DNA from: Rhizonema sp. PD37
GTDB lineage: Bacteria > Cyanobacteriota > Cyanobacteriia > Cyanobacteriales > Nostocaceae
NCBI GenBank assembly: GCA_029379215.1
Contig: JAQYWO010000014.1
Coordinates: 416 to 64,415, forward strand
Length of the DNA stretch: 64,000 nucleotides
Direction: 5' to 3'
Below the pieces are notes generated by a model that did no database searches, was not told the DNA's origin, and was given only the letters and a program-made list of their open reading frames with translations. The translations under genes and the position numbers were made by a program. Positions 1 through 64,000 of this stretch are shown here, one piece after another. Positions within the stretch are counted from its first letter, which is position 1. Every line of letters starts with the position of its first letter.

Positions 1-1
1 G

Positions 2-427
2 CTAAAAGTCGGTATTCAATGGTCATCTTTTGAAAAATTTCGTGCAGAAGGGGCAAGATGTCTTGAACCTATCAAAAACGGTACAATCGGTATTTTGCAA
101 ACTAAGACAGGTCAGTACCGCATCATAGAAGAGCGTGACTTTCAACAGATGTTGGGATTAGCTCGTGATGTAGATCGTGTCCGTCAAGGACTACGTATAC
201 TAATTCAGACTATTCGTGTTGTAAAGAAGCACCGAGATACTGATAGTATTAACCTATTGATAGAAGCTGCTTCTACGTTAGGTACTCTTCCTGAACTTCC
301 AACTCGTGATACATTTGATGCTTTACTTCCTGAAAGTACTGATGTAGATACTGAAGATGAAGTAGATATTGATCCAGATATTATCGTGCGTCCTTTTGAT
401 GAAAAAATTGTTACTTTGAAAGATTAA
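2..427 (+). CDS. hypothetical protein, 5'-partial (frame is open from the window edge; the listed TTG at 95 is probably internal)
   Basis: No stop in this frame from nt 2 to TAA 425-427. Acidic C-terminal tail (DVDTEDEVDIDPD). The stop overlaps the ATG of the next ORF (TAATG). No family recognised with confidence. Confidence 0.45.
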   Translation, partial: LKVGIQWSSFEKFRAEGARCLEPIKNGTIGILQTKTGQYRIIEERDFQQMLGLARDVDRVRQGLRILIQTIRVVKKHRDTDSINLLIEAASTLGTLPELPTRDTFDALLPESTDVDTEDEVDIDPDIIVRPFDEKIVTLKD

Positions 428-1098
428 TGTCTGTTGATCCTATTACTACTTACTCTCCACCCAAAAATCTAGTGGAACTTGAAGCGCATTTACAAGACCT
501 CTCCCATTATGTATCAGCGCTTGAAATTATTCGGAACTTTGCCAAAAATCTTGGCAAAACAAACCATCGTCAGCAAGTTTTTAATGCAAAAAGGGCTATT
601 ATACGTCCACCTATTGAGTATAAAGACGTGCTTAATCTAAAGCTATTAACTGCTGACGATGATTCTTTTACTCTTTTGCAAGGCGATATTGTTAATACGG
701 ATGCAGCTTACTTTTTAGGTGAACGTATCACTAACACAAACTTTGTGATAGCTAGTTCCACTTGTGATATCGTTCCTGATCGTCGTCAATATGCGGCATT
801 ACTACGCATACAACCAATTATGAGGAGTAATCCAAATGTTAAGCAACTCATTGGGGAACTTTTAAAATTTGAATCTACGCAACGTATGTATCTACCACCA
901 CTTTCAAACGATTCGTCCGATGTAATTGGAAACGCTTTACTATTTGATGGAATTATACAAATACGATTGGAGGATTTATTATTAGCTACACGACTTGCTA
1001 GTTTAAGTTTAGTAGGATGGCGTATCTTTGGATCACTGGTTCGTACAATCATGGTTCGTGCAGGGACAGATGAGGTAAAGATAAGAACTGCTATCTAG
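427..1098 (+). CDS. hypothetical protein (223 aa), translationally coupled to the upstream ORF
   Basis: Long ORF with a 1-nt stop/start overlap with the preceding ORF. No recognisable motif. Confidence 0.55.
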   Translation: MSVDPITTYSPPKNLVELEAHLQDLSHYVSALEIIRNFAKNLGKTNHRQQVFNAKRAIIRPPIEYKDVLNLKLLTADDDSFTLLQGDIVNTDAAYFLGERITNTNFVIASSTCDIVPDRRQYAALLRIQPIMRSNPNVKQLIGELLKFESTQRMYLPPLSNDSSDVIGNALLFDGIIQIRLEDLLLATRLASLSLVGWRIFGSLVRTIMVRAGTDEVKIRTAI

Positions 1099-1133
1099 AT
1101 AATCACATTTCCATTGTACACAATCTGCATTCT

Positions 1134-1298
1134 TTACCCTAAAAAACTAAGTTGTAGAACGGCATTCTGTTTATCTTCAGGTGTGACACCTAAATACTTC
1201 TGTAGTTCATTAAGAGAAGCATGACCACTGATCGCTTGAATGTGGCTTTTAATGAAAAATTGGTAGGCGTAGTCGCGGAGATTAGTGGGGATTGTCAT
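1134..1298 (-). pseudogene. tyrosine recombinase (phage-integrase family) C-terminal stump
   Basis: My translation of a 54-codon ORF below the track cutoff: MTIPTNLRDYAYQFFIKSHIQAISGHASLNELQKYLGVTPEDKQNAV... This fits the LRH...GH.s..tt..Y end of integrases (second His in SGHASL, Tyr in QKYLGV). The N-terminal ~250 aa are absent. Confidence 0.45.
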
Positions 1299-1322
1299 AG
1301 TTCATCAAAGATGCTGTTTGCT

Positions 1323-4259
1323 CTACCGAACTTTGAATTGCCCGACACTTTCCTGCAATAATTGAGCCACTTGGCGCAATTGCTCAAACGACTCGGTGAC
1401 GTGATTTGCTTCTGCGGAAGTTTGATTGGCGATCAAGGCAATATTGTGCATAGTTTGGGTGACGATCTCGGAGGTTTGGGATTGAGAAATCGTTGCTTGA
1501 GAGATCGTAGTCACTAGTTGACTAATTTCAGAACTGACTGCTGTGATTTTATTCAAGCTTCGGCGAGTGACATCTATTAAATTCGTTCCCGTCACAACCT
1601 GCTCTGTTCCTGATTCTATCGCTGCAACTATCTCCCTGGTTTGTGCTTGAATGTTGAACACCAAGTGTCTGATTTCTTCTGTCGCTTCTGCGGATTGTCG
1701 TGCTAGGATGCGCACTTCATCGGCAATGATTGAAAAACCTCTTCCTTGCGATCCTACTCGCGATGCCTCCACCGAAGCATTGATTGCCAGAGTGTTGGTT
1801 CGAGTAGCAAAAGCATCAATTAAGTCAACGGCTTTAGAAATTTTTTGTGAAGACTCTCCAAGATATTTCACCTTCTTAGCTGTATCCGCAACAGTTAACC
1901 GGATTGCATGCATTCCATCCACTGTTTGGTTCATGACAGCATCTCCTTCTGCCACAGTTCGATCTGCTTCTTTCACTGCTTCTTCGGCGCGTACAGCATT
2001 GGCAGCAACTTCTCTTGCCTTGTTCGCCATTGCTGTCACCAGTGTTAAGGCAGTGCTGATTTCCTCTGCTTGCACTAATGCCTCTGTTGATAAAGATTGC
2101 ACTGAAATATCATTTGTGCTGGTTATCACAACAACTTGCGCGGTTGCTTTCTGCACCTGAAGCACAATTTTCCATAAGCTAGCTACAGTAGTATTGTAGA
2201 CATCCGCGAGCGTGCCAATTTCATCATCCGTCACCTTCGCCCAGATCGTCAAATCTCCTTGATTGATGGGGTCTACTTCTGCAAGCAGTTGTAATGCCCG
2301 TTTTTGCAGTCTTTCTTTAAGTTGACGCTGCTCTTCTGCTAGACGGAGCGTTCTCTCTAGCAATTCTACTCGATTGATCAAAAGCCCAAGCTCATGACCT
2401 AAGCGCTTGAGGAAATCGATCTCAGACTTGTGCCAATCGCGGGGACTAGAGCAGCTGTGAGCGATCAACAACCCGAAAAGTTCACCGCCACCAAGAATAG
2501 GAACGATCAAACTTGCTTTGACTTGTAATTGTTCAAGCAACTTGAGATGTTCGAGATGAAACCCTGCCAGGAAAATGTCATCTTCGACTAAAACTCGACC
2601 TTGTTGGTAGGCGTCACGAACTACTTGAGGAATGCAGGAATCATTGACATTAAGTTCAAGGGTACTTGGCAAGCCTGCCGCAACCGATTCTGAGATAACG
2701 CCTCCACTCGATTCTGCATTAAAGCGATAAATCACAAGCCGATCAAGTTGCAGGAGATTCCGGGTTCCCTCAAGAGTCCAATCAAAAATATCTTGAAGAT
2801 CCTGTGTCCGTATTGCCCCAGCCCCTTTTGCTGTCGTCAGCAACCGCTCTTGTTCTGCTTCAAACGCTTGTGCCTCTAAAAATTCCTGCAACTGTTCTGC
2901 CATCTGGTTGATGTTGCTTCCCAATGAAGCAATTTCATCTCTTCCCTGAAAGGATAGGCGAGTTCCCAACGCTCCTTGACCAATTTTTTCAACCGCTCTT
3001 ACCGCAGCTACAATTGGGCGAGTTGCTCGGTTCGCAAGAACTGCGGCGATCGCAGCTACCAATAAAGTGGTGATACTAGTTCCAACTGAGAGGATGAGCA
3101 GGTATTGTCGTTGCGTAGCGAAAGCAATGTCTGTATCGATAGAAACAATCGCCCGCCAATCAAGATAAGGCAACCCTCGAAGCGGCACAGGAGGACTGTA
3201 AATGAGCAGTTGCTCGGTCTTAGTTATTGAATTGTAGAAGATAGCAGTGCTGATTTCATGAACTGCCATAAGATGCTTAAAGAAAGGATAAATCTCTTCA
3301 GCAACAATTTTTTTGTATTCCTTTGGGCTATCCGTTGCTTCTGTATTTGAAGGCTCAAATGTGATCTCTCTTGTAGCTTCAGTAGAGCCTTTCGGACCCA
3401 GAAAAACTTCGTTATCAGCATTCATCAGGTAATACTGTGTCCCTTGAGTCCCATAATTTCGGAGTACCTCATCCAGAAATGCTATTGGAACACGCGCACG
3501 GATGAAACCAATAGGTCGATCTGTTTCTTTATCTTTGATAACGGAAGCGGAATAAAAACAAAAAACCTTTGAGCTTTCTGAAAGCTCTGGCTGGCTGATA
3601 CTCGTCGTTTCGTCATTGTTTAAAGCGGCTTGAATATAATTTTGGTCGAGCTGGTTGCCAAGTGCGGCTCCTGTAGTTTGAGCGACTACATTCCCCTGTA
3701 AATCAAAAATCGCAATGCTATCATAGATGCCATAGATATTCATTAAGCGCGTCAGAACTGCCACCTTATCTCGCTCTGTCGTGTGCGATCGCAACTCACG
3801 TTTGGTAAACACATCTAGGCTCGCCATAACCTGGATATTACTCAAGCATTGACGCATAAACAGGTTCGCTGTCTGTTGTAAGTCAACTACCCTCGCTTTG
3901 CCAAAAGCTTCCACTTGCTTGGTAATCGAGCGATTGGCAAAGTAATAGCCAGTTATCCCAATTGCCAACACTGGAATTGTACTCATCACAACTGCAACAG
4001 AGGTGACTTTTGCTCTCACATTAACGCCTTTCCACCAGCGAACTATCTTACCTTTAAGAGGCGTCTGTAAGTTGTCAGTTATCGGCTTGGTTCCGTCTAA
4101 CAGGAGCCGATGAGAAGTGAGACGAGATTGTAGAGGCTTTCTCAAATGAGGCGCTACAGCATCTACACAAGTTGCATGCATTGAATCAGTACTCTGCTCT
4201 TGAGCAGATTTGGAGGGTTGGTGTTCACTAGAATGAGACTTGAATGGCTTTTGAACCAT
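1323..4259 (-). CDS. methyl-accepting chemotaxis protein: TM, periplasmic sensor, TM, HAMP, cyanobacteriochrome-type GAF, MCP signalling domain
   Basis: C-terminal MCP signature (TNTLAINASVEASRVG..GRGFSIIADEVRILA). GAF block LDRLVIYRF...GGVISESV...QVKASLIVPI. Two hydrophobic segments. Start moved to MVQKPF (ATG 4259-4257); the upstream extension to 4451 looks non-coding. Confidence 0.9.
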   Translation of the reverse strand: MVQKPFKSHSSEHQPSKSAQEQSTDSMHATCVDAVAPHLRKPLQSRLTSHRLLLDGTKPITDNLQTPLKGKIVRWWKGVNVRAKVTSVAVVMSTIPVLAIGITGYYFANRSITKQVEAFGKARVVDLQQTANLFMRQCLSNIQVMASLDVFTKRELRSHTTERDKVAVLTRLMNIYGIYDSIAIFDLQGNVVAQTTGAALGNQLDQNYIQAALNNDETTSISQPELSESSKVFCFYSASVIKDKETDRPIGFIRARVPIAFLDEVLRNYGTQGTQYYLMNADNEVFLGPKGSTEATREITFEPSNTEATDSPKEYKKIVAEEIYPFFKHLMAVHEISTAIFYNSITKTEQLLIYSPPVPLRGLPYLDWRAIVSIDTDIAFATQRQYLLILSVGTSITTLLVAAIAAVLANRATRPIVAAVRAVEKIGQGALGTRLSFQGRDEIASLGSNINQMAEQLQEFLEAQAFEAEQERLLTTAKGAGAIRTQDLQDIFDWTLEGTRNLLQLDRLVIYRFNAESSGGVISESVAAGLPSTLELNVNDSCIPQVVRDAYQQGRVLVEDDIFLAGFHLEHLKLLEQLQVKASLIVPILGGGELFGLLIAHSCSSPRDWHKSEIDFLKRLGHELGLLINRVELLERTLRLAEEQRQLKERLQKRALQLLAEVDPINQGDLTIWAKVTDDEIGTLADVYNTTVASLWKIVLQVQKATAQVVVITSTNDISVQSLSTEALVQAEEISTALTLVTAMANKAREVAANAVRAEEAVKEADRTVAEGDAVMNQTVDGMHAIRLTVADTAKKVKYLGESSQKISKAVDLIDAFATRTNTLAINASVEASRVGSQGRGFSIIADEVRILARQSAEATEEIRHLVFNIQAQTREIVAAIESGTEQVVTGTNLIDVTRRSLNKITAVSSEISQLVTTISQATISQSQTSEIVTQTMHNIALIANQTSAEANHVTESFEQLRQVAQLLQESVGQFKVR

Positions 4260-4697
4260 AAAAATATATATGTATACCTGGTTACTTATTACCGGCGCAT
4301 GGCAGGCAAAATGGCAGAAACGTCCAAAATTGCTAATATCACATCGTTCGATTTTCGCCAATACCCGCAAAATTTGTGTTAATTGAGGATAAAGCGTCAA
4401 GTTTGAAGGGCTTTGAATGGCTTGCCACTCAAAGCCCTTGAATATCTTCAACTCGATTGACGACGAGCCCTAACGCCTGACTTTTCTACTGAGTCTGTAT
4501 GGATGGGCGATCTGCCACTTGCAACATGATCGTCTCATACACCGGAGGACTAGTATCCTGCTGGTATTCATTTAGTAGCTACAGCTTAGCAAGATACATT
4601 CACCTAAAACTCTCGGTAGATGTGGAAGCCCCGTAACTTTAGTTCGGGGATGAAACATGACACGTGCGATTTTAATCGCCGTGTACAAATCTGAGCA

Positions 4698-6026
4698 TCA
4701 AAAACCATAAGAGTAACCGTCTCTTTGATGAATAGATGAACAATATTTGTAACTAATTCCCGCCACTCTACCTTTTGGAGTAGAAATATCAAAACTACCA
4801 GTTGCACGGCACAAAACTCTACCAACATAAGTACCACCCTTTTTCCCTTTGGTGACAACAGCCTTGATGATGTCGCCAGTCTGGAAGCCAAAATGGATTT
4901 GTTGATGAGTGCGATAACGCTGTGGAAAACCATACTTATTAGTAGCGCACATTTGACGTTTCCCGTGCCCATTCGCTGTAATTAGCAGTGGTTTTATGCC
5001 TTTGATCATGAGAGTAGGAGTAGATTTACCTACACAAGCCGCATCAATCCAATGAGTTTTTTCCAGGTTTTGGGTAGTCCGATGAAACTTGGTTAACCCC
5101 GACGACCCTGTTTCTACAGGTAATCCAGTTGCCTTAAGCATTTCTAAGAGCTTAAATCTGGTTGCATTAACAGCCGCAGTATCAGCCAACGGTTTCTGAG
5201 CTTGCTGAGAAATCTTCTTCAACCTTTGTGGGTCTTTTTTTAGAAAATCTCTAATATCCATAGTCCCTTTTTTGATGTTGCAGTTCTCACAACTTAAAGT
5301 CAGATTAGCCAGCCGATTAGAACCTCCTTTCGCTCTTGGATGAATGTGTTCAATTTGCAAGGGAATCTCTTTCAGTCCGCAGTAAGCACATTGTCTCCCC
5401 CATTTCTCCAACAAATACTCGCGAGTTTCGTATCCTGCAAGAGTTCCCTGTTGGTATTCTTTTCCCTGGATTTTAGGGTTCTGCATTAATTGGGTGTCAA
5501 ACCTGACTAATTCTTGAGATATGGCAGTAATAGGGGCAAACTTGCACAACCTCTTAACCCACGTTTCAATATTATGAACACGACTCATCAAGCTTGGTGC
5601 TAACCACCCATCTCTACGTTGTTGAGGACATGGTTGCTTATTTCCCTTCCTAAACCATTCGTGTTTTGGCGGCTGTCGGTAACGGGTTTTGCGATTTCTT
5701 CGAGTTCGACGTAGTTGACGCCGTGATGTTAGAGAATCTCTGATAGCAAAACCGCGATGTTGCAGTTCTGCCGCCCATACAACTTCTCCACTGGCATCAT
5801 TAACAACAGCAATACCAGTTGTTCTTGAACCTGGGTCAATCTTAATTCTTAATGGTTCTACAACAGCATCTGGTTTTGACTCGACGAGGATAATTGTGAA
5901 CGGAAATTTGCGAAAGATTACGGCTTTTTTGTTTCTCAACAGTTGCCGCGCTTGGGCTGGATGAATTGGATTTTGGGGTCTTTTTTTGGTGTCGATTACT
6001 AGTGCTTTGCTCATAAGAGCCTCCAT
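4698..6026 (-). CDS. iscB: IscB RNA-guided endonuclease (PLMP-like N-terminus, split RuvC, RRXRR bridge helix, HNH, C-terminal beta-barrel)
   Basis: NPIHPAQARQLL..FPFTIIL (PLMP-like). IKIDPGSRTTGIAVV (RuvC-I). RRQLRRTRRNRKTRYR (Arg-rich helix). CAYCG...IEHIHPRAKGGSNRLANLTLSCENCNIKK (HNH). HWIDAACVG (RuvC-III). About 440 aa. All catalytic positions appear intact. The start may be the MSKALV Met at 6014. Confidence 0.85.
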   Translation of the reverse strand: MEALMSKALVIDTKKRPQNPIHPAQARQLLRNKKAVIFRKFPFTIILVESKPDAVVEPLRIKIDPGSRTTGIAVVNDASGEVVWAAELQHRGFAIRDSLTSRRQLRRTRRNRKTRYRQPPKHEWFRKGNKQPCPQQRRDGWLAPSLMSRVHNIETWVKRLCKFAPITAISQELVRFDTQLMQNPKIQGKEYQQGTLAGYETREYLLEKWGRQCAYCGLKEIPLQIEHIHPRAKGGSNRLANLTLSCENCNIKKGTMDIRDFLKKDPQRLKKISQQAQKPLADTAAVNATRFKLLEMLKATGLPVETGSSGLTKFHRTTQNLEKTHWIDAACVGKSTPTLMIKGIKPLLITANGHGKRQMCATNKYGFPQRYRTHQQIHFGFQTGDIIKAVVTKGKKGGTYVGRVLCRATGSFDISTPKGRVAGISYKYCSSIHQRDGYSYGF

Positions 6027-6370
6027 TACTGGGTAAAGTTTGCCTCGCTAATGTTATTGGTCGGTACTTTCCAAGCAGCACGGATTTAACTCTCTAATCT
6101 TTTTAACTACTCGGTTCTAGGGTTCATGGACTGGCACGCATCCAGAAGTAGGAATTTTAACACTTGCCAATAACGTAGTACTCGGGGTACTTAAGCTGGT
6201 CAACTATGCTTAAAGTCGTAAACATGAGCGCGAGGCTAGATGCTCCGTGTCTTTAGACCGGAGTCGTTGACACGATTAGACTAGAGTCTCCAACCATCCC
6301 TGATAAAGATAAATATTAAGATGCTTCTTTCAGATCTTGAGCGCTATAAAGATCTGTAGGCTCTAAGATG
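6027..6370 (-). ncRNA. candidate omega-RNA of IscB (scaffold immediately 5' of the iscB ORF; 5' end/guide position unknown)
   Basis: About 300 nt of non-coding, GC-balanced sequence sits directly upstream of iscB on the same strand. No credible ORF. In OMEGA systems the omega-RNA is encoded here. Assigned by position only. Confidence 0.4.
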
Positions 6371-6725
6371 CACTTTGTATAGGTTTAAACAGCAGTAGGA
6401 TTTATGATCGTGCATCAGATGTCTTTTGACAATAGAAATGTATCATACTTAACTAAATCTTTAGTTATACTTTACATAAAAAGAAAATAAATTAACTAAT
6501 TCACTCGGATTTCTGACCAGTTGAGGCAGAAACACAAATCAAACACTGTCAAAACATAGAATTTACCCGTCTCTTTTCAGCAATAGGGTTAGACGGAGGA
6601 GGTTTTAGCTTCAGCAAGCATGAATTTGCGTGTTGATCGGGAGCGTTAGGCAGATGGAAATCAACAATTCTGAATGCGATCGCTAAATTCATCAAGCAAA
6701 TAAGCACCTATTTTTTTGTAGACTA

Positions 6726-6768
6726 AAACCCCGGTCAGTATTTCCGTACTAACCGGGGTTTTGTTTTC
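6726..6768. terminator. intrinsic terminator-like hairpin, possibly bidirectional
   Basis: AAACCCCGGT (6726-6735) pairs with ACCGGGGTTT (6752-6761). It is followed by TTTTGTTTT on the + strand and TTTTAG on the - strand. Confidence 0.55.
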
Positions 6769-6832
6769 TAACAGTATTCTTTGTTGCCTTGGAAAACAAC
6801 ATTTCAGAATGTCAGCTGAATTTACAAAGAAA

Positions 6833-7090
6833 GGCAGAAAGCAGAAGGTTTGAAGTACTAATAAAAACTTTAGTTCTGGAGCCAGTGCGTTGCGCGGGTT
6901 CCCCGCGTTGAAGCATCTGGCGTGGTATAAAGCCCAGTAAAAAAAAAGAATTGTATCGAGACGCGTAGCGCGAGATACAAAGCGTCCAAGCTATGATCCC
7001 ACGTTTTTAAACGTGGGATCATAGCTGCCCTCTGCCTTCTCCTTCGGAGACGCTGCGCGAACGTACTTCTGCCTTCTGAATGCGATCGCA
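6833..7090. repeat. cluster of small dispersed palindromic repeats
   Basis: Perfect 17-bp-stem palindrome GCTATGATCCCACGTTT/AAACGTGGGATCATAGC (about 6990-7026). The unit cagtgcgttgcgcgggttccccgcgttgaagca (about 6883-6915) recurs inverted at about 58160-58192. The 73-aa ORF here is not credible. Confidence 0.6.
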
Positions 7091-7195
7091 CGGTACTTAA
7101 TTTATTGACGGAAATTTAAGTAATCAGAAACGAGAGTGATTACAAATACAAGTGGAATTGTTAGAGGTTTCGTTTTGGAGGCAGCGATCCGCGCA

Positions 7196-8722
7196 TCAAA
7201 TGTCTCCACTTGCAATCATCTGTATCATTTGCGGTACTCCAGGATCGAAGCCTGCAATATCGTAGGATAAAGGGTCTTTTGGATCTACCAGTGTGATTTG
7301 GTAAGGTGCAAGGGTGACATAAACTGCCTTGACTTCTGGATTCACCTTTTTGCGATACTCCGCCAGCGCTTGAGTTGGATGCTTGTAACCTGCCCAGCTT
7401 TCAGAGTCAGTCCAGCAGCAAACGACATCTGCTTTGAACTTGTTCTTAATCATCCAGTCATAAGTCACAGACGCATCTGTGCCGCCGAAGTTTTGATTGC
7501 TGGCTTTGCGAACCGCTGAATTAAAACTATCTTTGGCTGTGATTCCCAAGTCGCGGAATTCAGTACTAAACCCGCGAATCATGTAATTCTTCTCTGCTTT
7601 TGCTGTCACCAATGCCATTGTTGTGGCAATTTCACAACAGCTTAGTCCCATATCCGCAACTAAGGTACCCATAGAACCAGAAACATCTACGGCGTGCATA
7701 AAGACTTTGCCTGTAGGTTGGACGACATCAAAAGATAATTCAACCGCCTTTTCTAAGATGTCTACAATTCGGTTAACTGGATTCCAAGTTTTTTTACTGC
7801 GTCCTAAACTTCCACCTGATTGATAAGTCTTAAGGGCTTTTAAGACATTAATAGGGTGGATACGACCTTTACGCAGATGTTCTTTGTTATTAAGAACTGC
7901 TTCTACCCGCAGTAAATTGTCGCTTTCATCAGTTCGCAAAACACCCAGTTCAGTCAGCGAACCTAAGTTCCTGAGCAATGCACCAATTGGCATTTCTTGG
8001 AACAGCAACTGCCAAGCAGATTTGTCCATCTTGCCTATAGGTGCTGCCATTTCGTGAGTTAGGCGTCCTTGGGCAATGGCTTCTTGTGTCCGATCTGGAT
8101 TGCGTTTCAGCCACTCATACCACCAAATCTGTACCAAGGCCGTAGAAGGGATTTCTGATGGTAAGACAACCCATCCTTTAACAACCCATTCAAACAATTG
8201 TTGGTGTTCTACGGTTGGTGGTTTGATATGGAACAAACGCAAGGCGTCGCGACTGGAAAAGTTATGGCGTTGCTGGTACTTCAGCAACTGGTAAGCCAAA
8301 CCCTTAACGTCTTCTCGTAAAAACCAGTTTTTCCCTGCTTCGCGTACAACTTTACCAAATCCGCGCATGGACTTGGTGTAGCTCAACCACTCGTAAAAAT
8401 GGCTACCCGTGCGAATGACTTTGGGGAAGATTTCCGCAAATGCCTTTTTGGCTTCTGGTGCTTCACCCATCGACAGCAAGACTAACGCCAGGATCGGCGC
8501 ACTGTTATTAATGGCACGTCCATCGCTAGCATACAGGATTTCATCGGCTACAAGTTGGGGATTTTCGGCGATCGCCTGTCTGACAACCATGACAAAATCC
8601 TCAGTTAACTCCTGCTTTCCTGCATAGTAAGTGCTTTGTGCCGTGCCAATCAGCAAACAGCGTCGCAGCATTTGCCTTCTCCCAGCATCAAACATCCAAC
8701 CGCCAGAACGTCCCTGGATCAT
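7196..8722 (-). CDS. rsr: Ro60-related protein Rsr (TROVE domain + vWA domain)
   Basis: 508 aa. TROVE-like N-terminal part. C-terminal vWA with MIDAS motif (HAVDVSGSM...GGTD). tRNA-like RNAs lie directly upstream, as at other bacterial rsr loci. Confidence 0.85.
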   Translation of the reverse strand: MIQGRSGGWMFDAGRRQMLRRCLLIGTAQSTYYAGKQELTEDFVMVVRQAIAENPQLVADEILYASDGRAINNSAPILALVLLSMGEAPEAKKAFAEIFPKVIRTGSHFYEWLSYTKSMRGFGKVVREAGKNWFLREDVKGLAYQLLKYQQRHNFSSRDALRLFHIKPPTVEHQQLFEWVVKGWVVLPSEIPSTALVQIWWYEWLKRNPDRTQEAIAQGRLTHEMAAPIGKMDKSAWQLLFQEMPIGALLRNLGSLTELGVLRTDESDNLLRVEAVLNNKEHLRKGRIHPINVLKALKTYQSGGSLGRSKKTWNPVNRIVDILEKAVELSFDVVQPTGKVFMHAVDVSGSMGTLVADMGLSCCEIATTMALVTAKAEKNYMIRGFSTEFRDLGITAKDSFNSAVRKASNQNFGGTDASVTYDWMIKNKFKADVVCCWTDSESWAGYKHPTQALAEYRKKVNPEVKAVYVTLAPYQITLVDPKDPLSYDIAGFDPGVPQMIQMIASGDI

Positions 8723-8834
8723 TTCTGCTTCCCGTCCAGGAATTGGCTGAGTCTGTGGAGTCTCTGTCTTTTTTTGTGTAAATAACTTGTAGTTTATTGT
8801 ATTATCTCCCAGCCTTTACAGGCAAAAATCGAAG

Positions 8835-8959
8835 GTGGCGGAGCAGGACTCGAACCTGCGACATCCGGCTTGGAAGGCGATAACCCTAATTCTTCGGCCT
8901 TTACAGGCAAGGGATGAACAAGGATGTTTTCGGCGTTCTATCCACTGAACTATCCGCCA
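8835..8959 (-). ncRNA. tRNA-like RNA 1 (candidate Y RNA, YrlA-like)
   Basis: On the minus strand: acceptor TGGCGGA/TCCGCCA (7 bp perfect), D arm GTTC-AGTGGATA-GAAC, T arm GCAGG-TTCGAGT-CCTGC. About 70 nt occupy the anticodon-arm position, including GCCU-GUAA-AGGC. No encoded CCA. Confidence 0.55.
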
Positions 8960-9104
8960 CATAATTAAAGCGCGGAGTAGGGGCAGGTGAAGAGCGATTA
9001 ATCTTGGATATGATAAGCTATTTGATTAAATCTGCCCGTACAGGAGGCGCGGAGTGGAAATAAAATTCCTCACTCTTAACCTTTCACTCATCACTGAAAT
9101 TGGT

Positions 9105-9205
9105 GTAGTGGGGCGGGGTTTGAACCCGCGACCTCTCGTTCCAGCGATAACCCTCATTCTTCGGCCTTCTCAGGCAAGGGGTGAAAAAGGAAGAGTGTCC
9201 CACCA
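9105..9205 (-). ncRNA. tRNA-like RNA 2 (candidate Y RNA; no D arm)
   Basis: Acceptor-like TGGTGGG/CCCACTA (one G-U). T arm GCGGG-TTCAAAC-CCCGC. Shares the module CCCUUGCCUG-(GNRA)-AGGCCGAAGAAU.AGGGUUAUCGC with RNA 1. The D arm is replaced by the stem CTCTTCC/GGAA(C)GAG. Confidence 0.5.
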
Positions 9206-9311
9206 CATAATTTAGATTAATGTATTATTGGATACTCTATTACAGGAATTTTTCGTAATTTAGATAGTATTTTTGCATTTAAAAAAATCTCAGTAAAAAC
9301 GCTCATTTGGT

Positions 9312-9429
9312 ATAGCGGGGCAGGAATTGAACCTGCATCTCCGGCGAATCAAGGGGGGAGATCGTTAAAAGCGATAATCGGCCCTTCCTTTGCAAAATTA
9401 GCGCTCTAGCAATTGAGCTACCTGCCACA
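9312..9429 (-). ncRNA. tRNA-like RNA 3 (candidate Y RNA)
   Basis: D arm GCTC-AATTGCTA-GAGC. T arm GCAGG-TTCAATT-CCTGC. Imperfect acceptor (TGGCAGG/CCCGCTA). About 60-nt insert containing GCGATAAUCGGCC. The same 5' flank TTATGTGG occurs in all three units. Confidence 0.45.
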
Positions 9430-9783
9430 TAACAATTCAAAGTTCAAAGTTCGCTCGGCGAATCTACTACAAGTGAACTTGGTTTTGTAATATTAATGTA
9501 GTATACGGATTGCTCAATGTCAAGTGGTTGCAAAAATAAAATTAGCTGTGAGACAGATCGTTAAAATAGTCAGAATTTTTCCCACTGCGCCACTTGCCGG
9601 ACTCGGGGGGGATTTCCGCAAGGCAGTGGCGACCTTATTCACTACTATAGACACGCTTTGAGACAGACCCAGACTAAAATACTTTTGTCAGTTTGCCGGA
9701 AAAATTTTCGGCAAGAAAACAAATGATACAAACAAGTGTGCAAATTTTTGCCAAGATAATATTATTATTTTCCAACAAACCAC

Positions 9784-10524
9784 TTGGCAATTACCGCCAT
9801 GAGTGACAAACCAATAGAAAGTTACGGCAAAGGTTATCTCGTTCTACTTTTGCCAATCTCATTTTTGATTATTTTCCTAGTTGCTACCTGGCGAATGTGG
9901 CTAGCGTTCATCCTGCTGGTCCTAGCATTCAATATTTGGCAGCGTTATCAATGGCAACAGTGGAGTCTGCAAGTTAATCCGATTTTCCATAAATTGATTC
10001 AGGAAAACCAAGGCAGAATTACGTCTATGGACTTAGCACTTAAAGGCAATTTTTCTGGGGAAAAGGCAAAGCGCTTCCTAGATAGTAAAGCCAAGGAATT
10101 TGGTGCTAACGCCGTAGACTCGGAAGACCAAAGTAATGTGTATTACTTTATTACATCTAGTACATTGGGCAGTATACTTGACATTAGTGAGCCGCCCAAA
10201 GAGCTAATTTCTCAAACAGTTGCCAAAAAGACCTTACCATTTCTAGCACCACCGCCCCCTAAGCAGCAGCAAGAACTAGAAACTCAATTACCACCACCCA
10301 CTCAGGAGGAAGTCAAACGACCTTTAGAAAAACAGTTAATGTTTGGATCTCTGATTCAATCTGAACTGGCTAAGCGACTCAATGTTTATTCCAGTACTGT
10401 CTATAAACGGCGAGACGATCCGGAGTTTCCCGAATGGAGTCGCAACCGCGATCCGGATGGCATTGCCTGGAAATACTCACGAGAAATTAAGGAGTTTTTC
10501 CCTTTAGAAGAAAGCAAAAGTTAG
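9784..10524 (+). CDS. hypothetical membrane protein with a C-terminal HTH-like segment
   Basis: Two N-terminal hydrophobic helices. Pro/Gln-rich linker. C-terminal [25 protein letters not shown] resembles an excisionase/MerR-type HTH. Confidence 0.5.
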
Positions 10525-11666
10525 TGAATACTACTTTTTACTTTTAAACCCACAGCTTCGGAGATGGAGTTTAATCCGTTTTGTTTTAGCTTGGAAAGCA
10601 AACCTGCAAGAATTCGGCGTACCATTAGTGGACCTTCATAAATCCAGCCTGTATAAACCTGGACCAGACTTGCACCAGCAGTTATTTTTTCCCAGGCGTC
10701 TTCATCTGTAAAAATGCCACCAACGCCGATGATTGGCAATTGCCCTTGGGTTTGCTGCCAAATAAACCGAATAACCTCAGTGGAACGATCACTTAAGGGC
10801 GCACCACTTATACCACCTGCTTCTTCCCAGACAGATTTGCCAGTTTGGGAAATTATCTGAGTTTTCAGTCCATCACGGCGAATAGTGGTATTCGTGGCAA
10901 TAATTCCAGCCAATCGGTAGGTTTTGGCAAGGGAAATAATATCCGCGATCGCTTCCCATTCCAAATCCGGTGCTATCTTGACAAAAAGAGGTTTGTATGC
11001 AACGTTTTCCTGCTGCAACACATCCAAGATAGTACCTAGCATGGCAGCATCTTGGAGCGATCGCAATCCTGGGGTATTAGGGGAAGATACATTAACCACA
11101 AAATAGTCTCCGCAATCTTTCAGTAAGCGAAAACTATCGAGATAATCTTTTGCGGCTTCTTCTAAAGGTGTCACCTTAGATTTACCTAAATTTATACCTA
11201 TAGGTATCGACAAGCTGGACTCTTGCCTGATTTGTGCTAATCTTGTCGCCATGATCTGGGCACCACAATTGTTAAACCCCATACGATTCAGAGCAGCTTT
11301 GTCCAAAGGCAAGCGAAACAAGCGGGGAGGCGGATTTCCCGGCTGTGGATGAAAAGTCACAGTTCCCAATTCTGCAAAGCCAAAACCAAGACTTGACCAA
11401 ATGGGCGCGGCAACACCATCCTTATCAAAACCTGCTGCCAAACCCATAGGGTTAGGGAAGCGAAGTCCAAACAGATTTTGTTCCAGACGTGGATTACTGA
11501 GGCACAAGGATTGCTGTAGGCTTCTGTCAATCCAACTTACAGGAGGGCGATGGGAAGTTTTTCCCAATCGACTTAAATTGTTGATTGTCTGCTGGTGTAG
11601 CCACTCGGGATCTGTTTTTACCAGCGAGAACAAAAAGGGACGAACTAAAACTTGATAGATATCCAA
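10521..11666 (-). CDS. pyrD: dihydroorotate dehydrogenase (quinone), class 2
   Basis: 381 aa. Motifs [40 protein letters not shown] are typical of PyrD. Confidence 0.9.
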
Positions 11667-12045
11667 TTTAGCGACAATATTCCTTCTACGTTTGTGATGT
11701 ATTTATCAGGAATTACCAACTTTATTATAGGTAGAAGCTGTACTCAGATCTGATAATTGGTTGGTGAAGTCACATCATAACCAGTGCGATCGGTTTCGGA
11801 CAAAAGAGAGTGAAAATATAGGCTCAACTTAGATAAAAAACAAACGGTCACCTACATATAGGTGTGATTGTTATCGATACAGTTTTCCTGCTATAAGCTC
11901 TGAATGCTCCATAATTTTACTATCTGGTGAAATGGGGACAAACTCCATATTAAATTCCCTAAAAGAGTCATGCTTTTGTAACTTAGTGGTTATAATAGTT
12001 GTCCTACTCTCACTTTCTCGTTCCTCAAATCTCCACGGTATAAAT

Positions 12046-12210
12046 ATGGGACGTGCTCGTTCTAAATCTGACTTGCCTACAAAAATCTGTCCGGTATGTC
12101 AACGTCCCTTCACCTGGCGCAAGAAATGGGAAGATTGTTGGGATGATGTGAAATATTGCTCAGAACGTTGCCGACGGCGTCGTTCTGAAGCTAAAAATGA
12201 GACAAATTGA
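12046..12210 (+). CDS. DUF2256-type small zinc-binding protein
   Basis: [32 protein letters not shown]. Start moved to ATG 12046 (MGRARSK); the upstream part of the 92-aa ORF looks non-coding. Confidence 0.7.
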
Positions 12211-12239
12211 ATAACCCCTAAAAAACATGCAAGGAAGAA

Positions 12240-13205
12240 ATGGATTTAAAGATTAAACCCAAATTAATTATTCATGGGGGAAGTGGTAATTCCCTCAAAA
12301 GTAAAGGGGGAGCGACTGTGGTGCGTCGCTCACTTTATCCAGTGGTGGAGGAAGTCTACTCTTTACTACTATCAGGTGTGAGTGCCGCATTGGCAGTCGT
12401 GCGGGGTTGTCAAATGTTAGAAGACGATCCGCGCTTTAATGCCGGTACTGGTTCGGTGCTGCAATCAGATGGTCAAATCCGCATGAGTGCCTCTCTTATG
12501 GATGGCACGTCCCAAAGTTTTAGCGGTGTCATTAATGTTTCGCGTGTAAAAAATCCTATCGACTTAGTAAACTTTTTACAAACCTCTCCAGACCGAGTCC
12601 TATCAGATTTTGGTGCGGCAGAACTCGCAAGAGAATTACAAACTCCCACTTATAACGGTTTAACTGATTTGCGGTTGCAAGAGTGGATACAGGAACGTCA
12701 GGATAATTTTAAGAGAGTAATGGCGAATGTGGTTGCAGAACAGGAAATGCTAGAAACCAACAATGCTCGACGCGGTACGATTGGCGTGGTAGCTTTAGAC
12801 ACGAATGGTAAACTCGCTGTGGGCACTTCCACAGGAGGTAAGGGGTTTGAACGGATTGGGCGCGTCAGTGATTCTGCTATGCCAGCCGGAAATTATGCTA
12901 CTCCTCATGCTGCTGTTAGTTGTACTGGTATTGGAGAAGACATTATAGATGAGTGCTTTGCGGCACGTGTTGTCGTACGTGTCACGGATGGTATGTCCCT
13001 CCTCGAGGCTATGCAACGCTCATTTGCAGAAGCAGACGAACACAAGCGGGATTTCGGCGCGATCGCTCTTGATGCAACTGGGGCGATCTCATGGGGAAAA
13101 ACTTGTGAAATTCTCCTTGCCGCATACCACGACGGCGAAAAGATTGGCGACACGTTGGAAATTCCTGTTGGTACAGAAGTCGGCTCAATCAGCACTCAGG
13201 ACTGA
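12240..13205 (+). CDS. isoaspartyl peptidase / plant-type L-asparaginase (Ntn hydrolase)
   Basis: Autoprocessing/nucleophile motif GTIGVVALD, plus FNAGTGS and GTSTGG blocks. Confidence 0.85.
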
Positions 13206-14565
13206 CTTGGCTCTCAGGACTTTTCTTGCGCCAACCTGGTTTCACGACTTGACGGGCACGGGCAATCACTAGACAATCATCTGAGACATTTTCTGTAACA
13301 GTAGAACCAGCTGCTACGTAAACATCATTTCCCAGAGTAAGCGGTGCAACTAGAACGCTATTAGAGCCAGTTTTAGTGCGATCACCGATGATTGTACGGT
13401 GTTTCTTCACACCGTCATAGTTGGCTGTAATCGTACCTGCGCCGATATTTACGTAATTTCCCGTAGTCGTATCACCTAAATAGGACAAATGAGCAACGTT
13501 GCTGCGATCGCCCAACTGAGTATTTTTTAATTCCACAAAATTACCCACACGACAACCGACACCCACTTCTACATGAGAGCGTAAATTGGCATAGGGACCA
13601 ATCCTAGTTCCTGCTTGCACATTGCTATCTGTTATGACAGAATACAGTACCGTAACATTTTCACCCAATTGGCTATTTTCAATCAAACTTCCCGGTCCAA
13701 TGTGACACCCAGTGTCAATAACTGTATGACCCCGCAGGTGAGTTTGGGGTTCGATAATAACATCCGGTTGTAATTGAACGGTATCGTCAATCGTGATGGA
13801 GGCGGGATCGATCAGAGTGACACCTGCCGCCATCCATTTTTCTTTGATTCGCTTTTGTAAAATCTCGTATGCTGTTGCGAGTTGCAGGCGATCATTGATT
13901 CCGATAATTTCCTGAGCATCCTCTAAATCGACAGCCATTACCGATTCCATTTGACTTACGGCATCAGTCAGATAATACTCTTTCTGAGCATTATCTGCTT
14001 GCAAGTGCGGCAGAATTTTCTCTAGCTCCTGCCAACGAAAGCAGTAAATTCCCGCATTAATCCGACAATTTTGTTTTTGTTCGGGAGTGCAATCTTTGTC
14101 TTCAACAATTTGTTGCACAATATTTTCACCGTTACAAAAGACACGCCCGTAGCCTTTAGGATTTGTCACATGTGCGGTTAGAATCGTAGCGGCTCTTTGG
14201 TGTTCTTGATGAGTTTGTAACAGTTGCCTCAAGCTTTCCGTGCGTAATAACGGTACATCCCCAGATAACACCAGTAAATCCCCAGTATAGCCTTCTAGGT
14301 GGGGAAGTAATTGTTGAATGGCATGACCTGTACCTAGTTGCACAGTCTGTTCAACAAATTCAAGGTTTAGTCTTGACTGCATAGCTGCTTTCACTTCCAC
14401 AGCCTGATACCCGACAATCACCATCTGTCTTGAAGGCGAAAGCGGTTTGACACTCTCTACAACTCGTTCAATTAGCGAGCGCCCACCCAAAGAATGTAAA
14501 ACCTTGGGTATATGTGATTTCATCCGTGTCCCACGTCCTGCCGCTAGAATTGCTACAACCACCAT
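13189..14565 (-). CDS. glmU: bifunctional UDP-N-acetylglucosamine pyrophosphorylase / glucosamine-1-phosphate N-acetyltransferase
   Basis: N-terminal [19 protein letters not shown]-terminal left-handed beta-helix hexapeptide repeats. 458 aa. The 3' end overlaps the convergent peptidase gene by 17 nt. Confidence 0.92.
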
Positions 14566-14698
14566 ATTTAGCTATTAGCTATTACGCGCTTTAAGTATAG
14601 GCTCATTAATGATACCAGTTAAGAGGATAATCGGTAATGGGGAGACAGGACTTACGAGTCAGAAGTTATTATTCTCTCCTGCTCGTGGGCTCTTGTTA

Positions 14699-15934
14699 TT
14701 AGAGTTTTCGCCACTCATTGCTAGAATTAACAAAGTCTGTAAACTGTTGCATGAGCTTAGGATTGCGCCAGCCATTAAGTGTTTCTTCTGCCATAATGGA
14801 AAGTGCTTTTTCATTTGTAAAAGCTTTTTTGTAAGGTCGTTCGCTTGTCAGAGCGTCGAAAATGTCAACCATTTGAAACACTTGCGCCAAGTAGGGAATA
14901 TTATCGCCTATCAGTCCATCAGGGTAGCCTGAGCCGTCCCAACGTTCGTGATGATGGCGGATGATGGGAATGACTCCCCGCATACTACGCAGTGGTTGGC
15001 AAATTTTTTCTCCAATAACAACGTGCTGTTTCATGATGTCCCACTCTTCGTTTGTCAGTTTGCCGCACTTGAGCAGTACCGCATCGGGAATACCTACTTT
15101 ACCGATGTCATGAAGATAACCACCCCACATCAAATCTCGAATTTGGGTACGAGATAAATTGAGGTGTTCGCCAAAAGCTTTGCCAAATGTTACTAAGCGT
15201 TCACAATGATCGCCAGTATTAGGATCGCGACTTTCAATCGCCTGAGCAATAGAGAATAGAACTTTTTCGGCATGATCTAAATCTTCATTTAAGCGCTTTT
15301 GTCGCACCAAGGACTTAACGCGCGCCGCCAATTCAACACGATCAAAGGGTTTAGAGATAAAATCATCTGCCCCGACTTCAATTCCCTGGATACGCGATCG
15401 CCTATCATTAAGAGCCGTAATAAAAATGACTGGGATAAGTCTTGTCTGCTCGTCTTGCTTAAGCAACTGGCATACCTCAAACCCATCCATTCCCGGCATC
15501 ATGACATCCAGCAAAATGAGATCTGGGTGTTTCTGAGTAACTAGTTCCACTGCAGCATAACCGCTCTCTGCCTCAATGATTTCGTAGCCTTCCACTGCTA
15601 ACAGAGCAACAGCCGTCATGCGACTGGCAGCATGATCGTCAACTACTAAAACTTTTGGTGCCTCTGAATCAAAGCCATCCACTGTCGAATTTTCGGCTTG
15701 TGGTGTTTTTACCACTAATGAATTGCAATTGTCATTGATACTCTTACTCTTTAAAGACGAAGATTCGTCCTGCTCTATTGTTAAATCTTGTTGCGATAAA
15801 CCTATAGCGGAATCTTCTAGATTCGGCAATCTTAAACTCTGATTGATCTCAAGATTTTGAACTATATTTGCTGGGCTAGAACCACTAGCAACTTGTTTAA
15901 TCGATTGAGTATATTTGGATTTCCACTGCACCAC
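14699..15934 (-). CDS. response regulator with receiver + HD-GYP phosphodiesterase domain
   Basis: Receiver block VLVVDD...LILLDVMMPGMDG...KP. HD-GYP block GYLHDIGK...HHERWDGSGYPDGL. Confidence 0.88.
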   Translation of the reverse strand: MVQWKSKYTQSIKQVASGSSPANIVQNLEINQSLRLPNLEDSAIGLSQQDLTIEQDESSSLKSKSINDNCNSLVVKTPQAENSTVDGFDSEAPKVLVVDDHAASRMTAVALLAVEGYEIIEAESGYAAVELVTQKHPDLILLDVMMPGMDGFEVCQLLKQDEQTRLIPVIFITALNDRRSRIQGIEVGADDFISKPFDRVELAARVKSLVRQKRLNEDLDHAEKVLFSIAQAIESRDPNTGDHCERLVTFGKAFGEHLNLSRTQIRDLMWGGYLHDIGKVGIPDAVLLKCGKLTNEEWDIMKQHVVIGEKICQPLRSMRGVIPIIRHHHERWDGSGYPDGLIGDNIPYLAQVFQMVDIFDALTSERPYKKAFTNEKALSIMAEETLNGWRNPKLMQQFTDFVNSSNEWRKL

Positions 15935-16518
15935 AAGGGTACTCCAATTTTAATAAGTTTGTTGACTGTGTTTTGTTTCAAAAGAATTCTTCGTTGATAT
16001 TCTTTTATTCAGAATTTACTTTATCTTGATATTTTGTACCATCATTCATAGTAAAAATTCTTTAATCATGTTGAAAACTTAATCAATGCCATTAACGATT
16101 AATTTCATTTGCTCCTATTACAGTATGAACAACTCTGATAAATCTTAAATCAGGTTTTTTACGTAATTTTTTTAACATAATAAGGATGTCTTGACACTTG
16201 ACAGTGTAATTTTAGATTAAAGTTCCGATTATAAGCTATATAAATACACTTCTTCCCATCCGATTCCTATTGATTATCAAACTACTCTCAGCCTAACTTA
16301 TCAGTGACAGACTACCTATACTTTTGTGATTCACATCACATAAGTTATTAACTCATGATTTCTTAAATAAAGCAATCTTATTGTAAAAAATATTACATTA
16401 ATTAATTCAGATAAAGAATTTAGTCAAAGTTGACAACCATCTGGTTGCTCAAGAAGCAGTAGGCACATAAAGAGGGTCAAAGAACAATAATTCAAGAGGA
16501 CTAAAAAAGCATTCTGCT

Positions 16519-17409
16519 TCAATTTTTAGATAGACAACGTTTTCGCCAACGAGAGGTAGGCTCTAACGAACAGACTTGCTGCTCTTGTCGTCGCCGTTCG
16601 AGTATGACATCAGCAGGATCGTTCAATCCTGGATCGCGATAGGGAACAGCAGCACGAGTTAGCAAATGTTCTTTTTCCGTTTCTGAGAGACTAAAGGTTG
16701 TACACTCATTTTCTTCTCCTCTTGTTATATGGGCTGCAACTGTACCAGGTGTTCGTCTTCCTACAGGTGGTGTAGAACCTATTTGTAACCCAGCTGCTAA
16801 AAGTGCTGTGCGTACAGCAGCAGCACAGGAATAAGTCGCGAGGAAACCATACTCGTGTAAACACAGAGAAAGTTGCTGAATGAATTCAACAGTCCATAAG
16901 GGAGGACACTGAGGTGGTGAGAAAGGATCGAGAAAAATTGCGTGAGCTTGGAAACTAGAGTGACGTAGTAATTGAATTGAATTTCTAGCATCGCCAATGA
17001 ATAGTTTCGCCTTCAGTCTATCTGTTTGGACTTCGCGATCAAAAGCTAGCTGTGTCAAAATTTGAATAGATTCGCAACTCCATTCGTCGAATAAGTTATG
17101 AGCGATCGCTGCTTGTGGTACAGCTGCATTCAGTTCTAAACCAATAACTTCGACATAACAGTTGGGATTAACTGTCCAAATTGTCTGCAACGCAGCAGCA
17201 GTGTTGTATCCTAGTCCATAACAAACATCTAACAACCGCAACAGTGGTCTGTTGGCTTGCTGTGCTAGTTGAGTTGGAAGCACAAACTTGAGAAAACTCT
17301 CTTGCCGTGCCCCATAATGGCTGTGAAATGACTCACCAAACTCTTTGGAAAAAAAGGTAAAGGAGCCATCTGCTGTTGCTTGCGGTACAAAAGTCTCTGA
17401 GTCCAACAT
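16519..17409 (-). CDS. MnmC/MnmD-like SAM-dependent tRNA methyltransferase (DUF752 type)
   Basis: SFHSHYGA..ES..F... and LLDVCYGLGYNTAAAL ... FLDPFSP motifs are typical of the methyltransferase half of MnmC. Confidence 0.7.
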   Translation of the reverse strand: MLDSETFVPQATADGSFTFFSKEFGESFHSHYGARQESFLKFVLPTQLAQQANRPLLRLLDVCYGLGYNTAAALQTIWTVNPNCYVEVIGLELNAAVPQAAIAHNLFDEWSCESIQILTQLAFDREVQTDRLKAKLFIGDARNSIQLLRHSSFQAHAIFLDPFSPPQCPPLWTVEFIQQLSLCLHEYGFLATYSCAAAVRTALLAAGLQIGSTPPVGRRTPGTVAAHITRGEENECTTFSLSETEKEHLLTRAAVPYRDPGLNDPADVILERRRQEQQVCSLEPTSRWRKRCLSKN

Positions 17410-17489
17410 TGTGTCAATAAAATAAAAGATAATGTGTAATGAAAATCATAAGTGCTAGAAGAATTTGATAATTTCTAATCCATATTTTT

Positions 17490-18314
17490 TTGACTTTTAT
17501 GACTAATACTTCTTTGATTGTTTCTGCAGAATGGCTATTTGAACATCTTAACGCTCCGCAAGTCGTTATAGTGGATTGTCGCTTTTCTCTTGGCGAACCA
17601 CAATTGGGACAACAGCAGTACCAAGCGAGTCATATCAATGGAGCTTATTATCTAGACTTAAACCAGGATCTTTCGAGTCCTGTGGAAGAACACGGAGGCA
17701 GACATCCTTTACCCAACCCGACTAAATTGGCCCAAATATTATCAACAATTGGGGTAAATTCTCAAACAATCGTTGTCGCTTACGATGATTCCCGTTTCGC
17801 CTTTGCCTCTCGTCTGTGGTGGCTATTACGCTATCTTGGACACAAGCAAGTAGTAGTTTTAAATGGAGGCTTCGCTGGATGGCAAAAAGCTGGGTATCCT
17901 GTCACGGATGTTATTCCCGAACCGAGAATCGCTTCCTTCACTCCCCAAGTACAAACACAGATGGTTGTCGATAGAGAGACAGTGAAAACTCGCAAAGATA
18001 GTCCAAAGGTCGTTTTAGTGGATTCACGAGAGAGCGATCGTTACTTAGGATTGAGGGAGCCAATTGATAAAATTGCCGGTCATATTCCCAGTGCATTGAA
18101 CTATCCTTGGCTTGAAGTTACAGATACTACAGGCTACCTACTTCCCATTCAAGAGCAACGTCGCCGTTGGGAGCAGCTTGAACTTGCAGAAGAAATTTTT
18201 GTTTATTGTGGTTCTGGTGTGACTGCTTGTGTAAACTTATTATCTTTAGAACTGGCTGGAATTCAGACGGGTAAACTTTATGCTGGTAGTTGGAGTGATT
18301 GGATTAGTTATTAA
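17490..18314 (+). CDS. thiosulfate/3-mercaptopyruvate sulfurtransferase (tandem rhodanese)
   Basis: Two rhodanese repeats. Active-site loop YCGSGVTAC. C-terminal YAGSWSDW. Confidence 0.85.
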   Translation: MTFMTNTSLIVSAEWLFEHLNAPQVVIVDCRFSLGEPQLGQQQYQASHINGAYYLDLNQDLSSPVEEHGGRHPLPNPTKLAQILSTIGVNSQTIVVAYDDSRFAFASRLWWLLRYLGHKQVVVLNGGFAGWQKAGYPVTDVIPEPRIASFTPQVQTQMVVDRETVKTRKDSPKVVLVDSRESDRYLGLREPIDKIAGHIPSALNYPWLEVTDTTGYLLPIQEQRRRWEQLELAEEIFVYCGSGVTACVNLLSLELAGIQTGKLYAGSWSDWISY

Positions 18315-18458
18315 TTCGTTGTTGGTTGTTTACTACTAAATACTGACTTCCGATAAAAATAAATCGCGACTCTGTCGAACGAGAACGAGAGTTGCAGTTG
18401 CGCTCGTTGGTTTAAGGTTTCACACATACGTTTTTGAGATTTACGGATGGTAGTTGCC

Positions 18459-19796
18459 TCAAAACCTTCCCAATTGCAAAACGTAATTAAGCGTGAAAAA
18501 CCAGCCATCAAAATTAATATTACGATCAGTAGAATTACCTAAACTGACACCACCTTGCAAACTTACGTTACTATAGTCAGAAATTCCGTAAGTCAAGTGA
18601 CCAAAGATCTGATGATATTGATCTTCTCTTCGGCGTTGGGTGAAGTTTGATAAGCCAAACTGGTAGTCAAGACCTACTTGCAGTGGTTTTTGCAATTCGT
18701 AGTTCAAAGAAAGCCATAAGGTATTAATGACCCGATTGCGGCTGTCTATACCACTAGGGGGGTCAGTAAAACTCAGACGCAATTCATAGAAGCTATTCAA
18801 CGATAACTTGGAAGTGAATGGATCTTTTCGTCCTAAAGAGAGGCGGAAAGAATTCTCATTTAAAAAGCGATCGCCAGAGTGGTAATTATTAGAGTTACTA
18901 CGTTGGTAGAACAACTGTTGATTCGTCCAGCCGATATCTCCATACATTCGTGATGTTAACTGCTGATAAATATCAAGGTTAAATCTGAGTTGATTGTAAT
19001 CATATTGTGATTGATTATTGTAATAAACCTGGTTGGCATCAATCGAGCCAATCAAATAAGTCTTGGAATTTAAGGGTAATGGTGCAGAGGCTAAGGTCAA
19101 ACCAGCAAGAATTAAGCCGTCTTCTCTTGAAGGAACTGAAGAAAAAATGTTATTTGTCCGAAAGTAGCCAACACGACCTAGTAAGTAACCAATAGGTTTC
19201 GCTTTAGATTTAGCTATGGGTGGTTTGGCTGGAGGCACTGGTATTTGGTTGAGTGGGAGAGGTTCTAAAACAAAGTCGCCCAGTTCACTATTGCTATTTG
19301 ACTCTGAGGAAGGTTGTTTTTTCTCTTGGAGTAACTTTTGCAACCTTTCTAATCTTTGTGTATAATTTAGGTTAAGTGGATTTAAGCGTTGCTCGACTTC
19401 TGTTGGAGAAGGTTTGGGAAAATCATTGATTGGTCCTTCTAGTGGTGGTGGATCGTTACGCTGTGGATTGCTATTTTGTGCTTGATTGGTTTGGTTGGGA
19501 GGAGGTAGTATTTGCGAGTATAAACTAGGCTGTAATGAGGTTGCGTATAAAATTATTTCCGTATCTTTAGTTATAGAAAGTATATTCTGCTTTTTTTGTG
19601 GTCCAAGCTTTTGGAATGACTGATCAGTTATGTGCGCGATTACCGGATATGTTATTATTGGAACGAATTCATCTTTACGACTCCATCGGTTTGGATTTTG
19701 AGCCCACGCTGCATCTACCCTAGTGCAACATAAGTTGTTACTACTAAAGGCTAACAAAATCCAGCACCATATATTTTTCCAACCATTAGGTTGCAT
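18459..19796 (-). CDS. hypothetical secreted/outer-membrane protein (Pro-rich linker + predicted beta-barrel)
   Basis: Signal-like MQPNGWKNIWCWILLAFSS. Alternating-pattern C-terminal part ending in aromatic ...LQLGRF. Start moved to the second Met. Confidence 0.5.
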   Translation of the reverse strand: MQPNGWKNIWCWILLAFSSNNLCCTRVDAAWAQNPNRWSRKDEFVPIITYPVIAHITDQSFQKLGPQKKQNILSITKDTEIILYATSLQPSLYSQILPPPNQTNQAQNSNPQRNDPPPLEGPINDFPKPSPTEVEQRLNPLNLNYTQRLERLQKLLQEKKQPSSESNSNSELGDFVLEPLPLNQIPVPPAKPPIAKSKAKPIGYLLGRVGYFRTNNIFSSVPSREDGLILAGLTLASAPLPLNSKTYLIGSIDANQVYYNNQSQYDYNQLRFNLDIYQQLTSRMYGDIGWTNQQLFYQRSNSNNYHSGDRFLNENSFRLSLGRKDPFTSKLSLNSFYELRLSFTDPPSGIDSRNRVINTLWLSLNYELQKPLQVGLDYQFGLSNFTQRRREDQYHQIFGHLTYGISDYSNVSLQGGVSLGNSTDRNINFDGWFFTLNYVLQLGRF

Positions 19797-20285
19797 TTTC
19801 GACCTCTTTTGGCAAAAGTAGACCAATCAGCTGTATGTTCAGTTCCAGTAGGAATCTTCAATTTCTCTGCGGATTTAACCACATTAAGGAGTATTTGTGC
19901 TTAATGAAATTGAATTATAAAATTCCTATTATGTCATAAAACAACGGCAAAAATAATAATGCAAATTTAGAAAAAGTAAGGGTAGTAATATTTTGGATAT
20001 ATCTATAAAGTTTGGGGGAGATTATATGAGGAAGAGTCAGAATGACTGCCTCCTTTAAGTTAGAGGTGTTCAGAAGAAAAAAAATCCTTTATTTTCGTAA
20101 TTAACATTGTAGGTATTGAACTACTATTAATCAGTCACCCTGAATCATACTCAATGGTTTACTTTTTTTAACTCATAAATTGTTATATGAATAAATTTCA
20201 AAAAAAAATAATTATGTCAAACTTTTAACGTCAAAACTAGTCTTCAAACAATGTGGTTTAGTGAAATTAACTGAGGAGTGAAACT

Positions 20286-21419
20286 ATGTTTCGCAAATTG
20301 CCAATAATCGCGGTTGCTTTATGGGGAGTTTTGCTAATTCCGCCACCAAATCGCGCAAGTGCCACGACTGCTTTAACAAAAGCTGAAGTACAAGATCTTA
20401 GAAATGTAGTGCAACTCATGCCTCATAATCAGCCGAGGCGTCAGGCACACAAACGTGATGCCATGATACCAGGAGATGGGTTGGCGACTGGTCGCGCTTC
20501 CCTGGCAGACTTGCGCTTCAACGATAGATCTTTGGCTCGGGTGGGACAAGAAACGATATTTCGATTTTTACCAAAGACTCGAAACTTTAGCCTGTCAAGT
20601 GGAACTGTGCTGCTGCTCATTCCACCAGGAAATGGTCGAACCCGTGTGAATACGCCGAGTGCCTCTGCTGCAATTCGCGGTTCAGCATTATTTGTGCGTT
20701 ATGACGAAAAAACAGACACGACAGTTGTTGGTGCGCTGACAAATAGTGGCATTCAAGTTTTCAATAAAGATGCTTCTCAAAGTCAAATGCTAGCAGCAGG
20801 ACAATTAATGGTGATTGTTCAAGGGAGATTTCAAAGGTTCTACAATTTTGATTTGAGAACTTTTTACAATACAAGCGATTTAGTTGAGGGACTTTATCTC
20901 AATCAGTCGGGGGTAACTCATCCAGATCCTGCGCTTGCAAAGGTTCAAGCTGAAACCCTCGCCGCATTGAAAGTACAGTCACCACTCACTAGTCAGCACG
21001 TTATTAAAAACCTGGATTTTTCTGGGCAGACTTCCAATACCTCAAATTTGCCTGACAACAGTATTACTAGAGACAAGCCTCCAGTCACAAATCTGCAGAA
21101 CATAGGAGAAATTTTATTAAATAGGGACAACAATCGCAAGCCAGTGGGTGATGGTCGCACTACTATACAAACACCACCAGCGACTACTATACAAACACTA
21201 CCAGCGACTACTATACAAACACCACCAGCGACTACTATACAAACACCACCAGCGACTACTATACAAACACCGCCAGCGACTACTATACAAACACCGCCAG
21301 CGACTACTATACAAACGCCGCCAGCGACTACTATACAAACACCGCCAGCGACTACTATACAAACGCCTCCACCACCCACAGTCAATCCACCCCATTCCGA
21401 TCCAAGACGAAGTACCTGA
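20286..21419 (+). CDS. FecR-domain protein with a C-terminal TTIQTPPA octapeptide array
   Basis: Signal peptide. FecR-like core (..SLARVGQETIFRF...GTVLLL...TPSASAAIRGSALFV). Then about 9 tandem 8-aa repeats. Confidence 0.75.
   Translation: MFRKLPIIAVALWGVLLIPPPNRASATTALTKAEVQDLRNVVQLMPHNQPRRQAHKRDAMIPGDGLATGRASLADLRFNDRSLARVGQETIFRFLPKTRNFSLSSGTVLLLIPPGNGRTRVNTPSASAAIRGSALFVRYDEKTDTTVVGALTNSGIQVFNKDASQSQMLAAGQLMVIVQGRFQRFYNFDLRTFYNTSDLVEGLYLNQSGVTHPDPALAKVQAETLAALKVQSPLTSQHVIKNLDFSGQTSNTSNLPDNSITRDKPPVTNLQNIGEILLNRDNNRKPVGDGRTTIQTPPATTIQTLPATTIQTPPATTIQTPPATTIQTPPATTIQTPPATTIQTPPATTIQTPPATTIQTPPPPTVNPPHSDPRRST
21159..21374 (+). repeat. 24-bp tandem repeat, about 9 units (actactatacaaacaccaccagcg), in frame within the FecR-domain gene
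   Basis: Direct reading of the sequence. The units differ only by single substitutions (c/t, a/g). Confidence 0.95.
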
Positions 21420-21442
21420 TTGAAAGTAATACACAGTAAAGT

Positions 21443-21482
21443 GTAGAGACTTGACATGTCAGGTCTCTACATTTATTTTTTA
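21443..21482 (+). terminator. intrinsic terminator of the FecR-domain gene
   Basis: GTAGAGACTTGACA/TGTCAGGTCTCTAC stem followed by ATTTATTTTTT. Confidence 0.75.
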
Positions 21483-21993
21483 GTTGTGTATTTACTCCAA
21501 ATGGGAAATGCTATGGTTAGAAGCAAAATACTCCCAAACCGCTGTAAGATTACCGATACAATTTCTTCTCCCCCTCACAAGGGTAAGTTTTTTACATGTA
21601 GGTAAGACGCTCGTTGACCTAGGGGGAAAGTAGACCAGTCAGAAGATGAAAAACTACGTATATATACTCCTTTATCATCTATTTTGAGTTAAAACAACTA
21701 CAAGATATACTTTCCTTCCTTCTCCTCCAAGTCTTGCCAACACCCAATTGTAAAAAACCTACACCTGTGAGCCCCTCTCCCTCTCTGTTGATCCTAACTG
21801 TTCCAGGAAAAAATGCTGAAAGCCGCTTGGCTTTAGTCAGGGCATGAAAGCTAGTGGCACCTTTTAAGGTGCCAGTGTTATATCTTTGAATTCAGGTAGA
21901 GTGTCTATCAATTCCTCTACAACTTGGATTATAGTTTTATCTTTCACTGACGCAGAAATTATCAGGCTTTCAACGAGTGTTTCGTTAAGAACT

Positions 21994-24390
21994 TTATAAA
22001 CGTGGCGGTAAGATGGATGTGGAAGATGGCCATTGTGAAGTTTCTTCAGATACTTCCACCCAAGGTGTCGTCGGAGTATCAGAATCATATTCCACAGATA
22101 AAGTATTGATTAACAACCCGTTATTTGACAATGATTTTGTGTCTTGATAATTTATTAATTCGTTAAGCTCCTCAAGTGCTAAGGATGCAGATTGATATCG
22201 CTGCTGAAAGTCCTCCAACACCATCTTACTGAGAATTTTAGCAAGCGCGTCGCTTACGTCTGCCTTATCAACCCATTTTAACTCTCCACTTGCATCTCTT
22301 TCAATTTCATGGGGAGCTATGCCAGTTAAAGCTTTAATAGCAATCATGCCAACTGCATAGATGTCACTACTGTATTGCGGACGCCCATAATATTGCTCGC
22401 TTGGAGCATAACCTCTAGTCCCAATACCAATGGTGAAAGCTGTTTGCTCTGGATTATTAAGCAGTTGTGTGGTGACTTCCTTAACAGCACCAAAGTCAAT
22501 CAGTACCAGTTTGCTATCTGAGTCTCGCCGGATGATATTGTTGGGTTTAATATCTCGGTGAATCACGCCGTTATGATGCACAAAAGTTAATGTTTGTAAT
22601 AAGTCCTTTAAAATCTCGATAACTTTTGCCTGTTGCAGGCGTTTACCCGTTGGCAGTTCCTGACTCAAAGCATGACCAACTATATATTCTTGAACTAAAT
22701 AAAATTCTTCTTCCTCTTCAAAGTAAGCAAAAAGTTGAGGTATTTGGTTATTTGTTCCCAACTTGTACAGTGTTTTAGCTTCTGAGTTAAATAAACGTCT
22801 GGCGATCACCAACTGTTCTGATTTAGTATTGGCAGGTTTTAGCTGTTTAACAACACATAAAGGATTGTCGGGAAGTTTCATATCTTCAGCAACGTAAGTT
22901 TCACTGAATCCACCCGAACCGAGAACTCTCACAATTTTGTAGCGTCCTTCTAGGATTTTTCCTGATAACGCCATTTCCCTTTGCTGGAGGAGATCTCTAA
23001 GATCATCCTGTTGGCTGAGAATCTCTTGGACAACTTGGTGAGATGCATATTTCTGAAAAATCTTCACCAATTGGCTTTTTCTTAATATTTCTCTGACGAC
23101 TTCAGTTCCCAAATAGCAAAGTCCGATCACTGTAATCGCGACTACTGGCACAGCCGTGGGAAAAATTAACTGACCATAGAGAAATAACGCATAACTTATT
23201 CCTCCCCAAGAAATTGCCAGAGCCACGCTTAAGAAAAATCTTGTTATTCCTGGCTTTTTTCTAGCAATTATGACACTACATCCACCTACTAAACCGAAGA
23301 CAAATAAACCGCACCCTATTGGATTTTCAATCGCTTGGGAGATTGCCTGACCTTCCATTAAAGTTGCGATCGCGTTGGCATGAATTTCCACACCTGACAT
23401 TTCCTGAGAAGACAGCCAGCTTGTGGAAGCAGGTACTGGAAAATAATCTTTTTGCAACTTATCTGTTGCGCCTATAATGACGACTTTATTTTTGAAAACT
23501 TTTCCCTGCTGCAAATAAGTGTTCCAATTCTCTGGTTCTAGTACGTCCATGAAGGAAATCATTTTAAACGTACCTGTCGGTCCGTAAAAATAAATCCGAT
23601 TACCCTTGGGTGGGAGATAATTGACTTTAGCTGCCTTAAGAGTCGCTTCATCAAAGGAAGGTATATCTACGACTAAGGCATCATCTGTATCCGCTAACGA
23701 TTTGATATATTCATTGCCTAGTTTTTGAATTTTGCCATCTACCTCTAAAGGGAAATTTACTAAACCGACCGACACTGGGTTTGTCCAAAATAAAGGCTGC
23801 GGTTCGTTTAGTTTGTTAATCTGCCCTTGGTAAATCTCCGAGTCATTGTAGCTGGCAGCTAAGGTCACTTTGCCTGCAAACACCCGCAATGCCCGTTGCA
23901 ATCGGCGATCATCTGTCTCTCCATAACGACTAGGTGTGTCAAATACTACATCCAGGGCAACAGAACGCGCTCCGGCTTTCATCAACTTATCGATAACCTT
24001 AGCATATGCCTCACGTTTGAAGGGAAAAGCTTTCAAGGGCTCTAAATTGGCATACTTTTGTGGATCTGTTCGGTAGTACTCCTGTGGAATGGATATAGAC
24101 TTTTCGTCAATTGCCAAAATCACAATATCTTCTGGAGGAACGACTGCTCCTCGCAGGAGATAAAATACGGTTTGTGCCTGACTTTCCATCACTTTAGGTA
24201 AGTCCGAACTAGAAGTTGCGAGTAGGGAAGCTACCACTACCGAAGTACTGGCAAGCAGATGACCTAGGCGTGCCATCAGCTTTGAGTGGCGTAGCGATAC
24301 CGTCGCAGTTGTTTTTGTTTGTTTACTCGTTGGTCGATTAGTCGCTGAGATATGTTTTTTGGTTAAGCTGGATATAGTTTCTTTTGGCAT
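21994..24390 (-). CDS. CHASE2 sensor domain + TM segments + Ser/Thr protein kinase
   Basis: N-terminal extracytoplasmic CHASE2-like region with three following TM helices. Kinase motifs GSGGFSETYVA, VVKQL, HRDIKPNN, DFG, GTRGYAPSE. Confidence 0.88.
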   Translation of the reverse strand: MPKETISSLTKKHISATNRPTSKQTKTTATVSLRHSKLMARLGHLLASTSVVVASLLATSSSDLPKVMESQAQTVFYLLRGAVVPPEDIVILAIDEKSISIPQEYYRTDPQKYANLEPLKAFPFKREAYAKVIDKLMKAGARSVALDVVFDTPSRYGETDDRRLQRALRVFAGKVTLAASYNDSEIYQGQINKLNEPQPLFWTNPVSVGLVNFPLEVDGKIQKLGNEYIKSLADTDDALVVDIPSFDEATLKAAKVNYLPPKGNRIYFYGPTGTFKMISFMDVLEPENWNTYLQQGKVFKNKVVIIGATDKLQKDYFPVPASTSWLSSQEMSGVEIHANAIATLMEGQAISQAIENPIGCGLFVFGLVGGCSVIIARKKPGITRFFLSVALAISWGGISYALFLYGQLIFPTAVPVVAITVIGLCYLGTEVVREILRKSQLVKIFQKYASHQVVQEILSQQDDLRDLLQQREMALSGKILEGRYKIVRVLGSGGFSETYVAEDMKLPDNPLCVVKQLKPANTKSEQLVIARRLFNSEAKTLYKLGTNNQIPQLFAYFEEEEEFYLVQEYIVGHALSQELPTGKRLQQAKVIEILKDLLQTLTFVHHNGVIHRDIKPNNIIRRDSDSKLVLIDFGAVKEVTTQLLNNPEQTAFTIGIGTRGYAPSEQYYGRPQYSSDIYAVGMIAIKALTGIAPHEIERDASGELKWVDKADVSDALAKILSKMVLEDFQQRYQSASLALEELNELINYQDTKSLSNNGLLINTLSVEYDSDTPTTPWVEVSEETSQWPSSTSILPPRL

Positions 24391-25092
24391 ATCATATTGC
24401 CGAATGATTTACGTATGATCCCTTGTTTTTTTATACGCTCTTAACTTTAGAGTAAGACGAAGAGATGAAAATCTTATATTTTTGTAACTTATCTTTTGTT
24501 TCTCACCAAAATAGACATGAGTTCTAAGTCCTAAATCTTGAGTATGTTATTTTCTACTTCGTGTATTCTAATGTCATGCACTCCTTTTTCAATAAACGAC
24601 AAGTGTTTTCCTTTGTCACTGTTTTCACAGACACATACAACGTTGCGGCTTGATTTTGCCGAAAACGAAAATGTTCTGCGACTCTACTCTACTCTATAAG
24701 ACGAGGTTTGCTGTCCATCCCTTGAAGCTGAGCGATCAATGCGATCGCCTGTGTCCTCCGTTTAATCATAAAAGCCGTATATGAGCATTAAGTCACAACC
24801 TATTCATAGCTTATTACATACCTCTTTAGGAGTAAACTTGATTGGTATACCGCGATGAATCATGTTACTTAGTCTATTTTATTGGTAGATTTTGATCGTG
24901 GGAGCATCTAATAGCGCCGACGGTGAAAAAGGTTCAGCATCTGAGAGACAGTCACTTTTATGCTTTAAGAGAGGTTAGATAACAACTATATATGACAATA
25001 TGTTTATAGATATTATCGAATTTAACATTTTATAATTGCTATAATCTATTGTTCCATCTAAATTCTTTATATATTATTAGGTGTAACTTTCT

Positions 25093-25614
25093 ATGGGTTC
25101 TCCAATGAATCGTCTGTCTATTTTTGTAGACGGAAACAATATGTTCTATGCTCAACAAAAAAATGGCTGGTTTTTTGACCCAAGGCGCGTCTTAGAATAC
25201 TTTAGAAACGAACAGTCGGAAACAGCCTTAATCAATGCATTTTGGTATACAGGTCTAAAAGACCCTCAAGATCAACGAGGTTTCAGAGATGCTCTCATTA
25301 GCTTAGGATATACCGTCAGAACTAAAATTCTTAAAGAATACTATGATGATGCCTCGGGCCGTTATTCACAAAAAGCTAACTTAGATATTGAAATTGTTGT
25401 AGATATGTTTAATACAGTAGATCAGTATGACAGAGTCGTATTATTTAGTGGAGATGGAGATTTTGAAAGAGCTATTGAATTATTAAGAGGAAAAAGTACT
25501 TATATTACGGTAGTATCAACTGAAGGAATGATAGCCAGAGAATTGCGTAATGCCACGGATAGATATATAGATTTAAACGATATAAGGGAGCGAATAGAAA
25601 AAGTAGAAGGTTAG
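25093..25614 (+). CDS. NYN-domain (LabA/DUF88-like) protein
   Basis: IFVDGNNMFY ... LFSGDGDFERAIELLR pattern typical of LabA-like NYN nucleases. Confidence 0.8.
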   Translation: MGSPMNRLSIFVDGNNMFYAQQKNGWFFDPRRVLEYFRNEQSETALINAFWYTGLKDPQDQRGFRDALISLGYTVRTKILKEYYDDASGRYSQKANLDIEIVVDMFNTVDQYDRVVLFSGDGDFERAIELLRGKSTYITVVSTEGMIARELRNATDRYIDLNDIRERIEKVEG

Positions 25615-25817
25615 TAAAATAAGCAATTATTTTTTACATAACGTAAAAGTAAAAAAATAAAGTTTAAGGTATTTAAAGCAGAAGCATTCATCAATCAGCT
25701 ATAAATGGAATTATAAAAATATTCAGATATTGGATTAGCACTATCATACATGCTGATAGCTGACAGTTAACGGCTGAATGCTTACTTTTAAACCACGAGG
25801 AAAAACTATACAAGGAG

Positions 25818-27419
25818 TTGGAAATGAATACTTGGCCAGAAAAAATCATTATTTTTGACACCACACTTCGAGATGGCGAACAAAGTCCCGGAGCAACCTT
25901 AAATATAGATGAAAAGCTAACAATTGCTAAGCAGCTGGCACGTTTGGGCGTAGATGTGATAGAGGCGGGTTTCGCCTTTACCAGTGCTGGAGATTTTGAG
26001 GCCGTTAGCAAAATTGCCCAGACAGTAGGGACAGAAAATGGACCGATCATTTGCTCTTTGGCAAGAGCAAGGCAAGATGATATTAAAGCAGCAGCAGCAG
26101 CAATCAAACCAGCAGCTAAAGGGAGAATTCATACTTTTATCGCCACAAGTAATATTCACCTCGAGTACAAATTAAAGAAAACAAAAGCAGAAGTTCTGGC
26201 GATCGCCAGAGAAATGGTGGCCTATGCCAAAACTTTCACTACGGATATAGAATTTTCTCCAGAAGATGCCGGACGTAGCGATCCAGAATTTCTTTACGAA
26301 GTATTAGAGGCAGTGATCGCTGAAGGCGCGACAACAGTTAACATTCCAGACACAGTTGGTTATACAACACCAAGTGAATTTGGCGCAATAATTAAAGGTA
26401 TTAAAGAAAATGTTCCTAATATTGATAAAGCAATTATTTCCGTTCACGGACACGATGACTTAGGTTTAGCAGTTGCTAATTTCCTAGAAGCCGTGAAAAA
26501 TGGCGCAAGACAGTTAGAATGCACGATCAATGGGATTGGCGAACGGGCAGGAAATGCAGCGTTAGAAGAATTGGTAATGGCTTTGCACGTCCGACGACAG
26601 TATTTTAACCCATTTTTAGGACGTCCGGTTGATTCGGAAGCACCCCTGACAAATATTGACACCAGACAAATTTATAAAACCTCGCGCCAAGTTTCCAATT
26701 TGACAGGAATGCTGGTACAGCCAAATAAAGCAATTGTTGGGGCAAATGCTTTTGCTCATGAGTCTGGTATTCATCAAGATGGTGTGCTGAAAAATAAGCT
26801 CACCTATGAAATTATGGATGCCCAATTAATTGGATTGACAGAAAATCTCATTGTTTTGGGTAAACATTCGGGCAGAAATGCCTTCCGTACTCGCTTGAAA
26901 GAATTGGGATTTGAACTGTCAGAAACAGAGTTGAATAAAGCATTTGTCAGGTTTAAAGAGGTTGCAGACAAAAAGAAAGAAATTTCTGATTGGGATTTGG
27001 AAGCAATTGTCAACGATGAAATCCAACAAGCCCCCGATTTGTTCCGTTTGGAGTTGGTGCAAGTTTCCTGCGGCGATCAAGCCCGTCCCACAGCGACAGT
27101 TACCCTGCGGACTCCAGAAGGTGAAGAATTAACTGATGCGGCGATCGGCACAGGGCCGGTGGATGCTGTTTACAAAGCCATCAACCGCGTGGTAGATATG
27201 CCGAATCAGTTGATTGAGTTTTCTGTACAATCGGTAACAGGAGGCATTGATGCTATTGGAGAAGTCACCATTAGATTACAGCATCAAGGGCGAGTGTATT
27301 CAGGTCACGCAGCAAACACTGATATTATCGTGGCATCCGCTCAGGCATACGTAAATGCAATGAATAGATTGTGTTCTGCATTACAAAGTAAAAAAGAAAA
27401 ACAGCAAGTGAGCCTATAG
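25818..27419 (+). CDS. leuA: 2-isopropylmalate synthase
   Basis: [36 protein letters not shown] and the C-terminal LeuA dimerisation/regulatory domain. Confidence 0.93.
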
Positions 27420-27471
27420 TAAGTCTAATGCACTACATATAGAGTCACTGTATGAAAAAGCCGAAAAAATT

Positions 27472-28051
27472 ATGATGAGCGCTCTAGCCCTCGATCTTAA
27501 CCCATTGGGACCGCTGACACACGAAGCTTTCTATCAACTCTGTGCAGCTAACCCAGACATGAAATTTGAGCGGACTGTAGAAGGAGAACTAATTATCGTG
27601 TCACCGACAGGAGGAGAAACTGGCGAACGCAATTCGGAAATTAACTATCAATTAAGGCGTTGGACTAAACAGAACAAACAAGGAAAATGCTTTGATTCAT
27701 CAACCTGTTTTCAATTATCTAACGGTGCTGAACGCTCTCCTGATTCTTCATGGGTGCAGCTTGAGCGTTGGGAATCACTTTCGGTTGAGTAGCGTCGGAC
27801 TTTTCCGCCTTTAGCTCCTGACTTTGTTGTGGAATTACGTTCACTCCCGTGATCGCTTGAAGAAGTTACAAGATAAGATGCAGGAATATATCGATAATGG
27901 TGTTCGCTTGGGGTGGTTGATAGATCCGCAAAATAAGCGGGTCGAGATTTATCGTCCAAGTCTTGCTGTTCAGGTGCTAGACTTTCCCCAGAGTCTTTCT
28001 GGTGAGGATGTATTGCCTGGTTTTGTTCTAGATTTAAGTGAGATTTTCTGA
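27472..28051 (+). pseudogene. Uma2-family (DUF820) endonuclease gene disrupted by an in-frame TAG and a frameshift
   Basis: ORF 27472-27792 ends ...LERWESLSVE*. The same frame continues RRTFPPLAPDFVVELRS. The family-typical KLQDKMQEYIDNGVRLGWLIDP follows in another frame (27824-28051). Confidence 0.8.
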
Positions 28052-28152
28052 CTAGCATTTCCCTCACTATGTAACACACGATTGACCGCTCGCTGACAAA
28101 CCGTCTAAACTAATTATCATTCTTATAATTGGTGATTTTATTCCTTAGAAGT

Positions 28153-28354
28153 CGGCGTTACTGATTTAAAGTATGAATTAGCCTCACGCAAAGGCAAGCT
28201 AGTGCGTTGGCTCAGCACGGCGCTGAATGAGTGTTTCCGACTGTCACGGCGACTGGCTTTCATACTCTGCCGACAGTCACGCAACTGGCATCGCAAAGAA
28301 TCGTTGTTTAGTCATCTCAAAGAATGTAAATTCATACTCTGATTCAGCAACGCC
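28153..28354. mobile_element. MITE, copy 1 (about 202 bp, 25-bp TIRs, 8-bp target duplication with 1 mismatch)
   Basis: Left end ggcgttactgatttaaagtatgaat. Right end attcatactctgattcagcaacgcc. Flanks tAgaagtc / tGgaagtc. Confidence 0.75.
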
Positions 28355-28581
28355 TGGAAGTCCCTATCCTTGGAGTGATGGGATAGTTAAATTAATAATG
28401 TTGTGAATGCATACATCCCCAGTTTGGCAAAAGTTATAGCAATTCTAAATCATTTGTGAAAAAACAAAGTACATTTGTAAATCCTTCTTTCCTGTTCCCT
28501 GTTCCCTAGCTTAGCGAGAAATTTCACGACTCCTCAACGGATCGCTATATACGATATAACCGAAATACAATAGTGAAAGAC

Positions 28582-28662
28582 ACAATTCTCCGTAACCGCT
28601 ACAGAATCATATAGTTTTTAGGGAGTGGTTCGTTTGGCGACACCTACATAGCATTACTACAG
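28582..28662 (+). pseudogene. Ser/Thr kinase N-terminal fragment (subdomain I) with an in-frame stop
   Basis: My translation: TILRNRYRII*FLGSGSFGDTYIALLQ, which matches the LGxGxFGxxY glycine loop. Nothing kinase-like follows. Confidence 0.4.
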
Positions 28663-28828
28663 AGTCCAAAGCTTTTTATGGATATTTAGGAGGGGAGAAA
28701 ATGGTTACCATAGGCAACCGTTTTCTCCCATTCCAAAAATGATTATCATTATAGTCTAAGCATTGATTCTTGGTTTTTGTTGATTAATTTATTCTTTGGA
28801 AGTCCCTTAGAGGAGTGAAGTTGCTCGT

Positions 28829-30982
28829 TCAAACAACTTGATAAACAAAGCTGAGACTTGCCCAATTATTCACATCCAACGTATAGAAGTCAATAGTGTT
28901 ACTATTGTCGCCCTTAGTGCTGGCATTGTGCAAGTCTTGGAGAACGGCTTGTACAACTTCTAAAGGATTTATGAGTGGCTGAATGCGATGTTGTTCGGCT
29001 GAAGGATGCTTAGCAGTTTCCAAAGCTGCGAGGGTTTGAGTAAAAGGAGCGGTGCTAAATATGAGTTGGGTTTCACTTAAAGAAGCTGGTGCTTGCACCA
29101 CCCATTCAAAACCAGAAGTGGTTTGTGGTATCGTGCGGCTTTCTCCAGGAGCAATCATGACATCAAATAAAAGTGATTTGGCTTCTGGATTTTCGGGAAG
29201 AGGATTTTTTTGCCAAGGACACAGCCCGATTGCAGTTCTACTACTATTTAATCCCAATAGCATTGCATATACAGGACGATCGCTCGTGTTTTGCACCCGG
29301 TACTGTATCCGACTACCAATTGGAACGGTGAGAATACTTTCTGTAGAAGGCAGCGTTTTCCTCTCCCTCTGTTGATTGCGTGAAGTTTCTCGTTGCATGA
29401 GTGTTCGAGGCACGAGATTGTTCAGATCTTCTAGACTTGCCTTGATTCCCAAGCAAGAAGAACCTTCATTCTCTGTTAATCGCCATAACTTTGCCGCCAA
29501 TAATGTTTGTAGTTTCGGCGATAATCGCTGCACTGCCACTTTCACTGCTTCTCCCGATTCGCCATCTGTATTGGGAATCAGCTCGCTCGAAAGAGTAAAT
29601 AAACCATAGCGACGACTGGAAGATACCAGTGTTGATGTTTTGTCTTTATTGTTTGCTTCTGGCAACTTACCAAACACGTAATCAGCTGCTTGTTCCCCTG
29701 CTACTACCGATGATGCATAGGCGACTGTGGCAAATGCACTTGTGGCATCTACCCGCTCAATTCTTTCCAATTTGGTGTCGAGGGCAACTGTTAAACTAAT
29801 ATTCCGGGCAAAGACTCGCACTGCTTCAGTAACGAGTTGTCCGACTTTTGGGGAATTCGCGCTATTACCATAAACTAGGGCTTTTGCTGTTAATCCAGTA
29901 CGCGATCGCAGCACCATTGGTGCTGTTGTTCTTTCTTGACTAAGGAGAGTGAATTGGGAATTAACACCGTAATCTTCCAGTACTTGTAAAGGTATTCCTC
30001 CTAACCACAGTTGTACTGTTTTGCCATCCTCTTCTACTGCTGTCACTACTCCTTGTGCTCCAATGGTGGAGTCTGGAAGAAAAATATCGTTTAGGAGGGC
30101 ATGACTAAGTTCATTTTTCTTGCCAAGCGATAATCCTGGCTGCTGTTGAGCGCCCAGTTGCTGTAGAGAACTGGCTGCATGAGAGAGGCTAACTTGAATT
30201 GTTGTCGCTGGGATGGTTTCCCACAAGTACTGCGTTAAGGCGTAAGTAAATAAACCAGCACTAAAACCAGAAAACTGGATTTCTGTTGCCAATTGCTGAG
30301 ATTTAGAGCTAGCTGCCAGCAGCACAACCGGATTTACCCCATCTTTCGGCTGGAGTTGTTTTTGAAATTCAAGTTCCCCTGCTGCTAGAATAGCTTCTGC
30401 TGGCGTTCGACGTGTACGACTTCGCAATCCTGTGGGCTGGATATTTGTTGGAGCGTCGTAACTGGTATCCAGTACTGCTGTGATGCGGTTTGTCGCCAGA
30501 CTTCGCAACATCTGATCCAGTGTTTCTTCTAATAAGTAGTTGACAATATTGTTTTTGTATGCATCAAATGGAACTAAAGCATTTATCATCTCTGGTAATG
30601 TTTCCAATTTGACACGACTTCCATAGCCGCTAAAGTGGAAGACTACCACATCATCAGAGCCAGCAACCTTGACAAGATGCTCCAAAAAAGCCGTCTCAAT
30701 CGATTCCCTAGTCGCTTGTTCGTTAGTCAAGCAAAGAATATCAGACGATTTGAAACCAAAGCGGTGAATTAAAAGTTCCCTTTGCAGTTCCACATCCATC
30801 AGACAACCAGTGAGGACTGGTTGCGGATATTGATTGACACCTACCAACAACGCTAACTTACGCAATTCAGATTGTGCCAAAGCTTGGTAATAGTGACTTC
30901 CTAAAGTCAACCATTCAGCTTCAGTCATACCCAATATTGCGAGTATGGAGCTTAACCTTTGTAAAAATGTCCTTCGCTTCAT
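28829..30982 (-). CDS. pseudo-orthocaspase (peptidase C14 fold, catalytic dyad replaced) with a Tat-type signal
   Basis: MKRRTFLQRL... twin-Arg leader. p20-like block VVFHFSGYGS (Tyr at the His position) and VLDTSYDA (Ser at the Cys position). Long C-terminal extension. Confidence 0.75.
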   Translation of the reverse strand: MKRRTFLQRLSSILAILGMTEAEWLTLGSHYYQALAQSELRKLALLVGVNQYPQPVLTGCLMDVELQRELLIHRFGFKSSDILCLTNEQATRESIETAFLEHLVKVAGSDDVVVFHFSGYGSRVKLETLPEMINALVPFDAYKNNIVNYLLEETLDQMLRSLATNRITAVLDTSYDAPTNIQPTGLRSRTRRTPAEAILAAGELEFQKQLQPKDGVNPVVLLAASSKSQQLATEIQFSGFSAGLFTYALTQYLWETIPATTIQVSLSHAASSLQQLGAQQQPGLSLGKKNELSHALLNDIFLPDSTIGAQGVVTAVEEDGKTVQLWLGGIPLQVLEDYGVNSQFTLLSQERTTAPMVLRSRTGLTAKALVYGNSANSPKVGQLVTEAVRVFARNISLTVALDTKLERIERVDATSAFATVAYASSVVAGEQAADYVFGKLPEANNKDKTSTLVSSSRRYGLFTLSSELIPNTDGESGEAVKVAVQRLSPKLQTLLAAKLWRLTENEGSSCLGIKASLEDLNNLVPRTLMQRETSRNQQRERKTLPSTESILTVPIGSRIQYRVQNTSDRPVYAMLLGLNSSRTAIGLCPWQKNPLPENPEAKSLLFDVMIAPGESRTIPQTTSGFEWVVQAPASLSETQLIFSTAPFTQTLAALETAKHPSAEQHRIQPLINPLEVVQAVLQDLHNASTKGDNSNTIDFYTLDVNNWASLSFVYQVV

Positions 30983-31224
30983 AAATTAGCTACCCGCCCA
31001 GTCCATCAGCTATCAGCTTAAATGTCTTGGGTCTGTAGTGTAAAGCAAGATTTTATACTATTTGTACTGAACTTTTTTTATGCGTATAGTAGCACTTGCA
31101 TTGCCCGTGCTAAATTTGCCACCTCGGTACACAAAACGACAAGTGAATGCATTCCTCAATTATATGCTGGGACTTGTTTTGCTTAGTCGCCATACGCAGA
31201 GTACGCATACACAAAAAGGGGCGT

Positions 31225-32511
31225 TTAAATTTCATAGCCGACTGGCACTTGCATTGCCCGTGCTAACTCTGCTGCCACCTCCGGACGGGAAAATTCAGGT
31301 GGGGGTACCTGACCATTACGAAGCATTTCCCGCACTTTTGTTCCCGACAGGTGAATGCGCTCCTCTGGGATGCTGGGACTCGTTTTACTCGTTGCCATTT
31401 GCTGAGTCCGCAGACAGTAAAAGGCGTGTTCAAACATCATTGGCACAATGCCCAATTCTTCTGGCTGAAACTCATTAAATATATACTGAGCATCGTAAGT
31501 GCCATAGTAGCTACCGACCCCAGCATGATCTCTTCCCACAATAAAGTGAGTACAGCCGTAGTTTTTGCGAATGAGGGCATGGAAGATAGCTTCTCTCGGA
31601 CCAGCATAACGCATTGCTGACGGATTAATTGCTAAAATCACTCGGTCATTAGGGTAGTATTTTTCCATTAAGATTTCATAGCAGCGCATTCGGACATCGG
31701 CAGGAATATCATCGTCTTTCGTTGCGCCTACTAACGGATGTAAGAATAAACCATCCACAATTTCCATCGCGCACTTTTGAATATATTCATGAGCGCGGTG
31801 AATTGGGTTACGAGTTTGGAAGCCGACAATAGTTTTCCAGCCTTTTGCCTTAAAAAATTGCCGAGACTCAAAGGGATCGATTTGATATTTGGGAAACTGA
31901 GGATGGGGATCGCGTTGCAACAACCACACATCACCCGCAAGATAAATCGATCCCTGTTTATAAACGACCTGTACACCTGGATGCTTGGGATCGTTTGTAC
32001 AGTAAACATTAATGGCTTCTTGGGTCTTATCATAGCAGTACTTTTGAGTGAGTTGTAAAACCCCAATGAACTGACCGACTGGATTATCCAAGCGGATTAA
32101 ACTGCCTTCTGTCAAGGAATTTGCGACTTCCTCTGTTACTGGAAGTGTAATTGGAATTGACCATACAAGATTATTAACCAACCGCATTTCTGTCACAACG
32201 CGATTGTAGTCCTCTTGGTTCATAAAACCAGTAAGTGGACTAAAACCACCAATCGCAATCATTTCTAAATCAGAAACTGCCCGTTCATTAAGTTGCACTC
32301 GCGGCAAAAAGTCGGCTTTCGAGAGAAATTCTTGTCTTTGTTCTGGTGTAGCGATTCGATTAACTAACTGCCCACCGTGGGGTGTAATGCCATCTAGATG
32401 GTAACTCAAGGTAGTTCCTTCTTTACATTTACTGCATTTTCTTCTCTGTATATAATTTACCAAACCATCGGTACTGATAGAGCAAAGATTATAGTCACTT
32501 AATTGAGACAA
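31225..32511 (-). CDS. sat: sulfate adenylyltransferase (ATP sulfurylase)
   Basis: [28 protein letters not shown] motifs. The true start is probably internal (about 32400), as the first ~35 aa are atypical. Confidence 0.9.
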
Positions 32512-32595
32512 ATACTTCTAAAGCAACCAATGTCCTTGATTAGGTTGCTTGCATAAAGATTATTTTGTCTCAGGCAAAGACGCAAAAGAATTTTT

Positions 32596-32830
32596 GGCGT
32601 TGCTGAATCAGAGTATAAATTGACATTTTTCGATGTGACTTCATAACAATCCTGCGCGCGGCAGTTGCTACCCTTCGGGAAGCCGCTCTCCGGGCGTCTA
32701 CAAGCCGGGAAACCAAGAGCGCCAGCCGCCGTGAGTTCGGGCTAAGCCGTCATTCGCGTTACTAGAGCTAACGAACTGCCTTGCCTTGCCGAATGCATGA
32801 GGCGATTTCATACTTACTATCAGCAACGCC
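32596..32830. mobile_element. MITE, copy 2 (about 235 bp, same TIR family as 28153-28354, perfect 8-bp TSD GAATTTTT)
   Basis: Left end ggcgttgctgaatcagagtataaat. Right end atttcatacttactatcagcaacgcc. gaattttt occurs on both flanks. The ORF 32698-32883 lies inside it. Confidence 0.8.
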
Positions 32831-32927
32831 GAATTTTTACTTTCAAGAACACTTGTGTAAAATAAGTAATGCAACTTCTTCAAGGAATCCCTAAACGGTT
32901 GATAGGATGCTTGGCGCGGACGAGACT

Positions 32928-34322
32928 CTAAGAGCGTTCATACTCTTTAAGGCGTGGAAGCAATCCGAAGAGTGTTAAAACACAGATGAAGACAACGACA
33001 ATTGGGGTAGTTATTTCAAAACCGTTGACTTCTATGAATCCCTGTGCTATAGCTTTGTCGAAAGCTTTTTGGTTGAGGTTGAAGGTGTTTTGATTGGCTT
33101 GTTTGAATTCACTGAACGCCCAGTCAGACTGACCTAGATTATAACCTGTGGACAGAGCGATCGCCTCCTGATGTCTGCCACTTTGTTGTAGCTGGCGGAT
33201 TTGTTTGTCGATCATTAAATAGCGTGCGTAAGTAGACAGACTTTGCACCGCCGCTTCTCGCTCGCCTGGAAAGGTAATATTGTTGAGTTCAAGAGCCATG
33301 TAACCTGTCAATCCTTCTACTTTCAAGCCTTGTGCTGATGCAGCTGCAACTGTCTCAAAAGTCTGAGCGGCAGGAATGTTCACTATCTTAGCTGCTTTGT
33401 CTAAAAAAGCTTGCTGGTATTTGGTCGCATCTGCTGCATCAAGCAAATAGCGATTTTGATCGGCATTGATACCGTAGCCTAAAGCGCGGGCTTGCCGTAT
33501 TGCATGTAGCGACGTAAAGGCATCCTCTTTTGCCACTTTTAACTGGTACGAGGCCCAGAAAAAGGCATTAATTGTGTAGCCGAGAAAAATAATTGCGATC
33601 GCCGTCGCAGCCAAGAGCATCGGATTCAAAATTCGGCGCATCCGATGGTTGAGAAAGAGTTGCAGTCCTACCAGTACGCTAAGGAGCAGTAAACTGGATA
33701 TAATGACGAAAAACAAAGCTTGTGCGGTAGCGAACCGCTGCTGATTATAGGTGTGCTCAAGTTCAGTCGAGTTGACTGCATCTAATTTATCAGCTGCTGG
33801 CAGAAGCGTATTGTCCATGATTGCTGCCGCTTGTCTATAAGCCACCAACATTCCATTCGCATCACCACGTTCATTGAAGTCCCGCGCTTGTTGAATCTTC
33901 GCTATATATTCGCCTTGTGCAAGTTGCATCTTTTGGATGGGTTGAAGTTCTTCGCTGTAGGTAATGTTTTTGGCAGCAGCAATGATCCGTTCGGCAAATA
34001 CCTCGCGGCGTTCCTCATAATCCTGGATGGCTCTCGGATTTTGTCCTGGCTTGACAAGTAATTCGTTAACAGCGTTGGCATCCATACCTGCTAAACTATC
34101 CTTGAGCCGCTGAGCGAGAATAATGCTTGGTACTGAATCTTCACCAACTGTTTTAATCGCGTAGCGTTGCTTTTGCACTCCTGAAATAGTCGCGATCAAC
34201 AGCAGCACACTAGCACCCCAAGTCACGCACATTCCTGTCCGTAATACTCTAGGAGTTGTCAGTCTTTGTTTGTTCGGTAGTTCCGAGCGTTTTGCTTGAG
34301 GAGATGTTTTTGTAGTTGTCAT
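32928..34322 (-). CDS. hypothetical membrane protein with four predicted TM segments and two helical extracytoplasmic regions
   Basis: Hydrophobic segments (GASVLLLIATISG; FFVIISSLLLLSVLVGL; MLLAATAIAIIFLGY; PIVVVFICVLTLFGLL). Start taken at MTTTKTSP, directly after the FHA gene stop. Last gene of the kinase/phosphatase module. Confidence 0.6.
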   Translation of the reverse strand: MTTTKTSPQAKRSELPNKQRLTTPRVLRTGMCVTWGASVLLLIATISGVQKQRYAIKTVGEDSVPSIILAQRLKDSLAGMDANAVNELLVKPGQNPRAIQDYEERREVFAERIIAAAKNITYSEELQPIQKMQLAQGEYIAKIQQARDFNERGDANGMLVAYRQAAAIMDNTLLPAADKLDAVNSTELEHTYNQQRFATAQALFFVIISSLLLLSVLVGLQLFLNHRMRRILNPMLLAATAIAIIFLGYTINAFFWASYQLKVAKEDAFTSLHAIRQARALGYGINADQNRYLLDAADATKYQQAFLDKAAKIVNIPAAQTFETVAAASAQGLKVEGLTGYMALELNNITFPGEREAAVQSLSTYARYLMIDKQIRQLQQSGRHQEAIALSTGYNLGQSDWAFSEFKQANQNTFNLNQKAFDKAIAQGFIEVNGFEITTPIVVVFICVLTLFGLLPRLKEYERS

Positions 34323-34324
34323 AA

Positions 34325-35110
34325 TTAACAGAGGCTCCTTGTTACCTTGATCCGTGTCCAATGTCCAAGGGTAAACTCATCACCGTCTTTAATTGGTACA
34401 TCAACCATTGGACTCAGTTCAACTCCATTTAATTTAGTGCCGTTAGTAGAACCAATGTCGCGGAGAACAAAACTTCCGTTTGGAAGCCGATTTAGTAGGG
34501 CATGACGCTGAGAAACAGCGCTGTCGAAATTAAGAGCAACTTCTGGGTAAACACCTTTTAGTTGACTGCTACGACCGATGAGATTGCTTTCTTGATCTAA
34601 CTTAAAGATAATAGGTTGTTGAAGAAGTGGTTCTGGACTTTCTGGACGACGCAAGGATGGATCAATGGTGACGATGAGTTCCAAAGACACAGACGCAGAG
34701 AGGGGGAGATGTGGTACTCCAGCAATTTCTTGATTCCTTATATCTTTGTTTCCCTGCGTCTTTGCGTCCTCTTTTACAAGTGGCGATATTGGTATTTCGC
34801 CATGTGCGCTCGTACCGAAGTTGTAGCCACAAATTTCGCAGAAGTCACCGTTAAAAATGTTGTGTGGTGCTGTACAATCAGGACAAATCACAATGGTTTG
34901 TGAAAATACCTCGAATAAGTCAGCACCTTGTTCTGCTTCGCTGACTTGAAGTAACTGGTTTCGGGTTTCTACAGGCGTATTCCTAGTTAATCCGATTTCT
35001 GGAACACCCTGAATTTTAGTACCACATTCCGAACAATAGTCTGGTTCGGTTGAGGCGTGACTTTTAGGACATTGATAGATGGACATTTCTAATTGAGTTT
35101 CTTTAAACAT
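34325..35110 (-). CDS. FHA-domain protein with two N-terminal zinc ribbons
   Basis: CPKSH..YCSECG and CPDCT...FCEICG. C-terminal FHA (IGRS...VSQRHALL...LRDIGSTNGTKLNG). Start moved to MFKETQ. Confidence 0.8.
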   Translation of the reverse strand: MFKETQLEMSIYQCPKSHASTEPDYCSECGTKIQGVPEIGLTRNTPVETRNQLLQVSEAEQGADLFEVFSQTIVICPDCTAPHNIFNGDFCEICGYNFGTSAHGEIPISPLVKEDAKTQGNKDIRNQEIAGVPHLPLSASVSLELIVTIDPSLRRPESPEPLLQQPIIFKLDQESNLIGRSSQLKGVYPEVALNFDSAVSQRHALLNRLPNGSFVLRDIGSTNGTKLNGVELSPMVDVPIKDGDEFTLGHWTRIKVTRSLC

Positions 35111-35337
35111 GGGGGTGTAAACCAACGTGGAGACTGGAGACACACTCCTCACTGGATGAATCTTCCAATCTTAAGCAGCCAACGTCAAAAAAATCGTGGC
35201 TATGATTAGAGCTTCACTACGGCTCGACTGATTTCGGTGATTTTACTAAAACCAAGTTACGTTCAAGTAGAGTTGGATTGTCGAACTGTATTCTTAAGTA
35301 TTTAGACTGCTTTTTTTATTTATTAAAGTAACTAATA

Positions 35338-36624
35338 TTACTTATTGTCTGAGTTAGGAATACGAGTTGTCTTTGTTGAACGCGTCTCTAATGCCATCGC
35401 GTCAACTTTTGCAACATCTCGCTTTATTCGCACTGTACCACTTGCCGCATCTTCGATTTCAACCACTTTCCGCAATAACTTAGCGGTGGCTTCGTTGCCA
35501 GATTCGTGAGCAAGTTGAACTGCCTTTCCCAGTTTGGCAGTGGCAACTTCGATATAACCGCGATCGCGTGCCTCCAACCCTTCCTGAATCGACTGAGCGA
35601 GTTCCGCTTGTCCGGTATAATGAGCTACTGTTCTCTCTATTTTTGTTGATTTGGCATCGTCGTCAGTCCAAATAGCTAAAATGCGAGCTTCAGCGACTTT
35701 TGTTTCCACACCGTTTATTGTATAAATTAAACTCGCTCTACCCGCCAACATCTCATCGCCGATATTACCGGGCTGTACTTGAATGCAGAAGTGGTAGTCG
35801 CGAGACTCGTTTTTACCCCAAGCACCAGTCGGATAGTCGTAAACTTGGGTTTTGACAACTTTGGCGCGGTTGCTTATATCTACAAGATCGGGACTAACCT
35901 GCTTGCAATACAGTACTTGGGCACTTTGTGGAGTCCACAGGCGCAACGCTACATCGCTGACATTTTTGCTCATGGCTTTCTCTAAAATGGCTCGAAAGTC
36001 AGCTTCAATCATTGTCGCATTGGAAATAATGTCGGTAGTTCCCAGTAATTTTGCGGATATTATTTGTAGTTGTTTCACCTGCCAATCAGTTCCCACACCC
36101 CGGCAGTCACACTGGAAAACTCCTTCACATCCTTGTAGAACGTCGTTGAGTTGCTTTTCATCAGAGTCATCATTTTCTCCATCTGTCAACAACAATGCCT
36201 GACGCAACGCATTCGGCATTGTCTGGAACTGTTTTAGGGCTTCAAATAACCACTTAGAAATCACAGTGCCACCAGTAGCTGAAATTTTTCTGATGGCGGC
36301 GATCGCTTGCTCTTTGTTTACAGGAGTCGCTTTTGACACTGGATAAATAAGTTGGGCAAGACTAGCTCCAGTAACGATGAAGAAAGATGTGTCCTCAGGC
36401 AGCAAATTCACGATTTTAACCATCGCATCCCTCGCTGCATGAATTTTTCCACCCCCCATCGAACCAGAGGTATCGCATATTATCCCAAACATTTTGTTAC
36501 CCATAGAAGTGGCATTCACTCCTTCGCCACCAATAGCCGTAACTGTCATAATGGCATGGACTTCTTTTATCCCCTGTGATAAATATTGATTTTGAAAAAC
36601 TTCCGCTTTGAATTGGGTTGTCAT
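35338..36624 (-). CDS. vWA-domain protein (TerY-like)
   Basis: MIDAS motif ICDTSGSMGG ... LLTDGEND. Helical C-terminal extension. Confidence 0.8.
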   Translation of the reverse strand: MTTQFKAEVFQNQYLSQGIKEVHAIMTVTAIGGEGVNATSMGNKMFGIICDTSGSMGGGKIHAARDAMVKIVNLLPEDTSFFIVTGASLAQLIYPVSKATPVNKEQAIAAIRKISATGGTVISKWLFEALKQFQTMPNALRQALLLTDGENDDSDEKQLNDVLQGCEGVFQCDCRGVGTDWQVKQLQIISAKLLGTTDIISNATMIEADFRAILEKAMSKNVSDVALRLWTPQSAQVLYCKQVSPDLVDISNRAKVVKTQVYDYPTGAWGKNESRDYHFCIQVQPGNIGDEMLAGRASLIYTINGVETKVAEARILAIWTDDDAKSTKIERTVAHYTGQAELAQSIQEGLEARDRGYIEVATAKLGKAVQLAHESGNEATAKLLRKVVEIEDAASGTVRIKRDVAKVDAMALETRSTKTTRIPNSDNK

Positions 36625-36662
36625 AAGATTTTCTTTATATATTCACGCGAAGGAGATTGGCC

Positions 36663-37604
36663 TTATTTTATAGATAAGACAGCGACAGTAATATTGTCGT
36701 GACCACCAGAGTGTAGAGCAAATTCCACTAACCTCCGTGCTATTGTAGCCGTATCTGCATCTGACTTGACAAGAGTTTCAATTTGTGTAGTACCATCAGT
36801 GTAATTCCACAATCCATCGGTACATAGCAGTAGATAGCCAGAACCAGGAATATTAAAATTGACTATAGACGGTTCCACGTTGCTCGCATCCACTCCCAAC
36901 CAACGGGTAATTGCATGAGCCTGAGGTGATTTTATAGCTTCGGCTTCGTTCATTTCACCTGAGGAAACAGCTTCTTGCACCCAAGAATCATCGCGAGTTA
37001 ATTGCCGTGAACCATTTGGAGAAATCCAGTAGGCGCGGCTATCTCCCAGCCAAGCAATGGTAGCAGTACGCTCAACAACTAGAGCTGCAACAATTGTGGT
37101 TGATGGTGGATCTGCGCCTGCAATTCTCGTATATGGGATAGCACATACTGAGTTCATCGCCTCAGTAATTGCTGCATTCATTGTATCAGGAAAAACAATA
37201 TTTTGTAACTCTACCGCAGCAGCTAGCATTCTACATGTGCTTTCAGCAGCTGCTTTCGCGGCTAATTCAGGTGATTCTGAACTCGATACACCATCGCAAA
37301 CAACGAGAATGTAAGCATTTCTATGATCAACTCGGGCACAAGCAACATAGTCTTCGTTACGGTGGTGCCTGAAGCCGCGATCGCTTATACCAGCAAGGTT
37401 GTGAAAAGGTATAATTTCTAACCTATCATTCTCTCTATTTTCCCGACGAAAGCCACAGTGAGAACAAAAGCCATCAGCATTGATGAGTTGCGTTGGGGCA
37501 CCACACTTTTCACATCCAATTGATTTTGTGATTAGAGGTGTGCCGCATTCTTCACAGAAGCGATCGTCAACTTGTACGGTAGTACCACATTTTAAACATT
37601 GCAT
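36663..37604 (-). CDS. PP2C-family Ser/Thr phosphatase with two N-terminal zinc ribbons
   Basis: CLKCG...FCEECG and CEKCG...FCSHCG. PP2C blocks RHHRNEDY, VCDGVSS, LCTDGLWN, GGHDNITV. Confidence 0.88.
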   Translation of the reverse strand: MQCLKCGTTVQVDDRFCEECGTPLITKSIGCEKCGAPTQLINADGFCSHCGFRRENRENDRLEIIPFHNLAGISDRGFRHHRNEDYVACARVDHRNAYILVVCDGVSSSESPELAAKAAAESTCRMLAAAVELQNIVFPDTMNAAITEAMNSVCAIPYTRIAGADPPSTTIVAALVVERTATIAWLGDSRAYWISPNGSRQLTRDDSWVQEAVSSGEMNEAEAIKSPQAHAITRWLGVDASNVEPSIVNFNIPGSGYLLLCTDGLWNYTDGTTQIETLVKSDADTATIARRLVEFALHSGGHDNITVAVLSIK

Positions 37605-37911
37605 GGTGGTGTAAAGCGATAATCAATTGTCAGAAAAGGCTTTAACTTTGTACTCCAAATCTAAGTAACTATTTTCCAAATTTAGCTAACAATTCTTCAC
37701 ATAATAAAGGGTGTAAGGGAAACGTAAGCGTGCTTTTGAGAAGGCGAGTTTCCTACCATAGGCTGCTAGTGCTACGAACGTAGCGTCACCCGTTAGCGAT
37801 AGCGTCAGCGTTAGCGACGGAGGAGCGTCGGAACGAGCGTCAGGGCAAAAATGAATATTTTGCTATCCTATAATTAATATAGATTCTTTTAAAAAATTAC
37901 TAAATTCCAGC

Positions 37912-38526
37912 ATGCCATACAGTGCTTTTACTTTCAACAAAGTTAAAAAAGACTTTAATCTCACAGTTATTGAAAATCAAGATTTGTTCTCAGATGTGCA
38001 GGCAGTTGCTTCTACGGAATACCTCACGATGATTCTCAAAGAACATTTACCTTTAGTAACCGCAATTAATACAGAAAAGGCACGCTCAGAACTCATTCTT
38101 ATGCCAGTTGTTATCGAAGTCAGACGGTATTTTAATTACCAAATTAGTGTTTTTTCAGGTTCAGAGTTTAATGTGGATGCTTCCAAGGGTTTAGAGGGAC
38201 GTTGTGATTTCATTTTGAGTCGCTCGCCAGAACAATATGATATTACTAGTCCTGTTATGACCATCGTGGAAGCCAAGAATGAAAGTATTAAATCTGGCTT
38301 GGGGCAGTGCATTGCAACTATGATTGCTGCTCAGTTATTTAACCAACGACAGGAAATATTTCCAGAATATATTTATGGTACTGTGACAACTGGAACTGAC
38401 TGGAAATTCCTAAAACTCTGCGGTCGCACTATCTTCATTGATAAAAATGATTATTTCATTAAGGAAGTAGAAAAAATTTTAGGAATCTTGGCGACAACAT
38501 TAACACTAACGCCTGAGATTTTATAA
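37912..38526 (+). CDS. hypothetical protein with a PD-(D/E)xK-like motif
   Basis: GRCDFIL ... IVEAKNE spacing fits a restriction-endonuclease-fold core. No further assignment. Confidence 0.45.
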   Translation: MPYSAFTFNKVKKDFNLTVIENQDLFSDVQAVASTEYLTMILKEHLPLVTAINTEKARSELILMPVVIEVRRYFNYQISVFSGSEFNVDASKGLEGRCDFILSRSPEQYDITSPVMTIVEAKNESIKSGLGQCIATMIAAQLFNQRQEIFPEYIYGTVTTGTDWKFLKLCGRTIFIDKNDYFIKEVEKILGILATTLTLTPEIL

Positions 38527-38587
38527 CAAACCCAACACAAAGCATGCTAGGCGTTCTAGGATATTAACAAAATAGCACTTAATTATC

Positions 38588-39172
38588 ATGATTGCTAACG
38601 CCAACCTACCGCCCATGTCTCCCCAGGAATATCTGGAATGGGAAGAACACCAACCGATTAAATACGAATACGTTAATGGCGAAGTATTTGCCATGACGGG
38701 GGGAACTCTCGCTCACAACTCCATTGCCCTCAATTTAGCATCTGCTCTCAAAAATCATCTCCGAGGTAAAGGCTGTAAAGTATTCATGGCAGATGCCAAA
38801 CTTGGCGTATCAGAACAAGGTCCCTATAACTATCCTGATGTAATGGTGACTTGCGACCAACGCGACCAAACCGCCCGCAAAACAGTACAATATCCTTGTC
38901 TAATTGCCGAAGTTCTTTCCCCTAGTACTGAAGCTTACGACCGTGGTAGCAAATTTGTCCACTACCGCCGCCTCAAAACCTTGAAAGAATACGTCCTCAT
39001 TGATGCGGAAAAACTCAGTGTCGAATGCTACAGAATCAACGAGCGCGGTAAATGGGAACTAACTCACTACTTGACTGAGGAAATAAATCCAGAAGCAACA
39101 GAAACAGAAGTTCATCTGACTAGTGTAGATTTTCGCTTTCCAATATCTTTACTCTACGAAGATGTAGTATAA
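38588..39172 (+). CDS. Uma2-family (DUF820) endonuclease
   Basis: YEYVNGEVFAM..H..I...L; PDVMVTCD; AEVLSPSTEAYDRGSKF..Y..L..L.EYVLID. Confidence 0.85.
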   Translation: MIANANLPPMSPQEYLEWEEHQPIKYEYVNGEVFAMTGGTLAHNSIALNLASALKNHLRGKGCKVFMADAKLGVSEQGPYNYPDVMVTCDQRDQTARKTVQYPCLIAEVLSPSTEAYDRGSKFVHYRRLKTLKEYVLIDAEKLSVECYRINERGKWELTHYLTEEINPEATETEVHLTSVDFRFPISLLYEDVV

Positions 39173-39196
39173 TAATATTTTTTCGGAGAATAGCTG

Positions 39197-39898
39197 TTGA
39201 GCAACCTATATCAAGGTAAAGACCCCCGCAACATTGGGACTTATAGTGCAATGGATGCGGTACACTATTTGCGTGTACCGTACTCGACGGTACGTTCTTG
39301 GGTCTTTGGCGCTCGATATAAAACGAAAGCAGGTTCAAAACGCTTCGAGCCAGTTATCAAAATTCCAAAGTCTGATAAGCGATTATTATCTTTTACTAAT
39401 TTGATTGAGCTGCACGTCCTGAATGCGATTCGTCGGTATCATCAAATATCTTTGGAAAAAGTAAGACTTGGCGTTGCATATCTTCAAGACTCTTATGGGA
39501 TGGATCATCCACTTGCTTATAAAAAGCTTTATACAGATGGGATGGATTTATTCATTGAGCATTTAGGGTGTTTAGTGAATGCTTCACAGCATGGACAGTT
39601 AGCGATACCAGAAATTATTAAAGTTTATCTGAAGCGAATTGATTGGGATGAGGCAGATTTGCCAGCAAAGCTTTATCCATTCACTCGAACAAGAGAAACT
39701 GAATTGCCAAAGTTGATTGTGATAGATCCGTTAGTATCTTTTGGGCAACCTGTTTTAGAGGGAACAGGAGTGCCAACAAGTATTTTGGCTCAAAGGTATG
39801 CTGCAGGAGACTCAATTCATGACTTAGCAGAAGATTATGATTGCGATCGCCTCAAAGTAGAAGAAGCTATCCGGTATGAACTAGCATTGGCAGCATGA
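39197..39898 (+). CDS. DUF433-type antitoxin-like protein with an N-terminal HTH
   Basis: C-terminal FGQPVLEGTGVPTSILAQRYAAGDSIHDLAEDYDCDRLKVEEAIRYE (DUF433 pattern). 4-nt overlap with the next ORF. Confidence 0.7.
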   Translation: MSNLYQGKDPRNIGTYSAMDAVHYLRVPYSTVRSWVFGARYKTKAGSKRFEPVIKIPKSDKRLLSFTNLIELHVLNAIRRYHQISLEKVRLGVAYLQDSYGMDHPLAYKKLYTDGMDLFIEHLGCLVNASQHGQLAIPEIIKVYLKRIDWDEADLPAKLYPFTRTRETELPKLIVIDPLVSFGQPVLEGTGVPTSILAQRYAAGDSIHDLAEDYDCDRLKVEEAIRYELALAA

Positions 39899-40290
39899 GT
39901 GAAGAGATTGAAATTAGGTTTTTTATTGACCGCTCTTTAGGAAAAACTCATGTTGTAAATGCTCTTAGGAATATAGGAGAATTAGTAGAAATTCACGACG
40001 ACCATTTTAATCAAGCAACGGCTGATACGGATTGGTTGCCAATAGTAGCGTTAAAGGGTTGGGTGATTCTGACTGCTGATAAAAAAATTGCTCATCGTCG
40101 TTTAGAACTTATGGCTGTTCAAGAGTCAGGTGCGCGTATGTTTGTGTTGGTGTCGGGAAACTTGTCTGGAATCGAGATGGCAGAAATATTTGTTCAAGCA
40201 GTACCCGCAATGAAGCGCTTCATTGCAAACACTCCAGCACCTTTTATGGCTAAGGTACACAAGAATGCTAGTGTGAAGGCATGGAAGTAA
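39895..40290 (+). CDS. DUF5615-type (PIN/Mut7-C-like) toxin-like protein
   Basis: IRFFIDRSLG...L...G ... VILTADKKI pattern. Coupled to the DUF433 gene. Confidence 0.65.
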   Translation: MSEEIEIRFFIDRSLGKTHVVNALRNIGELVEIHDDHFNQATADTDWLPIVALKGWVILTADKKIAHRRLELMAVQESGARMFVLVSGNLSGIEMAEIFVQAVPAMKRFIANTPAPFMAKVHKNASVKAWK

Positions 40291-40337
40291 GAAGCCATGA
40301 CTCCCCTATCCTTACTCTAAGAAGATGTTCAATTTGC

Positions 40338-40484
40338 TACTTCAGACGATAATATTTCACCGTGTTACTCAGGTTTTGTGATTTTATTCTCTGTCTCTCA
40401 GGGTTGATAGATAATCTGACCTCTACCCATGCGATCGCTCTTAAATCACGAGAAGCCGATAGCGAAATAATATACTGACTCATT
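40338..40484 (-). pseudogene. ParE-family toxin remnant (48 codons)
   Basis: My translation: MSQYIISLSASRDLRAIAW... (ParE N-terminal pattern y.ls..A..DL..I), then unrelated sequence and an early stop. ATGA overlap with the parD remnant. Confidence 0.5.
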
Positions 40485-40650
40485 TCTGAGACTTTTTAAC
40501 CTGCTGTAAATCTACCAAAAGTTGATTCACGAAAGTTTCACCATCAATTCCTTCGCCACGCTCAAGTGATACTATCCCTTCATCAATCTTGGCGCGAGTT
40601 TCGTCAACCCATACTTGACTCTTTTCTGTTTCCAACGCCACTTTTCTAAG
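40481..40650 (-). pseudogene. ParD-family antitoxin remnant (C-terminal half only)
   Basis: My translation: ...ALETEKSQVWVDETRAKIDEGIVSLERGEGIDGETFVNQLLVDLQQVKKSQK*. An upstream in-frame TAG removes the RHH N-terminus. The truncation point abuts the 19-bp repeat at 40665. Confidence 0.55.
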
Positions 40651-40664
40651 CTATGACTGAGTAT

Positions 40665-40683
40665 AACGTGCAAATCGTTTCCA
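40665..40683 (+). repeat. 19-bp direct repeat, copy 1 (AACGTGCAAATCGTTTCCA)
   Basis: Identical to 44190-44208. The flanks are unrelated. Confidence 0.9.
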
Positions 40684-40719
40684 GCTCACAGAAATTGATT
40701 TCTAAATAGGAGCAAGAGC

Positions 40720-41109
40720 ATGAGTAACTTTTACGAACTGATTCAGAAGATGAAGAAAAGAGCTTCCATGTATCTGGGTAAACCCGCAATCACTAACCTC
40801 CGTTCCTGTTTAGCTGGTTACATTCTTGCTCGTCTTGAACTAGGAATTTCTCAGACTGAACAAGAAAAGAACTTTACGGAATTCCAAGGATGGATTCAGA
40901 AAAAATTTAACATCACCTCCAGCCAATCCTGGGATAAAGTCATTCTCTTCTATTCAGAAGATGAACGCACGGAGCTAGAGCGTTTCTTTGAGTTATTTGA
41001 AGAGTTTGTAAGCCCTGATAACAAAACTAAGCTTAAATCACAAGATTCTCTATTAGAATCTTCGTCCGACTTTTTGCTGGGTAAACTCTTAAGTTCAACG
41101 AACTCTTAA
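40720..41109 (+). CDS. hypothetical protein (129 aa)
   Basis: GGAG 8 nt upstream of the ATG. No recognisable motif. Confidence 0.5.
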   Translation: MSNFYELIQKMKKRASMYLGKPAITNLRSCLAGYILARLELGISQTEQEKNFTEFQGWIQKKFNITSSQSWDKVILFYSEDERTELERFFELFEEFVSPDNKTKLKSQDSLLESSSDFLLGKLLSSTNS

Positions 41110-41170
41110 GAACTGCTCTGATAATTTTATTCAAAGCGCAAGTCTATTCTACAATTCACATTTATGACTT

Positions 41171-42325
41171 CTAGTTCAATCCAGAACTGTACTGTTTATT
41201 GAGTTTAATTCCAGGGGCATAACTGACTGCCTCAATACGTTTGAGCTTTTTGTGCAACTGCTTATATCGTGCTGTTGCTCCTTGTTTTGCGTAGAGAGTC
41301 GCGGCCTCCCGATCATCTTTAATTGCTCCTTGTTTGTCTCTTAACTCGCAGCGAGCAATAGCGCGAATCATGTAGGCATCAGCCAAGTTAGGAGCGAGCT
41401 CAATAACGTGTGTATAATCTTCGATTGCTGCCTTATAATCTTTTAGAAAATAGTGGGCATCAGCAAGTCCTTTGTATGCATCAGTATAGTTTCGATCAAT
41501 TTTAATAGCTTGAGTGTAGTCTTTAACTGCTTTTAGATATTCGCTATTTACACTTTTTTTCTTTCCCTGATTAAAGAAGCTTTTTGCTTGATTTTTTTGA
41601 GAGTTCCTTTTTTCAATTTTTTGCTCTCCCTGATTAAAGGTGCTTTCTGCTTTGTGTTTTTGAGCAAAGTTATTAAATCCTAAAACTCCAGCAACAACTA
41701 AAACACTAGCCGCAATAAGAACTGAGCGAGTGGATATGTTTGGAGAGCGAATAATTTTCTGAAAGAATTGGTTATAAATGAAACTGTTAATAGGTGTAAA
41801 AATTGCAGCTTGTTTTGCTATAGTAAACTGTGTCTGCTTTTGCTCTTGTTCCAATTTCTCAATTTCTTCTCTAATGCCTTGAGCAATATCTACAAATGCT
41901 AGATTGTGGGTTATCCAAACTCTTCTGTTATCTACAGGTTCGCCATTGCTAGGCAAAGGTTTTAAGTCTCTAAACGGTGTAGCCTCCCAGTTATCAATTT
42001 GGCGGAGTTTAACAGGGATAACAAGGGATTTTTCACGATCGTGCAGTTTCATAGCCTGCTCTCCAATCTTCCAGCCATCAACCGAATTCATAAAATCTTT
42101 ACTAACTAGCAGAACAATTACGCGAGATGTCTTCAGGTGTCGGTAATTTTCCTGCTTCCAGTTACTTCCCGCAACCGTTTGACATTTATACCAGTTGATC
42201 CTCAATCCATTATTTCGTTTCAAATTGAAGAGTTGTGCGTCTAAATTTGCACGCATGTTTTCGTCTTTTTGGGAGTAGAAAAAGGAAATAGTAATAACTC
42301 TGCTAAATATCGGAAAGACAGACAT
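41171..42325 (-). CDS. TIR domain - TM helix - TPR repeat protein
   Basis: N-terminal TIR_2-like block (ISFFYSQKDE...VIVLLVSKDFMNSVDGWKIGEQA...VIPV). Hydrophobic SVLIAASVLVVAGVLGF. C-terminal TPR units (YTQAIKIDRNYTDAYKGLADAHYFLKDYKAAIEDYTHVIEL...). Confidence 0.75.
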   Translation of the reverse strand: MSVFPIFSRVITISFFYSQKDENMRANLDAQLFNLKRNNGLRINWYKCQTVAGSNWKQENYRHLKTSRVIVLLVSKDFMNSVDGWKIGEQAMKLHDREKSLVIPVKLRQIDNWEATPFRDLKPLPSNGEPVDNRRVWITHNLAFVDIAQGIREEIEKLEQEQKQTQFTIAKQAAIFTPINSFIYNQFFQKIIRSPNISTRSVLIAASVLVVAGVLGFNNFAQKHKAESTFNQGEQKIEKRNSQKNQAKSFFNQGKKKSVNSEYLKAVKDYTQAIKIDRNYTDAYKGLADAHYFLKDYKAAIEDYTHVIELAPNLADAYMIRAIARCELRDKQGAIKDDREAATLYAKQGATARYKQLHKKLKRIEAVSYAPGIKLNKQYSSGLN

Positions 42326-42400
42326 AAATTACAACTTAGTTCTGTTATATGAATGAAATGCTTTTAAACAGCTCAATGTTCACAACTTTTTAATCTGCAC

Positions 42401-43612
42401 TTAAGGTAATTCGCCACATAGTTTTCCTATTTCTTCGGCAAATTCTTCAGCAATGGTAACAAATGCTTCATTCTGACTTTTCCAATATCTACTAGTTACA
42501 AACTTACCATTCTTAGGTAAAGGCTGGAGATCGCCAAGCTCGAACTTACCAGGCTTAACGGTTTGCCAACCTGCAACTGAACTTAGAAGTACAGGAATCA
42601 CGAGAGTCCCTTCTTCTTCTCGTCTTTCCATTGCTCGCTTAGCCTCATAGTCAAGGTGGTAATCCGAAGAAAGAAAATGCCGACTAATAAGTAAGAGAAT
42701 TATAGAAGCTGAGTTCAAATGCTGAGTAATCTCTACCTTCTTATGTTTCCCTGGTGCAATTTTACTTTCATCCCAAATTTTTATATTACCTTGCGACTCC
42801 AAAAAGCTAAAAGATATTTGTAGATCCTTTCGGAGTTTTTCATCTTTTGGACAGTAAGATAAGAAAACTTCCATATTCTCTATATTTGCTTGTTTCGATT
42901 TGTGAAATGTTAGTAAATCTTGTTGGAGCTTGTAATTTACTAGAGTGGAAGTTTCCGGCTTAGTAGATTTTGGGGTTTGAGGTTCAACGCCAACAGCAGA
43001 AAATAGAGCAGTTGTGTTTAAACCTTCATTGTGCAACTGGCTTTTTGTGAACAGTTTAGGAGTCAAATACTCTGGAATACGTGAGACGCGGATAAGTTGA
43101 CGACCTAATTCGTAGGCAGATTCAACAGAATTTCTATCCCCTAAAGCATCGTAAAAACCAACGGCAAATTCAATTGCCGCCTGATCACCTATTTCTTTGC
43201 TCATGCCGATGACGTAATCAATATGTTGCGCGATCGCCTGAGCTTGAATCTCCGAATGACAAGCATTGAGTAATACACATTTAACATACTCCGCAAAATA
43301 CTTAAACAATCCAGCTAGCGCCTCTGCATCTACTAACTTTTCTTGCCCTGTTTCATCCTCAAATACTAAGCCTTTTTCCTGAGCGCCATGTCCTGAAAAA
43401 TGGACAATCTGTGGCTGGAAGTACATGATTTCTCGATGAATATCTCTATAGCGCACTGCTACTGCCAATTCAATTTGAAATTGGTCGCGTCCTTTTGATT
43501 GTCTTAATCCATTCTTTATTTCGCGTAACTCTTCGTCTATACGCAGTCTGCTTGTACCTTTCGGATTGGCTGCCAAAATTAAGATTTTGTTGACTGAGGT
43601 TCCACTATTCAT
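42401..43612 (-). CDS. caspase-like (minimal CHAT) protease domain fused to a TIR domain
   Basis: N-terminal ILILAANP...IVHFSGHG...CVLLNACHS (His/Cys dyad in caspase/CHAT spacing). C-terminal TIR_2-like VFLSYCPKDE...IILLLISRHFLSSDYHLDYEAKRA...VIPVLL. Confidence 0.75.
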   Translation of the reverse strand: MNSGTSVNKILILAANPKGTSRLRIDEELREIKNGLRQSKGRDQFQIELAVAVRYRDIHREIMYFQPQIVHFSGHGAQEKGLVFEDETGQEKLVDAEALAGLFKYFAEYVKCVLLNACHSEIQAQAIAQHIDYVIGMSKEIGDQAAIEFAVGFYDALGDRNSVESAYELGRQLIRVSRIPEYLTPKLFTKSQLHNEGLNTTALFSAVGVEPQTPKSTKPETSTLVNYKLQQDLLTFHKSKQANIENMEVFLSYCPKDEKLRKDLQISFSFLESQGNIKIWDESKIAPGKHKKVEITQHLNSASIILLLISRHFLSSDYHLDYEAKRAMERREEEGTLVIPVLLSSVAGWQTVKPGKFELGDLQPLPKNGKFVTSRYWKSQNEAFVTIAEEFAEEIGKLCGELP

Positions 43613-43809
43613 TTAAGGATTTTATGTAGATACTATTTAGCACTGCAATTTTCAGTTGAATTTTCTTGAGCCGATCTGACAAGGTATATACCTTGTCACT
43701 CAGAGCCACTCAGAAATCTAAATCCTGGATATTACATATAATTACATAGAGCTTGCCGCAAATTCCAGATGAATAGCGACTCAAAAACTCTTTACATTAC
43801 AACTCATCC

Positions 43810-44184
43810 TTAAACCTGCCTCAGCATCCACAGCATGGGGTCGAGAATCCGTAATCCTTCAAAAGAGGAAGCTGTTTCACTGTTATTACCTATGCCAATA
43901 GCACAACATAAGAAAAATCGCACTCTAGAAAAATGACTGCGGAGGTTACGAACAAAGTTACCAGCACCGTAATCGATCAGGAACTCTTCTACCACCTTGT
44001 CCATCGCATCTTCCACCTTACGAATTTTGGCTTGAGGATGATCCAGCATGTACTGACGTGCCGCTGGTTCTCCGATTTTTTGCTCCATATCAAACGCATC
44101 AGATTTAGTAACGACGACAGCTAAAGGCGCACGAACTCGTTGATTGCGCTTGAGATTGAGCTTAGTCTCAAAGAGCATCAACAT
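43810..44184 (-). pseudogene. P-loop GTPase-like gene, C-terminal fragment (N-terminal part decayed)
   Basis: VVVTKSD resembles the NKxD specificity motif. No Walker A in the ORF. Upstream (44209-44400) only frame-broken pieces can be read (..ISSGKCRKK.., ..TFHYVDAL*). Confidence 0.4.
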
Positions 44185-44189
44185 AGTGG

Positions 44190-44208
44190 AACGTGCAAAT
44201 CGTTTCCA
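44190..44208 (+). repeat. 19-bp direct repeat, copy 2 (AACGTGCAAATCGTTTCCA)
   Basis: Identical to 40665-40683. Lies at the frame break of the GTPase remnant. Confidence 0.9.
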
Positions 44209-44695
44209 TCGTATCGCTTGTTGCTTTGACTACAGGTGAGAGCGCATTTGCTACATTCAATTCTTTACACTTAAGAAGGCGTAACGGCAGTCGGCAGCTA
44301 TGCTGCTATGTATCCCCATAAATAAATATATTCGATTTAATAAGGACGTAGCATTTCTTGCGGCACTTTCCGCTCGAAATACATATTTTTTTCTTTTTCA
44401 TACTTAAAAGTAGGGGCTTGTACCCACAATTATGATAACTTTGAGCATCCCTTTATACCTTTTTTCTTTTACCTCCTTCAGCATAGCTGCAATCATGCCT
44501 CTGCCTTTCCTCGGTCATCTAGTATACCGATTTTTTCTAAGTAAATAATCCTTGCCTTAAGTAACTTGCAGATGATAGCTAACAAGGTTGGCTTCTTAAC
44601 CAGGAATAGCTGAAGATTTTGGATTAGCGATCGCAAACAAAATAAATGATGCACTACAGTCTCATGTAAAATTGGATTAAGTAAATAAATCCTAT

Positions 44696-45451
44696 ATGCT
44701 CTATATGGATACCCTAAAGCAAGCGGCAAAAAGATTATTAGGTCAGTCTTTAGTGAATAAATGGCGATTATGGAAAGTCAAAAAAACATATAAGGAGCTA
44801 GTGGGAAAATCGTCAGAAGAAATATTTACTTCGTTTTACGAAAAGAATCATTGGCGCGATGAACAATCAAAATCCGGTCCTGGTTCATCAGACTTTGAAA
44901 CTAAACATATTCGCACGATTTTGCCTAACCTAATACAAGAGCTTAATATTAACGTCCTCTTGGATGTACCTTGTGGCGATTTCAATTGGATGAAATTTAT
45001 TGAATTGGGAAATTGTGACTACATTGGTGGAGATATTGTCAAAGAACTAATCACAATTAATCAAAATAAATATGCAAGCCATAAGCGGAAATTTTTATCT
45101 TGTGATATTAGAAAAGATGAGCTTCCATCTGCTGATTTGATTCTCTGTAGAGACTGCTTTTTCCACTTATCATTTGAGGACATATTTGCAGCAATAGAGA
45201 ATTTTCAAGCTACTAAATCGATATATTTGCTAACTACCACTCATCCTGATACTAGAGAAAATCTTCCTATCGTAACAGGCGGTTATCGTTCTCTTAACAT
45301 GTGCCTAGAACCCTTTAACTTTCCAACCCCATTAAAACTTATTTATGAAAGACGTGATGCAGGTTTTGCAGATACTGATAAGTGCATAGGTCTTTGGAAA
45401 CTGAGTGATCTGCTCAATAAAAAGGGAAGATATTTATCGACAAATGTTTAA
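44696..45451 (+). CDS. class I SAM-dependent methyltransferase
   Basis: Motif I-like LLDVPCGDFNWM. Motif post-I GGDIV. LILCRDCFFHL. Confidence 0.65.
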   Translation: MLYMDTLKQAAKRLLGQSLVNKWRLWKVKKTYKELVGKSSEEIFTSFYEKNHWRDEQSKSGPGSSDFETKHIRTILPNLIQELNINVLLDVPCGDFNWMKFIELGNCDYIGGDIVKELITINQNKYASHKRKFLSCDIRKDELPSADLILCRDCFFHLSFEDIFAAIENFQATKSIYLLTTTHPDTRENLPIVTGGYRSLNMCLEPFNFPTPLKLIYERRDAGFADTDKCIGLWKLSDLLNKKGRYLSTNV

Positions 45452-45596
45452 CCCGGATTTGTTCTTACAAGCCTACGGTAAGATATATCGCACAACACGA
45501 GTGCAATGACACGCCCGCGCAGCAGACGAAACTGTAGATGGAATGTCAAGAGCAAAAATTGATGCCATGATTAACGATCTTCGTTATGAAAGGTAT
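45450..45596 (+). pseudogene. reverse transcriptase (group II intron / retron-type) N-terminal fragment
   Basis: My translation: NPDLFLQAYGKIYRTTRVQ*HARAADETVDGMSRAKIDAMINDLRYERY. It matches the RT N-terminal pattern ..AY.kIy.nkGa.TpG...eTvDGMs.ekI..li..Lr.erY. One in-frame stop, and similarity ends after RYERY. Confidence 0.5.
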
Positions 45597-45686
45597 CTAG
45601 GCTTCTTCTTGACGAGCATATTTCATCCACTGTTGCTGTACAGTTACAAGCAATCAACTGCACTGATTTATACTGTAGTGGGTAGT

Positions 45687-47861
45687 TCACAACCAAGTTC
45701 TCGGACGCACGCGGTTGGCTTCATCAACCAGGTGGATCTTTTCATCTCCAGTTGAGAGGTGTGCCATATCCCGCAGGGCTTTTTCCAACCCTTTTCTAAG
45801 ATACAATTCCTCCAAAGGTTGTCCTAGAATTGAAATCGCGGAAGTAGAGGAGAGTGCTTGAGAAGTGACAAGATGTAAGGCTGTCTCCAAAACCTGTTTC
45901 GTTAATTGATGGCGATCCATACCTTTGAGAGTCAGCGCTTCAATTGCTGTGGAAGCTTCTTTGAGTTCTTGTGCACCAGGTGCGGAACTGGAACGATCAA
46001 TAAGTGTCCGAGCAATTTCCACACGCGATCGCGTATACAAATTGGAAGTTTGCGGTACGCGTTCCAATGCTGCCACTGCATTGTTTCTATCTCCTGTGGC
46101 GCATAAGCAACGAGCTAAACCGAAAGTAGCTGAGGTATAACTGGGATCGGTACGAGACACCAAGTCGTACATCTGAATTGCTAGTGGCAAATGATCTGCT
46201 GCTTCTGCTGCTAAAGCAAGTGCTAGTTTAGGTGTTAGTTCTCCAGGTAAATCAAAGTAAACTTGGTCAAAAGCTGCTTGAGCCTCTTGAGCTTTACCGT
46301 GTGCCATCAAACTTCGTCCCCGATACCACAGCACTCGCCAATCCCAAGGGTCTTTTTGCTCCACTTGTGCCAAAAGCTGTTCCGCCTCATCATAAATACC
46401 AACTTCAATCAAGCTGTTTGCCAAACGCAGCAATGCTTCCTTAGAATCTGGAAAGTGCAGGACAACTTGTCTCAAACTGGTTACTCGCTTCACAGAATCG
46501 GCAATGGCACTCGCATTGAGTATCGCGTTAAAACCTGGTTCTGTGGTATCCAACATCGGCATCGGCAACTGGTGATAATCGGCTTTGATGGCACTCAAAT
46601 CACCACTATTGATCAGTGCCAGCATATCTCCACCAAAAAGGTTACTGGTAGCTGGACGTGGAGTCTTGGTTTCCCTAGCAACAATCTCCCGCAGCACTCC
46701 AAGTAACTGATCTGCCATTTCATCAGCAGACTGGAAGCGCTCGTCAGGATTTTCTGCTGTGGATTTTAGTAAAAAACGATACAAGGACTCTTGCTCGGCA
46801 AACAGTGGTTCTTCTTGAGGACTGGGCAGCTTGTGTAAATGTTCTTTAGTAAAGCTGCTGATGTTAGTGAGCAAAACAGCAAGAGTCCTGCCAATGGTGA
46901 ATAAATCTGAGACTACCGTTGGTCCTTCACTCGCTTCAGGAGCGCTGTAGCCGACTGTACCATAAATGTCCCCGTGCAGATCGTCTATGCGTCGCACGCC
47001 GCCCAAGTCGATTAATTTTACATCGTTGTCTTCAAGCATCACGTTATCCGGCTTGAAGTCACAATATACCAAACCTAAGGAATGCAAGTAAGCAAAAGCA
47101 CTTAAAATCCGGTGAATGTAAGCGATCGCCTCCGTGACTGGCAATGGACCTCGCTGTTTGCGAATGTCCCTCAACGTTTTGCCACCCACATACTCCATAA
47201 CGATGAAGCCTTCGCTACCGTAGTTAACAAAGTTATAAATGCCGACAATATTGGCATGTTTCACCGCAGCTAAAAATTGACGTTCTGCCACTGCCACTGC
47301 TGCACTTGCCGCATCTTCAGTATTTAGCAGACCTTTGAGTACGACGTAACGAGACAGCGTTTTATCAAAGCCCAAGTAAATCCAGCCCAGTCCACCAAAG
47401 GCGATCGCACCTTTAACTTCATATTGTCCAGCCACTAAATCTCCTGGAAAGAGAGACGGTATAAAGGAATACTTGTGCCCACATTTGGGACAAAAGCCTT
47501 TCTCACGAACGAGAGGATTGTTGCAATTTGCACAGAAGCGTTTGTTGTCGGGAACCTTCGCCTCCACCATGATTGCCTTTTCTGGTTCTGTGGAAGGAAG
47601 TTCGGGCACAGAGACAAGTCCGGCCCCAAGTTGCTTGCGGGTGCTTCTCTTCGAGGTGTTGTTTGTACGACGCGAACCTTTAGAACGATTGGTTAGTGGA
47701 GATGATCCCGTACCTGTAGTAATGTTTGTGCTTTGCTTCGTTTCCATTCGCATGGAAACATCAACCAATGACGAATTGAAGTCAGCAAGTCCGCACACAT
47801 TACAATAGCCATCTTCAATGATGCCAGTACACTTATTATGCTTACAGCGATCGCCTTCCAT
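45687..47861 (-). CDS. Ser/Thr protein kinase with two N-terminal zinc ribbons and C-terminal TPR-like repeats
   Basis: CKHNKC...YCNVCG and CANCN...FCPKCG. Kinase blocks GGLGWIYLG, VVLKG, YCDFKPDNVM, DLGG, GTVGYSAPE. Helical repeats in the C-terminal half. Confidence 0.85.
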   Translation of the reverse strand: MEGDRCKHNKCTGIIEDGYCNVCGLADFNSSLVDVSMRMETKQSTNITTGTGSSPLTNRSKGSRRTNNTSKRSTRKQLGAGLVSVPELPSTEPEKAIMVEAKVPDNKRFCANCNNPLVREKGFCPKCGHKYSFIPSLFPGDLVAGQYEVKGAIAFGGLGWIYLGFDKTLSRYVVLKGLLNTEDAASAAVAVAERQFLAAVKHANIVGIYNFVNYGSEGFIVMEYVGGKTLRDIRKQRGPLPVTEAIAYIHRILSAFAYLHSLGLVYCDFKPDNVMLEDNDVKLIDLGGVRRIDDLHGDIYGTVGYSAPEASEGPTVVSDLFTIGRTLAVLLTNISSFTKEHLHKLPSPQEEPLFAEQESLYRFLLKSTAENPDERFQSADEMADQLLGVLREIVARETKTPRPATSNLFGGDMLALINSGDLSAIKADYHQLPMPMLDTTEPGFNAILNASAIADSVKRVTSLRQVVLHFPDSKEALLRLANSLIEVGIYDEAEQLLAQVEQKDPWDWRVLWYRGRSLMAHGKAQEAQAAFDQVYFDLPGELTPKLALALAAEAADHLPLAIQMYDLVSRTDPSYTSATFGLARCLCATGDRNNAVAALERVPQTSNLYTRSRVEIARTLIDRSSSAPGAQELKEASTAIEALTLKGMDRHQLTKQVLETALHLVTSQALSSTSAISILGQPLEELYLRKGLEKALRDMAHLSTGDEKIHLVDEANRVRPRTWL

Positions 47862-47880
47862 AAGATTTAGGAGTCAGGAG

Positions 47881-48098
47881 GTGTGTCGTGGGTTTAATGT
47901 ACATTTCTTATGTACAGAAGAAATGTACATAAGATTTGAACAGAGGCGAGCAGATTATCAAACCCGCCTGTATACAAGTTATAAATAATACTGTTTTAGC
48001 ATTCATCATTTCTAATTCATAACTCCACGCCTTTACAGACGGGTTTCACAAGACTTGAAATTGACTCACAACTTATCTGAATTAAACCCACGACACAT
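47881..48098. repeat. palindromic MITE-like element (17-bp terminal inverted repeats, nested inner inverted repeats)
   Basis: gtgtgtcgtgggtttaat (47881-98) versus attaaacccacgacaca (48081-97). Inner 13-bp perfect hairpin 47897-47909/47918-47930. aaacccgcctgta/tacagacgggttt is nested. The right arm overlaps the last codons and stop of the 405-aa gene. Confidence 0.7.
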
Positions 48099-49299
48099 TG
48101 TTCAAGCGTTTTTCGTATTGAGACACCAGATTAGCAGCTTTGTCTAAAGGAGTTGGTCGGGTGTACAAAAGCTGCTGAGCTTGATAAGCTAAATCAGCTA
48201 AAGTCGCATCTTCAACCATTCCCCGTGCCAGCGCCTTGGCTTTAAGAGCGTCGAGTCGTCCGCGCAACTCGGCTCTAATTTCTAATGGTGCTTTGTTTGC
48301 TGCATAGGCTTTTTCAGTTGCTGTAATATATTCCTTCACCTTGAGTGTCCAGTTTTCCAGACCAACTTGCACGGGATTTATCAAGCCTTCAGCAAACTTG
48401 GTTTCCAGTCTACTCAGCCAAGACGAAAGTGCAACGATATGCTCACTTGCCAAAGGAGGTTGCAGCATTGAATGGTCAACTACCTTTAAACTACTCTCTT
48501 CAAAGGCAGCTATTGCTAGGCGATGTAGTTCTACCAACTTTGATTGTAGTTGGTGTGCGCTTTGCCAATTTTCTTGCCATAGTTGCTGCTGTTTAGCAAC
48601 CTGCTCTAAAGATATTTTCACCCGCCCTATGAGGGGTTGAATTTCACGAGTGAAATCTACACTTACTCCCAACGGATCGCTCTCAATCCTCTGACGCCAG
48701 AAAGTCATCTTTTGACTGGCGTCGGCAAGTTCTGTTAAGGAATCGACACCCAGCGAATCAGCCCATTTTTGCAACGTCTGAATCTCGGTTTGTGCGTTAT
48801 CCAGCATGGGTTCCAAGTGCAACCAAGCTTCATCAACAGCCAAAACGGCTTCCTTGGCGATATTAAAGGCGAGAGTCATTAGCACGAGTAACTCTTGAGG
48901 AGCGATCGCATCTGTAATCTCTGCCGCACTCAAAAGTCCTCTTTCTGCTAAGGAAATTTGTGTGGCAGCGAACTGAATGGATCGTTTTGTGAGAATTCGT
49001 TCAATTTCTTGCAGTTTCTGTGGCGATACCAAAAACCGTGGTATGGATAAGCGCAGTTGAGTTGCCTTATCGACTGTCTGCACAAGTAAGTCGAAATACC
49101 CGAACAAATCGTTCATTGCCTCTAATGCTGGACGCAATCGCGCTTGAGTAACTCCCACAATTTTTGCATTGGGGAATCCAGATATACCAGTAAGCCGTTG
49201 GTAAGTTGGAAGTCCATGCAAGTCTATCAGGTTCTGACCCGCAAGATCGATTCTCTTTTTCCAATCGGCTAACAATTGGTCAATTTCTTCAAGAGTCAT
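48082..49299 (-). CDS. hypothetical all-helical protein (405 aa), first gene of the kinase/phosphatase module
   Basis: Long ORF, same strand, directly upstream of the kinase. Heptad-like Leu/Gln/Glu-rich sequence. No enzymatic motif. Confidence 0.6.
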   Translation of the reverse strand: MTLEEIDQLLADWKKRIDLAGQNLIDLHGLPTYQRLTGISGFPNAKIVGVTQARLRPALEAMNDLFGYFDLLVQTVDKATQLRLSIPRFLVSPQKLQEIERILTKRSIQFAATQISLAERGLLSAAEITDAIAPQELLVLMTLAFNIAKEAVLAVDEAWLHLEPMLDNAQTEIQTLQKWADSLGVDSLTELADASQKMTFWRQRIESDPLGVSVDFTREIQPLIGRVKISLEQVAKQQQLWQENWQSAHQLQSKLVELHRLAIAAFEESSLKVVDHSMLQPPLASEHIVALSSWLSRLETKFAEGLINPVQVGLENWTLKVKEYITATEKAYAANKAPLEIRAELRGRLDALKAKALARGMVEDATLADLAYQAQQLLYTRPTPLDKAANLVSQYEKRLNNVSWV

Positions 49300-49372
49300 G
49301 AGTTAGTTGTTAGATGTTGGGTATTGGGTGTTGGTTGTCAAAAATTACTAATAACCACTTCCTATCTTTACA

Positions 49373-49440
49373 ATGACTCAATAATGCCGCCACCCAAAAC
49401 TCTTTCCTCATCGTACCAGACTGCCGCTAGACCTAGTTCA
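49373..49440 (-). pseudogene. mnmA 3'-end remnant, copy A (divergent)
   Basis: 31 nt (atgactcaataatgccgccacccaaaactct) are identical to 55501-55531. Encodes ..[19 protein letters not shown], compared with mnmA ..[18 protein letters not shown]. Confidence 0.75.
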
Positions 49441-49511
49441 TGCGACAACGTACGTTTCGCCGTCCCTGCTTCTTGTTGTCATTGTATGTACAATGAGCAT
49501 ATAATCTGGGG

Positions 49512-49781
49512 ATGAAAATTATCCGGTGGGATCTCAAGAAGAATGAAAAGCTTCGGTCTGAACGAGGGGTGTCTTTTGAAGCGGTTCTTGCGGCGTTGGA
49601 AACAGGAAACCTTCTTGATGATTACATTCACCCGAATCAAGGCAAGTATCCAAATCAACGTTTACTGGTCGTCCAGATCGAAGGGTATGCGTATCTTATC
49701 CCGTACGTTGAAACCGAGTCAGAACTTTTCTTGAAGACTATTATTCCATCTCGCAAGGCAACCAAGCAGTACCTACTTTAG
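49512..49781 (+). CDS. BrnT-like toxin (DUF497-type)
   Basis: IIRWDLKKNEKLRSERGVSFE... and C-terminal LKTIIPSRKATKQY fit the BrnT pattern. A cognate antitoxin gene follows after 2 nt. Confidence 0.65.
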   Translation: MKIIRWDLKKNEKLRSERGVSFEAVLAALETGNLLDDYIHPNQGKYPNQRLLVVQIEGYAYLIPYVETESELFLKTIIPSRKATKQYLL

Positions 49782-49783
49782 AG

Positions 49784-50065
49784 GTGATGAGCATGAGTAA
49801 ACTCGATGATGAAGAGAAGGAAATACTTGAGTCCTTTGATTCGGGGGAATGGGAATCAGTGGGCGATCCAAACCGTCTTGCCCAGCTTCAAAGCTATGCC
49901 AACGGCACTATTGCCAAAGATAAGCGAATTACGTTACGGCTTTCGTCGATGGATTTCGATGCAATTCAAGCAAAAGCAATCGTTGAGGGAATTCCATATC
50001 AGACCTTTATCTCAGGCATTTTGCACAAGTACATAACCGGAAGACTCATCGAACGACGAGAGTAA
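49784..50065 (+). CDS. BrnA-like antitoxin (CopG/RHH-type C-terminus)
   Basis: EEKEILESFDSGEW.S ... KRITLRLSSMDFDAIQAKAIVEGIPYQTFISGILHKYITG. Confidence 0.7.
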   Translation: MMSMSKLDDEEKEILESFDSGEWESVGDPNRLAQLQSYANGTIAKDKRITLRLSSMDFDAIQAKAIVEGIPYQTFISGILHKYITGRLIERRE

Positions 50066-50233
50066 AGAGTCAAATCCCGATTCGACAGGACACGTGTATG
50101 AAGCTTGATTATATCCTTTGTGAAAATCACAAAACAATTCGCTTCATCACAATACGTTCTTAATTTTTAATTCCGTGTACTCCTTCACAAGAAGCAAGCT
50201 ACGCGCAGCTTGTCCCAAGGGGACTCAGGGGTA

Positions 50234-50423
50234 CTAACTCAATTGCTCAATGATGCCGCTACCTAAGACTCTGTCCCCATCGTACCAGACTGCGGCTTGT
50301 CCGGGAGTGATGCTGAACTGAGGTTCGTCAAACACGATACGGACGCGAGAGTTTTCTAAGAGGAACACCGTAACTGGTGCGGGATTTGAACGATAGCGGA
50401 TTTGCGCTTCGGCACGGATGGGG
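50234..50423 (-). pseudogene. mnmA 3'-end remnant, copy B
   Basis: 50268-50423 is identical, by my base-by-base reading, to 55527-55682 (156 nt). The tail differs (..[11 protein letters not shown]). The listed 76-aa ORF is this fragment plus junk N-terminal codons. Confidence 0.9.
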
Positions 50424-50635
50424 AAGAAGTGGTTTATTCGACACACTACCTTTGATTTCAACACTCTACAGATGTAGGGTGTTTATTCAAAAATAAAATA
50501 GGATTTCTATATTAGACGCAAGTAATGGGAGAAGTCAAGTTTTTTAAGGTTTTTAAAAGTAATATATAAGACCTGGTATACAGATTCAGCAGGGCAGTAT
50601 CAGTTCATCTGACGAGTTGAATGAAAATACTTAAA

Positions 50636-53600
50636 TCAAATATAACCCTTTGATGAAACAACTCGATTTTCTGCATCAAGCATGAAATCATAAGTGTTTA
50701 AAAAATCAGACTGCCACTTTTCAGGCTTTTGGCAAATTGCTAGTGAAAATCCTGCTAAATCAAACCATTGAATATCATCCCCAATTTCTACTGGTACTAC
50801 TCTCCAATTTTTACTTGGAGCCTTACTGAAATCTCTAAGCAGATTGACGTCAATTCGATTAGGAGGTTTAGGAGTTGGTAAATGTCGTTCAACACTAGAA
50901 AATGATTGATCTACCCAATTTCTGATATTGACTGCATTAAGATATTCATTTTGTTCCGGTTCTCTTTCGCTAATGTAGTAATAGTAAGTCTGCGCTAATT
51001 CTTCAGCTTGTTTACGAGTTGTTACATCTTCTACTTTAGCAAGCAAGTATGCGGCTACTGGATCTAAAGTTCCCCATACAATAAGTTCTTTCATCCAGAA
51101 AACAATCCAAGGTAGCCCAGTTTGTGACCAGTTTTCAAGGGATGATTCAACTAACTCACCACCAAAAGCTTCATCTATAGCTAGTGCAATAACACTTCCT
51201 AAGCCCCAGTTGAATCTATATCCAAAATTTTGACTAATATATGAATGCCAATTTGAAATTTGAGTCGGTTTCGGTTTTTTAATTGCTTTAGTAGGGTCAA
51301 GCCACCAGCGTAATATTTCATTCCAAGTAACCTTTCCTGATGGGTCGATTAGTTTAAACTTCGATAAACTGGTTAAAATACTAACTATATTTTGAATATA
51401 ATTAAAGCGTTCTTCTACTGTCCAAATAGCATAATCTCCACCCACTGCTAATTGTTCTTTAAGTCGAGAATAGAGAGTTAAAAGCTGATTTCCATCACGT
51501 GGTGGTAAACTAGTGCGATACAAGCGCCGACGCTGTGACAAATCTTTATAAATTTCTGTTTTCAGTGCCCTACCTCGCCTGATAAATAAATTTTCTAATC
51601 TTTCTTGTTCGCGGCTAGCGTAATGAGCAAAGCTTCGTTGCCAAATTTTTTGCAGTTGCTCCTCCAATTCATTAGGGCTTAAATCATTAGCTGCTAGCTG
51701 TTCAATTTCAACAATTGCAGACAGTAAAATGCTATCCAGCGAATCTAAAGTTTCAATAGCTGATAATTCTGTATCAGAGAGATTATTGCCAGAGTCAAGC
51801 GGTGCAGTTTTTTCCAGCCATGTAAAAAATTTTTCTTGTCTATTAGAACTGGAAATTAGCTGCCATTGTTCTTCCAAACGTAGCAGTAATTCTGCTATAG
51901 GACTTAGAGGATTTGCATTTGGGTTAATTGCTTGTGTTTGAGCCTCTAATTCTTCTATCAAAGATAAGTATCTTTTACGTGCTTCTTTGTCACTCCAATC
52001 TGTCGATGCATTACTAAGTAATACTAAACTACGTCCTTCTGTGCCAAATCCAGGTCTTCCAGAACGACCAACTAAATTACCAAATTCACGAATATTTAGT
52101 TCTCCCGTACCACGTCTTAAACTTGGAATTAATACTGTTTCAAAAGGAAGATTAACCCCTTCGGAAAGAGTTGACGTTGCTAAAACTAAATGTACAATTT
52201 TTTCATCTATGACATCGATAAGTAATCGAGCCATCAAACCTGGCATTTTTCCATGATGTACTATGATTCCTTTCTCTAACAGCTTATACTCGCGAGATTT
52301 AATACCAAAATAATCTTCACATGAACGTAAACACTTTTGCCAAATCTCAAGTTTTTCTGGCTCTACAGGTTCTTTAAAAAATGAAGGTATTTCTATTTGC
52401 GACCAAATTGTCAAAAAATTCAGAAAGTCTTCAGCATAACCGCCAGGGTGCTGTGTGACTGAAATAAGAACGGCACGTCTTTGTCCTTTTTCATCTGGTG
52501 CAGCTAAGTGCATAGCTGCCCAGAAAAGATAAGGGCGTAACCTCTTTTCAACTCCTTCTTTTTTACCTTTTGGCACAGGAGGATATGTCGGAAAAGGATT
52601 TGGAATAAAAGGTGTGTCAGCTTGACCACCTTCTTGAAATTCTAATCTTCTACCATCAAGTAAGTCATAGCGTATTTCAAATCCTTTTCCTGGCAGGCAT
52701 TCAAGACGACCTATTAATTGACGCGTACTTCTGTAATTTGTCTTTGCTGGGCTAGCGTTAGTTAAATTTTCTATCCAGCTTGCTAAAGCACCTTCTGTTT
52801 CTGATGCAACAGCGGATAGTGCAATAATTCGGCTATTATTTTGTTCTATATAAGTAAACAGTCTTGCACTTAATGACTCTAAGCGTAAGGATCTATTCTC
52901 AGCTTTTTGCAAAGAATCTTTATTACCATCAAATTGAACTGCATGGGCTTCATCAAGTACAATAAGCGATACTCTACGGATAAATAGAGACCCTAAAAAT
53001 TTCATCAAAGCTTCTGCTTTTTCATAAGTGCAAATTAAAACTGTTGGCTGTTCTGATGTCAGCCATACATCTGTTGGACCCCAGTCAGTACCTCCATATA
53101 AACCTGTAACTATGACATTGTTATTAGTAGAGCGCTTTAAAACACGAGACAAATTTGATTCAACTTCTGTAGCAAGCGCTCTGCTTGGCACTAAGTAAAT
53201 TACTAAAGGAGCCGAGTTGCTTAATTCGTTATAATTTGTTGTTTCAAAGAACAAACTTTGCAGAATAGCAATTTCAGCTATTGTGGTTTTTCCTGAACCT
53301 GTAGGGGTACAAAGAGCAAATGATTCTGCTGTTGATAGTCGTTCAATTCCACAAATTTGAGAACGCCATGCTAAAGTTTTACACTTTTGATAACTTTGAC
53401 GTAAATAACGCTCCAAGAAAGTTTTACCACTTTGGGTAATCATCTGAGAAAGTGCTTCTAAATGATATCGTAGAGAAGTTTCTATATATACATAAGCAAC
53501 TTCAGCACATAACTTACCTAAAAGCCAAGAATAAGTGTCATGTCCATGAAGAAGCACCTTAGCAATAGCAGAAAGCTTTTCAATAGCTTTTTCTAATCTT

Positions 53601-55228
53601 GGTTCATTTCCCCAGCGCATTTTTGCACATAAAATTCCTAAAGAACTAGCAGTTTCTTTAACAATCAACTTGTTAAATCTGTCAGCAGTTGTATCAGTCT
53701 CATCCCAAAGAAGACTTGTTTCTGTTTGGAAATTTGATGATGTTGCAGTTGCCCAATATTCTGTCAGCTGTTGCAATAAACTGGGAAAATCAGCTTTTAG
53801 CAAAGAACGTAGAATTTCTGACTCTATTCCCTCACTTATATCTTCATTGAGTAAACCTGCAGCCATAGCAGGATAACCAGCAAGTTCATACACAGCTGCT
53901 GCAAGTAAACGAATTGGTAAAATATCCGGGTTTAGTTGGGGATGAGATAGCCATTCAAATAACTCACCAGCCCGTAGCATTCCATTACGCCAGTTAATAT
54001 CTCCAGTTTCTCGCTGGATAAATGCAGCCTCAATAAGGCGCATAGCATCATTTAATCTTTCACCTGCTTCATCTTCTCGCCACCCAGTTAATCCCTTTCC
54101 TCCTGCGCGAAGTCTGGTATGTTGGCTATAAAGTTTTGCAATTGCTGGTGTTAGTCTGCTACCTGCCAGACTCTTTTGTAGTTCTTTCGCTAAAGCAATG
54201 ACTTCGTTACTTGGTTGAGTCATCTCATTTTGCAGAACTTCACCCTCTACTATGACATCAGAGTTTGCTTTTGTAACCTCTGAATCATCTGGTTGTTGAA
54301 CTTTATGAGTATAAATATTTACTGTATGTGTTACAGTTACTGGCTGACTATAGACACTTGTAACCAGATTCTCAACTTCATGAAGGTGAATTTCAACTGC
54401 TTCGAGTCTTCTTTCTGCTGTATATTGTTCGTGTGGTTTTTCGAGAGGTATCCAGGTGGAATTTCTGATAGGATGTTCACCACAAATATAACTAATTAAA
54501 TCGCAGCGTTCATAATTTCTATCAACTTTTTTTTCTAGCCATAAAACTCTTAGAGAATCAACCCATTCAGATGAAAAAGGATCATCGTAATCACCCAAAA
54601 TCTCAATTATTTGTGGGATATCAACAGGCTTTATATGTGGTTCACTTGCCTTTTTATGTGCTTCAGCTATCATTTTGGTGTAATGATTAGTTGTGCATTT
54701 AGCTTCACAAACTAGAGAAGCAATAATTACTCCTTCGCTGTTACGTAGAAAAGCAAGACAATCATCGCCTGTACGTCCAGGTCGCTTTTTTGCAATCTCT
54801 TCAGTTTGATTTAGAAATTCTAAATGCTGAAACTCAACTAGATGAAATCGAAAAAGAAAAGCAGGAATTTCCCAATCATCCCGCCCAAAAGGAGCAAAAT
54901 TTTCAGCAATGATTCCTGAAAATATCTCTCCAAAATAACCCTGAAGGGATATAATATTAAGACGCTCAGGATAGCCATAGCTTGGATCGTTGTCTGAAAA
55001 ATCCCCAAATGGAGTGAGAGAATTTCCTGCTAATTTATGAAGACGATATCGAGCATCTTTATGGGCTTTTTGAACAATTAATATTAATTCATTGATAATT
55101 ATATTTCGTTGGCTTTTATCTTCTCTGAGCAGACGATGTGTGTACCGCTTATCTTCAGATTCACTAACTGAGTTAGATAACCACTTTGATATTCCGTTAA
55201 ACCTAGTGATTTTTTGTCTTTCTTCCAT
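50636..55228 (-). CDS. HamA/DUF1837-like PD-(D/E)xK domain fused to a DEAH-box SF2 helicase (single-polypeptide Hachiman-like candidate), 1530 aa
   Basis: N-terminal LQGYFGEIFSG..., GRTGDDCLAF..., LVCEAKC (nuclease-fold D...ExK). Helicase motif I CTPTGSGKT, II LIVLDEAHAV, V ATSTLSEGVNLP, VI GRSGRPG. Large helical linker and about 430-aa C-terminal region. The gene is visibly more AT-rich than its neighbours. Confidence 0.6.
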   Translation of the reverse strand: MEERQKITRFNGISKWLSNSVSESEDKRYTHRLLREDKSQRNIIINELILIVQKAHKDARYRLHKLAGNSLTPFGDFSDNDPSYGYPERLNIISLQGYFGEIFSGIIAENFAPFGRDDWEIPAFLFRFHLVEFQHLEFLNQTEEIAKKRPGRTGDDCLAFLRNSEGVIIASLVCEAKCTTNHYTKMIAEAHKKASEPHIKPVDIPQIIEILGDYDDPFSSEWVDSLRVLWLEKKVDRNYERCDLISYICGEHPIRNSTWIPLEKPHEQYTAERRLEAVEIHLHEVENLVTSVYSQPVTVTHTVNIYTHKVQQPDDSEVTKANSDVIVEGEVLQNEMTQPSNEVIALAKELQKSLAGSRLTPAIAKLYSQHTRLRAGGKGLTGWREDEAGERLNDAMRLIEAAFIQRETGDINWRNGMLRAGELFEWLSHPQLNPDILPIRLLAAAVYELAGYPAMAAGLLNEDISEGIESEILRSLLKADFPSLLQQLTEYWATATSSNFQTETSLLWDETDTTADRFNKLIVKETASSLGILCAKMRWGNEPRLEKAIEKLSAIAKVLLHGHDTYSWLLGKLCAEVAYVYIETSLRYHLEALSQMITQSGKTFLERYLRQSYQKCKTLAWRSQICGIERLSTAESFALCTPTGSGKTTIAEIAILQSLFFETTNYNELSNSAPLVIYLVPSRALATEVESNLSRVLKRSTNNNVIVTGLYGGTDWGPTDVWLTSEQPTVLICTYEKAEALMKFLGSLFIRRVSLIVLDEAHAVQFDGNKDSLQKAENRSLRLESLSARLFTYIEQNNSRIIALSAVASETEGALASWIENLTNASPAKTNYRSTRQLIGRLECLPGKGFEIRYDLLDGRRLEFQEGGQADTPFIPNPFPTYPPVPKGKKEGVEKRLRPYLFWAAMHLAAPDEKGQRRAVLISVTQHPGGYAEDFLNFLTIWSQIEIPSFFKEPVEPEKLEIWQKCLRSCEDYFGIKSREYKLLEKGIIVHHGKMPGLMARLLIDVIDEKIVHLVLATSTLSEGVNLPFETVLIPSLRRGTGELNIREFGNLVGRSGRPGFGTEGRSLVLLSNASTDWSDKEARKRYLSLIEELEAQTQAINPNANPLSPIAELLLRLEEQWQLISSSNRQEKFFTWLEKTAPLDSGNNLSDTELSAIETLDSLDSILLSAIVEIEQLAANDLSPNELEEQLQKIWQRSFAHYASREQERLENLFIRRGRALKTEIYKDLSQRRRLYRTSLPPRDGNQLLTLYSRLKEQLAVGGDYAIWTVEERFNYIQNIVSILTSLSKFKLIDPSGKVTWNEILRWWLDPTKAIKKPKPTQISNWHSYISQNFGYRFNWGLGSVIALAIDEAFGGELVESSLENWSQTGLPWIVFWMKELIVWGTLDPVAAYLLAKVEDVTTRKQAEELAQTYYYYISEREPEQNEYLNAVNIRNWVDQSFSSVERHLPTPKPPNRIDVNLLRDFSKAPSKNWRVVPVEIGDDIQWFDLAGFSLAICQKPEKWQSDFLNTYDFMLDAENRVVSSKGYI

Positions 55229-55375
55229 TCTCTATAGCTTGCCATCTGAGGCGTTGCTAAAAAATATTTCTGGTTCATGCAATTATGTGCTAAAAAAGAC
55301 TAATAATGTTATAGCAATTATACTGAAAAAACTTTTGTAAATTGTGAGATTAAGAAGTTTTATGTAGAAAATAGT

Positions 55376-55411
55376 CAACCGCCTTTAATATATGTACATT
55401 AAAGGCGGTTG
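55376..55411 (-). terminator. hairpin downstream of mnmA (candidate terminator)
   Basis: CAACCGCCTTTAAT/ATTAAAGGCGGTTG, a 14-bp perfect stem. On the minus strand it is followed by ACTATTTTC, a weak T tract. Confidence 0.5.
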
Positions 55412-55498
55412 CGTGACAATGAAGTTCTATCAGTAGCGAGTGTAGTTGATCAGCAAAAGCAAAACTCTGGTCATTGGTTATTAAGTTTGGACAAATTA

Positions 55499-56566
55499 TT
55501 ATGACTCAATAATGCCGCCACCCAAAACTCTGTCCCCATCGTACCAGACTGCGGCTTGTCCGGGAGTGATGCTGAACTGAGGTTCGTCAAACACGATACG
55601 GACGCGAGAGTTTTCTAAGAGGAACACCGTAACTGGTGCGGGATTTGAACGATAGCGGATTTGCGCTTCGGCACGGATGGGGGTTGATGGTTCGGCAATT
55701 GACACCCAGTTGACTTGTGCTACAGAACATTCTGGCTGTGTTGCCAGAGTGCGATCGCCAACAATAACTCGGTTATTCACTGCATCTAAGCCGATGACAT
55801 ACAGTGGTTCTGCGGCAGCAATTCCTAACCCTTTGCGCTGTCCAATCGTGTAGTGATGGACACCATCATGTTTGCCGAGGATTTTCCCCCCAGTGTCAAC
55901 AATATCCCCTTGCTTGGGGGCAAGATATTTATCAAGAAACGCTTTCATAGAGCCGTTTGTTTCCACCAAACACAAGTCCTGACTTTCTGGCTTATCAGCA
56001 GTTTTTAATTCGTATTCGGCAGCGATTTTACGAGTCTCTGTTTTCTGTATTTCTCCTAGTGGAAATACAGATGCCGCTAATAAATCTTGGGAAAGGTCAT
56101 AGAGGAAGTACGACTGATCTTTATTGCGATCAAAAGCCCGATGCAACTGATAACGTCCAGTCGTTGGGTCATAAATGATCCGAGCATAGTGACCTGTGGC
56201 AATTTTGTCGCATCCCAGATGTTCTTGAGCATATTGCAACATTGGACCAAATTTCACAGTCTTGTTGCACTGAGAACAAGGCAAAGGCGTAATCCCAACA
56301 CTGTAACCAGCTACGAGATAATCCACAATATTGGTTTGAAATACTTCCCGAATATCAACAACATGATGGGGAATGCCAAGCTGTTCGCAGAGATAAGCCG
56401 CATCAATCATACCCTCAGAGCAGCACTGACCTTTCCCTTTCATTAACCAAAGGGTGAGACCAATAACTTCATAGCCCTGATTGTGTAATAGAGCAGCAGC
56501 AGTGGAACTGTCAACGCCACCAGAAAGACCAACTACGACTTTGTTCATACCGTGATTGCTTGGCAA
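55499..56566 (-). CDS. mnmA: tRNA 2-thiouridine(34) synthase
   Basis: PP-loop [11 protein letters not shown]. Cys motifs ..KGQCCSE.., PCSQCN. The C-terminal barrel ends ..[18 protein letters not shown]. Confidence 0.93.
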
Positions 56567-56886
56567 CTAACCTCTAAGCTAACACCATCTAAATTTTAGA
56601 TTTTTCTTTTTATTTACAACTCACGTACTGTACAAGTTGACAATATTGTGAGTCAATGGAATTACATAATTTTAATCTATTTGGGAATTTTCTCAAGAAA
56701 GGATTTATACCAGCCTCTTGAAAGAGTCTTTTTAGCAATCAGCAGTCAGCTAAGAACTGATAACCGCTCTCCAAATACAACTTGGTATTAGATCTAAATT
56801 ATTGTATATGCATGGAATCAGAGTTATGTCAATGCACAACTCCTATTATATATTAAGATACCAGCTTTTAGCTGATTACTTGTAAG

Positions 56887-57726
56887 ATGAATATTTTCTC
56901 TTCCAATCCCAGCTATTCTACCGTTAAATCGATAATTCCTCTGATATTAGGAGGATGTTTAGCTCTGATTTCCTACCCTACTCCAGTAAAAGGGCAAATC
57001 AACACAAAAGGTGTTTTGCTGGCTCAACGACCCTCTGTGTATCAAAATTTACCACCCGCCCCACCTATTCCAGGCACTGGTTTTAATGATGACTTATTAC
57101 CTGCATTGCCAACAAGTTCACCAGGTTATACCACTCCCCAAAGATTCATAGACTTCCAAGCAGCGCCTTCATATCAAAATAACCGAAATAGAGGCTACAC
57201 AGACGAACAAGCAGCACCATCATATCAAAATAACCGCAATGGGCGCTACTTGGTTTACGTAGATAGTAATAACTTCCAACGATTGCAACAAGTATATCAG
57301 ATTGAACCAGGAGCCTATATACGCAGGTTTCAAGGACGTTATATCATTCAAGCAGGAGTTTTTAACAGAGAATCCAACGCGAAGGAGCGTCTTAGGCAAC
57401 TTCGGTCTTATGGTATAAATGATGCACGGTTGGTCAACTTCTCTAACAGGCGAGAAATCAGCTACTCTCCTAGTCAAAAGGATTTTGTCCGGCATCAGTC
57501 TAAGTCTTACTATGTTGCCATTCCTGTTAAATCACAAGACTTACCCTTCATGGAAGATAAAATTAGGCGTAGTGTAGGATTTAATACAAGTGTAAGTACC
57601 AGAAATCATCCTCGAGGGTTGCACGTAGCAGTTGGACCCTTTAACCAGTACTTAGACGCAGAGGCATGGAACAATTATCTGCAAAAACAGGGATTCGCTA
57701 ATGCCAGGGTTTACTATGGAAGATAG
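56887..57726 (+). CDS. SPOR-domain-like secreted protein (two SPOR-like repeats; internal AAPSYQNNRN duplication)
   Basis: Signal/TM at the N-terminus. YLVYVDS...IIQAGVFNRESNAKERLRQLRSYG and YYVAIPV...HVAVGPFNQYLDAEAWNNYLQKQGF resemble SPOR repeats. Confidence 0.55.
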   Translation: MNIFSSNPSYSTVKSIIPLILGGCLALISYPTPVKGQINTKGVLLAQRPSVYQNLPPAPPIPGTGFNDDLLPALPTSSPGYTTPQRFIDFQAAPSYQNNRNRGYTDEQAAPSYQNNRNGRYLVYVDSNNFQRLQQVYQIEPGAYIRRFQGRYIIQAGVFNRESNAKERLRQLRSYGINDARLVNFSNRREISYSPSQKDFVRHQSKSYYVAIPVKSQDLPFMEDKIRRSVGFNTSVSTRNHPRGLHVAVGPFNQYLDAEAWNNYLQKQGFANARVYYGR

Positions 57727-57884
57727 AAATTCTGGATTAATTTCAAATCCAGAACTTATGGAATAGCAATAGTGTCAAGTCGCTTCTCGCGCACTCGTAG
57801 TTCGTAGTTCACTTAAAATTTAACAACATTTGATTCTCATACAAGAGCTTCCACACCCAGAGAAATTATCCTCCGCATGACAAT

Positions 57885-58568
57885 CTAATTAGCCAAATCA
57901 AAAACCTGTTGAGCAGTCAAGTTGAATTGGGGAAAAGCCGGAGAGATAATTTGAGTGCTAGCAGTGAATTTAGTAACTTGATATTCACCCTCTACTAGGA
58001 CACAAACAGAGATTGTCGGCATTTTGGGATTCCCGATAAATTTCTTGCCTCCTAAGGCAGCATAGTCAACAATCCAATATTCCTCTATTTCCATTTCTTC
58101 ATAATCACGAAGTTTATCGTAGTAATCATCACGCCAGTTACTACTAACCCTTACGGGTGAGTCAGTTGCTTCAACGCGGGGAACCCGCGCAACGCACTGA
58201 CTCACTACCTCAACTATTAATTTGACAGAAGTAGCATTTTGGATAATTGATTCACCTTCCCAACGAGTTTCTGACCCGATAGTTTCTTGATTTAGAACAA
58301 TGATATCCGGTTCGTAGCCAGATTCTCTACTAGGCTTAACAATTGATTCTCTGGGGATAGTCCAAATTCCTCCTTTGCCTATTTCTCTAATAGTTATAAG
58401 TAATTTCTCAATGAGACAACCTGTCAGATTTGAATGCTTCCCTCGCGGTTTAGACATCTCAACAATCACCCCATTATGTAATTCGTATCTGAAGAGTGAA
58501 TCTTCTGAATACCATGCGATAAATTCATCAAAGGTAAATATTTTTGGCTCAAATTGTGTTTGCGTCAT
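57885..58568 (-). CDS. Uma2-family (DUF820) endonuclease carrying an in-frame small-dispersed-repeat insertion
   Basis: Family blocks YELHNGVIVEMS, PDIIVL, IVEVVS and EEYWIVD. About 19 extra codons (QCVARVPRVEATDSPVRVS) coincide with a palindromic repeat also present at about 6883-6915. Confidence 0.8.
   Translation of the reverse strand: MTQTQFEPKIFTFDEFIAWYSEDSLFRYELHNGVIVEMSKPRGKHSNLTGCLIEKLLITIREIGKGGIWTIPRESIVKPSRESGYEPDIIVLNQETIGSETRWEGESIIQNATSVKLIVEVVSQCVARVPRVEATDSPVRVSSNWRDDYYDKLRDYEEMEIEEYWIVDYAALGGKKFIGNPKMPTISVCVLVEGEYQVTKFTASTQIISPAFPQFNLTAQQVFDLAN
58152..58205. repeat. small dispersed palindromic repeat inserted in the Uma2 coding sequence
   Basis: gtgagtcagt-gcgttgcgcgggttccccgcgttgaagc-aactgactcac (read on the minus strand). 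A 33-nt core is identical to the copy at about 6883-6915. The outer stem differs but stays complementary (GCCAG/CTGGC versus GTCAGT/ACTGAC). Confidence 0.8.
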
Positions 58569-58825
58569 AGTTCAACAAGGTTGCTGTTAAGAGAATGGTA
58601 GGTTGAGAAGCCAGTGCTGTTCTCAGGAGCGGAGACGCTCCTGAGAAGACGGGTTTCCCGACTTGAGCAAAGTGGCGTTAGAGCGCAACGCGAAACCCAA
58701 CAAACGCCTCTTGAACCAGGAATCACGGTTTCACAAGCATTTCAGGCCACATGAATATAATATGAATTTTGCACAGGTACTTAGTGACAAATAATTTAGT
58801 TAATGTACAATACTTGATTTATTAG

Positions 58826-58897
58826 TGGGTGACCTAGGAGTCGAACCTAGAACCAATGGATTAAGAGTCCACTGCTCAGCCATTGAGCTTCTCACCC
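58826..58897 (-). tRNA. tRNA-Lys (anticodon CUU), with non-canonical G7:G66 and A8
   Basis: Manual fold: GGGTGAG-AA-GCTC-AATGGCT-GAGC-A-GTGGA-CTCTTAA-TCCAT-TGGTT-CTAGG-TTCGACT-CCTAG-GTCACCC-A. No encoded CCA. Confidence 0.7.
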
Positions 58898-59505
58898 AAT
58901 GAAACATGATACTAAATTTATGACAAAGTTGCCACTATTTCTGCTTTTTTTTTGTTTGACTGCAAAAGGGGGGAGAAAGAAATTTCCATATTCCCAAGAA
59001 ACATATTTTATAACCCTTACATAGCAAGGCTTTCATGGAATGAATACAAATGTGTTTCTTTCATTTGTTGCTCGTGGCGTAAGCCGCTAGTCGTCAGATC
59101 ATGTCGTGTAACTGGAAAGAGCGAATGTGTTAAGGGTTGCCCATCAATCAGCAAAAGGTCATAACCTACACCAATAATGGCATGGTATTTATAAATTGCG
59201 TATTTTATGTATAAAATAAACAAATATAAAAACAGTATCCGCCCAACAACTATAGGATTCCTATTTGATTTTTGAACAACTAGGTGGTCTAGAAGCTTGA
59301 CTTACAAAGCTTTTCTCTTAAGTATACTAAGCAAGATTCAAGTACGATTCTTATAGATACACCACACTTCTGATGTCAAGATTTAATTGGGTTCATTTCT
59401 AAGCAGTATTTGGGCAAAAAGAAGAGATATAAACCCTGACTTTCCCACGAGGACCTTCCGTAAAGGGGTGGGAGCGTCAAAAAGCATGTCACACCGCCAG
59501 CTGGA

Positions 59506-59540
59506 GCTAATACCACGAGCTATCAGCTCGTGGTATTAGC
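59506..59540. repeat. perfect 16-bp-stem palindrome upstream of xisH
   Basis: GCTAATACCACGAGCT-atc-AGCTCGTGGTATTAGC. Followed by a second hairpin GATGCTT-caca-AGCATC. Flanking CCACGAGG/CCTCGTG could close a larger structure. Confidence 0.7.
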
Positions 59541-59617
59541 TCGTGGATGCTTCACAAGCATCAGCCCTCGTGTGTTAAAATTTATGACTAAGATATTTAG
59601 TTCTTTTAGTTCTACCT

Positions 59618-60034
59618 GTGTCTGCAAAAGATATTTTTCATGAATCAGTTAAAAAAGCTTTGCAAAAAGAACAATGGATAATTACGAGTGATCCATTAAA
59701 GTTTAAATTTGGGGAGGTCAACTTCCAAATTGATTTAGGAACAGAGAAATTCATTGCAGCAGAAAAAGAAAACAAAAAAATAGCAATTGAAATTAAAAGC
59801 TTTTTAAACGCCTCTGCAATTACAGATTTTTATTTAGCTTTGGGACAATTCCTTAGTTACCGTTTAGCATTAGCAGGATATGAACCCCTGCGAGTATTAT
59901 ACTTAGCAGTTCCATTGGATACATACAAAACATTTTTTCAACTTGAATTTACTAAAAATGCGATCAAACAGTATCAGGTGCTGTTAATTGTTTACGATCC
60001 AGAAAATGAGGTGATTGTACAGTGGATAAATTAG
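59618..60034 (+). CDS. xisH: XisH-family protein
   Basis: MSAKDIFH..VK.AL.KE.W.IT.DP...... pattern, 138 aa. Overlaps the downstream xisI-type gene. Confidence 0.85.
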   Translation: MSAKDIFHESVKKALQKEQWIITSDPLKFKFGEVNFQIDLGTEKFIAAEKENKKIAIEIKSFLNASAITDFYLALGQFLSYRLALAGYEPLRVLYLAVPLDTYKTFFQLEFTKNAIKQYQVLLIVYDPENEVIVQWIN

Positions 60035-60357
60035 CAAAATATCAAGAGTACGTTAAAATACTGTTGACGAACCATGCCAGTGATGATATTTCAGACAACG
60101 ATGTCGAAGTCCAACTCGTTTTAGACACGGAACGTAATCATTATCAATGGATGAATGTGGGTTGGCAAGGATTGAATCGTATTTATCGATGCGTGATGCA
60201 TTTTGATATTAAAGATGACAAAATATGGCTTCAACAGAATTTAACTGATAGCAATCCGGCAGAGGAATTAGTGATGATGGGAGTACCACCCTCTGATATT
60301 GTATTGGGTTTGCAAGCTCCTTACAAGCGCCAGTATACAGATTATGGCGTAGCGTAG
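60022..60357 (+). CDS. xisI: XisI-family protein
   Basis: MDKLAKYQEYVKILL...D..RNHY......W.G..R.Y.C..H.DI.D.KIW.Q.N.T pattern, 111 aa. Confidence 0.85.
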   Translation: MDKLAKYQEYVKILLTNHASDDISDNDVEVQLVLDTERNHYQWMNVGWQGLNRIYRCVMHFDIKDDKIWLQQNLTDSNPAEELVMMGVPPSDIVLGLQAPYKRQYTDYGVA

Positions 60358-60806
60358 GATGGTTACGTTCCGGAGGGTATCTAAGAACCAAGAAGGTATT
60401 TTGGTTGTTCCAGCCGCTATTTTTAAGTCAGAGCAATTAGATTTGCTTTGTTGTGCTAAAACATGAGAACAAGAGCGTTAAAGTATATACAGACTAAGCA
60501 AGAAAAATGGTTTGAATTATAAAAAGTTATATATTCTCGTATATTACGTCAACCAATTCCTCACTTTCTGTGATTTTATTGCACTATTAAGCCGTTAATT
60601 AGGGATTTATTCTTATAGGTTCAAGATCTGAGTCTACCTACTTATTCCCTGACATTAAGGCTCTTTCTTAAGACGGGCAGTTGCTACACTTAAAGCAAAA
60701 CATTGCCCTCATGAAAGAAAATTGTTCTACCACCGTCCGTGCGTCATTAGTCATTGGTCATTAATAAAAACAAATGACCAATGATATTCATAGAGTTTTG
60801 TAAAAT

Positions 60807-61970
60807 TTAATTGACAATACCCAAAATTTTGAATAAGGCTTGTCGATAAATCTTGAGACCTTCTGCGTTTAGATGATCGCCATCACTCGTCAAGTTGTCT
60901 TTGAGAACGTGATTCTCATATAAAGGTTGTACACCTTCAGATTCAACTGGAACCTTTTCGGTGGCAGCAACTTGATTCATGACAGCGTTGATTTCCTCAA
61001 CTTTTGCAAGTGGAGCCGATACAGTTGGATCTTGGCTTGCTGCGACTGTTGAGTAAAAAGCCGGAATGAGAAAAATCTCTTGAGCTCCCAATTTCTTAGT
61101 TAAGGCGATCGCTTCAACAAGCTTTTGGCTAAACTGTTCTTTACTCAATCCATACAAAGCGTCATTCCCACCAACGGCAATAATTGCTTTTTGGCATTTC
61201 ACATTGGCAGGAGCTAAAAGCTTCAGTTGTTCAACCAGTGAAATTGTACTAAGACCATTTAAAGCAAAGTTAAAAGTCCCATTCCCGAGGGTATTTCCCA
61301 GTTCAGCCGAAATCGAGTCTCCAAACAAGCAGCCTGAGTATTGTTTTCTAGTTGTTGCAAAGGTTTGATATTGTACTTGCTGCTGCCATAAGAGTGTAGA
61401 ACTAAGATTGTCCTGTGATTGTTTGTTTGGAGAACCAGTATACAAATTCGCGCGACTCAATATTTCTAAGGCTGCTGGCAGGTCAACGACTAGGTTATTG
61501 CTAGGATATGCTTCAAGAAAGCTAATGATTCCCAAACCTTCTTTTGACTTTGCTCCCAAAATAACAGCAGATCTCAGTGCTGGGACTCCAGCTTTGTCAC
61601 GACGTGCAAGTCCCTTAGAAGCTGCAAATAGAAGTTGTTTGGAAAGTCTTGTATCTAATAACTTATCCAAAGCCGCGATATCAAGAGGCATTTTTATTTG
61701 TAGTGCCTCTTGTAACATTTTTTGTTGTTTTGGATTTATGTAATGCAGAAAGGATTTGAGATCAGCAGAAGCTTTCCGTGTTTCCGCATATTTACGTAAA
61801 TCCGCCACAGGTAGTGATTGCTCGAACAATCCATATCTGACAATAATTTGTTCTGCTGCAGAACTAGGAGATGAATCCAGGACACTATCAATAGCTGAAA
61901 ATACGACACAACTAGATAGGCACAACAGTAGACGGGACAAATACTTAACGAAAGGTAATTGCAATGACAT
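60807..61970 (-). CDS. DUF1400-like N-terminal domain + SGNH/GDSL hydrolase domain protein
   Basis: Signal peptide. IIVRYGLFEQSLPVADLRKYAET... (DUF1400-type). LFGDSIS (GDS block), AVGGNDA, DGDHLN (catalytic D..H block). Confidence 0.65.
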   Translation of the reverse strand: MSLQLPFVKYLSRLLLCLSSCVVFSAIDSVLDSSPSSAAEQIIVRYGLFEQSLPVADLRKYAETRKASADLKSFLHYINPKQQKMLQEALQIKMPLDIAALDKLLDTRLSKQLLFAASKGLARRDKAGVPALRSAVILGAKSKEGLGIISFLEAYPSNNLVVDLPAALEILSRANLYTGSPNKQSQDNLSSTLLWQQQVQYQTFATTRKQYSGCLFGDSISAELGNTLGNGTFNFALNGLSTISLVEQLKLLAPANVKCQKAIIAVGGNDALYGLSKEQFSQKLVEAIALTKKLGAQEIFLIPAFYSTVAASQDPTVSAPLAKVEEINAVMNQVAATEKVPVESEGVQPLYENHVLKDNLTSDGDHLNAEGLKIYRQALFKILGIVN

Positions 61971-62471
61971 TGGCAGTGTTTATCTGAATCGTATATAAAT
62001 TTTACGTACTACACGTTGCAACCCTCACTCTTAAGCAAGCCAGAAACTAGATACAGCATATTTGTCAAATACTGACTTTGTCGCAGCATTGCCAGAACTC
62101 TTGAGTTGCAGATTTTTTGTGTCATATTTGATCATCTTACCAAGGTAAGCGTACAGGGAACCGTCGGGTGTTTCAAAAGCAATTTCCGAAGAATGCTGAT
62201 ATTTTTTTTTAACTTGGAGTCAATAATTATACCTACAAATTTGTCATCAAACCAATCTCAGCCGTAGCCGAAGATCAGTTCTCTTTCCAAAACTTGAATT
62301 GAGGGTGGTAGAAGTCCCCAGCTTCGGTAAACAGACGTGCAAGCTTTTCGGCTCGCCGTAAAGAAAGTGAGAATTGACTGTCTTCCTTTTCCCAACAACT
62401 CTTCGTACTGACTACAAACTCTTTGTAGTCAGTGCGTGTTACCACTACAGTGGAGAAAATTTTACTAATTT

Positions 62472-63221
62472 GTGGCTATGGCTTTTGCTTATTTCCACTT
62501 CTATGCAGAACTAAACGATTTTATCCCACCGCCTAAAAGACAGGTGAAAATAGATCATTGTTTTGCGGAGAGAACCTCGATTAAGGACATGATTGAGTCT
62601 TTGGGTGTTCCCCATCCAGAAGTCGATTGTATTGAAGTTAACGGGAAACCTGTAACTTTTTCTTACATTGTGCAGGATGGAGATACCATCAATGTTTTTC
62701 CAATTTCTGATAAGACGATGACGACGTCAACCATCTCTGTACGACCGAAACCACTTCGTGTCATCCGCTTCGTTTTAGATATTCATCTGGGTAAGCTAGT
62801 CACATCTTTACGTCTGTTGGGCTTTGATACGTTGTATCGTAACGACTACGAGGATGAAGAATTAGCCCGCATCTCCAGCACTCAAGAACGAATTCTGCTC
62901 ACTCGGGATAAGGGCTTATTGATGCGGAGTATAGTAACTTATGGATATTATGTGAGAAATACTGATCCACAGCATCAAATTGTAGAAGTGTTGCGACGCT
63001 TTGACTTATTCAAATCAGTTTCACCCTTTAAACGGTGTTTGCGCTGCAATGGATTATTAGAACCTGTAGCGAAGGAATTCATTCTTGACAAACTACCAGA
63101 AAATGTCCAATTGCATACAAATGAATTTCATCGTTGCCAAAACTGTGAGCAAATTTATTGGAAAGGCTCGCATTATGAACGATTGCAACAATTTATTGAC
63201 TTGGTAATGCGTAATGGGTAA
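62472..63221 (+). CDS. Mut7-C ubiquitin-like + Mut7-C RNase (PIN-like) domain protein with a C-terminal zinc ribbon
   Basis: FYAELNDF...; RFVLDIHLGKL...LR.LGFD...; ILLTRD..L; CLRCNG...CQNCEQIYW.GSH. Confidence 0.75.
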   Translation: MAMAFAYFHFYAELNDFIPPPKRQVKIDHCFAERTSIKDMIESLGVPHPEVDCIEVNGKPVTFSYIVQDGDTINVFPISDKTMTTSTISVRPKPLRVIRFVLDIHLGKLVTSLRLLGFDTLYRNDYEDEELARISSTQERILLTRDKGLLMRSIVTYGYYVRNTDPQHQIVEVLRRFDLFKSVSPFKRCLRCNGLLEPVAKEFILDKLPENVQLHTNEFHRCQNCEQIYWKGSHYERLQQFIDLVMRNG

Positions 63222-63257
63222 TAGAAGAGTGACAATTAGCCATTGGCATTCATAACT

Positions 63258-64000
63258 ATGACATTATTATTAGCACTCGATTTTGGCGGAACTAAGCAGG
63301 CGGCAGCGATCGCAAATGCAGGTTCTCGAGAATGGCTGGGTTATGAACGTGCATTGTCACCAAGAAATGCAAATGCTAATACTGACTTGGAAATTATGCG
63401 ATCGCTCATTCATTCGCTGTTGCAAGGAGTAAAACCTGCGGCGATCGGTGTCAGCTTTGGCGGACCAGTAGACGCAAAGACTGGAAAGGTACGACTATCC
63501 CATCATGTTCCCGGATGGGAAAATATTCCCTTACGCGATTTGTTAGCAGAAGAGTTTGGCGTTCCGACTCGTGTGGACAACGATGCTAATGTCGCTGCAT
63601 TGGGCGAACATCGCTTTGGAGCAGGTCAGGGATACGATAGCTTGTTTTACATTACTATCAGTACTGGTGTGGGGGGTGGTTGGATACTTAACGGTAAGCC
63701 TTGGCAGGGTGCGGAAGGGATGGCTGGTGAAATTGGGCATATGGTTGTAGATCCTTCAGGACCTCTGTGTTTGTGTGGGAAGCGGGGATGTGTGGAACGC
63801 TTGACATCAGGACCTTATATGGTGCAGGATGCGAGGGAGGTTTTAGAAAATGAGCCGCAGAGACTTCCTGTGAGCGGAACCTTCCAAGACAAAGAACACA
63901 AACAAAGAGGAGAAATACTCAGGGGCTTGGTAGAAGGTAATTTGGAGTTGATTACGGGGAAGGTGGTGAGTGAAGCGGCAGCGGCTGGGGATGATTTAGC
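63258..64000 (+). CDS. ROK-family sugar kinase, 3'-partial (runs off the window)
   Basis: My translation from ATG 63258: MTLLLALDFGGTK...VDNDANVAALGE...ITISTGVGGG...GEIGHM...C.CG..GC.E (ROK signature with Zn-Cys motif). Not in the ORF track because there is no stop within the window. Confidence 0.8.
   Translation, partial: MTLLLALDFGGTKQAAAIANAGSREWLGYERALSPRNANANTDLEIMRSLIHSLLQGVKPAAIGVSFGGPVDAKTGKVRLSHHVPGWENIPLRDLLAEEFGVPTRVDNDANVAALGEHRFGAGQGYDSLFYITISTGVGGGWILNGKPWQGAEGMAGEIGHMVVDPSGPLCLCGKRGCVERLTSGPYMVQDAREVLENEPQRLPVSGTFQDKEHKQRGEILRGLVEGNLELITGKVVSEAAAAGDDL

Follow-up and report, generated by a model that had tools for sequence, protein, structure and literature searches.

An iscB-like gene separates rsr from a chemoreceptor gene in Rhizonema sp. 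PD37, and the question that this locus raises is whether the nuclease gene has been taken over by the host or is the cargo of an element that is mobilised in trans. The earlier note, made on the window (the whole 64,000-nucleotide stretch of contig JAQYWO010000014.1 that was analysed), had left the choice between these two readings. The best explanation, to which we give a probability of about 0.9, is that positions 4604..6271 are a 1,668-bp non-autonomous insertion sequence of the IS200/IS605 superfamily (ISC), containing an intact IscB and its omega (HEARO) RNA. IscB is the nuclease from which Cas9 descends. The parts of the element, together with its upstream host neighbour, are the following:

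4604..6271, minus strand: non-autonomous IscB/omega-RNA IS200/IS605 (ISC) element, 1,668 bp, +/-2 nt, delimited by empty sites
4698..6014, minus strand: iscB coding sequence, 438 aa plus stop, the start being chosen by ribosome-binding site, relatives' alignment and database gene call
6033..6271, minus strand: omega RNA scaffold (HEARO RNA, Rfam RF02033), which doubles as the right end (RE) of the transposon, in transposase terms
6272..~6291, minus strand: predicted omega-RNA guide, host flank directly 5' of the scaffold, 5'-GGAGACTCTAGTCTAATCGT-3'
7196..8722, minus strand: rsr, upstream of the element and co-oriented with iscB

The minus-strand open reading frame at 4698..6026 was confirmed, with 442 aa when counted from its first ATG, although this start, the one first proposed, is probably four codons too early. 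Two in-frame codons are available: the ATG at 6026, which gives 442 aa, and a second one at 6014, which yields 438 aa and has a GGAGG 5 nt upstream. Since the first ATG itself falls within a Shine-Dalgarno-like GGAGG, all the relatives in the alignment start at MSK, equivalent to the second ATG, and the database gene call for this protein is 438 aa long, the start is most likely at 6014 and the coding sequence 4698..6014. The protein matches the Pfam families RRXRR (PF14239, E 7.8e-63) and HNH (PF01844), and it scores 420.2 bits against the NCBIfam equivalog NF040563, ‘RNA-guided endonuclease IscB’, over profile positions 2–314 of 314, where the curated cut-off is 175 bits. Its identification as IscB is upheld by these matches. 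The split RuvC domain, the arginine-rich bridge helix and the inserted HNH domain are all present, and the best relatives of solved structure are IscB proteins: TbaIscB (9k30), OgeuIscB (7xht/7utn) and others. In the alignment to OgeuIscB (7xht), residues D60, E168 and H223 (438-aa numbering) correspond to D61, E193 and H247, the segment THWIDAA (H321, D324) lies opposite the H..D motif of RuvC-III, and the four zinc cysteines of the HNH domain are all kept (CAYC and CENC). The aligned OgeuIscB positions are those that the OgeuIscB literature gives as catalytic. On this alignment, all the catalytic positions of RuvC and HNH are apparently present, in agreement with the earlier claim that none had been lost, and the protein is predicted to be an apparently intact RNA-guided nuclease. 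The assignment of catalytic positions also draws on the published dIscB mutant, D58A/H209A/H210A (10.1101/2023.03.14.532601). Values of dN/dS between 0.08 and 0.14, obtained against relatives at 71–82% amino-acid identity, indicate strong purifying selection on iscB at the level of the family. Among the protein matches listed, from at least 8,000 candidates, the top ones are 72–82% identical and come from Nostocales such as Scytonema, Rhizonema, Aetokthonos, Calothrix and Nodularia; many of the named homologues listed (72–80% identity, Nostocales) are already annotated as ‘RNA-guided endonuclease IscB’.

The roughly 300 nt free of open reading frames upstream of the gene had been pointed out as the probable source of an omega RNA, to be checked with covariance models. 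When the region 4000–7200 was scanned against Rfam at a permissive threshold, one strong match was obtained in that stretch: a HEARO RNA (RF02033) at 6033..6271 on the minus strand, with 125.1 bits (gathering score 83) and E 8.9e-27, spanning model positions 1–211 of 211. HEARO is the RNA now named IscB omega RNA (10.1101/2023.03.14.532601). It lies on the same strand as iscB and stops 19 nt short of the ATG at 6014; its first model base coincides with the first base of the element. The evidence for the omega RNA is this covariance-model match and not a minimum free energy fold, which for the single sequence gave a z of -1.4, without significance alone.

As no base of the element precedes the scaffold, the guide is taken from flanking host DNA. 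The functional guide is likely the last 16 nt of 6272..6291, a length taken from published IscB work. Both the 16-mer and the 20-mer are found once in the bacterium's own genome, at the window site; no other match with fewer than two mismatches in 16 nt is present in that genome, and none of the near-matches there is followed by GTGAA. This uniqueness is consistent with a function directed purely at the element's own site. Relatives in other genomes and paralogues in the same genome start with GTCARC, followed by a common hairpin, and the sequence upstream of them is unrelated, as expected for guides derived from the flank. A separate observation is that AGTCTAAT is common to the 5' flanks of the window element (6275–6282) and of the iscB copy at G000:C458 (upstream of 59872), 3–4 nt before the element start in each; it may be coincidental or point to a weak preference that extends past the TAM.

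The limits of the element were expected by the earlier note to come from other copies in the genome. This did not work out: no other near-identical copy is present in the genome (9.1 Mb, 537 contigs), whose paralogues are ~68–70% identical, so the ends were taken from empty sites and not from repeats. Four same-genus genomes were searched for the chemoreceptor-rsr locus, and three of them (G004, G002 and G001) contain it without the insert; in each, on one contig and in colinear order, the match to window 6600..6267 joins directly to the match to 4603..4300. The G004 contig also includes more distant flanks. On the iscB strand, with a slash at each junction, the occupied site reads ...GGAGACTCTAGTCTAATCGT/GTCAACGACTCC...GAGAGTTTTAG/GTGAATGTATC... 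and the G004 empty site reads ...GGAGACTCTAGTCTAATCGTGTGAATGTATC.... GT is present at both junctions and the boundary is therefore uncertain by 2 nt; the same ambiguity, N/RTGA versus GT/GA, has been discussed for ISC transposons, whose termini begin with 5'-GTCA and for which GT/GA and N/ATGA target sites are described (PMC4810608). No target-site duplication is found when the occupied site is compared with the three empty ones, and terminal inverted repeats are absent, the termini GTCAACGAC... and ...GAGTTTTAG not being inverted repeats of each other. The nearest congener copies of the element are 82–89% identical, which, together with the lack of a near-identical sibling, means that no very recent transposition is documented.

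Both ends carry the structures listed here, and the left end (LE) is flanked by the target site:

6243..6263, minus strand: subterminal hairpin of the RE/omega-RNA end, CTCCGGTCTAAAGACACGGAG, with the end motif after it (from folding)
4629..4649, minus strand: subterminal hairpin of the iscB-distal end (LE in transposase terms), CCCCGAACTAAAGTTACGGGG, separated from the boundary by 25 nt
4660..4684, minus strand: second conserved hairpin, just past the iscB stop, CACGGCGATTAAAATCGCACGTG (from folding)
4599..4603, plus strand: TAM/target site, TTCAC on the plus strand and GTGAA on the iscB strand, host DNA abutting LE

The hairpins at 4629–4649 and 6243–6263 share one design, in which stems of 5 and 3 bp combine with a TAAA loop and a bulged A. 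A set of 12 hairpins of this design, taken from various copies and from either end, was picked by hand, which favours the structure; in this set 96.9% of cells pair and six of the eight pairs show compensatory changes, a covariation score that none of 500 shuffles reached. The 4660–4684 hairpin also shows compensatory differences, in copies C409, C155, G026 and C458. It corresponds to the hairpin that had been placed at 4655–4680 as a possible end structure; it is real and inside the element, but the one at 4629–4649 is closer to the end. The other end structure suggested at first, a hairpin at 6332–6358, was rejected: it folds weakly (-5.5 kcal/mol) and lies 60–90 nt outside the element, in host flank that the empty sites retain.

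The RE terminates on the plus strand as ...TCGTTGAC/, where the last five bases, TTGAC at 6267–6271, are the TEM. The TAM (GTGAA) and the TEM (GTCAA) are different in one base, i.e., TTCAC/ versus TTGAC/ on the plus strand, and the G004 empty site is the guide followed by GTGAATG. Next to the LE end, 10 family copies at different insertion sites have R-TGA-W, which is W-TCA-Y in the transposase sense, and their iscB-distal ends have in common the two hairpins and a ...TTTAG terminus. Several paralogues have TTCAT where the window copy has TTCAC; TTCAT is the TAM shown experimentally for GstIscB, and the near-identity of TAM and TEM fits the relation reported for ISGst elements (10.1101/2023.03.14.532601). 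Avoidance of self-cutting would rest on this single base or on something not visible here.

The absence of a neighbouring TnpA, as first noted, holds for the whole contig, on which no match to the Y1 transposase family (PF01797) was found. A missing adjacent tnpA is the norm, since tnpA adjoins only ~1.5% of iscB genes (10.1101/2023.03.14.532601). Outside this contig, the genome has 11 PF01797 (Y1_Tnp) matches, at least five of them intact open reading frames; the intact genes include those of C282, C526, C66 and C502, and that of C86 if its stop is taken as an error. The genome as a whole also has six full-length iscB genes and eight HEARO RNAs above the cut-off, and trans-mobilisation of the window element by one of these Y1 transposases is plausible. 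An autonomous-looking IS605 at G000:C282:~40600–41795 (minus strand), with tnpA followed by tnpB and a TAM of TTTAC, has an LE laid out as in the window element (GCCCC...GGGGATGAA and a second hairpin; nhmmer E 0.007 against the LE profile built here), and the RE hairpin of the IS605 element of C60 follows the TAAA-loop design. Both resemblances are weak, and no helper TnpA was assigned by end similarity.

Several partial or reduced relatives were also recorded. Two gene-less mini-elements, G000:C208:3575–4064 (plus strand) and G000:C55:16569–17152 (minus strand), contain a full HEARO RNA (139 and 102 bits, respectively), a short spacer and LE hairpins, without iscB. The C208 mini-element ends at ...CTTTAG/ATGAAACAC, so that the start codon of an ACT-domain (ilvH/ilvN-like) open reading frame shares bases with its ATGAA target motif. 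A HEARO RNA remnant at G000:C458:45528–45668 (minus strand), which keeps the initial ~100 nt of the RNA, matches the window element at 97% and 91% identity, nearer to it than any intact paralogue; a GC-rich palindrome (AAGTCTGCCGGGGGA...), similar in type to one inside the C208 mini-element, interrupts the remnant. Solo or partial iscB-distal ends, with the two hairpins and TTTTAG/GTGAAT, are present at G000:C192:6013–6096, C155:6249–6333 and C409:28815–28897; the C192 one is 91% identical to window 4598–4664, and the C409 one comes after an IscB/IsrB-like C-terminus. The nearest congener copies are at other loci: G002:C394:2181–3680 (89% nucleotide identity, the same GTCAAC start, a different flank and a broken open reading frame) and G004:C97:20437–21833 (82%, an intact 438-aa open reading frame, the omega RNA lacking its first ~94 nt).

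Regarding the host context, the co-orientation of rsr with the element is the arrangement that Meers et al. (10.1101/2023.03.14.532601) report as preferred, since a transcript that includes the guide has to begin in the flank. On the other side, iscB is co-directional with the chemoreceptor gene and lies ~170–350 nt upstream of it. A promoter scan of 4300–7250 gave two promoter-like sites, none above chance, versus a mean of 5.6 in shuffled sequence. A strong GC-rich hairpin (AAAACCCCGGT...ACCGGGGTTTT) at ~6725–6765 separates rsr from the guide, which lies ~450 nt further downstream; the hairpin is flanked by T and A runs and looks like a bidirectional terminator downstream of rsr.

A mechanism for the maintenance of the element can be proposed by analogy with published work on GstIscB and IS608 (10.1101/2023.03.14.532601). 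A Y1 TnpA supplied from another locus of the genome would bind the hairpins on single-stranded DNA and would seamlessly excise or insert the element (‘peel and paste’). Transcription from the host flank would enter the element and yield an omega RNA whose 5' ~16 nt match that flank. The donor joint left by excision, or an element-free sister chromosome, would read ACTCTAGTCTAATCGT followed by GTGAAT, which is a guide match plus a TAM; IscB with its omega RNA would cut this joint, and recombinational repair from the occupied sister copy would restore the element. The occupied site would present the guide match followed by GTCAA, not GTGAA.

Two other readings have to be weighed against the mobile, homing element. 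The copy may be structurally intact and yet neither mobile nor homing any longer, persisting only as a young or neutral insertion, for example if no guide-bearing omega RNA is transcribed or if no compatible TnpA is left. The terminator-like hairpin upstream and the lack of a convincing promoter in 4300–7250 would agree with such a fossil, as would the single copy without a near-identical sibling and the decay of close relatives (the broken open reading frame of G002:C394, the ~94 nt missing from the omega RNA of G004:C97 and the C458:45528–45668 remnant). We nevertheless consider this explanation unlikely, given the intact open reading frame, the complete set of catalytic residues, the full-length HEARO match, the two intact end hairpins and the strong purifying selection on the IscB family.

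That the host retains the nuclease for a cellular role, such as regulation of the chemoreceptor gene or defence, and not for transposon maintenance, appears highly improbable. The position of iscB, co-directional and ~170–350 nt upstream of the chemoreceptor gene with no adjacent tnpA, could suggest it, but the locus is empty in all three of the same-genus genomes that have it, so iscB is not a conserved host feature there; the transposon ends are intact and, within its own genome, the guide matches only its own insertion site. Moreover, this protein keeps its catalytic residues, unlike the domesticated relatives that are known to be nuclease-dead. Hence, of the two possibilities first offered, the domesticated copy is disfavoured and the trans-mobilisable one favoured, because the locus is empty in three congeners, the end hairpins are typical of the family and relatives are found elsewhere with unrelated 5' flanks.

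The trans-mobilisable element is an ordinary member of the well-described ISC / IscB-omega RNA kind, although its sequence is new. Three known systems come closest to it. The GstIscB element (ISGst family, Geobacillus stearothermophilus; 10.1101/2023.03.14.532601) is likewise a non-autonomous IS200/IS605 element with iscB alone, in which a HEARO-type scaffold forms the RE, the guide is encoded outside the boundary and the TAM lies beside LE. TAM and TEM are nearly identical in both, the TAM being TTCAT for GstIscB and TTCAC in the window (TTCAT at several paralogues), and both have a co-oriented upstream host gene and gene-less PATE-like derivatives in the same genome. They differ in that the window host belongs to another phylum, as a filamentous cyanobacterium, in that the proteins match at family level only, and in that the element described here is known from sequence. 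ISC transposons (PMC4810608), such as the cyanobacterial ISC1-1_MA, also encode IscB only, are 1.3–1.7 kb long, have a 5'-GTCA terminus and produce no duplication, with sites N/ATGA or GT/GA there and N/GTGA or GT/GA here; their subterminal hairpins also occur in IS605 elements of the genome that carries them. The window element, a new family member, is a single copy, whereas ISC1-1_MA is present in four copies at ~97% identity. With the OgeuIscB-omega RNA complex (PDB 7xht, 7utn, 8csz), the window protein shares the order PLMP, RuvC-I, bridge helix, RuvC-II, HNH, RuvC-III and C-terminal domain, and the same catalytic residues, although the similarity is local only (E ~5e-20, 75 bits) and the lengths are different (438 versus 496 aa). 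The TAM given for OgeuIscB in PMC12660989 is NWRRNA, versus TTCAC for the window element.

The discovery value of the locus is small, since IscB/omega-RNA elements are well described and Nostocales homologues have already been annotated. Its practical value is that the natural empty sites in three congeners allow the guide, the target and the TAM (guide plus GTGAAT) to be stated to the base, which makes it a clean substrate on which to test homing or to characterise one more compact nuclease with a TTCAY-type TAM. More tentatively, and on balance doubtfully, the six full-length IscB paralogues and the gene-less HEARO mini-elements (e.g., C208 and C55) might form a trans-acting network. Such a network has already been proposed for PATEs (Meers et al., 10.1101/2023.03.14.532601). 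If it existed for cyanobacterial IscB, orphan omega RNAs would borrow IscB proteins to defend their own sites, and the window copy would be one of the protein donors.

What the first reader, a model, noticed from the sequence alone, without database searches (positions are those of the whole stretch)
7196..9432. rsr (Ro60 orthologue) preceded by three tandem tRNA-like RNA genes
Directly upstream of rsr, on the same strand, lie three units of about 100-125 nt spaced about 100-150 nt apart. Each has a textbook T arm (GxxGG-TTCRAxY-CCxxC) and an acceptor-type closing helix. Two also have a D arm. In all three the anticodon arm is replaced by a 60-70-nt insert, so they cannot decode. Bacterial Y RNAs of the YrlA class are encoded next to rsr and mimic tRNA, so these are strong Y RNA candidates. 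Three tandem paralogues is noteworthy. All three share the 5' flank TTATGTGG, preceded by an A/T-rich -10-like hexamer (TTTAAT, TAAATT, TGTTAT), which suggests separate promoters. One caveat: here the RNA ends sit in the acceptor-like helix (normal tRNA topology). My recollection is that in described YrlA RNAs the ends lie in the Ro-binding stem, so the architecture may differ from the described class.
Basis: partly seen in the sequence, partly recalled or inferred. Interest (0 to 1): 0.6.

Follow-up and report, generated by a model that had tools for sequence, protein, structure and literature searches.

The report
tRNA-shaped Y RNAs upstream of rsr
Three small RNA genes in front of this cyanobacterium's Ro60 (rsr) gene are built like ordinary tRNAs whose anticodon arm is replaced by a Ro60-binding hairpin, the reverse wiring of the bacterial Y RNAs described so far, and this bears on how Y RNAs arose from tRNAs.

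Summary
Three tRNA-like units lie upstream on the same strand: A 9428-9308, B 9206-9101, C 8960-8835.

A covariance model built from 93 related units scores them 47, 78 and 140 bits. Nothing else in the 9.1-Mb genome scores above ordinary tRNAs, so this is not a dispersed repeat.

Across 80 Nostocales rsr loci, and in other cyanobacterial orders, the fold is supported by covariation. It has an 8-bp acceptor stem closed within each unit, a D arm and a T arm. A GNRA-capped bulged hairpin carrying GCCGAAG, the published Rsr-binding motif, sits where the anticodon arm would be.

This is the circular permutation of published YrlA. Rfam's YrlA model does not detect it.

One conserved promoter precedes the whole array, so separate promoters are not supported.

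Distal units carry G3:U70, A73 and an encoded CCA, the alanine identity marks. A look-alike hairpin abuts the rsr ribosome-binding site.

In this genome only unit C is intact, and the rsr start codon reads ATA.

The scan has found this RNA class before on other genomes. I found no published description.

The parts
7196..8797 (-). The rsr (Ro60 orthologue) coding region. The first ATG is at 8722-8720. The conserved start position is 8797-8795 and reads ATA here.
   Evidence: Pfam TROVE and vWA_Ro60 hits. PDB 2NVO and 1YVP alignments begin at residues 13-14 of the extended frame, upstream of the first ATG. The frame is open from 8797. All 53 other leaders aligned have ATG, GTG or TTG at this position.
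8805..8825 (-). The rsr leader element: UU (8825-8824), hairpin GCCU-GUAA-AGGC (8823-8812), U (8811), then the Shine-Dalgarno sequence GGGAGA (8810-8805). It looks like the Rsr-binding hairpin of the Y RNAs.
   Evidence: 54 distinct leaders are 98.5% paired. The closing pair varies CG 37 / UA 13 / UG 4. The element is kept in other cyanobacterial orders and in L009, which lacks the array.
8835..8960 (-). Unit C, the proximal and intact tRNA-shaped Y RNA. Acceptor strands 8960-8953 and 8842-8835. D arm 8950-8935. Ro hairpin CUUGCCU-GUAA-AGGCCGAAG 8911-8892. AGGGUUAUCG 8887-8878. T arm 8859-8843. No encoded CCA.
   Evidence: Model R1 scores it 139.8 bits, E = 8e-29.
9101..9206 (-). Unit B. It has an 8-bp acceptor stem (GUGGUGGG / CCCACUAC) with G.U at the third pair, an intact Ro hairpin and T arm, and an encoded ACCA (9104-9101). 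The D arm is missing.
   Evidence: R1 scores it 77.9 bits, with the 16 model positions of the D arm deleted. Its orthologue L010:1988-2110 has the D arm and scores 129 bits.
9308..9428 (-). Unit A, the distal unit, of class c1. It has an acceptor stem, D arm, T arm and an encoded ACCA (9311-9308). Its Ro module is shortened: GGGCCGA is kept but the partner strand is truncated.
   Evidence: Rfam tRNA model 37 bits. R1 47 bits. Compared with c1 orthologues L010:1799, L014:1684 and L013:1661.
9495..9523 (-). The conserved sigma-70-type promoter of the array: TTGACA (9523-9518), 17-nt spacer, TACATT (9500-9495). It lies about 60 nt upstream of unit A.
   Evidence: Consensus scan, 10 of 12 matches. 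The same TTGACA-N17-TACATT followed by AATAATACAAG precedes the array in 74 of 81 loci.

Best explanation
The units are genes for Y RNAs, the RNA partners of the Ro60 orthologue Rsr, built on an unpermuted tRNA frame.

**Shown.**
- Each unit folds as a tRNA, with an open 8-bp acceptor stem, a D arm and a T arm.
- The 2-3 bp remnant of the anticodon stem opens into a conserved module.
- That module is a long arm (AUCCU/AGGGU, RUUC/GAAU) tipped by a GNRA-capped hairpin: 5'-CUUGCCU-GNRA-AGGC(C)GAAG-3'.
- The hairpin reproduces the C-G / bulged C / G.U / A-U core and the GNCGAAN0-1G motif that published work ties to Ro60/Rsr binding.
- It is followed by an invariant GGGUUAUCG and a small hairpin.

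**Inferred.**
- The array and rsr are transcribed from one conserved promoter as a single precursor.
- RNase P and the tRNA 3'-end enzymes cut out the units.
- Rsr binds the hairpin.
- The tRNA-like body is the effector-binding part, as proposed for YrlA.
- Distal units, with G3:U70, A73 and an encoded CCA, expose a tRNA-Ala/tmRNA-like acceptor end.
- The proximal unit has no CCA and runs into the rsr leader. There a look-alike hairpin overlapping the ribosome-binding site could let Rsr repress its own translation.

In this genome only unit C is intact.
For: - **Adjacency.** Units lie on the rsr strand and upstream of it in 80 Nostocales loci and in four genomes of other families or orders, 0.1-5.6 kb away.
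- **Structure.** 93 distinct units, 37 pairs, 98.8% of cells paired. 15 pairs carry compensatory changes in 206 cells. 0 of 500 shuffles reach this, and slid controls give 16 cells or fewer.
- **Topology.** The acceptor helix is 8/8 within a unit in 177 of 189 units. Across neighbouring units it is 8/8 in only 12 of 111. Loci L020 and L024 have a single unit, so no permuted reading is possible there. The Ro helix is closed by a conserved GNRA loop.
- **Rsr motif.** GCCGAAG in B and C fits GNCGAAN0-1G (PMC4201824).
- **Shared order with a phage Ro locus.** The order GNCGAA ... GGUUAUC ... T arm also occurs upstream of the Ro gene of mycobacteriophage Myrna.
- **Not a repeat.** In the own genome only these three units exceed tRNA-level scores.
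- **One promoter.** It is present in 74 of 81 loci. Spacers are as short as 5 nt.
- **Alanine marks.** 65 of 74 distinct ACCA-ended units have G.U at the third pair, against 2 of 88 units without CCA. None of the 47 tRNA genes or the tmRNA gene here encodes CCA. G3:U70 is otherwise confined to the three tRNA-Ala genes, plus one probably misregistered tRNA-Arg.
- **Leader hairpin.**
Against:
- The Ro-core pairs (U.G, U-A, bulged C) never vary, so covariation says nothing about them.
- RUUC/GAAU shows only one-sided changes.
- In this genome A and B carry lesions.
- The closest relative, L009, has lost the array and promoter yet keeps an intact rsr. The RNAs are therefore dispensable in at least one lineage, unless that MAG contig is misassembled.
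- Units within a class are related by descent, so the G.U/CCA association is few events, not 74.
Confidence: 0.78

Rival explanations
1. The functional RNAs are ordinary permuted YrlA molecules read across unit boundaries. In this reading an RNA runs from the T arm of unit n, through a long 'acceptor' stem-loop made of the two acceptor strands and the spacer, to the D arm of unit n+1. The Ro helix would form between neighbouring units.
For: - Chen et al. 2014 reported a few cyanobacterial YrlA candidates with 'longer acceptor stems'.
- Neighbouring acceptor strands still pair 7/8 in 78 of 111 junctions.
- Rfam YrlA gives a weak hit (25.4 bits, E = 0.17) across the 8-nt junction of two units in L012.
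Against: - Within-unit pairing is better: 8/8 in 94% of units, against 11% across junctions.
- The GNRA loop closing the Ro helix is conserved.
- Spacers are unconserved heptamer repeats of 5-265 nt.
- Single-unit loci exist (L020, L024, G029).
- The first D arm and the last T arm of every array would be orphaned.
- RF02553 finds nothing at the window's locus even at E <= 10.
Confidence: 0.05
2. The units, or at least the proximal one, are not free trans-acting RNAs. They are cis elements of the rsr mRNA: a tRNA-like 5' structure that sets the mRNA 5' end through RNase P cleavage, or that stabilises or regulates the message.
For: - The proximal unit sits at a fixed distance from the rsr start: 11 nt, then the hairpin, then the Shine-Dalgarno sequence.
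- It never has an encoded CCA or a terminator.
- One promoter serves the whole array.
Against: - The Rsr-binding-type hairpin and the full tRNA elbow are conserved far beyond what a processing signal needs.
- Distal units with an encoded CCA, and units downstream of rsr, cannot be leaders.
- In G047 and G038 the units lie 0.2-5.6 kb from rsr.
Confidence: 0.09
3. The units are decaying tRNA genes, intron-containing tRNAs, or copies of a tRNA-derived mobile repeat that happen to lie next to rsr.
For: - Rfam's tRNA model scores unit A above its gathering score.
- Units A and B carry deletions.
- A MITE-like repeat sits in the B-C spacer.
Against: - There are no other copies in the 9.1-Mb genome.
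- No anticodon arm would remain after removing the insert.
- The insert is only 60-70 nt and matches no intron family.
- The insert is the most conserved part of the unit and shows covariation across orders.
Confidence: 0.02
4. The RNAs are real and tRNA-shaped, but their main partner is not Rsr. It would be another tRNA-binding enzyme, such as an RNA-repair or modification factor, as proposed for the 'b7a-tRNA' class.
For: - Wang et al. 2018 summarise a predicted tRNA-like ncRNA (b7a-tRNA) that sometimes lies next to Rsr.
- The invariant GGGUUAUCG has no assigned partner.
Against: - Every unit found is linked to rsr.
- The units carry the published Rsr motif within a bulged helix matching the Ro60 site.
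- A copy of that hairpin sits on the rsr leader.
Confidence: 0.06

Closest known systems
YrlA (Y RNA-like A; Rfam RF02553; Chen et al. 2014, PMC4201824; structure in Wang et al. 2018, bioRxiv 10.1101/312249)
   Same: - Encoded next to rsr on the same strand.
- Has a tRNA-like T arm, D arm and acceptor-type stem with the elbow nucleotides.
- Carries the GNCGAAN0-1G motif.
- The motif is followed by GGUUAUC and then the T arm, as seen upstream of the Ro gene of mycobacteriophage Myrna.
- Often occurs in several copies.
   Different: - The strand order is reversed. YrlA runs Ro strand, T arm, loop-closed acceptor stem, D arm, Ro strand, with its termini in the Ro stem.
- Here the order is acceptor, D arm, loop-closed Ro hairpin, T arm, acceptor, with the termini in the acceptor stem.
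- Both strands of the Ro helix are recognisable here.
- RF02553 does not detect the units.
Metazoan Y RNAs and D. radiodurans Yrn1
   Same: Both have a bulged Ro60-binding helix with both strands conserved. The core is C-G, bulged C, G.U, A-U, and the contacted motif GGUCCGA is cited in PMC4201824.
   Different: - In those RNAs the helix is formed by the 5' and 3' ends. Here a GNRA tetraloop caps that end.
- Here the effector module is a complete tRNA frame.
tRNA-Ala and tmRNA acceptor ends
   Same: - Distal units have G1-C72, G3.U70, G4-C69, A73 and CCA.
- The three tRNA-Ala genes and the tmRNA of this genome also have G3.U70 and A73.
   Different: - The 2:71 pair is U-A, not G-C.
- The stem is 8 bp.
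- There is no anticodon and no tag reading frame.
- CCA is encoded here, whereas none of the genome's 47 tRNA genes or its tmRNA gene encodes it.
- Charging is untested.
Autoregulatory leader mimics, such as the tRNA-like operator of E. coli thrS mRNA and ribosomal-protein operators (named from general knowledge)
   Same: A copy of the protein's RNA-binding site is placed on or next to the ribosome-binding site of its own mRNA.
   Different: This is purely inferred here. Only the conservation of the hairpin and one covarying pair are shown.
M. smegmatis YrlA after RNase P cleavage (Chen et al. 2014)
   Same: A Y RNA whose acceptor-like stem is opened and receives CCA, giving free tRNA-like ends.
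   Different: - There the ends arise by cutting a closed loop of a permuted RNA, which yields two fragments.
- Here the open acceptor stem is the native layout and CCA is encoded in the distal units.

Membership tests
Bacterial Y RNA (functional class: ncRNA partner of Rsr/Ro60) | Encoded close to rsr, on the same strand | tested here: met
   The window. 80 related loci. Other families and orders.
Bacterial Y RNA (functional class: ncRNA partner of Rsr/Ro60) | Carries the Ro60/Rsr-binding element: the GNCGAAN0-1G motif in a bulged helix | tested here: met
   GCCGAAG in units B and C, within 5'-CUUGCCU-GNRA-AGGC(C)GAAG-3'. Unit A keeps only GGGCCGA with a truncated partner strand.
Bacterial Y RNA (functional class: ncRNA partner of Rsr/Ro60) | Exists as a stable transcript that is physically bound by Rsr | not testable with these tools
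No binding data are available.
YrlA (Rfam RF02553) | Scores at or above the family covariance model's gathering score (69 bits) | tested here: not met
   No hit at the locus at E <= 10. The best hit in the whole genome is 23.3 bits, at tandem tRNA-Met genes. A 25.4-bit hit lies across a unit junction in L012.
YrlA (Rfam RF02553) | A tRNA-like domain with T and D arms and elbow nucleotides | tested here: met
   Units A and C: D loop AGU-GG-UA, T loop UUCRANY, and G15/C48-type positions. Unit B lacks the D arm.
YrlA (Rfam RF02553) | Circularly permuted order, with the T arm 5' of the D arm, a loop-closed acceptor stem, and termini in the Ro-binding stem | tested here: not met
   The order here is acceptor, D arm, Ro hairpin, T arm, acceptor. 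The acceptor stem is closed within each unit and the Ro helix is capped by a GNRA loop.
tRNA (RF00005) | A cloverleaf that includes an anticodon stem-loop able to decode | tested here: not met
   ARAGORN calls none of the units. Only a 2-3 bp remnant of the anticodon stem encloses a 60-70-nt module. RF00005 scores unit A at 37 bits and unit C at 18 bits.
tmRNA (RF00023) | A tRNA-Ala-like end together with a tag reading frame and pseudoknots | tested here: not met
   RF00023 scores unit B at 14.5 bits against a gathering score of 47. The genome's real tmRNA is on contig C67.
b7a-tRNA (Burroughs and Aravind 2016) | A tRNA-like ncRNA associated with a Band-7 protein or RtcB | not tested
   The paper is not held. 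Only the summary in Wang et al. 2018 was read. No Band-7 or rtcB gene was looked for beyond the immediate neighbours.

The most novel reading that the evidence does not exclude
The distal units (A- and B-type paralogues across Nostocales) are matured like tRNAs and charged with alanine by AlaRS. They combine G3:U70, A73 and a genomically encoded CCA, in a genome where no tRNA gene encodes CCA. That would make Ro60-bound, aminoacylated Y RNAs that link RNA quality control to the translation or tmRNA machinery. Together with the unpermuted layout, the arrays would then be the living intermediate between tRNAs and permuted YrlA RNAs, as the 'dimeric tRNA' origin model predicts.
Probability: 0.15. 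Interest if true: 0.9.

Novelty: new variant of a known kind. Interest (0 to 1): 0.62.

Why it matters
Bacterial Y RNAs are thought to derive from tRNAs. The current model derives the permuted YrlA layout from dimeric tRNA transcripts (Wang et al. 2018, citing Sim and Wolin 2018).

Tandem arrays of unpermuted, tRNA-ordered Y RNAs in front of rsr are the kind of intermediate that model needs. They are conserved across cyanobacterial orders and are invisible to the Rfam YrlA model. They would also explain why few YrlA RNAs were found in cyanobacteria.

Their open acceptor ends make three questions directly testable:
- Are Y RNAs processed by RNase P and RNase Z?
- Do they carry CCA?
- Can they be aminoacylated?

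The look-alike hairpin on the rsr ribosome-binding site suggests a simple autoregulatory circuit for a Ro60 protein.

Tried and rejected
- **RNA-seq.** No transcript ends, abundance or processing could be checked.
- **Rfam positive control.** The Ro locus of mycobacteriophage Myrna gave no Rfam match at E <= 1. RF02553 is therefore narrow, and its silence here is weak evidence on its own.
- **Papers not available.** The supplements of Chen et al. 2014, which list the cyanobacterial candidates, are not held. Burroughs and Aravind 2016 is not held. Literature searches for cyanobacterial Rsr or Y RNA found nothing specific.
- **Unit-specific promoters.** Rejected, from spacers of 5-265 nt made of heptamer repeats and the single conserved upstream promoter.
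- **Dispersed tRNA-derived repeat.** Rejected. The only repeated piece is a MITE-like element in the B-C spacer.
- **Intron-containing tRNA.** Rejected. The insert matches no intron family, is too short for a group I intron, and leaves no anticodon arm.
- **A unit downstream of rsr in the window.** None was found with the filters off.
- **MFE folding of single units.** Uninformative for unit A (z = -0.46) and only modest for B and C (z = -2.6 and -2.3). The structure rests on covariation.
Full report
**What is there**

The minus-strand ORF 7196-8722 is a Ro60 orthologue. It hits Pfam TROVE and the Ro60 vWA domain. It matches D. radiodurans Rsr (2NVO, E = 1e-73) and X. laevis Ro60 (1YVP, 3e-69).

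Three tRNA-like units lie upstream on the same strand:
- A: 9428-9312, then ACCA.
- B: 9206-9105, then ACCA.
- C: 8960-8835.

ARAGORN calls none of the units. Rfam's tRNA model scores A above threshold only by skipping a 57-nt insert.

**Comparative evidence**

I fetched 80 Nostocales rsr loci. T-arm motifs lie upstream of rsr in almost all of them, and the proximal one sits at a fixed distance.

I extracted 189 units (172 distinct) and clustered them into classes. I aligned 93 distinct units of the main class, with unit C first (A2).

I tested the RNAalifold consensus, extended by hand, with pair counts:
- 37 pairs, with 98.8% of cells paired.
- 15 pairs carry compensatory changes, in 206 cells.
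- 0 of 500 shuffles reach this, and slid controls give 16 cells or fewer.

Covariation supports these helices:
- The 8-bp acceptor helix (5:136 CG 62 / UA 31; 6:135 GC 67 / AU 23).
- The D stem.
- A 2-3 bp anticodon-stem remnant (CG 53 / UA 39).
- The tip hairpin GCCU/AGGC (CG 87 / UA 6).
- A small hairpin after UUAUCG (CG 46 / AU 33 / UA 10).
- The T stem.

The helices AUCCU/AGGGU and RUUC/GAAU, and the U.G and U-A pairs beside the bulged C, are invariant or change on one side only. Covariation is silent on them.

**Topology**

Published YrlA RNAs run Ro strand, T arm, loop-closed acceptor stem, D arm, Ro strand. They are described as resembling circularly permuted tRNAs.

Here the order is the tRNA order.
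- The acceptor strands of one unit pair 8/8 in 177 of 189 units.
- The Ro helix is closed by a conserved GNRA loop.
- Spacers are unconserved and 5-265 nt long.
- L020 and L024 have a single unit behind the promoter.

RF02553 (YrlA) finds nothing at the locus. Its only weak hit in five related loci (25.4 bits) lies across an 8-nt junction between two units in L012. That is probably what Chen et al. saw as cyanobacterial candidates with 'longer acceptor stems'.

**Why Rsr partners**

The hairpin 5'-CUUGCCU-GNRA-AGGC(C)GAAG-3' contains GCCGAAG. This fits the GNCGAAN0-1G motif that Chen et al. relate to the GGUCCGA contacted by Ro60. It forms the same core of C-G, bulged C, G.U and A-U.

Upstream of the Ro gene of mycobacteriophage Myrna the same order occurs twice: GGGCCGAACG ... 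GGUUAUCC ... T arm. So the module from motif to T arm appears to be shared with that phage Ro locus.

Opening the GNRA loop and closing the acceptor ends would convert one layout into the other.

**Specificity and spread**

The covariance model R1 scores C at 139.8 bits, B at 77.9 and A at 47. All other hits in the 9.1-Mb genome score 26-49 bits, and the five I checked are ordinary tRNAs.

In a sample of 150 cyanobacterial genomes, 12 have matches at E <= 1e-8. They include two other families of the order and two other orders. In every case rsr lies downstream on the same strand, 0.1-5.6 kb away.

**Expression model**

A TTGACA-N17-TACATT promoter followed by AATAATACAAG precedes the array in 74 of 81 loci. 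In the window it lies at 9523-9495, about 60 nt before unit A.

Some spacers are only 5-15 nt long. Together these point to one precursor that is cut by tRNA-processing enzymes, not to separate promoters. This part is inference.

**Acceptor ends**

- Of 74 distinct units followed by ACCA, 65 have G.U at the third pair.
- Of 88 units without CCA, 2 have it.
- The proximal unit never has CCA.
- In this genome none of the 47 tRNA genes or the tmRNA gene encodes CCA.
- G3:U70 is otherwise confined to the three tRNA-Ala genes, plus one probably misregistered tRNA-Arg.

Distal units therefore show the alanine identity marks. Whether they are charged is unknown. The units are related by descent, so these counts are not independent events.

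**Leader**

Between unit C and rsr lie UU, then GCCU-GUAA-AGGC, then U, then GGGAGA (8825-8805). Across 54 distinct leaders this hairpin is 98.5% paired, with one covarying pair (CG 37 / UA 13 / UG 4).

The hairpin persists in other orders. In G047 the leader reads GGGCCGAGGAG and that genome's own Y hairpin reads GGGCCGAGGAA. It also persists in L009, which lacks the array.

It resembles the Rsr site and abuts the Shine-Dalgarno sequence. Autoregulation is a reasonable but untested idea.

**State of this locus**

- Unit B lacks the D arm that its orthologue in L010 has.
- Unit A has an 11-nt shorter Ro module than its orthologues.
- The conserved rsr start codon reads ATA at 8797-8795, where 53 other leaders have ATG, GTG or TTG.
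- Homology to the Ro60 structures begins upstream of the first ATG.
- L009, the closest relative (rsr 97% identical), has lost the array and the promoter.

The system may be under relaxed selection in this lineage.

**Prior knowledge**

I found no paper that describes this layout. The scan itself has reported the same class on other cyanobacterial and phage genomes, including the alanine marks. My tests were done independently and agree with those reports.

**Limits**

- No RNA or binding data were available.
- The supplementary lists of Chen et al. 2014 and the Burroughs and Aravind paper could not be read.

Noticed in passing
window 8795-8797 (minus strand): The conserved rsr start codon reads ATA here, while all 53 other leaders aligned have ATG, GTG or TTG. 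The next ATG (8722) would remove 25 residues, about 12 of which align with the Ro60 structures. It may be a weak start, a truncation or a sequencing error.
   Followed up: partly
L009:2300-2430 (Rhizonema sp. PD38 MAG): The closest relative (rsr 97% identical) lacks the whole Y RNA array and its promoter. The gap corresponds to about window 9683-8827. It keeps the leader hairpin and an ATG start. This is either a real deletion or a MAG assembly collapse.
   Followed up: partly
window 8976-9049 (spacer between units B and C): A copy of a dispersed palindromic repeat of about 66 nt (TGTACGGGCAG ... CCTGCCCCTAC). The repeat occurs on many contigs of this genome, sometimes in tandem with a period of about 70-76 nt. 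It looks like a MITE.
   Followed up: partly
window 9495-9540 and L010-L088 at about 1500-2200: The array promoter is conserved well beyond its two hexamers (ATAATACATATAC-TACATT-AATAATACAAG, with ATAATACA repeated 20 nt apart). This suggests an operator for an unknown regulator.
   Followed up: no
L066:4074-4184, and about 40 other loci at about 4034-4216: Many Nostoc loci have a further unit 10-50 nt after the rsr stop. It has a 7-bp acceptor stem, no D arm, the Ro hairpin, GGGUUAUCG and a T arm, and is followed by a U-rich tail. The window has none.
   Followed up: partly
window 9308-9428; L010:1799-1926, L013:1661-1785, L014:1684-1807: In class c1 units (the first unit of arrays) the module is arranged differently. 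The CCCUUGAUUC strand lies 3' of AGGGUUAUCG instead of 5' of the Ro hairpin, so AGGG/CCCU encloses the UUAUCG hairpin. In Nostoc these units also have a UAAAAAU T loop.
   Followed up: partly
L066:2186-2212, L104:1606-1636, L017:1814-1958, L048:1747-1891: Some otherwise high-scoring units carry a 23-27-nt insertion inside the T loop.
   Followed up: no
window 4698-6271 (minus strand): A HEARO RNA (Rfam, 125 bits, 6033-6271) is followed by an IscB-type RRXRR/HNH protein (4698-6026). The element lies downstream of rsr, where relatives carry the extra unit.
   Followed up: no
window 6990-7030: A near-perfect palindrome (AGCTATGATCCCACGTTTTTAAACGTGGGATCATAGCT) lies about 170 nt after the rsr stop. 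It may be a terminator or a repeat element.
   Followed up: no
own genome, contig C425:4081-4739: A tight cluster of five tRNA genes (His, Gln, Phe, Arg, Tyr) with atypical 3' ends. It also attracts weak YrlA-model hits, as expected for tandem tRNAs.
   Followed up: no

What the first reader, a model, noticed from the sequence alone, without database searches (positions are those of the whole stretch)
41171..43612. Two-gene CHAT(caspase-like)-TIR plus TIR-TM-TPR cassette: candidate cell-suicide/defence module
The upstream gene fuses a minimal caspase/CHAT fold with an intact dyad (HFSGHG ... LNACHS) to a TIR domain. 75 nt downstream, a second protein has TIR, one TM helix and TPR repeats. Both TIRs keep an acidic residue at the position where the catalytic Glu is expected (DYEAKRA; KIGEQA). 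TIR NADases and caspase-like proteases are each effectors or signal generators in known bacterial immune systems (Thoeris, CBASS, gasdermin systems, type III-E CRISPR). I do not know of a characterised system made of just these two architectures. The TPR/TM protein could be the sensor/anchor and the protease-TIR the executioner, or the reverse. The adjacent GTPase relic suggests an originally three-gene system that has lost its NTPase.
Basis: partly seen in the sequence, partly recalled or inferred. Interest (0 to 1): 0.7.

Follow-up and report, generated by a model that had tools for sequence, protein, structure and literature searches.

The report
Caspase-like protease–TIR gene with membrane TIR partner
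A filamentous cyanobacterium carries a conserved, uncharacterised gene pair: a caspase-like protease fused to a TIR domain, always next to a membrane-anchored TIR protein that lacks the catalytic residue and exposes a variable sensor domain outside the cell, which looks like a receptor-to-protease cell-death or defence switch.

Summary
Both genes are real and intact. Gene A (42401-43612, minus strand) is a minimal CHAT/caspase-fold protease fused to a TIR. His75 and Cys118 are invariant in 39 homologs, and the TIR keeps the canonical catalytic Glu (E323). Gene B (41171-42325, minus strand) lies 75 nt downstream and is TIR + one TM helix + TPR.

B's TIR has Ile87 at the catalytic-Glu position, invariant in its clade; the cited Glu (E89) is out of register and not conserved. 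The "GTPase relic" has no GTPase support and never accompanies the pair elsewhere.

Co-occurrence is strong. In 19 of 19 distinct loci with a B-type gene, an A-type TIR gene lies directly upstream. B's C-terminal domain varies (TPR, CHASE2, or an unknown Cys-pair domain) and is predicted to lie outside the cytoplasm. In two Nostoc loci the CHAT domain is swapped for a helical domain. Elsewhere, CHAT-TIR genes sit beside NB-ARC or iSTAND/MoxR/vWA genes instead of B.

Best reading: B is a membrane sensor with a non-enzymatic TIR that controls the A protease through TIR-TIR contact. The closest characterised system is type IV Thoeris, but the pair does not meet its defining features. I rate it a new variant of a known kind; the mechanism is inferred, not shown.

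The parts
42401..43612 (-). Gene A: CHAT-TIR fusion protein, 403 aa
   Evidence: ORF; Pfam and PADLOC domains; more than 100 full-length homologs, mainly in Nostocales; AF2 pLDDT 81; dN/dS 0.36-0.39 against orthologs.
43046..43591 (-). Minimal CHAT/caspase-fold protease domain (aa 8-189). Catalytic His75 is codon 43388-43390; Cys118 is codon 43259-43261.
   Evidence: Aligns to SAVED-CHAT 8TL0 (profile E 6.6e-23; Foldseek E 3e-13, rmsd 2.6 A). H75 and C118 invariant in 39 sequences. dN/dS 0.25-0.29. Codons verified.
42881..43033 (-). Disordered inter-domain linker of gene A (aa 194-244)
   Evidence: pLDDT below 50. Length and sequence vary between clades. dN/dS 0.6-0.8.
42419..42880 (-). TIR domain of gene A (aa 245-398), with the canonical catalytic Glu323 (codon 42644-42646)
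   Evidence: TIR_2 E 3.6e-11; PADLOC ThsB1 6e-30. E323 aligns with the catalytic Glu of plant TIRs and Cat1. Foldseek hits to L6, RPP1, RUN1 and the MAL filament. The Glu is absent in close relatives P0003, P0005 and P0007.
42326..42400 (-). 75-nt A-B intergenic spacer
   Evidence: No promoter- or terminator-like site above chance. Gaps of 48-201 nt on the same strand in all paired loci.
41171..42325 (-). Gene B: TIR-TM-TPR protein, 384 aa. It is 100% identical to an annotated protein of the Rhizonema sp. PD37 MAG.
   Evidence: ORF; Pfam; P0121 at 100% identity; dN/dS 0.46-0.72.
41846..42301 (-). N-terminal TIR domain of gene B (aa 9-160).
   Evidence: TIR_2 E 1.8e-7; PADLOC ThsB1 6e-25. Family profile against Cat1 puts Ile at the catalytic Glu. 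I87 invariant in A3/A4. E89 is K, R or N in relatives.
41666..41722 (-). Single transmembrane helix of gene B (aa 202-220), preceded by a long helix (aa 140-192)
   Evidence: Hydropathy 2.07; helices in the AF2 model. Flanks in 25 family members carry 80 K/R on the N side and 25 on the C side, which implies N-in, C-out.
41216..41608 (-). C-terminal TPR module of gene B (aa 240-370), predicted to lie outside the cytoplasm
   Evidence: TPR_1 E 1.2e-10; pLDDT 84-97. Foldseek matches three-repeat peptide-binding TPR modules. Repeat number varies from 2 to 5 in homologs.

Best explanation
The two genes form one operon-like module.

- Gene B is a bitopic inner-membrane protein. Its N-terminal TIR is in the cytoplasm, and its C-terminal TPR module is on the periplasmic side.
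- B's TIR has lost the catalytic glutamate. It therefore cannot work as a canonical NAD-cleaving TIR and most likely acts as a protein-protein interaction (scaffold) domain.
- Gene A is the cytoplasmic output: a minimal caspase-like (CHAT) cysteine protease tethered by a ~50-residue flexible linker to a TIR that pairs with B's TIR.
- Inferred mechanism: when B's outer domain senses an envelope or periplasmic cue (phage attack, envelope damage or a filament-level signal), B changes its clustering and nucleates or releases A through heterotypic TIR-TIR contacts.
- The resulting proximity or oligomerisation switches on the CHAT protease, as oligomerisation does for SAVED-CHAT and caspases. The protease then cleaves cellular targets, leading to growth arrest or death of the cell.
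- A's TIR still has its Glu in this genome. It may also hydrolyse NAD+ once assembled, but that activity seems dispensable because close relatives lack the Glu.

Shown here: domain identities, catalytic-residue status, gene linkage, and topology signals.

Inferred: the direction of signalling, the TIR-TIR contact, the activation mode and the biological role.
For: 1. Strict linkage. Every B-type gene with context has an A-type TIR gene directly upstream on the same strand, 48-201 nt away, in 19 of 19 distinct loci. This holds in different chromosomal contexts.
2. A-TIR and B-TIR divergence matrices correlate at r = 0.83, which is consistent with inheritance as a pair but could also reflect shared phylogeny.
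3. The TIR-TIR pair is the constant core.
   - B's C-terminus swaps between TPR, CHASE2+3TM and an unknown Cys-pair domain.
   - A's CHAT is replaced by an ~80-aa helical domain in L086 and L089, while both TIRs stay.
4. B's TIR has Ile, Val or Leu (Asp in the CHASE2 forms) at the catalytic-Glu column throughout the family.
5. CHAT H75 and C118 are invariant, and the CHAT domain has the lowest dN/dS (0.25-0.29). A's TIR Glu is lost in P0003, P0005 and P0007, which still have partners.
6. Topology points to TIR in, sensor out.
   - B has no signal peptide.
   - TM flanks carry 80 K/R on the N side against 25 on the C side.
   - CHASE2 is an established extracytoplasmic sensor domain (named as such in PMC8195603).
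7. B evolves faster than A, as expected of a sensor: identity between the window and L001 is 81% for the A-TIR and 64% for the B-TIR, and dN/dS is 0.46-0.72 for B against about 0.37 for A.
8. The closest solved CHAT, 8TL0, is the activated SAVED-CHAT filament.
9. In other genomes the same CHAT-TIR gene sits upstream of NB-ARC-WD40, NB-ARC-TPR, EAD9-iSTAND+AAA+vWA and VMAP+AAA genes. So it behaves as a portable effector gene next to varied candidate sensor modules.
Against: - No physical A-B interaction was tested, and a complex could not be modelled with the tools on hand.
- The window's A-TIR keeps its catalytic Glu, so small-molecule (Thoeris-like) signalling is not excluded.
- The C-terminal flank of the window's own TM helix is also fairly basic (2 K/R and 2 D/E within 15 residues). 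The topology call rests on the family, not on this one sequence.
- B's AF2 model is only moderate in the TIR (pLDDT 53-83) and poor around the TM helix.
- B's dN/dS of 0.5-0.7 and the degraded A copy in L092 could mean partial decay rather than sensor diversification.
- Only 10 of 26 CHAT-TIR loci in the genome scan have a B gene.
- There are no expression or phenotype data.
Confidence: 0.5

Rival explanations
1. Thoeris-like small-molecule signalling. On infection, A's Glu-bearing TIR makes a cADPR-type nucleotide. That molecule activates the fused CHAT protease (a cis version of type IV Thoeris), or it is bound by B's catalytically dead TIR, in which case B acts as a membrane-damaging effector.
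For: Both TIRs score best against PADLOC's ThsB1 model (6e-30 and 6e-25). A keeps E323, as do most family members. TIR plus a caspase-like protease is a proven defence pairing with a nucleotide signal (type IV Thoeris). Thoeris effectors often carry TM helices.
Against: No recognisable nucleotide-sensing domain (SLOG, Macro, SAVED, etc.) occurs in either protein. A's TIR shows no similarity to the type IV PsTIR (E 1.7). Three close relatives that still have partners lack the TIR Glu while keeping the protease dyad. B's variable CHASE2, TPR and Cys-pair outer domains look like sensors, not pore-forming effectors.
Confidence: 0.2
2. Guard or antitoxin-like control. B's dead TIR constitutively binds and silences A at the membrane. 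Loss, cleavage or turnover of B, for example when a phage shuts off host synthesis or damages the envelope, frees A to self-associate and kill the cell.
For: The linkage is strict and one-directional: B never occurs without A, but A occurs without B. B's TIR is non-catalytic. The cassette sits among toxin-antitoxin genes in the window, DUF433+PIN_10, and in L002 and L089.
Against: A simple inhibitor would not need diverse extracytoplasmic domains such as CHASE2. The many CHAT-TIR genes that lack B must be kept silent some other way. In L092, B is intact while A is degraded, the opposite of what addiction logic predicts.
Confidence: 0.15
3. Not an anti-phage system. The pair is a resident signalling or developmental module of filamentous cyanobacteria, for example envelope-stress sensing or programmed death of single cells in a filament, and it uses limited, specific proteolysis.
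For: The pair sits at the same syntenic site (after RtcA and an FAD-binding gene) in Scytonema, Brasilonema and Plectonema, even though B's C-terminus differs. This argues for long vertical residence. The family is essentially confined to filamentous or multicellular cyanobacteria. No full-length copy occurs on viral contigs.
Against: In this window the pair lies in a lower-GC island with TA genes that splits another gene set. Homologous CHAT-TIR genes flank NB-ARC and iSTAND/MoxR/vWA modules, which the literature reads as conflict systems (PMC7159879). Occurrence is patchy, with pseudogenes.
Confidence: 0.2

Closest known systems
Type IV Thoeris (ThsB TIR + ThsE caspase-like protease; Rousset et al., bioRxiv 10.1101/2024.10.24.620036, later Science 387:510)
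   Same: It is a two-gene module that combines a TIR domain with a caspase-family cysteine protease. In type IV Thoeris, both the TIR Glu and the protease Cys are needed for abortive-infection defence.
   Different: Here the protease and a TIR are fused in one protein, and the second gene is another TIR protein that is membrane-anchored and lacks the Glu. A's TIR has no detectable similarity to PsTIR (E 1.7). No separate signal-sensing effector is present. The signal molecule N7-cADPR could not be tested.
SAVED-CHAT protease of type III-B CRISPR (PDB 8TL0)
   Same: It is the closest solved relative of A's protease domain by sequence profile (E 6.6e-23) and by fold (E 3e-13, rmsd 2.6 A). The His and Cys motifs align. 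8TL0 is the activated filament form, so it is a precedent for activating a CHAT protease by oligomerisation.
   Different: There is no SAVED domain, no CRISPR or cyclase context, and identity is only about 25%. A TIR domain takes the place of the oligomerising sensor domain.
NTP-dependent conflict systems of multicellular bacteria (Kaur, Burroughs, Iyer & Aravind; PMC7159879 and PMC8195603)
   Same: The taxa and the parts list match: caspase-like and TIR effectors, variable sensor C-termini including CHASE2, and TPR. Homologous CHAT-TIR genes lie next to EAD9-iSTAND+AAA+vWA, VMAP+AAA and NB-ARC genes.
   Different: The window's module has no NTPase and no EAD adaptor. The partner is a TIR-TM-sensor protein instead. 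I found no description of this dyad in either paper's main text.
Animal Toll-like receptor with TIR adaptor signalling (an analogy in how it works, not a family membership)
   Same: There is a single-pass membrane protein with a repeat-type outer domain and a cytoplasmic TIR that lacks the catalytic Glu. It is paired with a cytoplasmic TIR protein that carries the output. After Cat1, the B-TIR profile's weak next-best PDB hits are TLR1, TLR6 and MyD88 (E 0.01-0.1).
   Different: The domain order is reversed, with the TIR at the N-terminus. The outer domain is TPR, CHASE2 or unknown rather than LRR. The output is a directly fused protease rather than a death-domain or kinase cascade. There is no evidence of common descent of the pathway.

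Membership tests
Clan CD cysteine protease (CHAT/caspase fold) | Caspase-haemoglobinase fold with a catalytic His after strand 3 and a Cys after strand 4 | tested here: met
   Pfam CHAT 8.5e-10. 8TL0 alignment with the GHG and NAC motifs in register. AF2 plus Foldseek hits to 8TL0 and caspases-4/6/11. H75 and C118 invariant.
TIR NADase (enzymatic TIR) | TIR fold with the catalytic glutamate on the alpha-C helix: gene A | tested here: met
   E323 aligns with the WCLDEL Glu of plant TIRs and the Glu of Cat1. It is not universal in the family, since P0003, P0005 and P0007 lack it. Activity itself was not tested.
TIR NADase (enzymatic TIR) | TIR fold with the catalytic glutamate on the alpha-C helix: gene B | tested here: not met
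   The TIR fold is supported (Pfam 1.8e-7, PADLOC 6e-25). The Glu column holds Ile87, which is invariant in the TPR clade. It is Val or Leu in the unknown-domain clade and Asp in the CHASE2 clade.
Thoeris (any type) | A separate effector gene with a domain that senses the TIR-made nucleotide (SLOG, Macro, etc.) | tested here: not met
   No such domain appears in A, B or their neighbours in Pfam, NCBIfam or PADLOC. PADLOC matches are to single components only (ThsB1, chat).
Type IV Thoeris | A short standalone ThsB-type TIR related to PsTIR or EcTIR | tested here: not met
   Both TIRs here are parts of larger proteins. BLASTP of A against PsTIR gives E 1.7.
Type IV Thoeris | A ThsE-family caspase-like effector activated by N7-cADPR | not testable with these tools
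   No ThsE sequence or structure was available for comparison. The PDB searches returned SAVED-CHAT and animal caspases only. Ligand activation needs biochemistry.
SAVED-CHAT / CBASS / type III CRISPR effectors | A SAVED (or CARF) cyclic-oligonucleotide sensor domain and an associated cyclase or Cas10 | tested here: not met
   The PADLOC SAVED_CHAT hit covers only the CHAT part (profile positions 290-450). There is no SAVED or cyclase in the cassette or its flanks.
NTPase-centred conflict systems (STAND, MoxR-vWA, GTPase) | An NTPase component encoded in the module | tested here: not met
   Only A and B are shared by all paired loci. The proposed GTPase relic has no GTPase match, no P-loop, three homologs in all, and no linkage elsewhere. 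Other CHAT-TIR genes do sit beside NB-ARC or AAA+vWA genes.
Bitopic membrane receptor (N-in, C-out) | A single TM helix, a cytoplasmic N-terminal domain and an extracytoplasmic C-terminal domain | tested here: inconclusive
   One hydrophobic helix and no signal peptide. TM flanks carry 80 K/R (N side) against 25 (C side) over 25 homologs. CHASE2 variants exist, and the unknown-domain variants have a conserved Cys pair. No experimental topology is available, and the window's own C-flank is not acidic.

The most novel reading that the evidence does not exclude
This is a bacterial receptor-adaptor pathway in which TIR domains act as non-enzymatic assembly modules, as in animal Toll-like receptor signalling. 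A transmembrane sensor with a Glu-less TIR (outer domain TPR, CHASE2 or a Cys-pair domain) recruits a cytoplasmic TIR protein. That protein's fused caspase-like protease is switched on by induced proximity. The pathway would link events in the shared periplasm of a cyanobacterial filament to death or arrest of individual cells.
Probability: 0.3. Interest if true: 0.85.

Novelty: new variant of a known kind. Interest (0 to 1): 0.6.

Why it matters
The bacterial TIR systems covered by the papers I read (Thoeris types and TIR effectors of CBASS, Pycsar and pAgo systems) use the TIR as an NAD-processing enzyme. Scaffold-type TIR signalling is usually described as an animal feature.

This pair is strictly linked, and one of its TIRs has systematically lost the catalytic residue. 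That TIR is wired to extracytoplasmic sensor domains, and the other is fused to a caspase-like protease. Together they give a concrete, testable candidate for enzyme-independent TIR-TIR signalling in bacteria, and for membrane-to-caspase death signalling in a multicellular prokaryote.

The analysis also shows that the ~190-residue CHAT module and the CHAT-TIR gene recur beside several different candidate sensor modules: membrane TIR receptors, NB-ARC STAND proteins and iSTAND/MoxR/vWA sets. That helps in annotating cyanobacterial conflict loci.

If it proves to be only another NADase/protease abortive-infection module, it still extends the TIR-plus-caspase theme of type IV Thoeris to a fused, membrane-coupled form.

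Tried and rejected
1. GTPase relic as a lost third component: rejected.
   - It has no family or PDB match.
   - It has three homologs in total.
   - Its one distant homolog sits in an unrelated context next to IS-like sequence.
   - Neither copy has a P-loop upstream.
   - None of the 82 CHAT loci has a homolog.
2. B's E89 as a catalytic residue: rejected on family and profile alignments.
3. Recent gene conversion or duplication between the A-TIR and B-TIR of one cassette: rejected. Cognate pairs are no more alike than non-cognate pairs (43.6% against 42.2% identity).
4. A conserved third gene: the all-against-all comparison of 11 paired loci found only A and B in all of them. RtcA and the FAD-binding gene are shared by five loci as plain synteny.
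5. Phage-borne origin: viral contigs hold only CHAT-only relatives at 32-44% identity.
6. Metagenome scan with the mixed partner-TIR alignment failed because it was too diverse. The TPR-clade alignment worked, but 54 of its 58 loci were generic TIR proteins that score better on the A-TIR model, so I set them aside.
7. A fold search of the B model gave only generic TPR hits and nothing useful on its TIR.
I re-ran it without that row.
9. An exact-sequence look-up of gene A found no record. The source organism was identified through gene B instead.
10. The Yirmiya et al. supplement has no CHAT or PF12770 entry. One of its files was cut when stored, so absence there is not proof.
Full report
**1. 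What is there**

The window carries two adjacent minus-strand ORFs at exactly the stated coordinates.
- Gene A: 42401-43612, 403 aa.
- Gene B: 41171-42325, 384 aa.
- They are separated by 75 nt. No promoter- or terminator-like site above chance lies between them.
- Gene B is 100% identical to a protein annotated in a Rhizonema sp. PD37 MAG, a filamentous cyanobacterium of the Nostocales. That identifies the source.

**2. Gene A**

- Pfam finds CHAT (residues 26-162, E 8.5e-10) and TIR_2 (249-354, E 3.6e-11). PADLOC finds 'chat' (8e-21) and ThsB1 (6e-30).
- The protease part aligns to the solved SAVED-CHAT protease 8TL0, at E 2.5e-12 with the single sequence and 6.6e-23 with the family profile. 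The GHG and NAC motifs are in register.
- In 39 full-length homologs, H75 and C118 are invariant.
- The AlphaFold2 model has pLDDT 81. It shows two well-folded domains joined by a disordered linker at residues 194-244.
- Foldseek matches the first domain to 8TL0 (E 3e-13, rmsd 2.6 A) and to caspases-4/6/11. It matches the second domain to the plant TIRs L6, RPP1 and RUN1 and to the MAL TIR filament.
- That Glu is not invariant. The close relatives P0003, P0005 and P0007 (68-77% identity) lack it but keep the protease dyad.

**3. Gene B**

- It has TIR_2 (17-114, E 1.8e-7; PADLOC ThsB1 6e-25), one hydrophobic helix (202-220) and TPR repeats (about 240-370).
  - A joint alignment of the A-type and B-type TIRs, and a B-family profile aligned to Cat1, both place Ile87 at the catalytic-Glu column.
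  - I87 is invariant in 15-16 TPR-clade homologs.
  - The Glu in 'KIGEQA' is E89, two residues out of register. Relatives have K, R or N there.
- Other B-type clades have Val or Leu at the catalytic column. The CHASE2 clade has Asp.
- So B's TIR lacks the canonical catalytic residue across the family.

**4. The 'GTPase relic' (43810-44184)**

- It has no match in Pfam, NCBIfam, PADLOC or the PDB.
- It has only three homologs among 5.8 billion proteins, one of which is itself.
- Its one distant homolog lies in an unrelated context, and neither copy has upstream similarity or a P-loop.
- No homolog lies within 6 kb of any of the 82 CHAT-containing loci.
- The idea of a lost NTPase is therefore unsupported.

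**5. Co-occurrence from A to B**

- CHAT-TIR proteins of 345-410 aa form a large family, mostly from Nostocales, with members in Acaryochloris, Leptolyngbyales and others.
- In the genome scan, 10 of 26 loci with a full-length CHAT-TIR gene have a second TIR gene immediately downstream on the same strand. Counting L001, it is 11 of 27.
- That second gene always has the same plan: N-terminal TIR, then a TM helix, then a variable C-terminal part.
  - TPR: window, L001, L003, L005, L052.
  - CHASE2 plus three more TM helices: L007, L009 (Pfam E about 5e-43).
  - An unknown ~110-residue domain ending in a conserved CNQTC-type Cys pair: L006, L011, L012, L018, L022.

**6. Co-occurrence from B to A**

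- Four B homologs chosen from the protein search, and four true B-family loci from the metagenome scan, all have an A-type TIR gene directly upstream.
- After removing duplicates, that makes 19 of 19 distinct loci, with gaps of 48-201 nt.
  - Sixteen have an intact CHAT-TIR gene.
  - In L092 the A gene is fragmentary.
  - In two Nostoc genomes (L086, L089) the CHAT domain is replaced by an ~80-residue helical N-terminus. The Glu-bearing TIR and the TIR-TM-TPR partner are both retained.
- So the TIR-TIR gene pair is the constant core. Both the protease and the outer domain of B are exchangeable.
- A-TIR and B-TIR divergence matrices correlate (r = 0.83). Cognate pairs are no more alike than non-cognate pairs (43.6% against 42.2%). 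This fits old co-inheritance rather than recent duplication or gene conversion.
- Only A and B are shared by all paired loci.
- In Scytonema, Brasilonema and Plectonema the pair sits at one syntenic site, after RtcA and an FAD-binding gene, even though B's C-terminus differs. That indicates vertical inheritance with domain swapping.

**7. Topology and selection**

- B has no signal peptide. Its first residues already form the first TIR strand.
- Over 25 family members, the 15 residues before the TM helix hold 80 K/R and 4 D/E. The 15 residues after it hold 25 K/R and 31 D/E. By the positive-inside rule, the TIR is cytoplasmic and the C-terminal domain is outside.
- CHASE2 is a recognised extracytoplasmic sensor domain (cited as such in PMC8195603). 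A conserved Cys pair in the unknown domain fits a periplasmic location.
- dN/dS against three orthologs:
  - A: 0.36-0.39 overall, with CHAT 0.25-0.29, TIR 0.31-0.48 and linker 0.6-0.8.
  - B: 0.46-0.72 overall.
- Both genes are constrained. The protease is the most constrained part, and B the least.

**8. Wider context of the effector gene**

- CHAT-TIR genes without a B partner sit directly upstream of other candidate sensor or regulator modules.
  - EAD9-iSTAND + AAA + vWA: L010, L014, L016, L075.
  - EAD9-VMAP + AAA + FGE-sulfatase: L013.
  - NB-ARC-WD40: L017, L021.
  - NB-ARC-TPR: L019, on Acaryochloris plasmid pREB7.
- These are the NTP-dependent conflict systems described by Kaur et al. 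(PMC7159879, PMC8195603).
- The ~190-residue CHAT module alone is fused to many other C-terminal regions in Nostocales (loci L025-L082).
- CHAT-TIR therefore behaves as a portable effector gene. The window shows a version in which a membrane TIR receptor takes the place of the NTPase module.

**9. Mechanism**

- The best-supported reading has B as a bitopic membrane sensor whose Glu-less TIR is an interaction domain, and A as the cytoplasmic output.
- A signal at B's outer TPR changes B's clustering and nucleates or releases A through TIR-TIR contacts. The CHAT protease is then activated by proximity or oligomerisation. The solved relative 8TL0 is the activated filament form, which is a precedent.
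- A's own NADase potential (E323) may add NAD+ depletion or a nucleotide signal. It appears dispensable, because partnered relatives lack the Glu.
- Domain identity, residue status, linkage and topology signals are shown. The interaction, its direction, the activation mode and the biological role are inferred.
- Rivals, each with its evidence in the Rival explanations section:
  - Thoeris-like nucleotide signalling, with B as a membrane effector or modulator.
  - B as a guard or antitoxin-like inhibitor of A.
  - A resident developmental or stress module rather than phage defence.

**10. Comparison with known systems**

- The closest characterised system is type IV Thoeris, a short TIR plus the caspase-like ThsE with N7-cADPR as signal. 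The window's pair shares the TIR-plus-caspase theme but fails the membership features tested.
  - It has no standalone ThsB-type TIR, and A against PsTIR gives E 1.7.
  - It has no separate signal-sensing effector.
  - Its second gene is a Glu-less TIR.
- The systematic TIR survey (bioRxiv 10.64898/2025.12.03.692087) lists 29 putative Thoeris types. It does not mention a CHAT-TIR fusion in its text or in the held supplements.
- CHAT plus TIR in one protein has been noted in passing as a DGR target (PMC10907252).
- I found no description of the CHAT-TIR + TIR-TM-sensor dyad.
- In how it would work, the nearest analogy is a Toll-like receptor with a TIR adaptor. That is an analogy only.

**11. 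Verdict**

- It is wrong on two specifics: B's catalytic residue and the GTPase relic.
- I rate it a new variant of a known kind, with interest 0.6.
- The most novel reading that the evidence leaves open is enzyme-independent TIR-TIR receptor-to-caspase signalling in a bacterium. I give it probability about 0.3, and it would be of high interest if true.

Noticed in passing
window 35338-37604 and 45687-47861 (with 37605-45686 between them): A vWA protein (35338-36624), a zinc-ribbon PP2C phosphatase (36663-37604) and a PknG-like rubredoxin-kinase-TPR protein (45687-47861), all on the minus strand, look like one vWA-phosphatase-kinase set. It is split by an ~8-kb stretch of lower GC (0.35-0.42 against 0.44-0.47) that holds the cassette and small accessory genes. 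I did not check whether the three genes are contiguous in related genomes.
   Followed up: partly
window 39197-40290: A toxin-antitoxin-like pair on the plus strand with overlapping stop and start: HTH_66+DUF433 (39197-39898) and a PIN_10 PIN-like protein (39895-40290).
   Followed up: partly
window 38588-39172; also L083 and L009: A Uma2-family putative restriction endonuclease (E 1.3e-41). Uma2 genes also occur in L083 and near the pair in L009. This is probably just a common cyanobacterial gene family.
   Followed up: no
window 40720-41109 (+); L075 1788-2147: The 129-aa ORF just downstream of gene B, convergent with it and with no family match, has a clear homolog (E 2.4e-34) about 4 kb upstream of a 469-aa CHAT-...-TIR gene in Nostoc sp. 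CCY 9925. It could be coincidence or a loosely associated accessory gene.
   Followed up: partly
It has only two other homologs anywhere (P0241, 54% identity, and P0242). The copy in L083 is preceded by IS-like (TnpB-type) sequence. Its function is unknown.
   Followed up: yes
window 44696-45451 (+): A class I SAM-dependent methyltransferase-like ORF with sub-threshold Pfam matches (Methyltransf_25 at 3e-5 and Methyltransf_12 at 5e-5, both below the curated cut-offs), in the lowest-GC part of the island (GC 0.35). No link to the cassette appears in other loci.
   Followed up: partly
L006, L011, L012, L018, L022, L105 (C-terminal ~110 aa of the partner gene): An uncharacterised, predicted extracytoplasmic domain ending in 'RQVWAQVGRCNQTC', with a conserved Cys pair and no Pfam match, replaces the TPR in many partner proteins. 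It may be an SH3-like or other small beta domain.
   Followed up: partly
L086 4164-4952 and L089 4266-4952: In two Nostoc genomes the gene upstream of the TIR-TM-TPR gene has an ~80-residue helical, coiled-coil-like N-terminus with no Pfam match in place of CHAT. It may be an adaptor that recruits an effector encoded elsewhere.
   Followed up: partly
L148-L157 (IMG/VR viral contigs): Relatives of the short CHAT module alone (32-44% identity, residues ~10-200, no TIR) occur on ten predicted viral or proviral contigs. I did not examine their context.
   Followed up: no
L019 1981-9260 (Acaryochloris marina plasmid pREB7): A 1293-aa protein with the same short CHAT module, a CHAT-TIR gene and an NB-ARC-TPR STAND gene lie in tandem on a plasmid. 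This is a compact Apaf-1/caspase-like arrangement.
   Followed up: partly
window 50500-55000: A second stretch of low GC (0.35-0.39) compared with about 0.44-0.47 in the regions upstream of it. I did not examine it.
   Followed up: no

Follow-up and report, generated by a model that had tools for sequence, protein, structure and literature searches.

Two spare mnmA gene ends in a Rhizonema genome, on balance the scars of two mechanistically different DNA acquisitions

The DNA analysed is a 64-kb stretch, termed the window, of a metagenome-assembled genome (MAG) contig from Rhizonema sp. PD37, a lichen cyanobacterium. Downstream of mnmA, two blocks of cargo, termed islets 1 and 2, are found together with two additional copies of the mnmA 3′ end, termed copies A and B; all three mnmA ends have one orientation. 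Each end is divided here into a head and a tail: h1 and t1 are those of the working gene, t1 being its last 25 nt, h2 is the head of copy A and t2 the tail of copy B. The features are as follows.

31225–32511, minus strand: sat (ATP sulfurylase), ancestrally the gene next downstream of mnmA in Nostocales
48082–49367, minus strand: g405, a conserved cyanobacterial hypothetical gene (open reading frame 48082–49299; synteny with relatives L088 and L089) and its 68-nt upstream region
49368–49433, minus strand: copy A, native tail t1 (31 nt identical) fused to the diverged, putatively foreign head h2
49447–50065, plus strand: islet 1 cargo, BrnT (49512–49781) and BrnA (49784–50065) with their own promoter (49476–49505)
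50066–50233, no strand assigned: putatively foreign spacer of 168 nt that would have arrived with tail t2
50234–50423, minus strand: copy B, head h1 with 156 nt identical to the working gene; tail t2, of 25 nt plus the stop, putatively foreign, Nostoc-like
50424–50427, no strand assigned: 4-nt filler AAGA, seen when the junction is aligned to IS630 references and working mnmA
50428–50512, plus strand: IS630-family remnant, the last ~85 nt, with the right inverted repeat (50483–50512) intact and the 5′ part missing
50513–50635, no strand assigned: AT-rich spacer that separates the stop of HamA-HamB from the end of IS630
50636–55228, minus strand: HamA-HamB fusion of 1530 aa, a one-polypeptide Hachiman-like nuclease-helicase (PADLOC, PDB, AF2 model)
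55229–55498, minus strand: native mnmA downstream region of 270 nt, from homology to the L089 and Stigonema L001 flanks
55499–56566, minus strand: mnmA (tRNA 2-thiouridine synthase), full length by Pfam and NCBIfam

The working mnmA is an intact gene: all three Pfam domains are present, and its score against the NCBIfam MnmA equivalog, 438.7 bits, exceeds the cut-off of 284. Its true start is likely the ATG at 56548, as homologues align from residue 7. The 55229–55498 region shows 78.7% identity over 277 nt to the sequence directly 3′ of mnmA in L089, a relative of ~80% identity; for Stigonema L001 the identity is 85% over 61 nt. The mnmA genes of the window and L089 are themselves 80.8% identical, which is similar to the flank identities. 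A terminator scan reveals a conserved hairpin behind mnmA (55376–55411), with a 16-pair stem and then a T run. Judged by these homologies, the region belongs to no inserted element.

A repeat search detects a 178-nt direct repeat (50246–50423/55505–55682, 98% identity) and a three-copy 66-nt family (49368–49433, 50237–50302 and 55496–55561). A 20-nt core with up to three mismatches is found at exactly these three sites in 64 kb, where chance predicts 0.01. Copy B is the last 190 nt of mnmA over again, and its 76-aa open reading frame matches Pfam tRNA_Me_trans_C. In an in-register base comparison with the working end, copy B differs only at nt 2, 3, 10, 18, 22 and 25 upstream of the stop codon and is identical over nt 26–181 (156/156). 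The differences of copy A are at nt 31, 35, 52, 56 and 58 only, and its last 31 nt match exactly (49373–49403 = 55501–55531). The first-pass annotation had described copy B as the last ~190 nt of mnmA with 156 nt identical and a diverged end, and copy A as more diverged with its last 31 nt identical to the real end; both descriptions are exact, with copy A spanning 49368–49433. Under uniform mismatches, the confinement of copy B differences to nt 2–25, with 0/156 further up, has P ~7e-6; the confinement of those in copy A to nt 31–58, with 0/30 in the tail, has P ~0.03.

The neighbouring informative sites 25 and 31 flank one AGAGT in both products. Copies A and B thus switch within the same 5 nt, 26–30 nt before the stop (55527–55531 in the working gene, 50268–50272 in copy B and 49399–49403 in copy A). 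No inverted-repeat core is visible around AGAGT on inspection of the sequence. Head h1 of copy B is identical to the working gene over 156/156 nt, whereas h2 of copy A is only 83% identical. The 5/30 mismatches of h2, which are its only informative sites, include Q→L and G→E changes in a motif that does not vary among 80 Nostocales. The rebuilt foreign end (h2 plus t2) reads in frame, and t2 resembles Nostoc-type ...IIEQFS* ends, not the Rhizonema ...IIES*. With the switch point of both products in one 5-nt interval, the mosaic matches one reciprocal crossover of a resident end (h1, t1) with a foreign one (h2, t2). It had earlier been considered beyond one simple event, but a single reciprocal crossover predicts exactly both products.

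The islet 1 open reading frames match Pfam BrnT_toxin and CopG_antitoxin, and their promoter scores 11/12 in a promoter scan. Similarity to BrnTA modules in unrelated contexts, ~85% at the DNA level, is confined to 49447–50066. The 168-nt spacer has no homologue in 80 Nostocales mnmA loci or in BrnTA loci; it contains a terminator-like hairpin (50195–50212) ~20 nt past the copy B stop. Among 85 BrnT loci, no other module has mnmA-like arms, and none of the phages and plasmids searched carries such an mnmA-like site. Only BrnT, BrnA and the 1530-aa open reading frame lie between the repeats. Neither islet encodes a recombinase, in agreement with the first-pass annotation, and no integrase or transposase domain is found in open reading frames of at least 120 aa across the window.

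The islet 1 footprint appears to be that of site-specific integration by an element with a replacement gene end. With no recombinase present, whether through loss or because it acted in trans, islet 1 is similar to a cis-mobilizable element (CIME), with att sites kept and the integrase gone. In the history proposed here the acquisitions are labelled 1 and 2, and the numbers imply no order in time. In event 1, a circular element of ~0.87 kb, consisting of BrnT/BrnA, the 168-nt spacer and a 66–80-nt mimic of the mnmA 3′ end, would have undergone one conservative reciprocal recombination with an mnmA end, with the exchange point inside AGAGT. The rebuilt, putative attP-like site is GGTCTAGCGGCAGTCTGGTACGATGAGGAA-AGAGT-CTTAGGTAGCGGCATCATTGAGCAATTGAGTTAG and is Nostoc-like. 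The target mnmA would have gained the coding-competent Nostoc-type tail of the element, now the tail of copy B, and the native tail would have been displaced onto the decayed head arm of the element to give copy A. The altered head and Nostoc-type tail fit an attP, where the tail must stay functional and the head is never translated. Points that weigh against event 1 are the lack of a recombinase gene across the window, the lack of any second BrnTA module with mnmA-like arms among the 85 BrnT loci, the lack of a visible inverted-repeat core and the small number of informative sites in h2.

Perhaps host recombination alone produced the locus: chromosomal fragments from other cyanobacteria would have been taken up, circularised and inserted through single crossovers that depended on RecA or on microhomology, with mnmA as the conserved anchor beside a variable region. 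This is considered quite unlikely. In all the Nostocales examined, mnmA forms the conserved side of a variable locus, and the edges of variable DNA, ~40 nt (L088, a relative of ~90% identity), ~75 nt (Stigonema) and 270 nt (window and L089) past the stop codon, fit random end-points. In Nostoc sp. WHI, a 206-nt piece from inside mnmA recurs 2 kb downstream, beside ParDE, and BrnTA is found in unrelated contexts without att-like repeats. However, the islet 1 partners are only ~80% identical over 66 nt, and an exchange in the 5-nt block, with a nearby 16-nt identical block unused, would be atypical for RecA. In addition, both products switch in one 5-nt interval with no heteroduplex tract, and the Q→L and G→E changes in h2 are unlikely for a freshly copied working donor gene.

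The 1530-aa protein of islet 2 matches HamB in PADLOC (1e-63) and in the PDB (8vx9_B, E=7.7e-21 over aa 619–1349). HamA similarity is barely detectable at the sequence level (PADLOC E=0.0011), but an AF2 model of aa 1–400 has the HamA structures 8vxy_A and 8vx9_A as best matches (E 5.6e-7 and 2.2e-6; prob 1.0), and an invariant GRxGDD...EAK motif is present. The protein is thus similar to Hachiman (HamA nuclease and HamB helicase; PDB 8vx9/8vxy) in having a HamB-like C-terminal ~1100 aa and an N-terminal ~300 aa with the HamA fold and D...EAK motif. It differs in that both parts reside in one polypeptide, with a linker of ~300 aa. The gene is AT-richer, as was noted at first sight (GC 0.371; mnmA 0.463, whole window 0.415), and shows 94–97.7% DNA identity to three Nostoc loci over the open reading frame only (55229–50629). 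The foreign DNA starts at the ATG, ~270 nt past the mnmA stop, and the joint lies in TATA microhomology just upstream. The gene thus appears to have been recently acquired. In Nostoc UIC 10890, a 97%-identical HamA-HamB gene is found ~390 nt from a 59-aa C-terminal tyrosine-recombinase fragment.

At the other side of islet 2, the inner edge of copy B adjoins the truncated IS630, which is 76–89% identical to IS630 3′ ends on 12 Nostoc/Fischerella plasmids; the AT-rich spacer has no match in any locus, plasmid or phage compared. Alignment of the junction shows no clear microhomology between IS630 and copy B. Because the native 270 nt and terminator follow the working mnmA, HamA-HamB DNA starts at its ATG and the inner edge adjoins a truncated IS, copy B would be a 190-nt stump of a formerly working mnmA that was illegitimately joined, and not an att site. 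The first-pass proposal that both islets carry the footprint of an element with a replacement end is therefore retained for islet 1, where the exchange is reciprocal, and set aside for islet 2, where a native 270-nt flank, HamA-HamB from its ATG and an illegitimate IS630 joint do not describe an att-delimited element.

In event 2, a piece of chromosome, derived from a sister chromosome or another strain of the species, would have been stacked before the resident allele. The segment would have contained a complete mnmA with native tail, the 270-nt flank with its terminator, HamA-HamB, the spacer and IS630; the h1 identity of 156/156 suggests conspecific partners, although gene conversion between att arms could also have produced it. 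Integration of the segment may have taken a homologous exchange, within mnmA or upstream of it, at one end and an illegitimate joint (truncated IS630, 4-nt filler, mnmA nt -190) at the other. Candidate routes are homology-facilitated illegitimate recombination (HFIR), unequal crossover or, equivalently, Campbell-type insertion of a circle that had closed illegitimately. An earlier illegitimate joint, no more than ~10 nt from the ATG, would have brought in the HamA-HamB open reading frame from a source of Nostoc type. A donor allele, with HamA-HamB 270 nt from mnmA and no copy B, was not found in the databases searched.

HFIR and Campbell-type insertion-duplication have been described for naturally transformable bacteria. 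Common to these and event 2 are one junction in perfect homology (156 nt), another that links two unrelated sequences, the IS630 interior and mnmA nt -190, across a short filler, and a duplicated anchor segment that flanks the new DNA. Unlike those, the present case is read from sequence alone, and its joint lacks clear microhomology.

Tandem accretion would have both islets as decayed CIME-like elements that entered successively at an att site in the mnmA 3′ end and brought replacement ends, with later deletion of the integrases and secondary IS630 insertion and truncation. CIMEs and accretion at gene 3′ ends are well documented, e.g., the arrays of ICE/IME-derived islands related to ICESt1/ICESt3 at fda in Streptococcus thermophilus (PMC5704250). 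The Rhizonema locus shares with these arrays integrase-less islands between direct repeats of a housekeeping gene end, two cargo blocks set off by three co-oriented repeats and, for islet 1, a clean reciprocal exchange that brings an element-borne replacement end. The islet 2 exchange could also have used AGAGT, as nothing within nt 26–181 excludes this, and there is the recombinase fragment near the UIC 10890 HamA-HamB. Nevertheless, native syntenic DNA and not element DNA lies behind the working end, foreign HamA-HamB DNA is found only from the ATG on, and the 190-nt "arm" stops at a truncated IS with a filler joint. This arm is 100% host-identical over 156 nt, against 83% for the genuine arm h2. 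No cognate autonomous element or integrase is known here, the target is mnmA, the hosts are Nostocales cyanobacteria, and islet 1 is just 0.87 kb, a bare toxin-antitoxin module. Accretion of both islets is regarded as unlikely.

An assembly artefact is very improbable. It would be a MAG chimera of two strains, or of a chromosome and a 5.26-kb circle, formed via the 156-nt identical segment. The contig is metagenome-assembled, the length of the exact repeat is close to that of a short read, and an islet-1-only chromosome with a HamA-HamB circle would be expected to give equal k-mer content. However, the IS630/AAGA/mnmA(-190), copy A and copy B junctions are unique and need real molecules rather than repeat collapse, and copy A with islet 1 is independent of the long repeat. 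On balance, the two spare ends would then be scars of two separate and mechanistically different events, by which the BrnT/BrnA toxin-antitoxin module and the anti-phage Hachiman fusion gene were acquired in series.

The comparison of mnmA downstream regions proposed in the first-pass annotation reveals both empty and alternatively filled sites, and its claim of a serial insertion hotspot stands. L088 has the order SPOR-domain gene-mnmA-g405-PknG...sat, with no islets and no repeat; its g405 orthologue (90% aa identity) directly follows mnmA. L089 has mnmA, 270 nt, an IS4 transposase, HKD plus Snf2 (4.5e-90), HEC-01A (1e-151) and DUF4351 before g405, i.e., 9 kb of other cargo and no repeat. 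By this synteny, g405 was probably the resident neighbour of mnmA before the insertions. The variable region of the window is 23 kb (32512–55498), with sat as its outer limit. In 32 of 80 Nostocales the mnmA-to-sat distance varies from 78 nt to 8.2 kb, and cargo includes Uma2, ParDE, nSTAND-TPR, TnpB and HNH. mnmA-end repeats are found at 0 of 82 related loci, and no integrase adjoins mnmA in these; the repeats are thus no general feature of the hotspot, and their rarity also speaks against tandem accretion. The site downstream of mnmA is a hypervariable accessory/defence locus in Nostocales where serial acquisition is real, although not in the form of two att-delimited elements.

The locus resembles defence islands and hotspots between core genes in its conserved flanks (mnmA; g405 or sat), its variable content enriched in defence and toxin-antitoxin genes (window, L089 and Nostoc) and its many occupied sites without mobility genes. 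It differs in that the scars allow single recombination events to be rebuilt base by base. It clearly illustrates a type of genome flux that is already known, and the mechanism is not new. The 156-nt perfect repeats would permit RecA-mediated loop-out and re-insertion of islet 2 without an integrase.

The contig comes from a metagenome-assembled genome of Rhizonema sp. PD37 (Nostocales), and the 3′ end of its mnmA gene is found three times within the window. Three proteins of the window, among them the one of 1530 aa, match NCBI entries of this genome at 100% identity. A repeat search of the window detected a direct repeat of 178 nt (50246-50423 and 55505-55682, 98% identity) and a 66-nt family with three copies (49368-49433, 50237-50302 and 55496-55561). 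A 20-nt repeat core occurs three times, versus 0.01 occurrences expected by chance. On all three counts the mnmA-end repeats reported in the first-pass annotation are real, and their coordinates are accurate. As flanking direct repeats, copies A and B lie around islet 1, which carries a BrnT/BrnA pair, and copy B and the working gene end lie around islet 2, which carries a HamA-HamB gene. The features of the region, in the direction of mnmA transcription, are:

55499-56566, minus strand: mnmA, complete gene, whose 3′ end is the working end
55229-55498: native mnmA downstream region, 270 nt, with a strong terminator hairpin
50636-55228, minus strand: gene of the 1530-aa HamA-HamB protein (islet 2)
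right inverted repeat intact at 50483-50512: IS630-family remnant, the last 85 nt of the element, with the 5′ kilobase missing
50234-50423: copy B of the mnmA 3′ end
168-nt spacer of islet 1: terminator-like hairpin, after t2 (the tail of copy B, defined below)
49368-49433: copy A of the mnmA 3′ end

When aligned in register with the working end, copy B has mismatches confined to nt 2, 3, 10, 18, 22 and 25 upstream of the stop codon, and its nt 26-181 are identical to the working gene (156/156). Copy A has mismatches confined to nt 31, 35, 52, 56 and 58, with the last 31 nt identical. With "head" standing for nt 31-66 before the stop and "tail" for nt 1-25, the haplotypes are (h1,t1) for the working end, (h1,t2) for copy B and (h2,t1) for copy A. 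The switch point is the same in both copies, between the neighbouring informative sites 25 and 31, inside the sequence AGAGT. Uniform pseudogene decay, as a cause of the mosaic, is rejected because the mismatches are clustered (P ~7e-6 for copy B and ~0.03 for copy A). From the alignment, one reciprocal exchange, in which the resident partner was (h1,t1) and the foreign one (h2,t2), most probably gave rise to both copy B and copy A. The mosaic was at first thought not to be explained by one simple event; that view can be dropped, as one reciprocal exchange yields both products with their common switch in AGAGT.

The foreign end rebuilt from h2 and t2 encodes a stretch of 22 amino acids. Its tail resembles the GGGIIEQFS-stop terminus of Nostoc and most Nostocales, unlike the IIES-stop of Rhizonema. 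Its head has Q to L and G to E replacements in a 10-residue motif that is invariant in 80/80 Nostocales genomes. This tail/head asymmetry appears to fit an attP carried by the element, which is suggested because, once integrated, the gene depends on the tail for a functional end, and the head is never translated. A rival reading takes copy A as an undisturbed resident end, islet 1 having entered by homology-facilitated illegitimate recombination (HFIR). It was rejected, as it needs a resident mnmA with the Q to L and G to E changes in the invariant motif, and three natural alleles all breaking at the same 5 nt. Returning to the reciprocal exchange, the resident and foreign partners are ~80% identical, a 16-nt identical block was not used, and there is no heteroduplex tract. 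On these grounds we infer an exchange of the site-specific type with a short overlap, and not one by RecA. No inverted-repeat core is visible around AGAGT.

The element parts of islet 1 consist of an arm of ~66-80 nt, 13 nt, a BrnTA module with its own promoter and the 168-nt spacer. BrnT and BrnA have Pfam scores near the curated cut-offs, and their homologues are labelled BrnT family toxins at NCBI. Copy A is followed by the resident upstream region of g405 (48082-49299, a conserved cyanobacterial hypothetical gene), an arrangement compatible with native flank beyond the distal repeat of islet 1. The islets were described as lacking an integrase, and this is borne out: no integrase or transposase domain is present in any open reading frame of at least 120 aa in the whole window, so a recombinase for islet 1 was not found there. 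Searches with islet 1 and the repeats gave no match to phages, and with plasmids they matched at the IS630 remnant only. Two other readings were considered and rejected. The sole RNA gene that could serve as an att target among tRNA, tmRNA and other known RNAs is tRNA-Lys(CTT) at 58825-58897, which stands apart from mnmA, 2.3 kb upstream of it. Integron-type cassettes do not apply either; the window has no attC and no integrase, and the repeats are copies of a gene end, not imperfect palindromes.

BrnTA modules ~85% identical to that of islet 1 are found beside rpmB, or between asd and eno, and are without repeats. Flank repeats are absent from the closest BrnT contexts and from 80 metagenome BrnT loci, as is any homologue of the 168-nt spacer, and a MnmA-like fragment is found in 0/85 BrnT loci. 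Thus, a second example of the islet 1 type was not found among them. Perhaps islet 1 represents minimal non-autonomous integrative cassettes of cyanobacteria, less than 1 kb in length, in which a toxin-antitoxin module is joined to an attP of its own that imitates the final ~66 nt of mnmA, and which are inserted by a recombinase encoded elsewhere, but we regard this as a long shot. If true, defence or addiction modules would be loaded one at a time, in an integron-like or IMEX-like (host-recombinase-dependent) manner, downstream of a tRNA-modification gene that is essential.

Islet 2 has different properties. In an integration that rebuilds the gene end, element DNA is expected after the rebuilt end; for islet 2 it is absent, and the native 270 nt is there instead. 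These 270 nt past the working stop also directly follow mnmA in L089, the locus of a relative (78.7% identity, the gene itself being 80.8% identical), and the first ~61 nt directly follow mnmA in Stigonema (85% identity). One junction of islet 2 is the 156/156 nt identity, and the exchange point may lie anywhere within it. At the other, the inner edge of copy B (50423, mnmA nt -190) joins the truncated IS630 remnant via the 4 nt AAGA. Copy B is not a natural att arm, judging by its ending in mid-IS and matching the host at 156/156 nt, whereas the h2 arm is 83% identical to the host. Because of the native 270-nt flank, the IS630 joint and the confinement of HamA-HamB homology to the open reading frame, islet 2 does not appear to be an att-delimited element. 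The first-pass annotation had proposed two islets that integrate into the mnmA end. The att-like part of this proposal holds for islet 1 and fails for islet 2, and serial acquisition at mnmA is real, with one att-like event and one of another kind.

The simplest reading of islet 2 is that one homologous exchange, together with an illegitimate joint, stacked a conspecific allele (mnmA, its native flank, HamA-HamB and IS630) onto the resident one. In that case copy B would be the stump of a formerly working mnmA. Stacking and a Campbell-type insertion, in which a circle closed by an illegitimate joint enters, would give an identical end product and cannot be told apart. The order of the acquisitions is flexible, in that islet 1 could have entered the displaced mnmA stump. 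In terms of assembly, a chromosome with islet 1 only, together with a 5.26-kb circle, has the same k-mers as the tandem arrangement and would also fit; biologically, looping out between the perfect repeats would be expected to yield such a circle. Nevertheless, the unique joints (IS630/mnmA, promoter/h2 and t2/spacer) must exist in real DNA. When MnmA of the window, with either of two start choices, and HamA-HamB were looked up as exact proteins, none was on record.

The cargo of islet 2 is predicted to be a fused Hachiman-like protein, with the HamA nuclease as a fused domain and not a separate gene. Residues ~413-1348 of the 1530 match HamB1 of PADLOC (1.2e-63), and the part is a HamB-type SF2 helicase by its match to PDB 8vx9_B (E=7.7e-21 over 730 aa). 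HamA (DUF1837) is a weak match by sequence (E=0.0011). However, in an AlphaFold model of residues 1-400 (pLDDT 72.5), the only significant structural matches are to HamA, 8vxy_A and 8vx9_A (Foldseek top two, E 5.6e-7 and 2.2e-6, probability 1.0, TM(target) 0.66-0.68), and the motif GRxGDD...EAK does not vary among 27 homologues. The HamA-like fold is at aa ~1-295. Homologues of 1470-1620 aa are many in cyanobacteria, and ~1200-aa forms without the N-terminal ~330 aa are found in other phyla.

At the DNA level, HamA-HamB is 94-97.7% identical to three Nostoc loci, and the identity is limited to 55229-50629; MnmA shows ~85% amino acid identity between Rhizonema and Nostoc. As the shared DNA begins at a TATA microhomology no more than ~10 nt from the ATG and ends 7 nt past the stop codon, the transferred unit seems to be almost exactly the open reading frame. 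The closest HamA-HamB genes (97, 95 and 92% amino acid identity, all in Nostoc) are not found beside mnmA and have unrelated flanks. The three Nostoc copies share an extra upstream region of ~125 nt. Nostoc sp. UIC 10890, which has the 97%-identical gene, also carries a 59-aa remnant of the C-terminus of a tyrosine recombinase (locus positions 9434-9613, Pfam Phage_integrase positions 132-171 of 172), ~390 nt upstream of that gene.

The region downstream of mnmA was compared in 82 related loci, 80 from Nostocales together with those of two closer relatives, L088 and L089. On the upstream side, mnmA has a SPOR-domain gene as its conserved neighbour across the 80 Nostocales. The conserved downstream neighbours are sat, which encodes ATP sulfurylase, and a caspase-domain gene (31225-32511 and 28829-30982 in the window). 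In 32 of the genomes the gap between mnmA and sat measures from 78 nt up to 8.2 kb, and in the window 23 kb; in Nostoc it carries Uma2, ParDE, nSTAND1-TPR, TnpB-like and HNH genes. L088 (~90% DNA identity) has SPOR and mnmA, then 31-57 nt, g405, PknG and, further on, PP2C, VWA, FHA, sensor and sat, with no islets and no repeat. L089 (~80% identity, on an 8.9-Mb contig) has mnmA, 270 nt and a block of an IS4 transposase, an HKD+Snf2 helicase, a HEC-01A-like ATPase and DUF4351 before g405 and PknG, also with no repeat. With these loci empty or differently loaded, the site is polymorphic, and the earlier idea of an insertion hotspot therefore stands. The locus as a whole fits a defence hotspot between core genes, variable or empty between its flanks and with cargo enriched in defence and toxin-antitoxin genes.

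A further copy of the mnmA 3′ end occurs in 0/82 loci; for the 80 from Nostocales, this holds both with the window end as query and with each locus's own mnmA compared with its own flanks. Of the 136 families matched in mnmA-sat gap open reading frames, the 25 that were listed do not include Phage_integrase. The one hit is in Nostoc sp. WHI, where an internal 206-nt mnmA fragment (locus positions 8111-8316, gene nt 616-821, 96% identical) is situated 2 kb downstream of the gene, adjoining a ParDE pair and a Uma2 gene; it is a different kind of mnmA scar at the same hotspot. Heptamer tandem repeats are found at both edges of the variable interval (L088, 2360-2410; window, 55452-55472 and 49310-49345; L089, 813-872 and 9955-9996). 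They include TGACCAA-type and GGGCATA repeats and might favour deletions of the kind represented by the short L088 allele. We take the TGACCAA type to resemble the STRR repeats of heterocystous cyanobacteria.

Cis-mobilizable elements (CIMEs) keep their att sites and by definition have no integration or transfer genes inside. Between the repeats in the window, gene content is limited to BrnT, BrnA and the 1530-aa HamA-HamB, with no such genes. The closest description of the locus is the CIME/accretion model (PMC5704250), in which islands derived from ICEs and IMEs occupy the 3′ ends of genes. Islet 1 has the sequence features of the model, whereas islet 2 departs from it in the native flank after the rebuilt end. 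A cognate autonomous element with an integrase was not found in the 82 mnmA loci, and the att region is without a match in the phage and plasmid collections searched. The islet 2 event fits HFIR or insertion-duplication. No paper on mnmA/trmU as an island or prophage target was found in the literature searched.

The locus documents, base by base, the loading of a cyanobacterial defence and toxin-antitoxin hotspot, and the two acquisitions bear different signatures, one of site-specific integration that brings in a replacement gene end and the other of homologous plus illegitimate recombination. Direct repeats of a gene end around cargo are thus not by themselves att sites. mnmA is added to the possible target genes, and a natural single-polypeptide HamA-HamB (Hachiman-like) gene appears to move between Nostoc and Rhizonema. 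Current concepts are unchanged; the practical use lies in the prediction of island boundaries and in following defence-gene flux in lichen photobionts.

The window has a second variable spot, at 37605-45686 between PknG and PP2C, which is ~8 kb in length versus ~1.1 kb in L088. It carries a PD-DExK protein (37912-38526), Uma2, a DUF433-PIN pair, a ThsB-like TIR-TPR protein (41171-42325), a CHAT-TIR protein (42401-43612) and a methyltransferase. The conserved signalling cluster around it (32928-37604 and 45687-49299) comprises g405, a PknG-like kinase, a PP2C phosphatase, vWA, FHA and a sensor; its insertion between mnmA and sat is confined to the Rhizonema lineage (window, L088 and L089), and in more distant relatives g405-PknG is found after znuA instead. 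A solo IS630 terminal inverted repeat of ~30 nt (59250-59279) is located between tRNA-Lys(CTT) and xisH (59618-60034). At 4698-6026 (minus strand), a 442-aa open reading frame has RRXRR (7.8e-63) and HNH, two domains that are paired in the RNA-guided nucleases of IscB type from IS200/IS605 elements. Bacterial Ro60/TROVE proteins usually accompany Y-RNA-like RNAs, and a 508-aa protein of this type, with a vWA domain, is encoded at 7196-8722 (minus strand).
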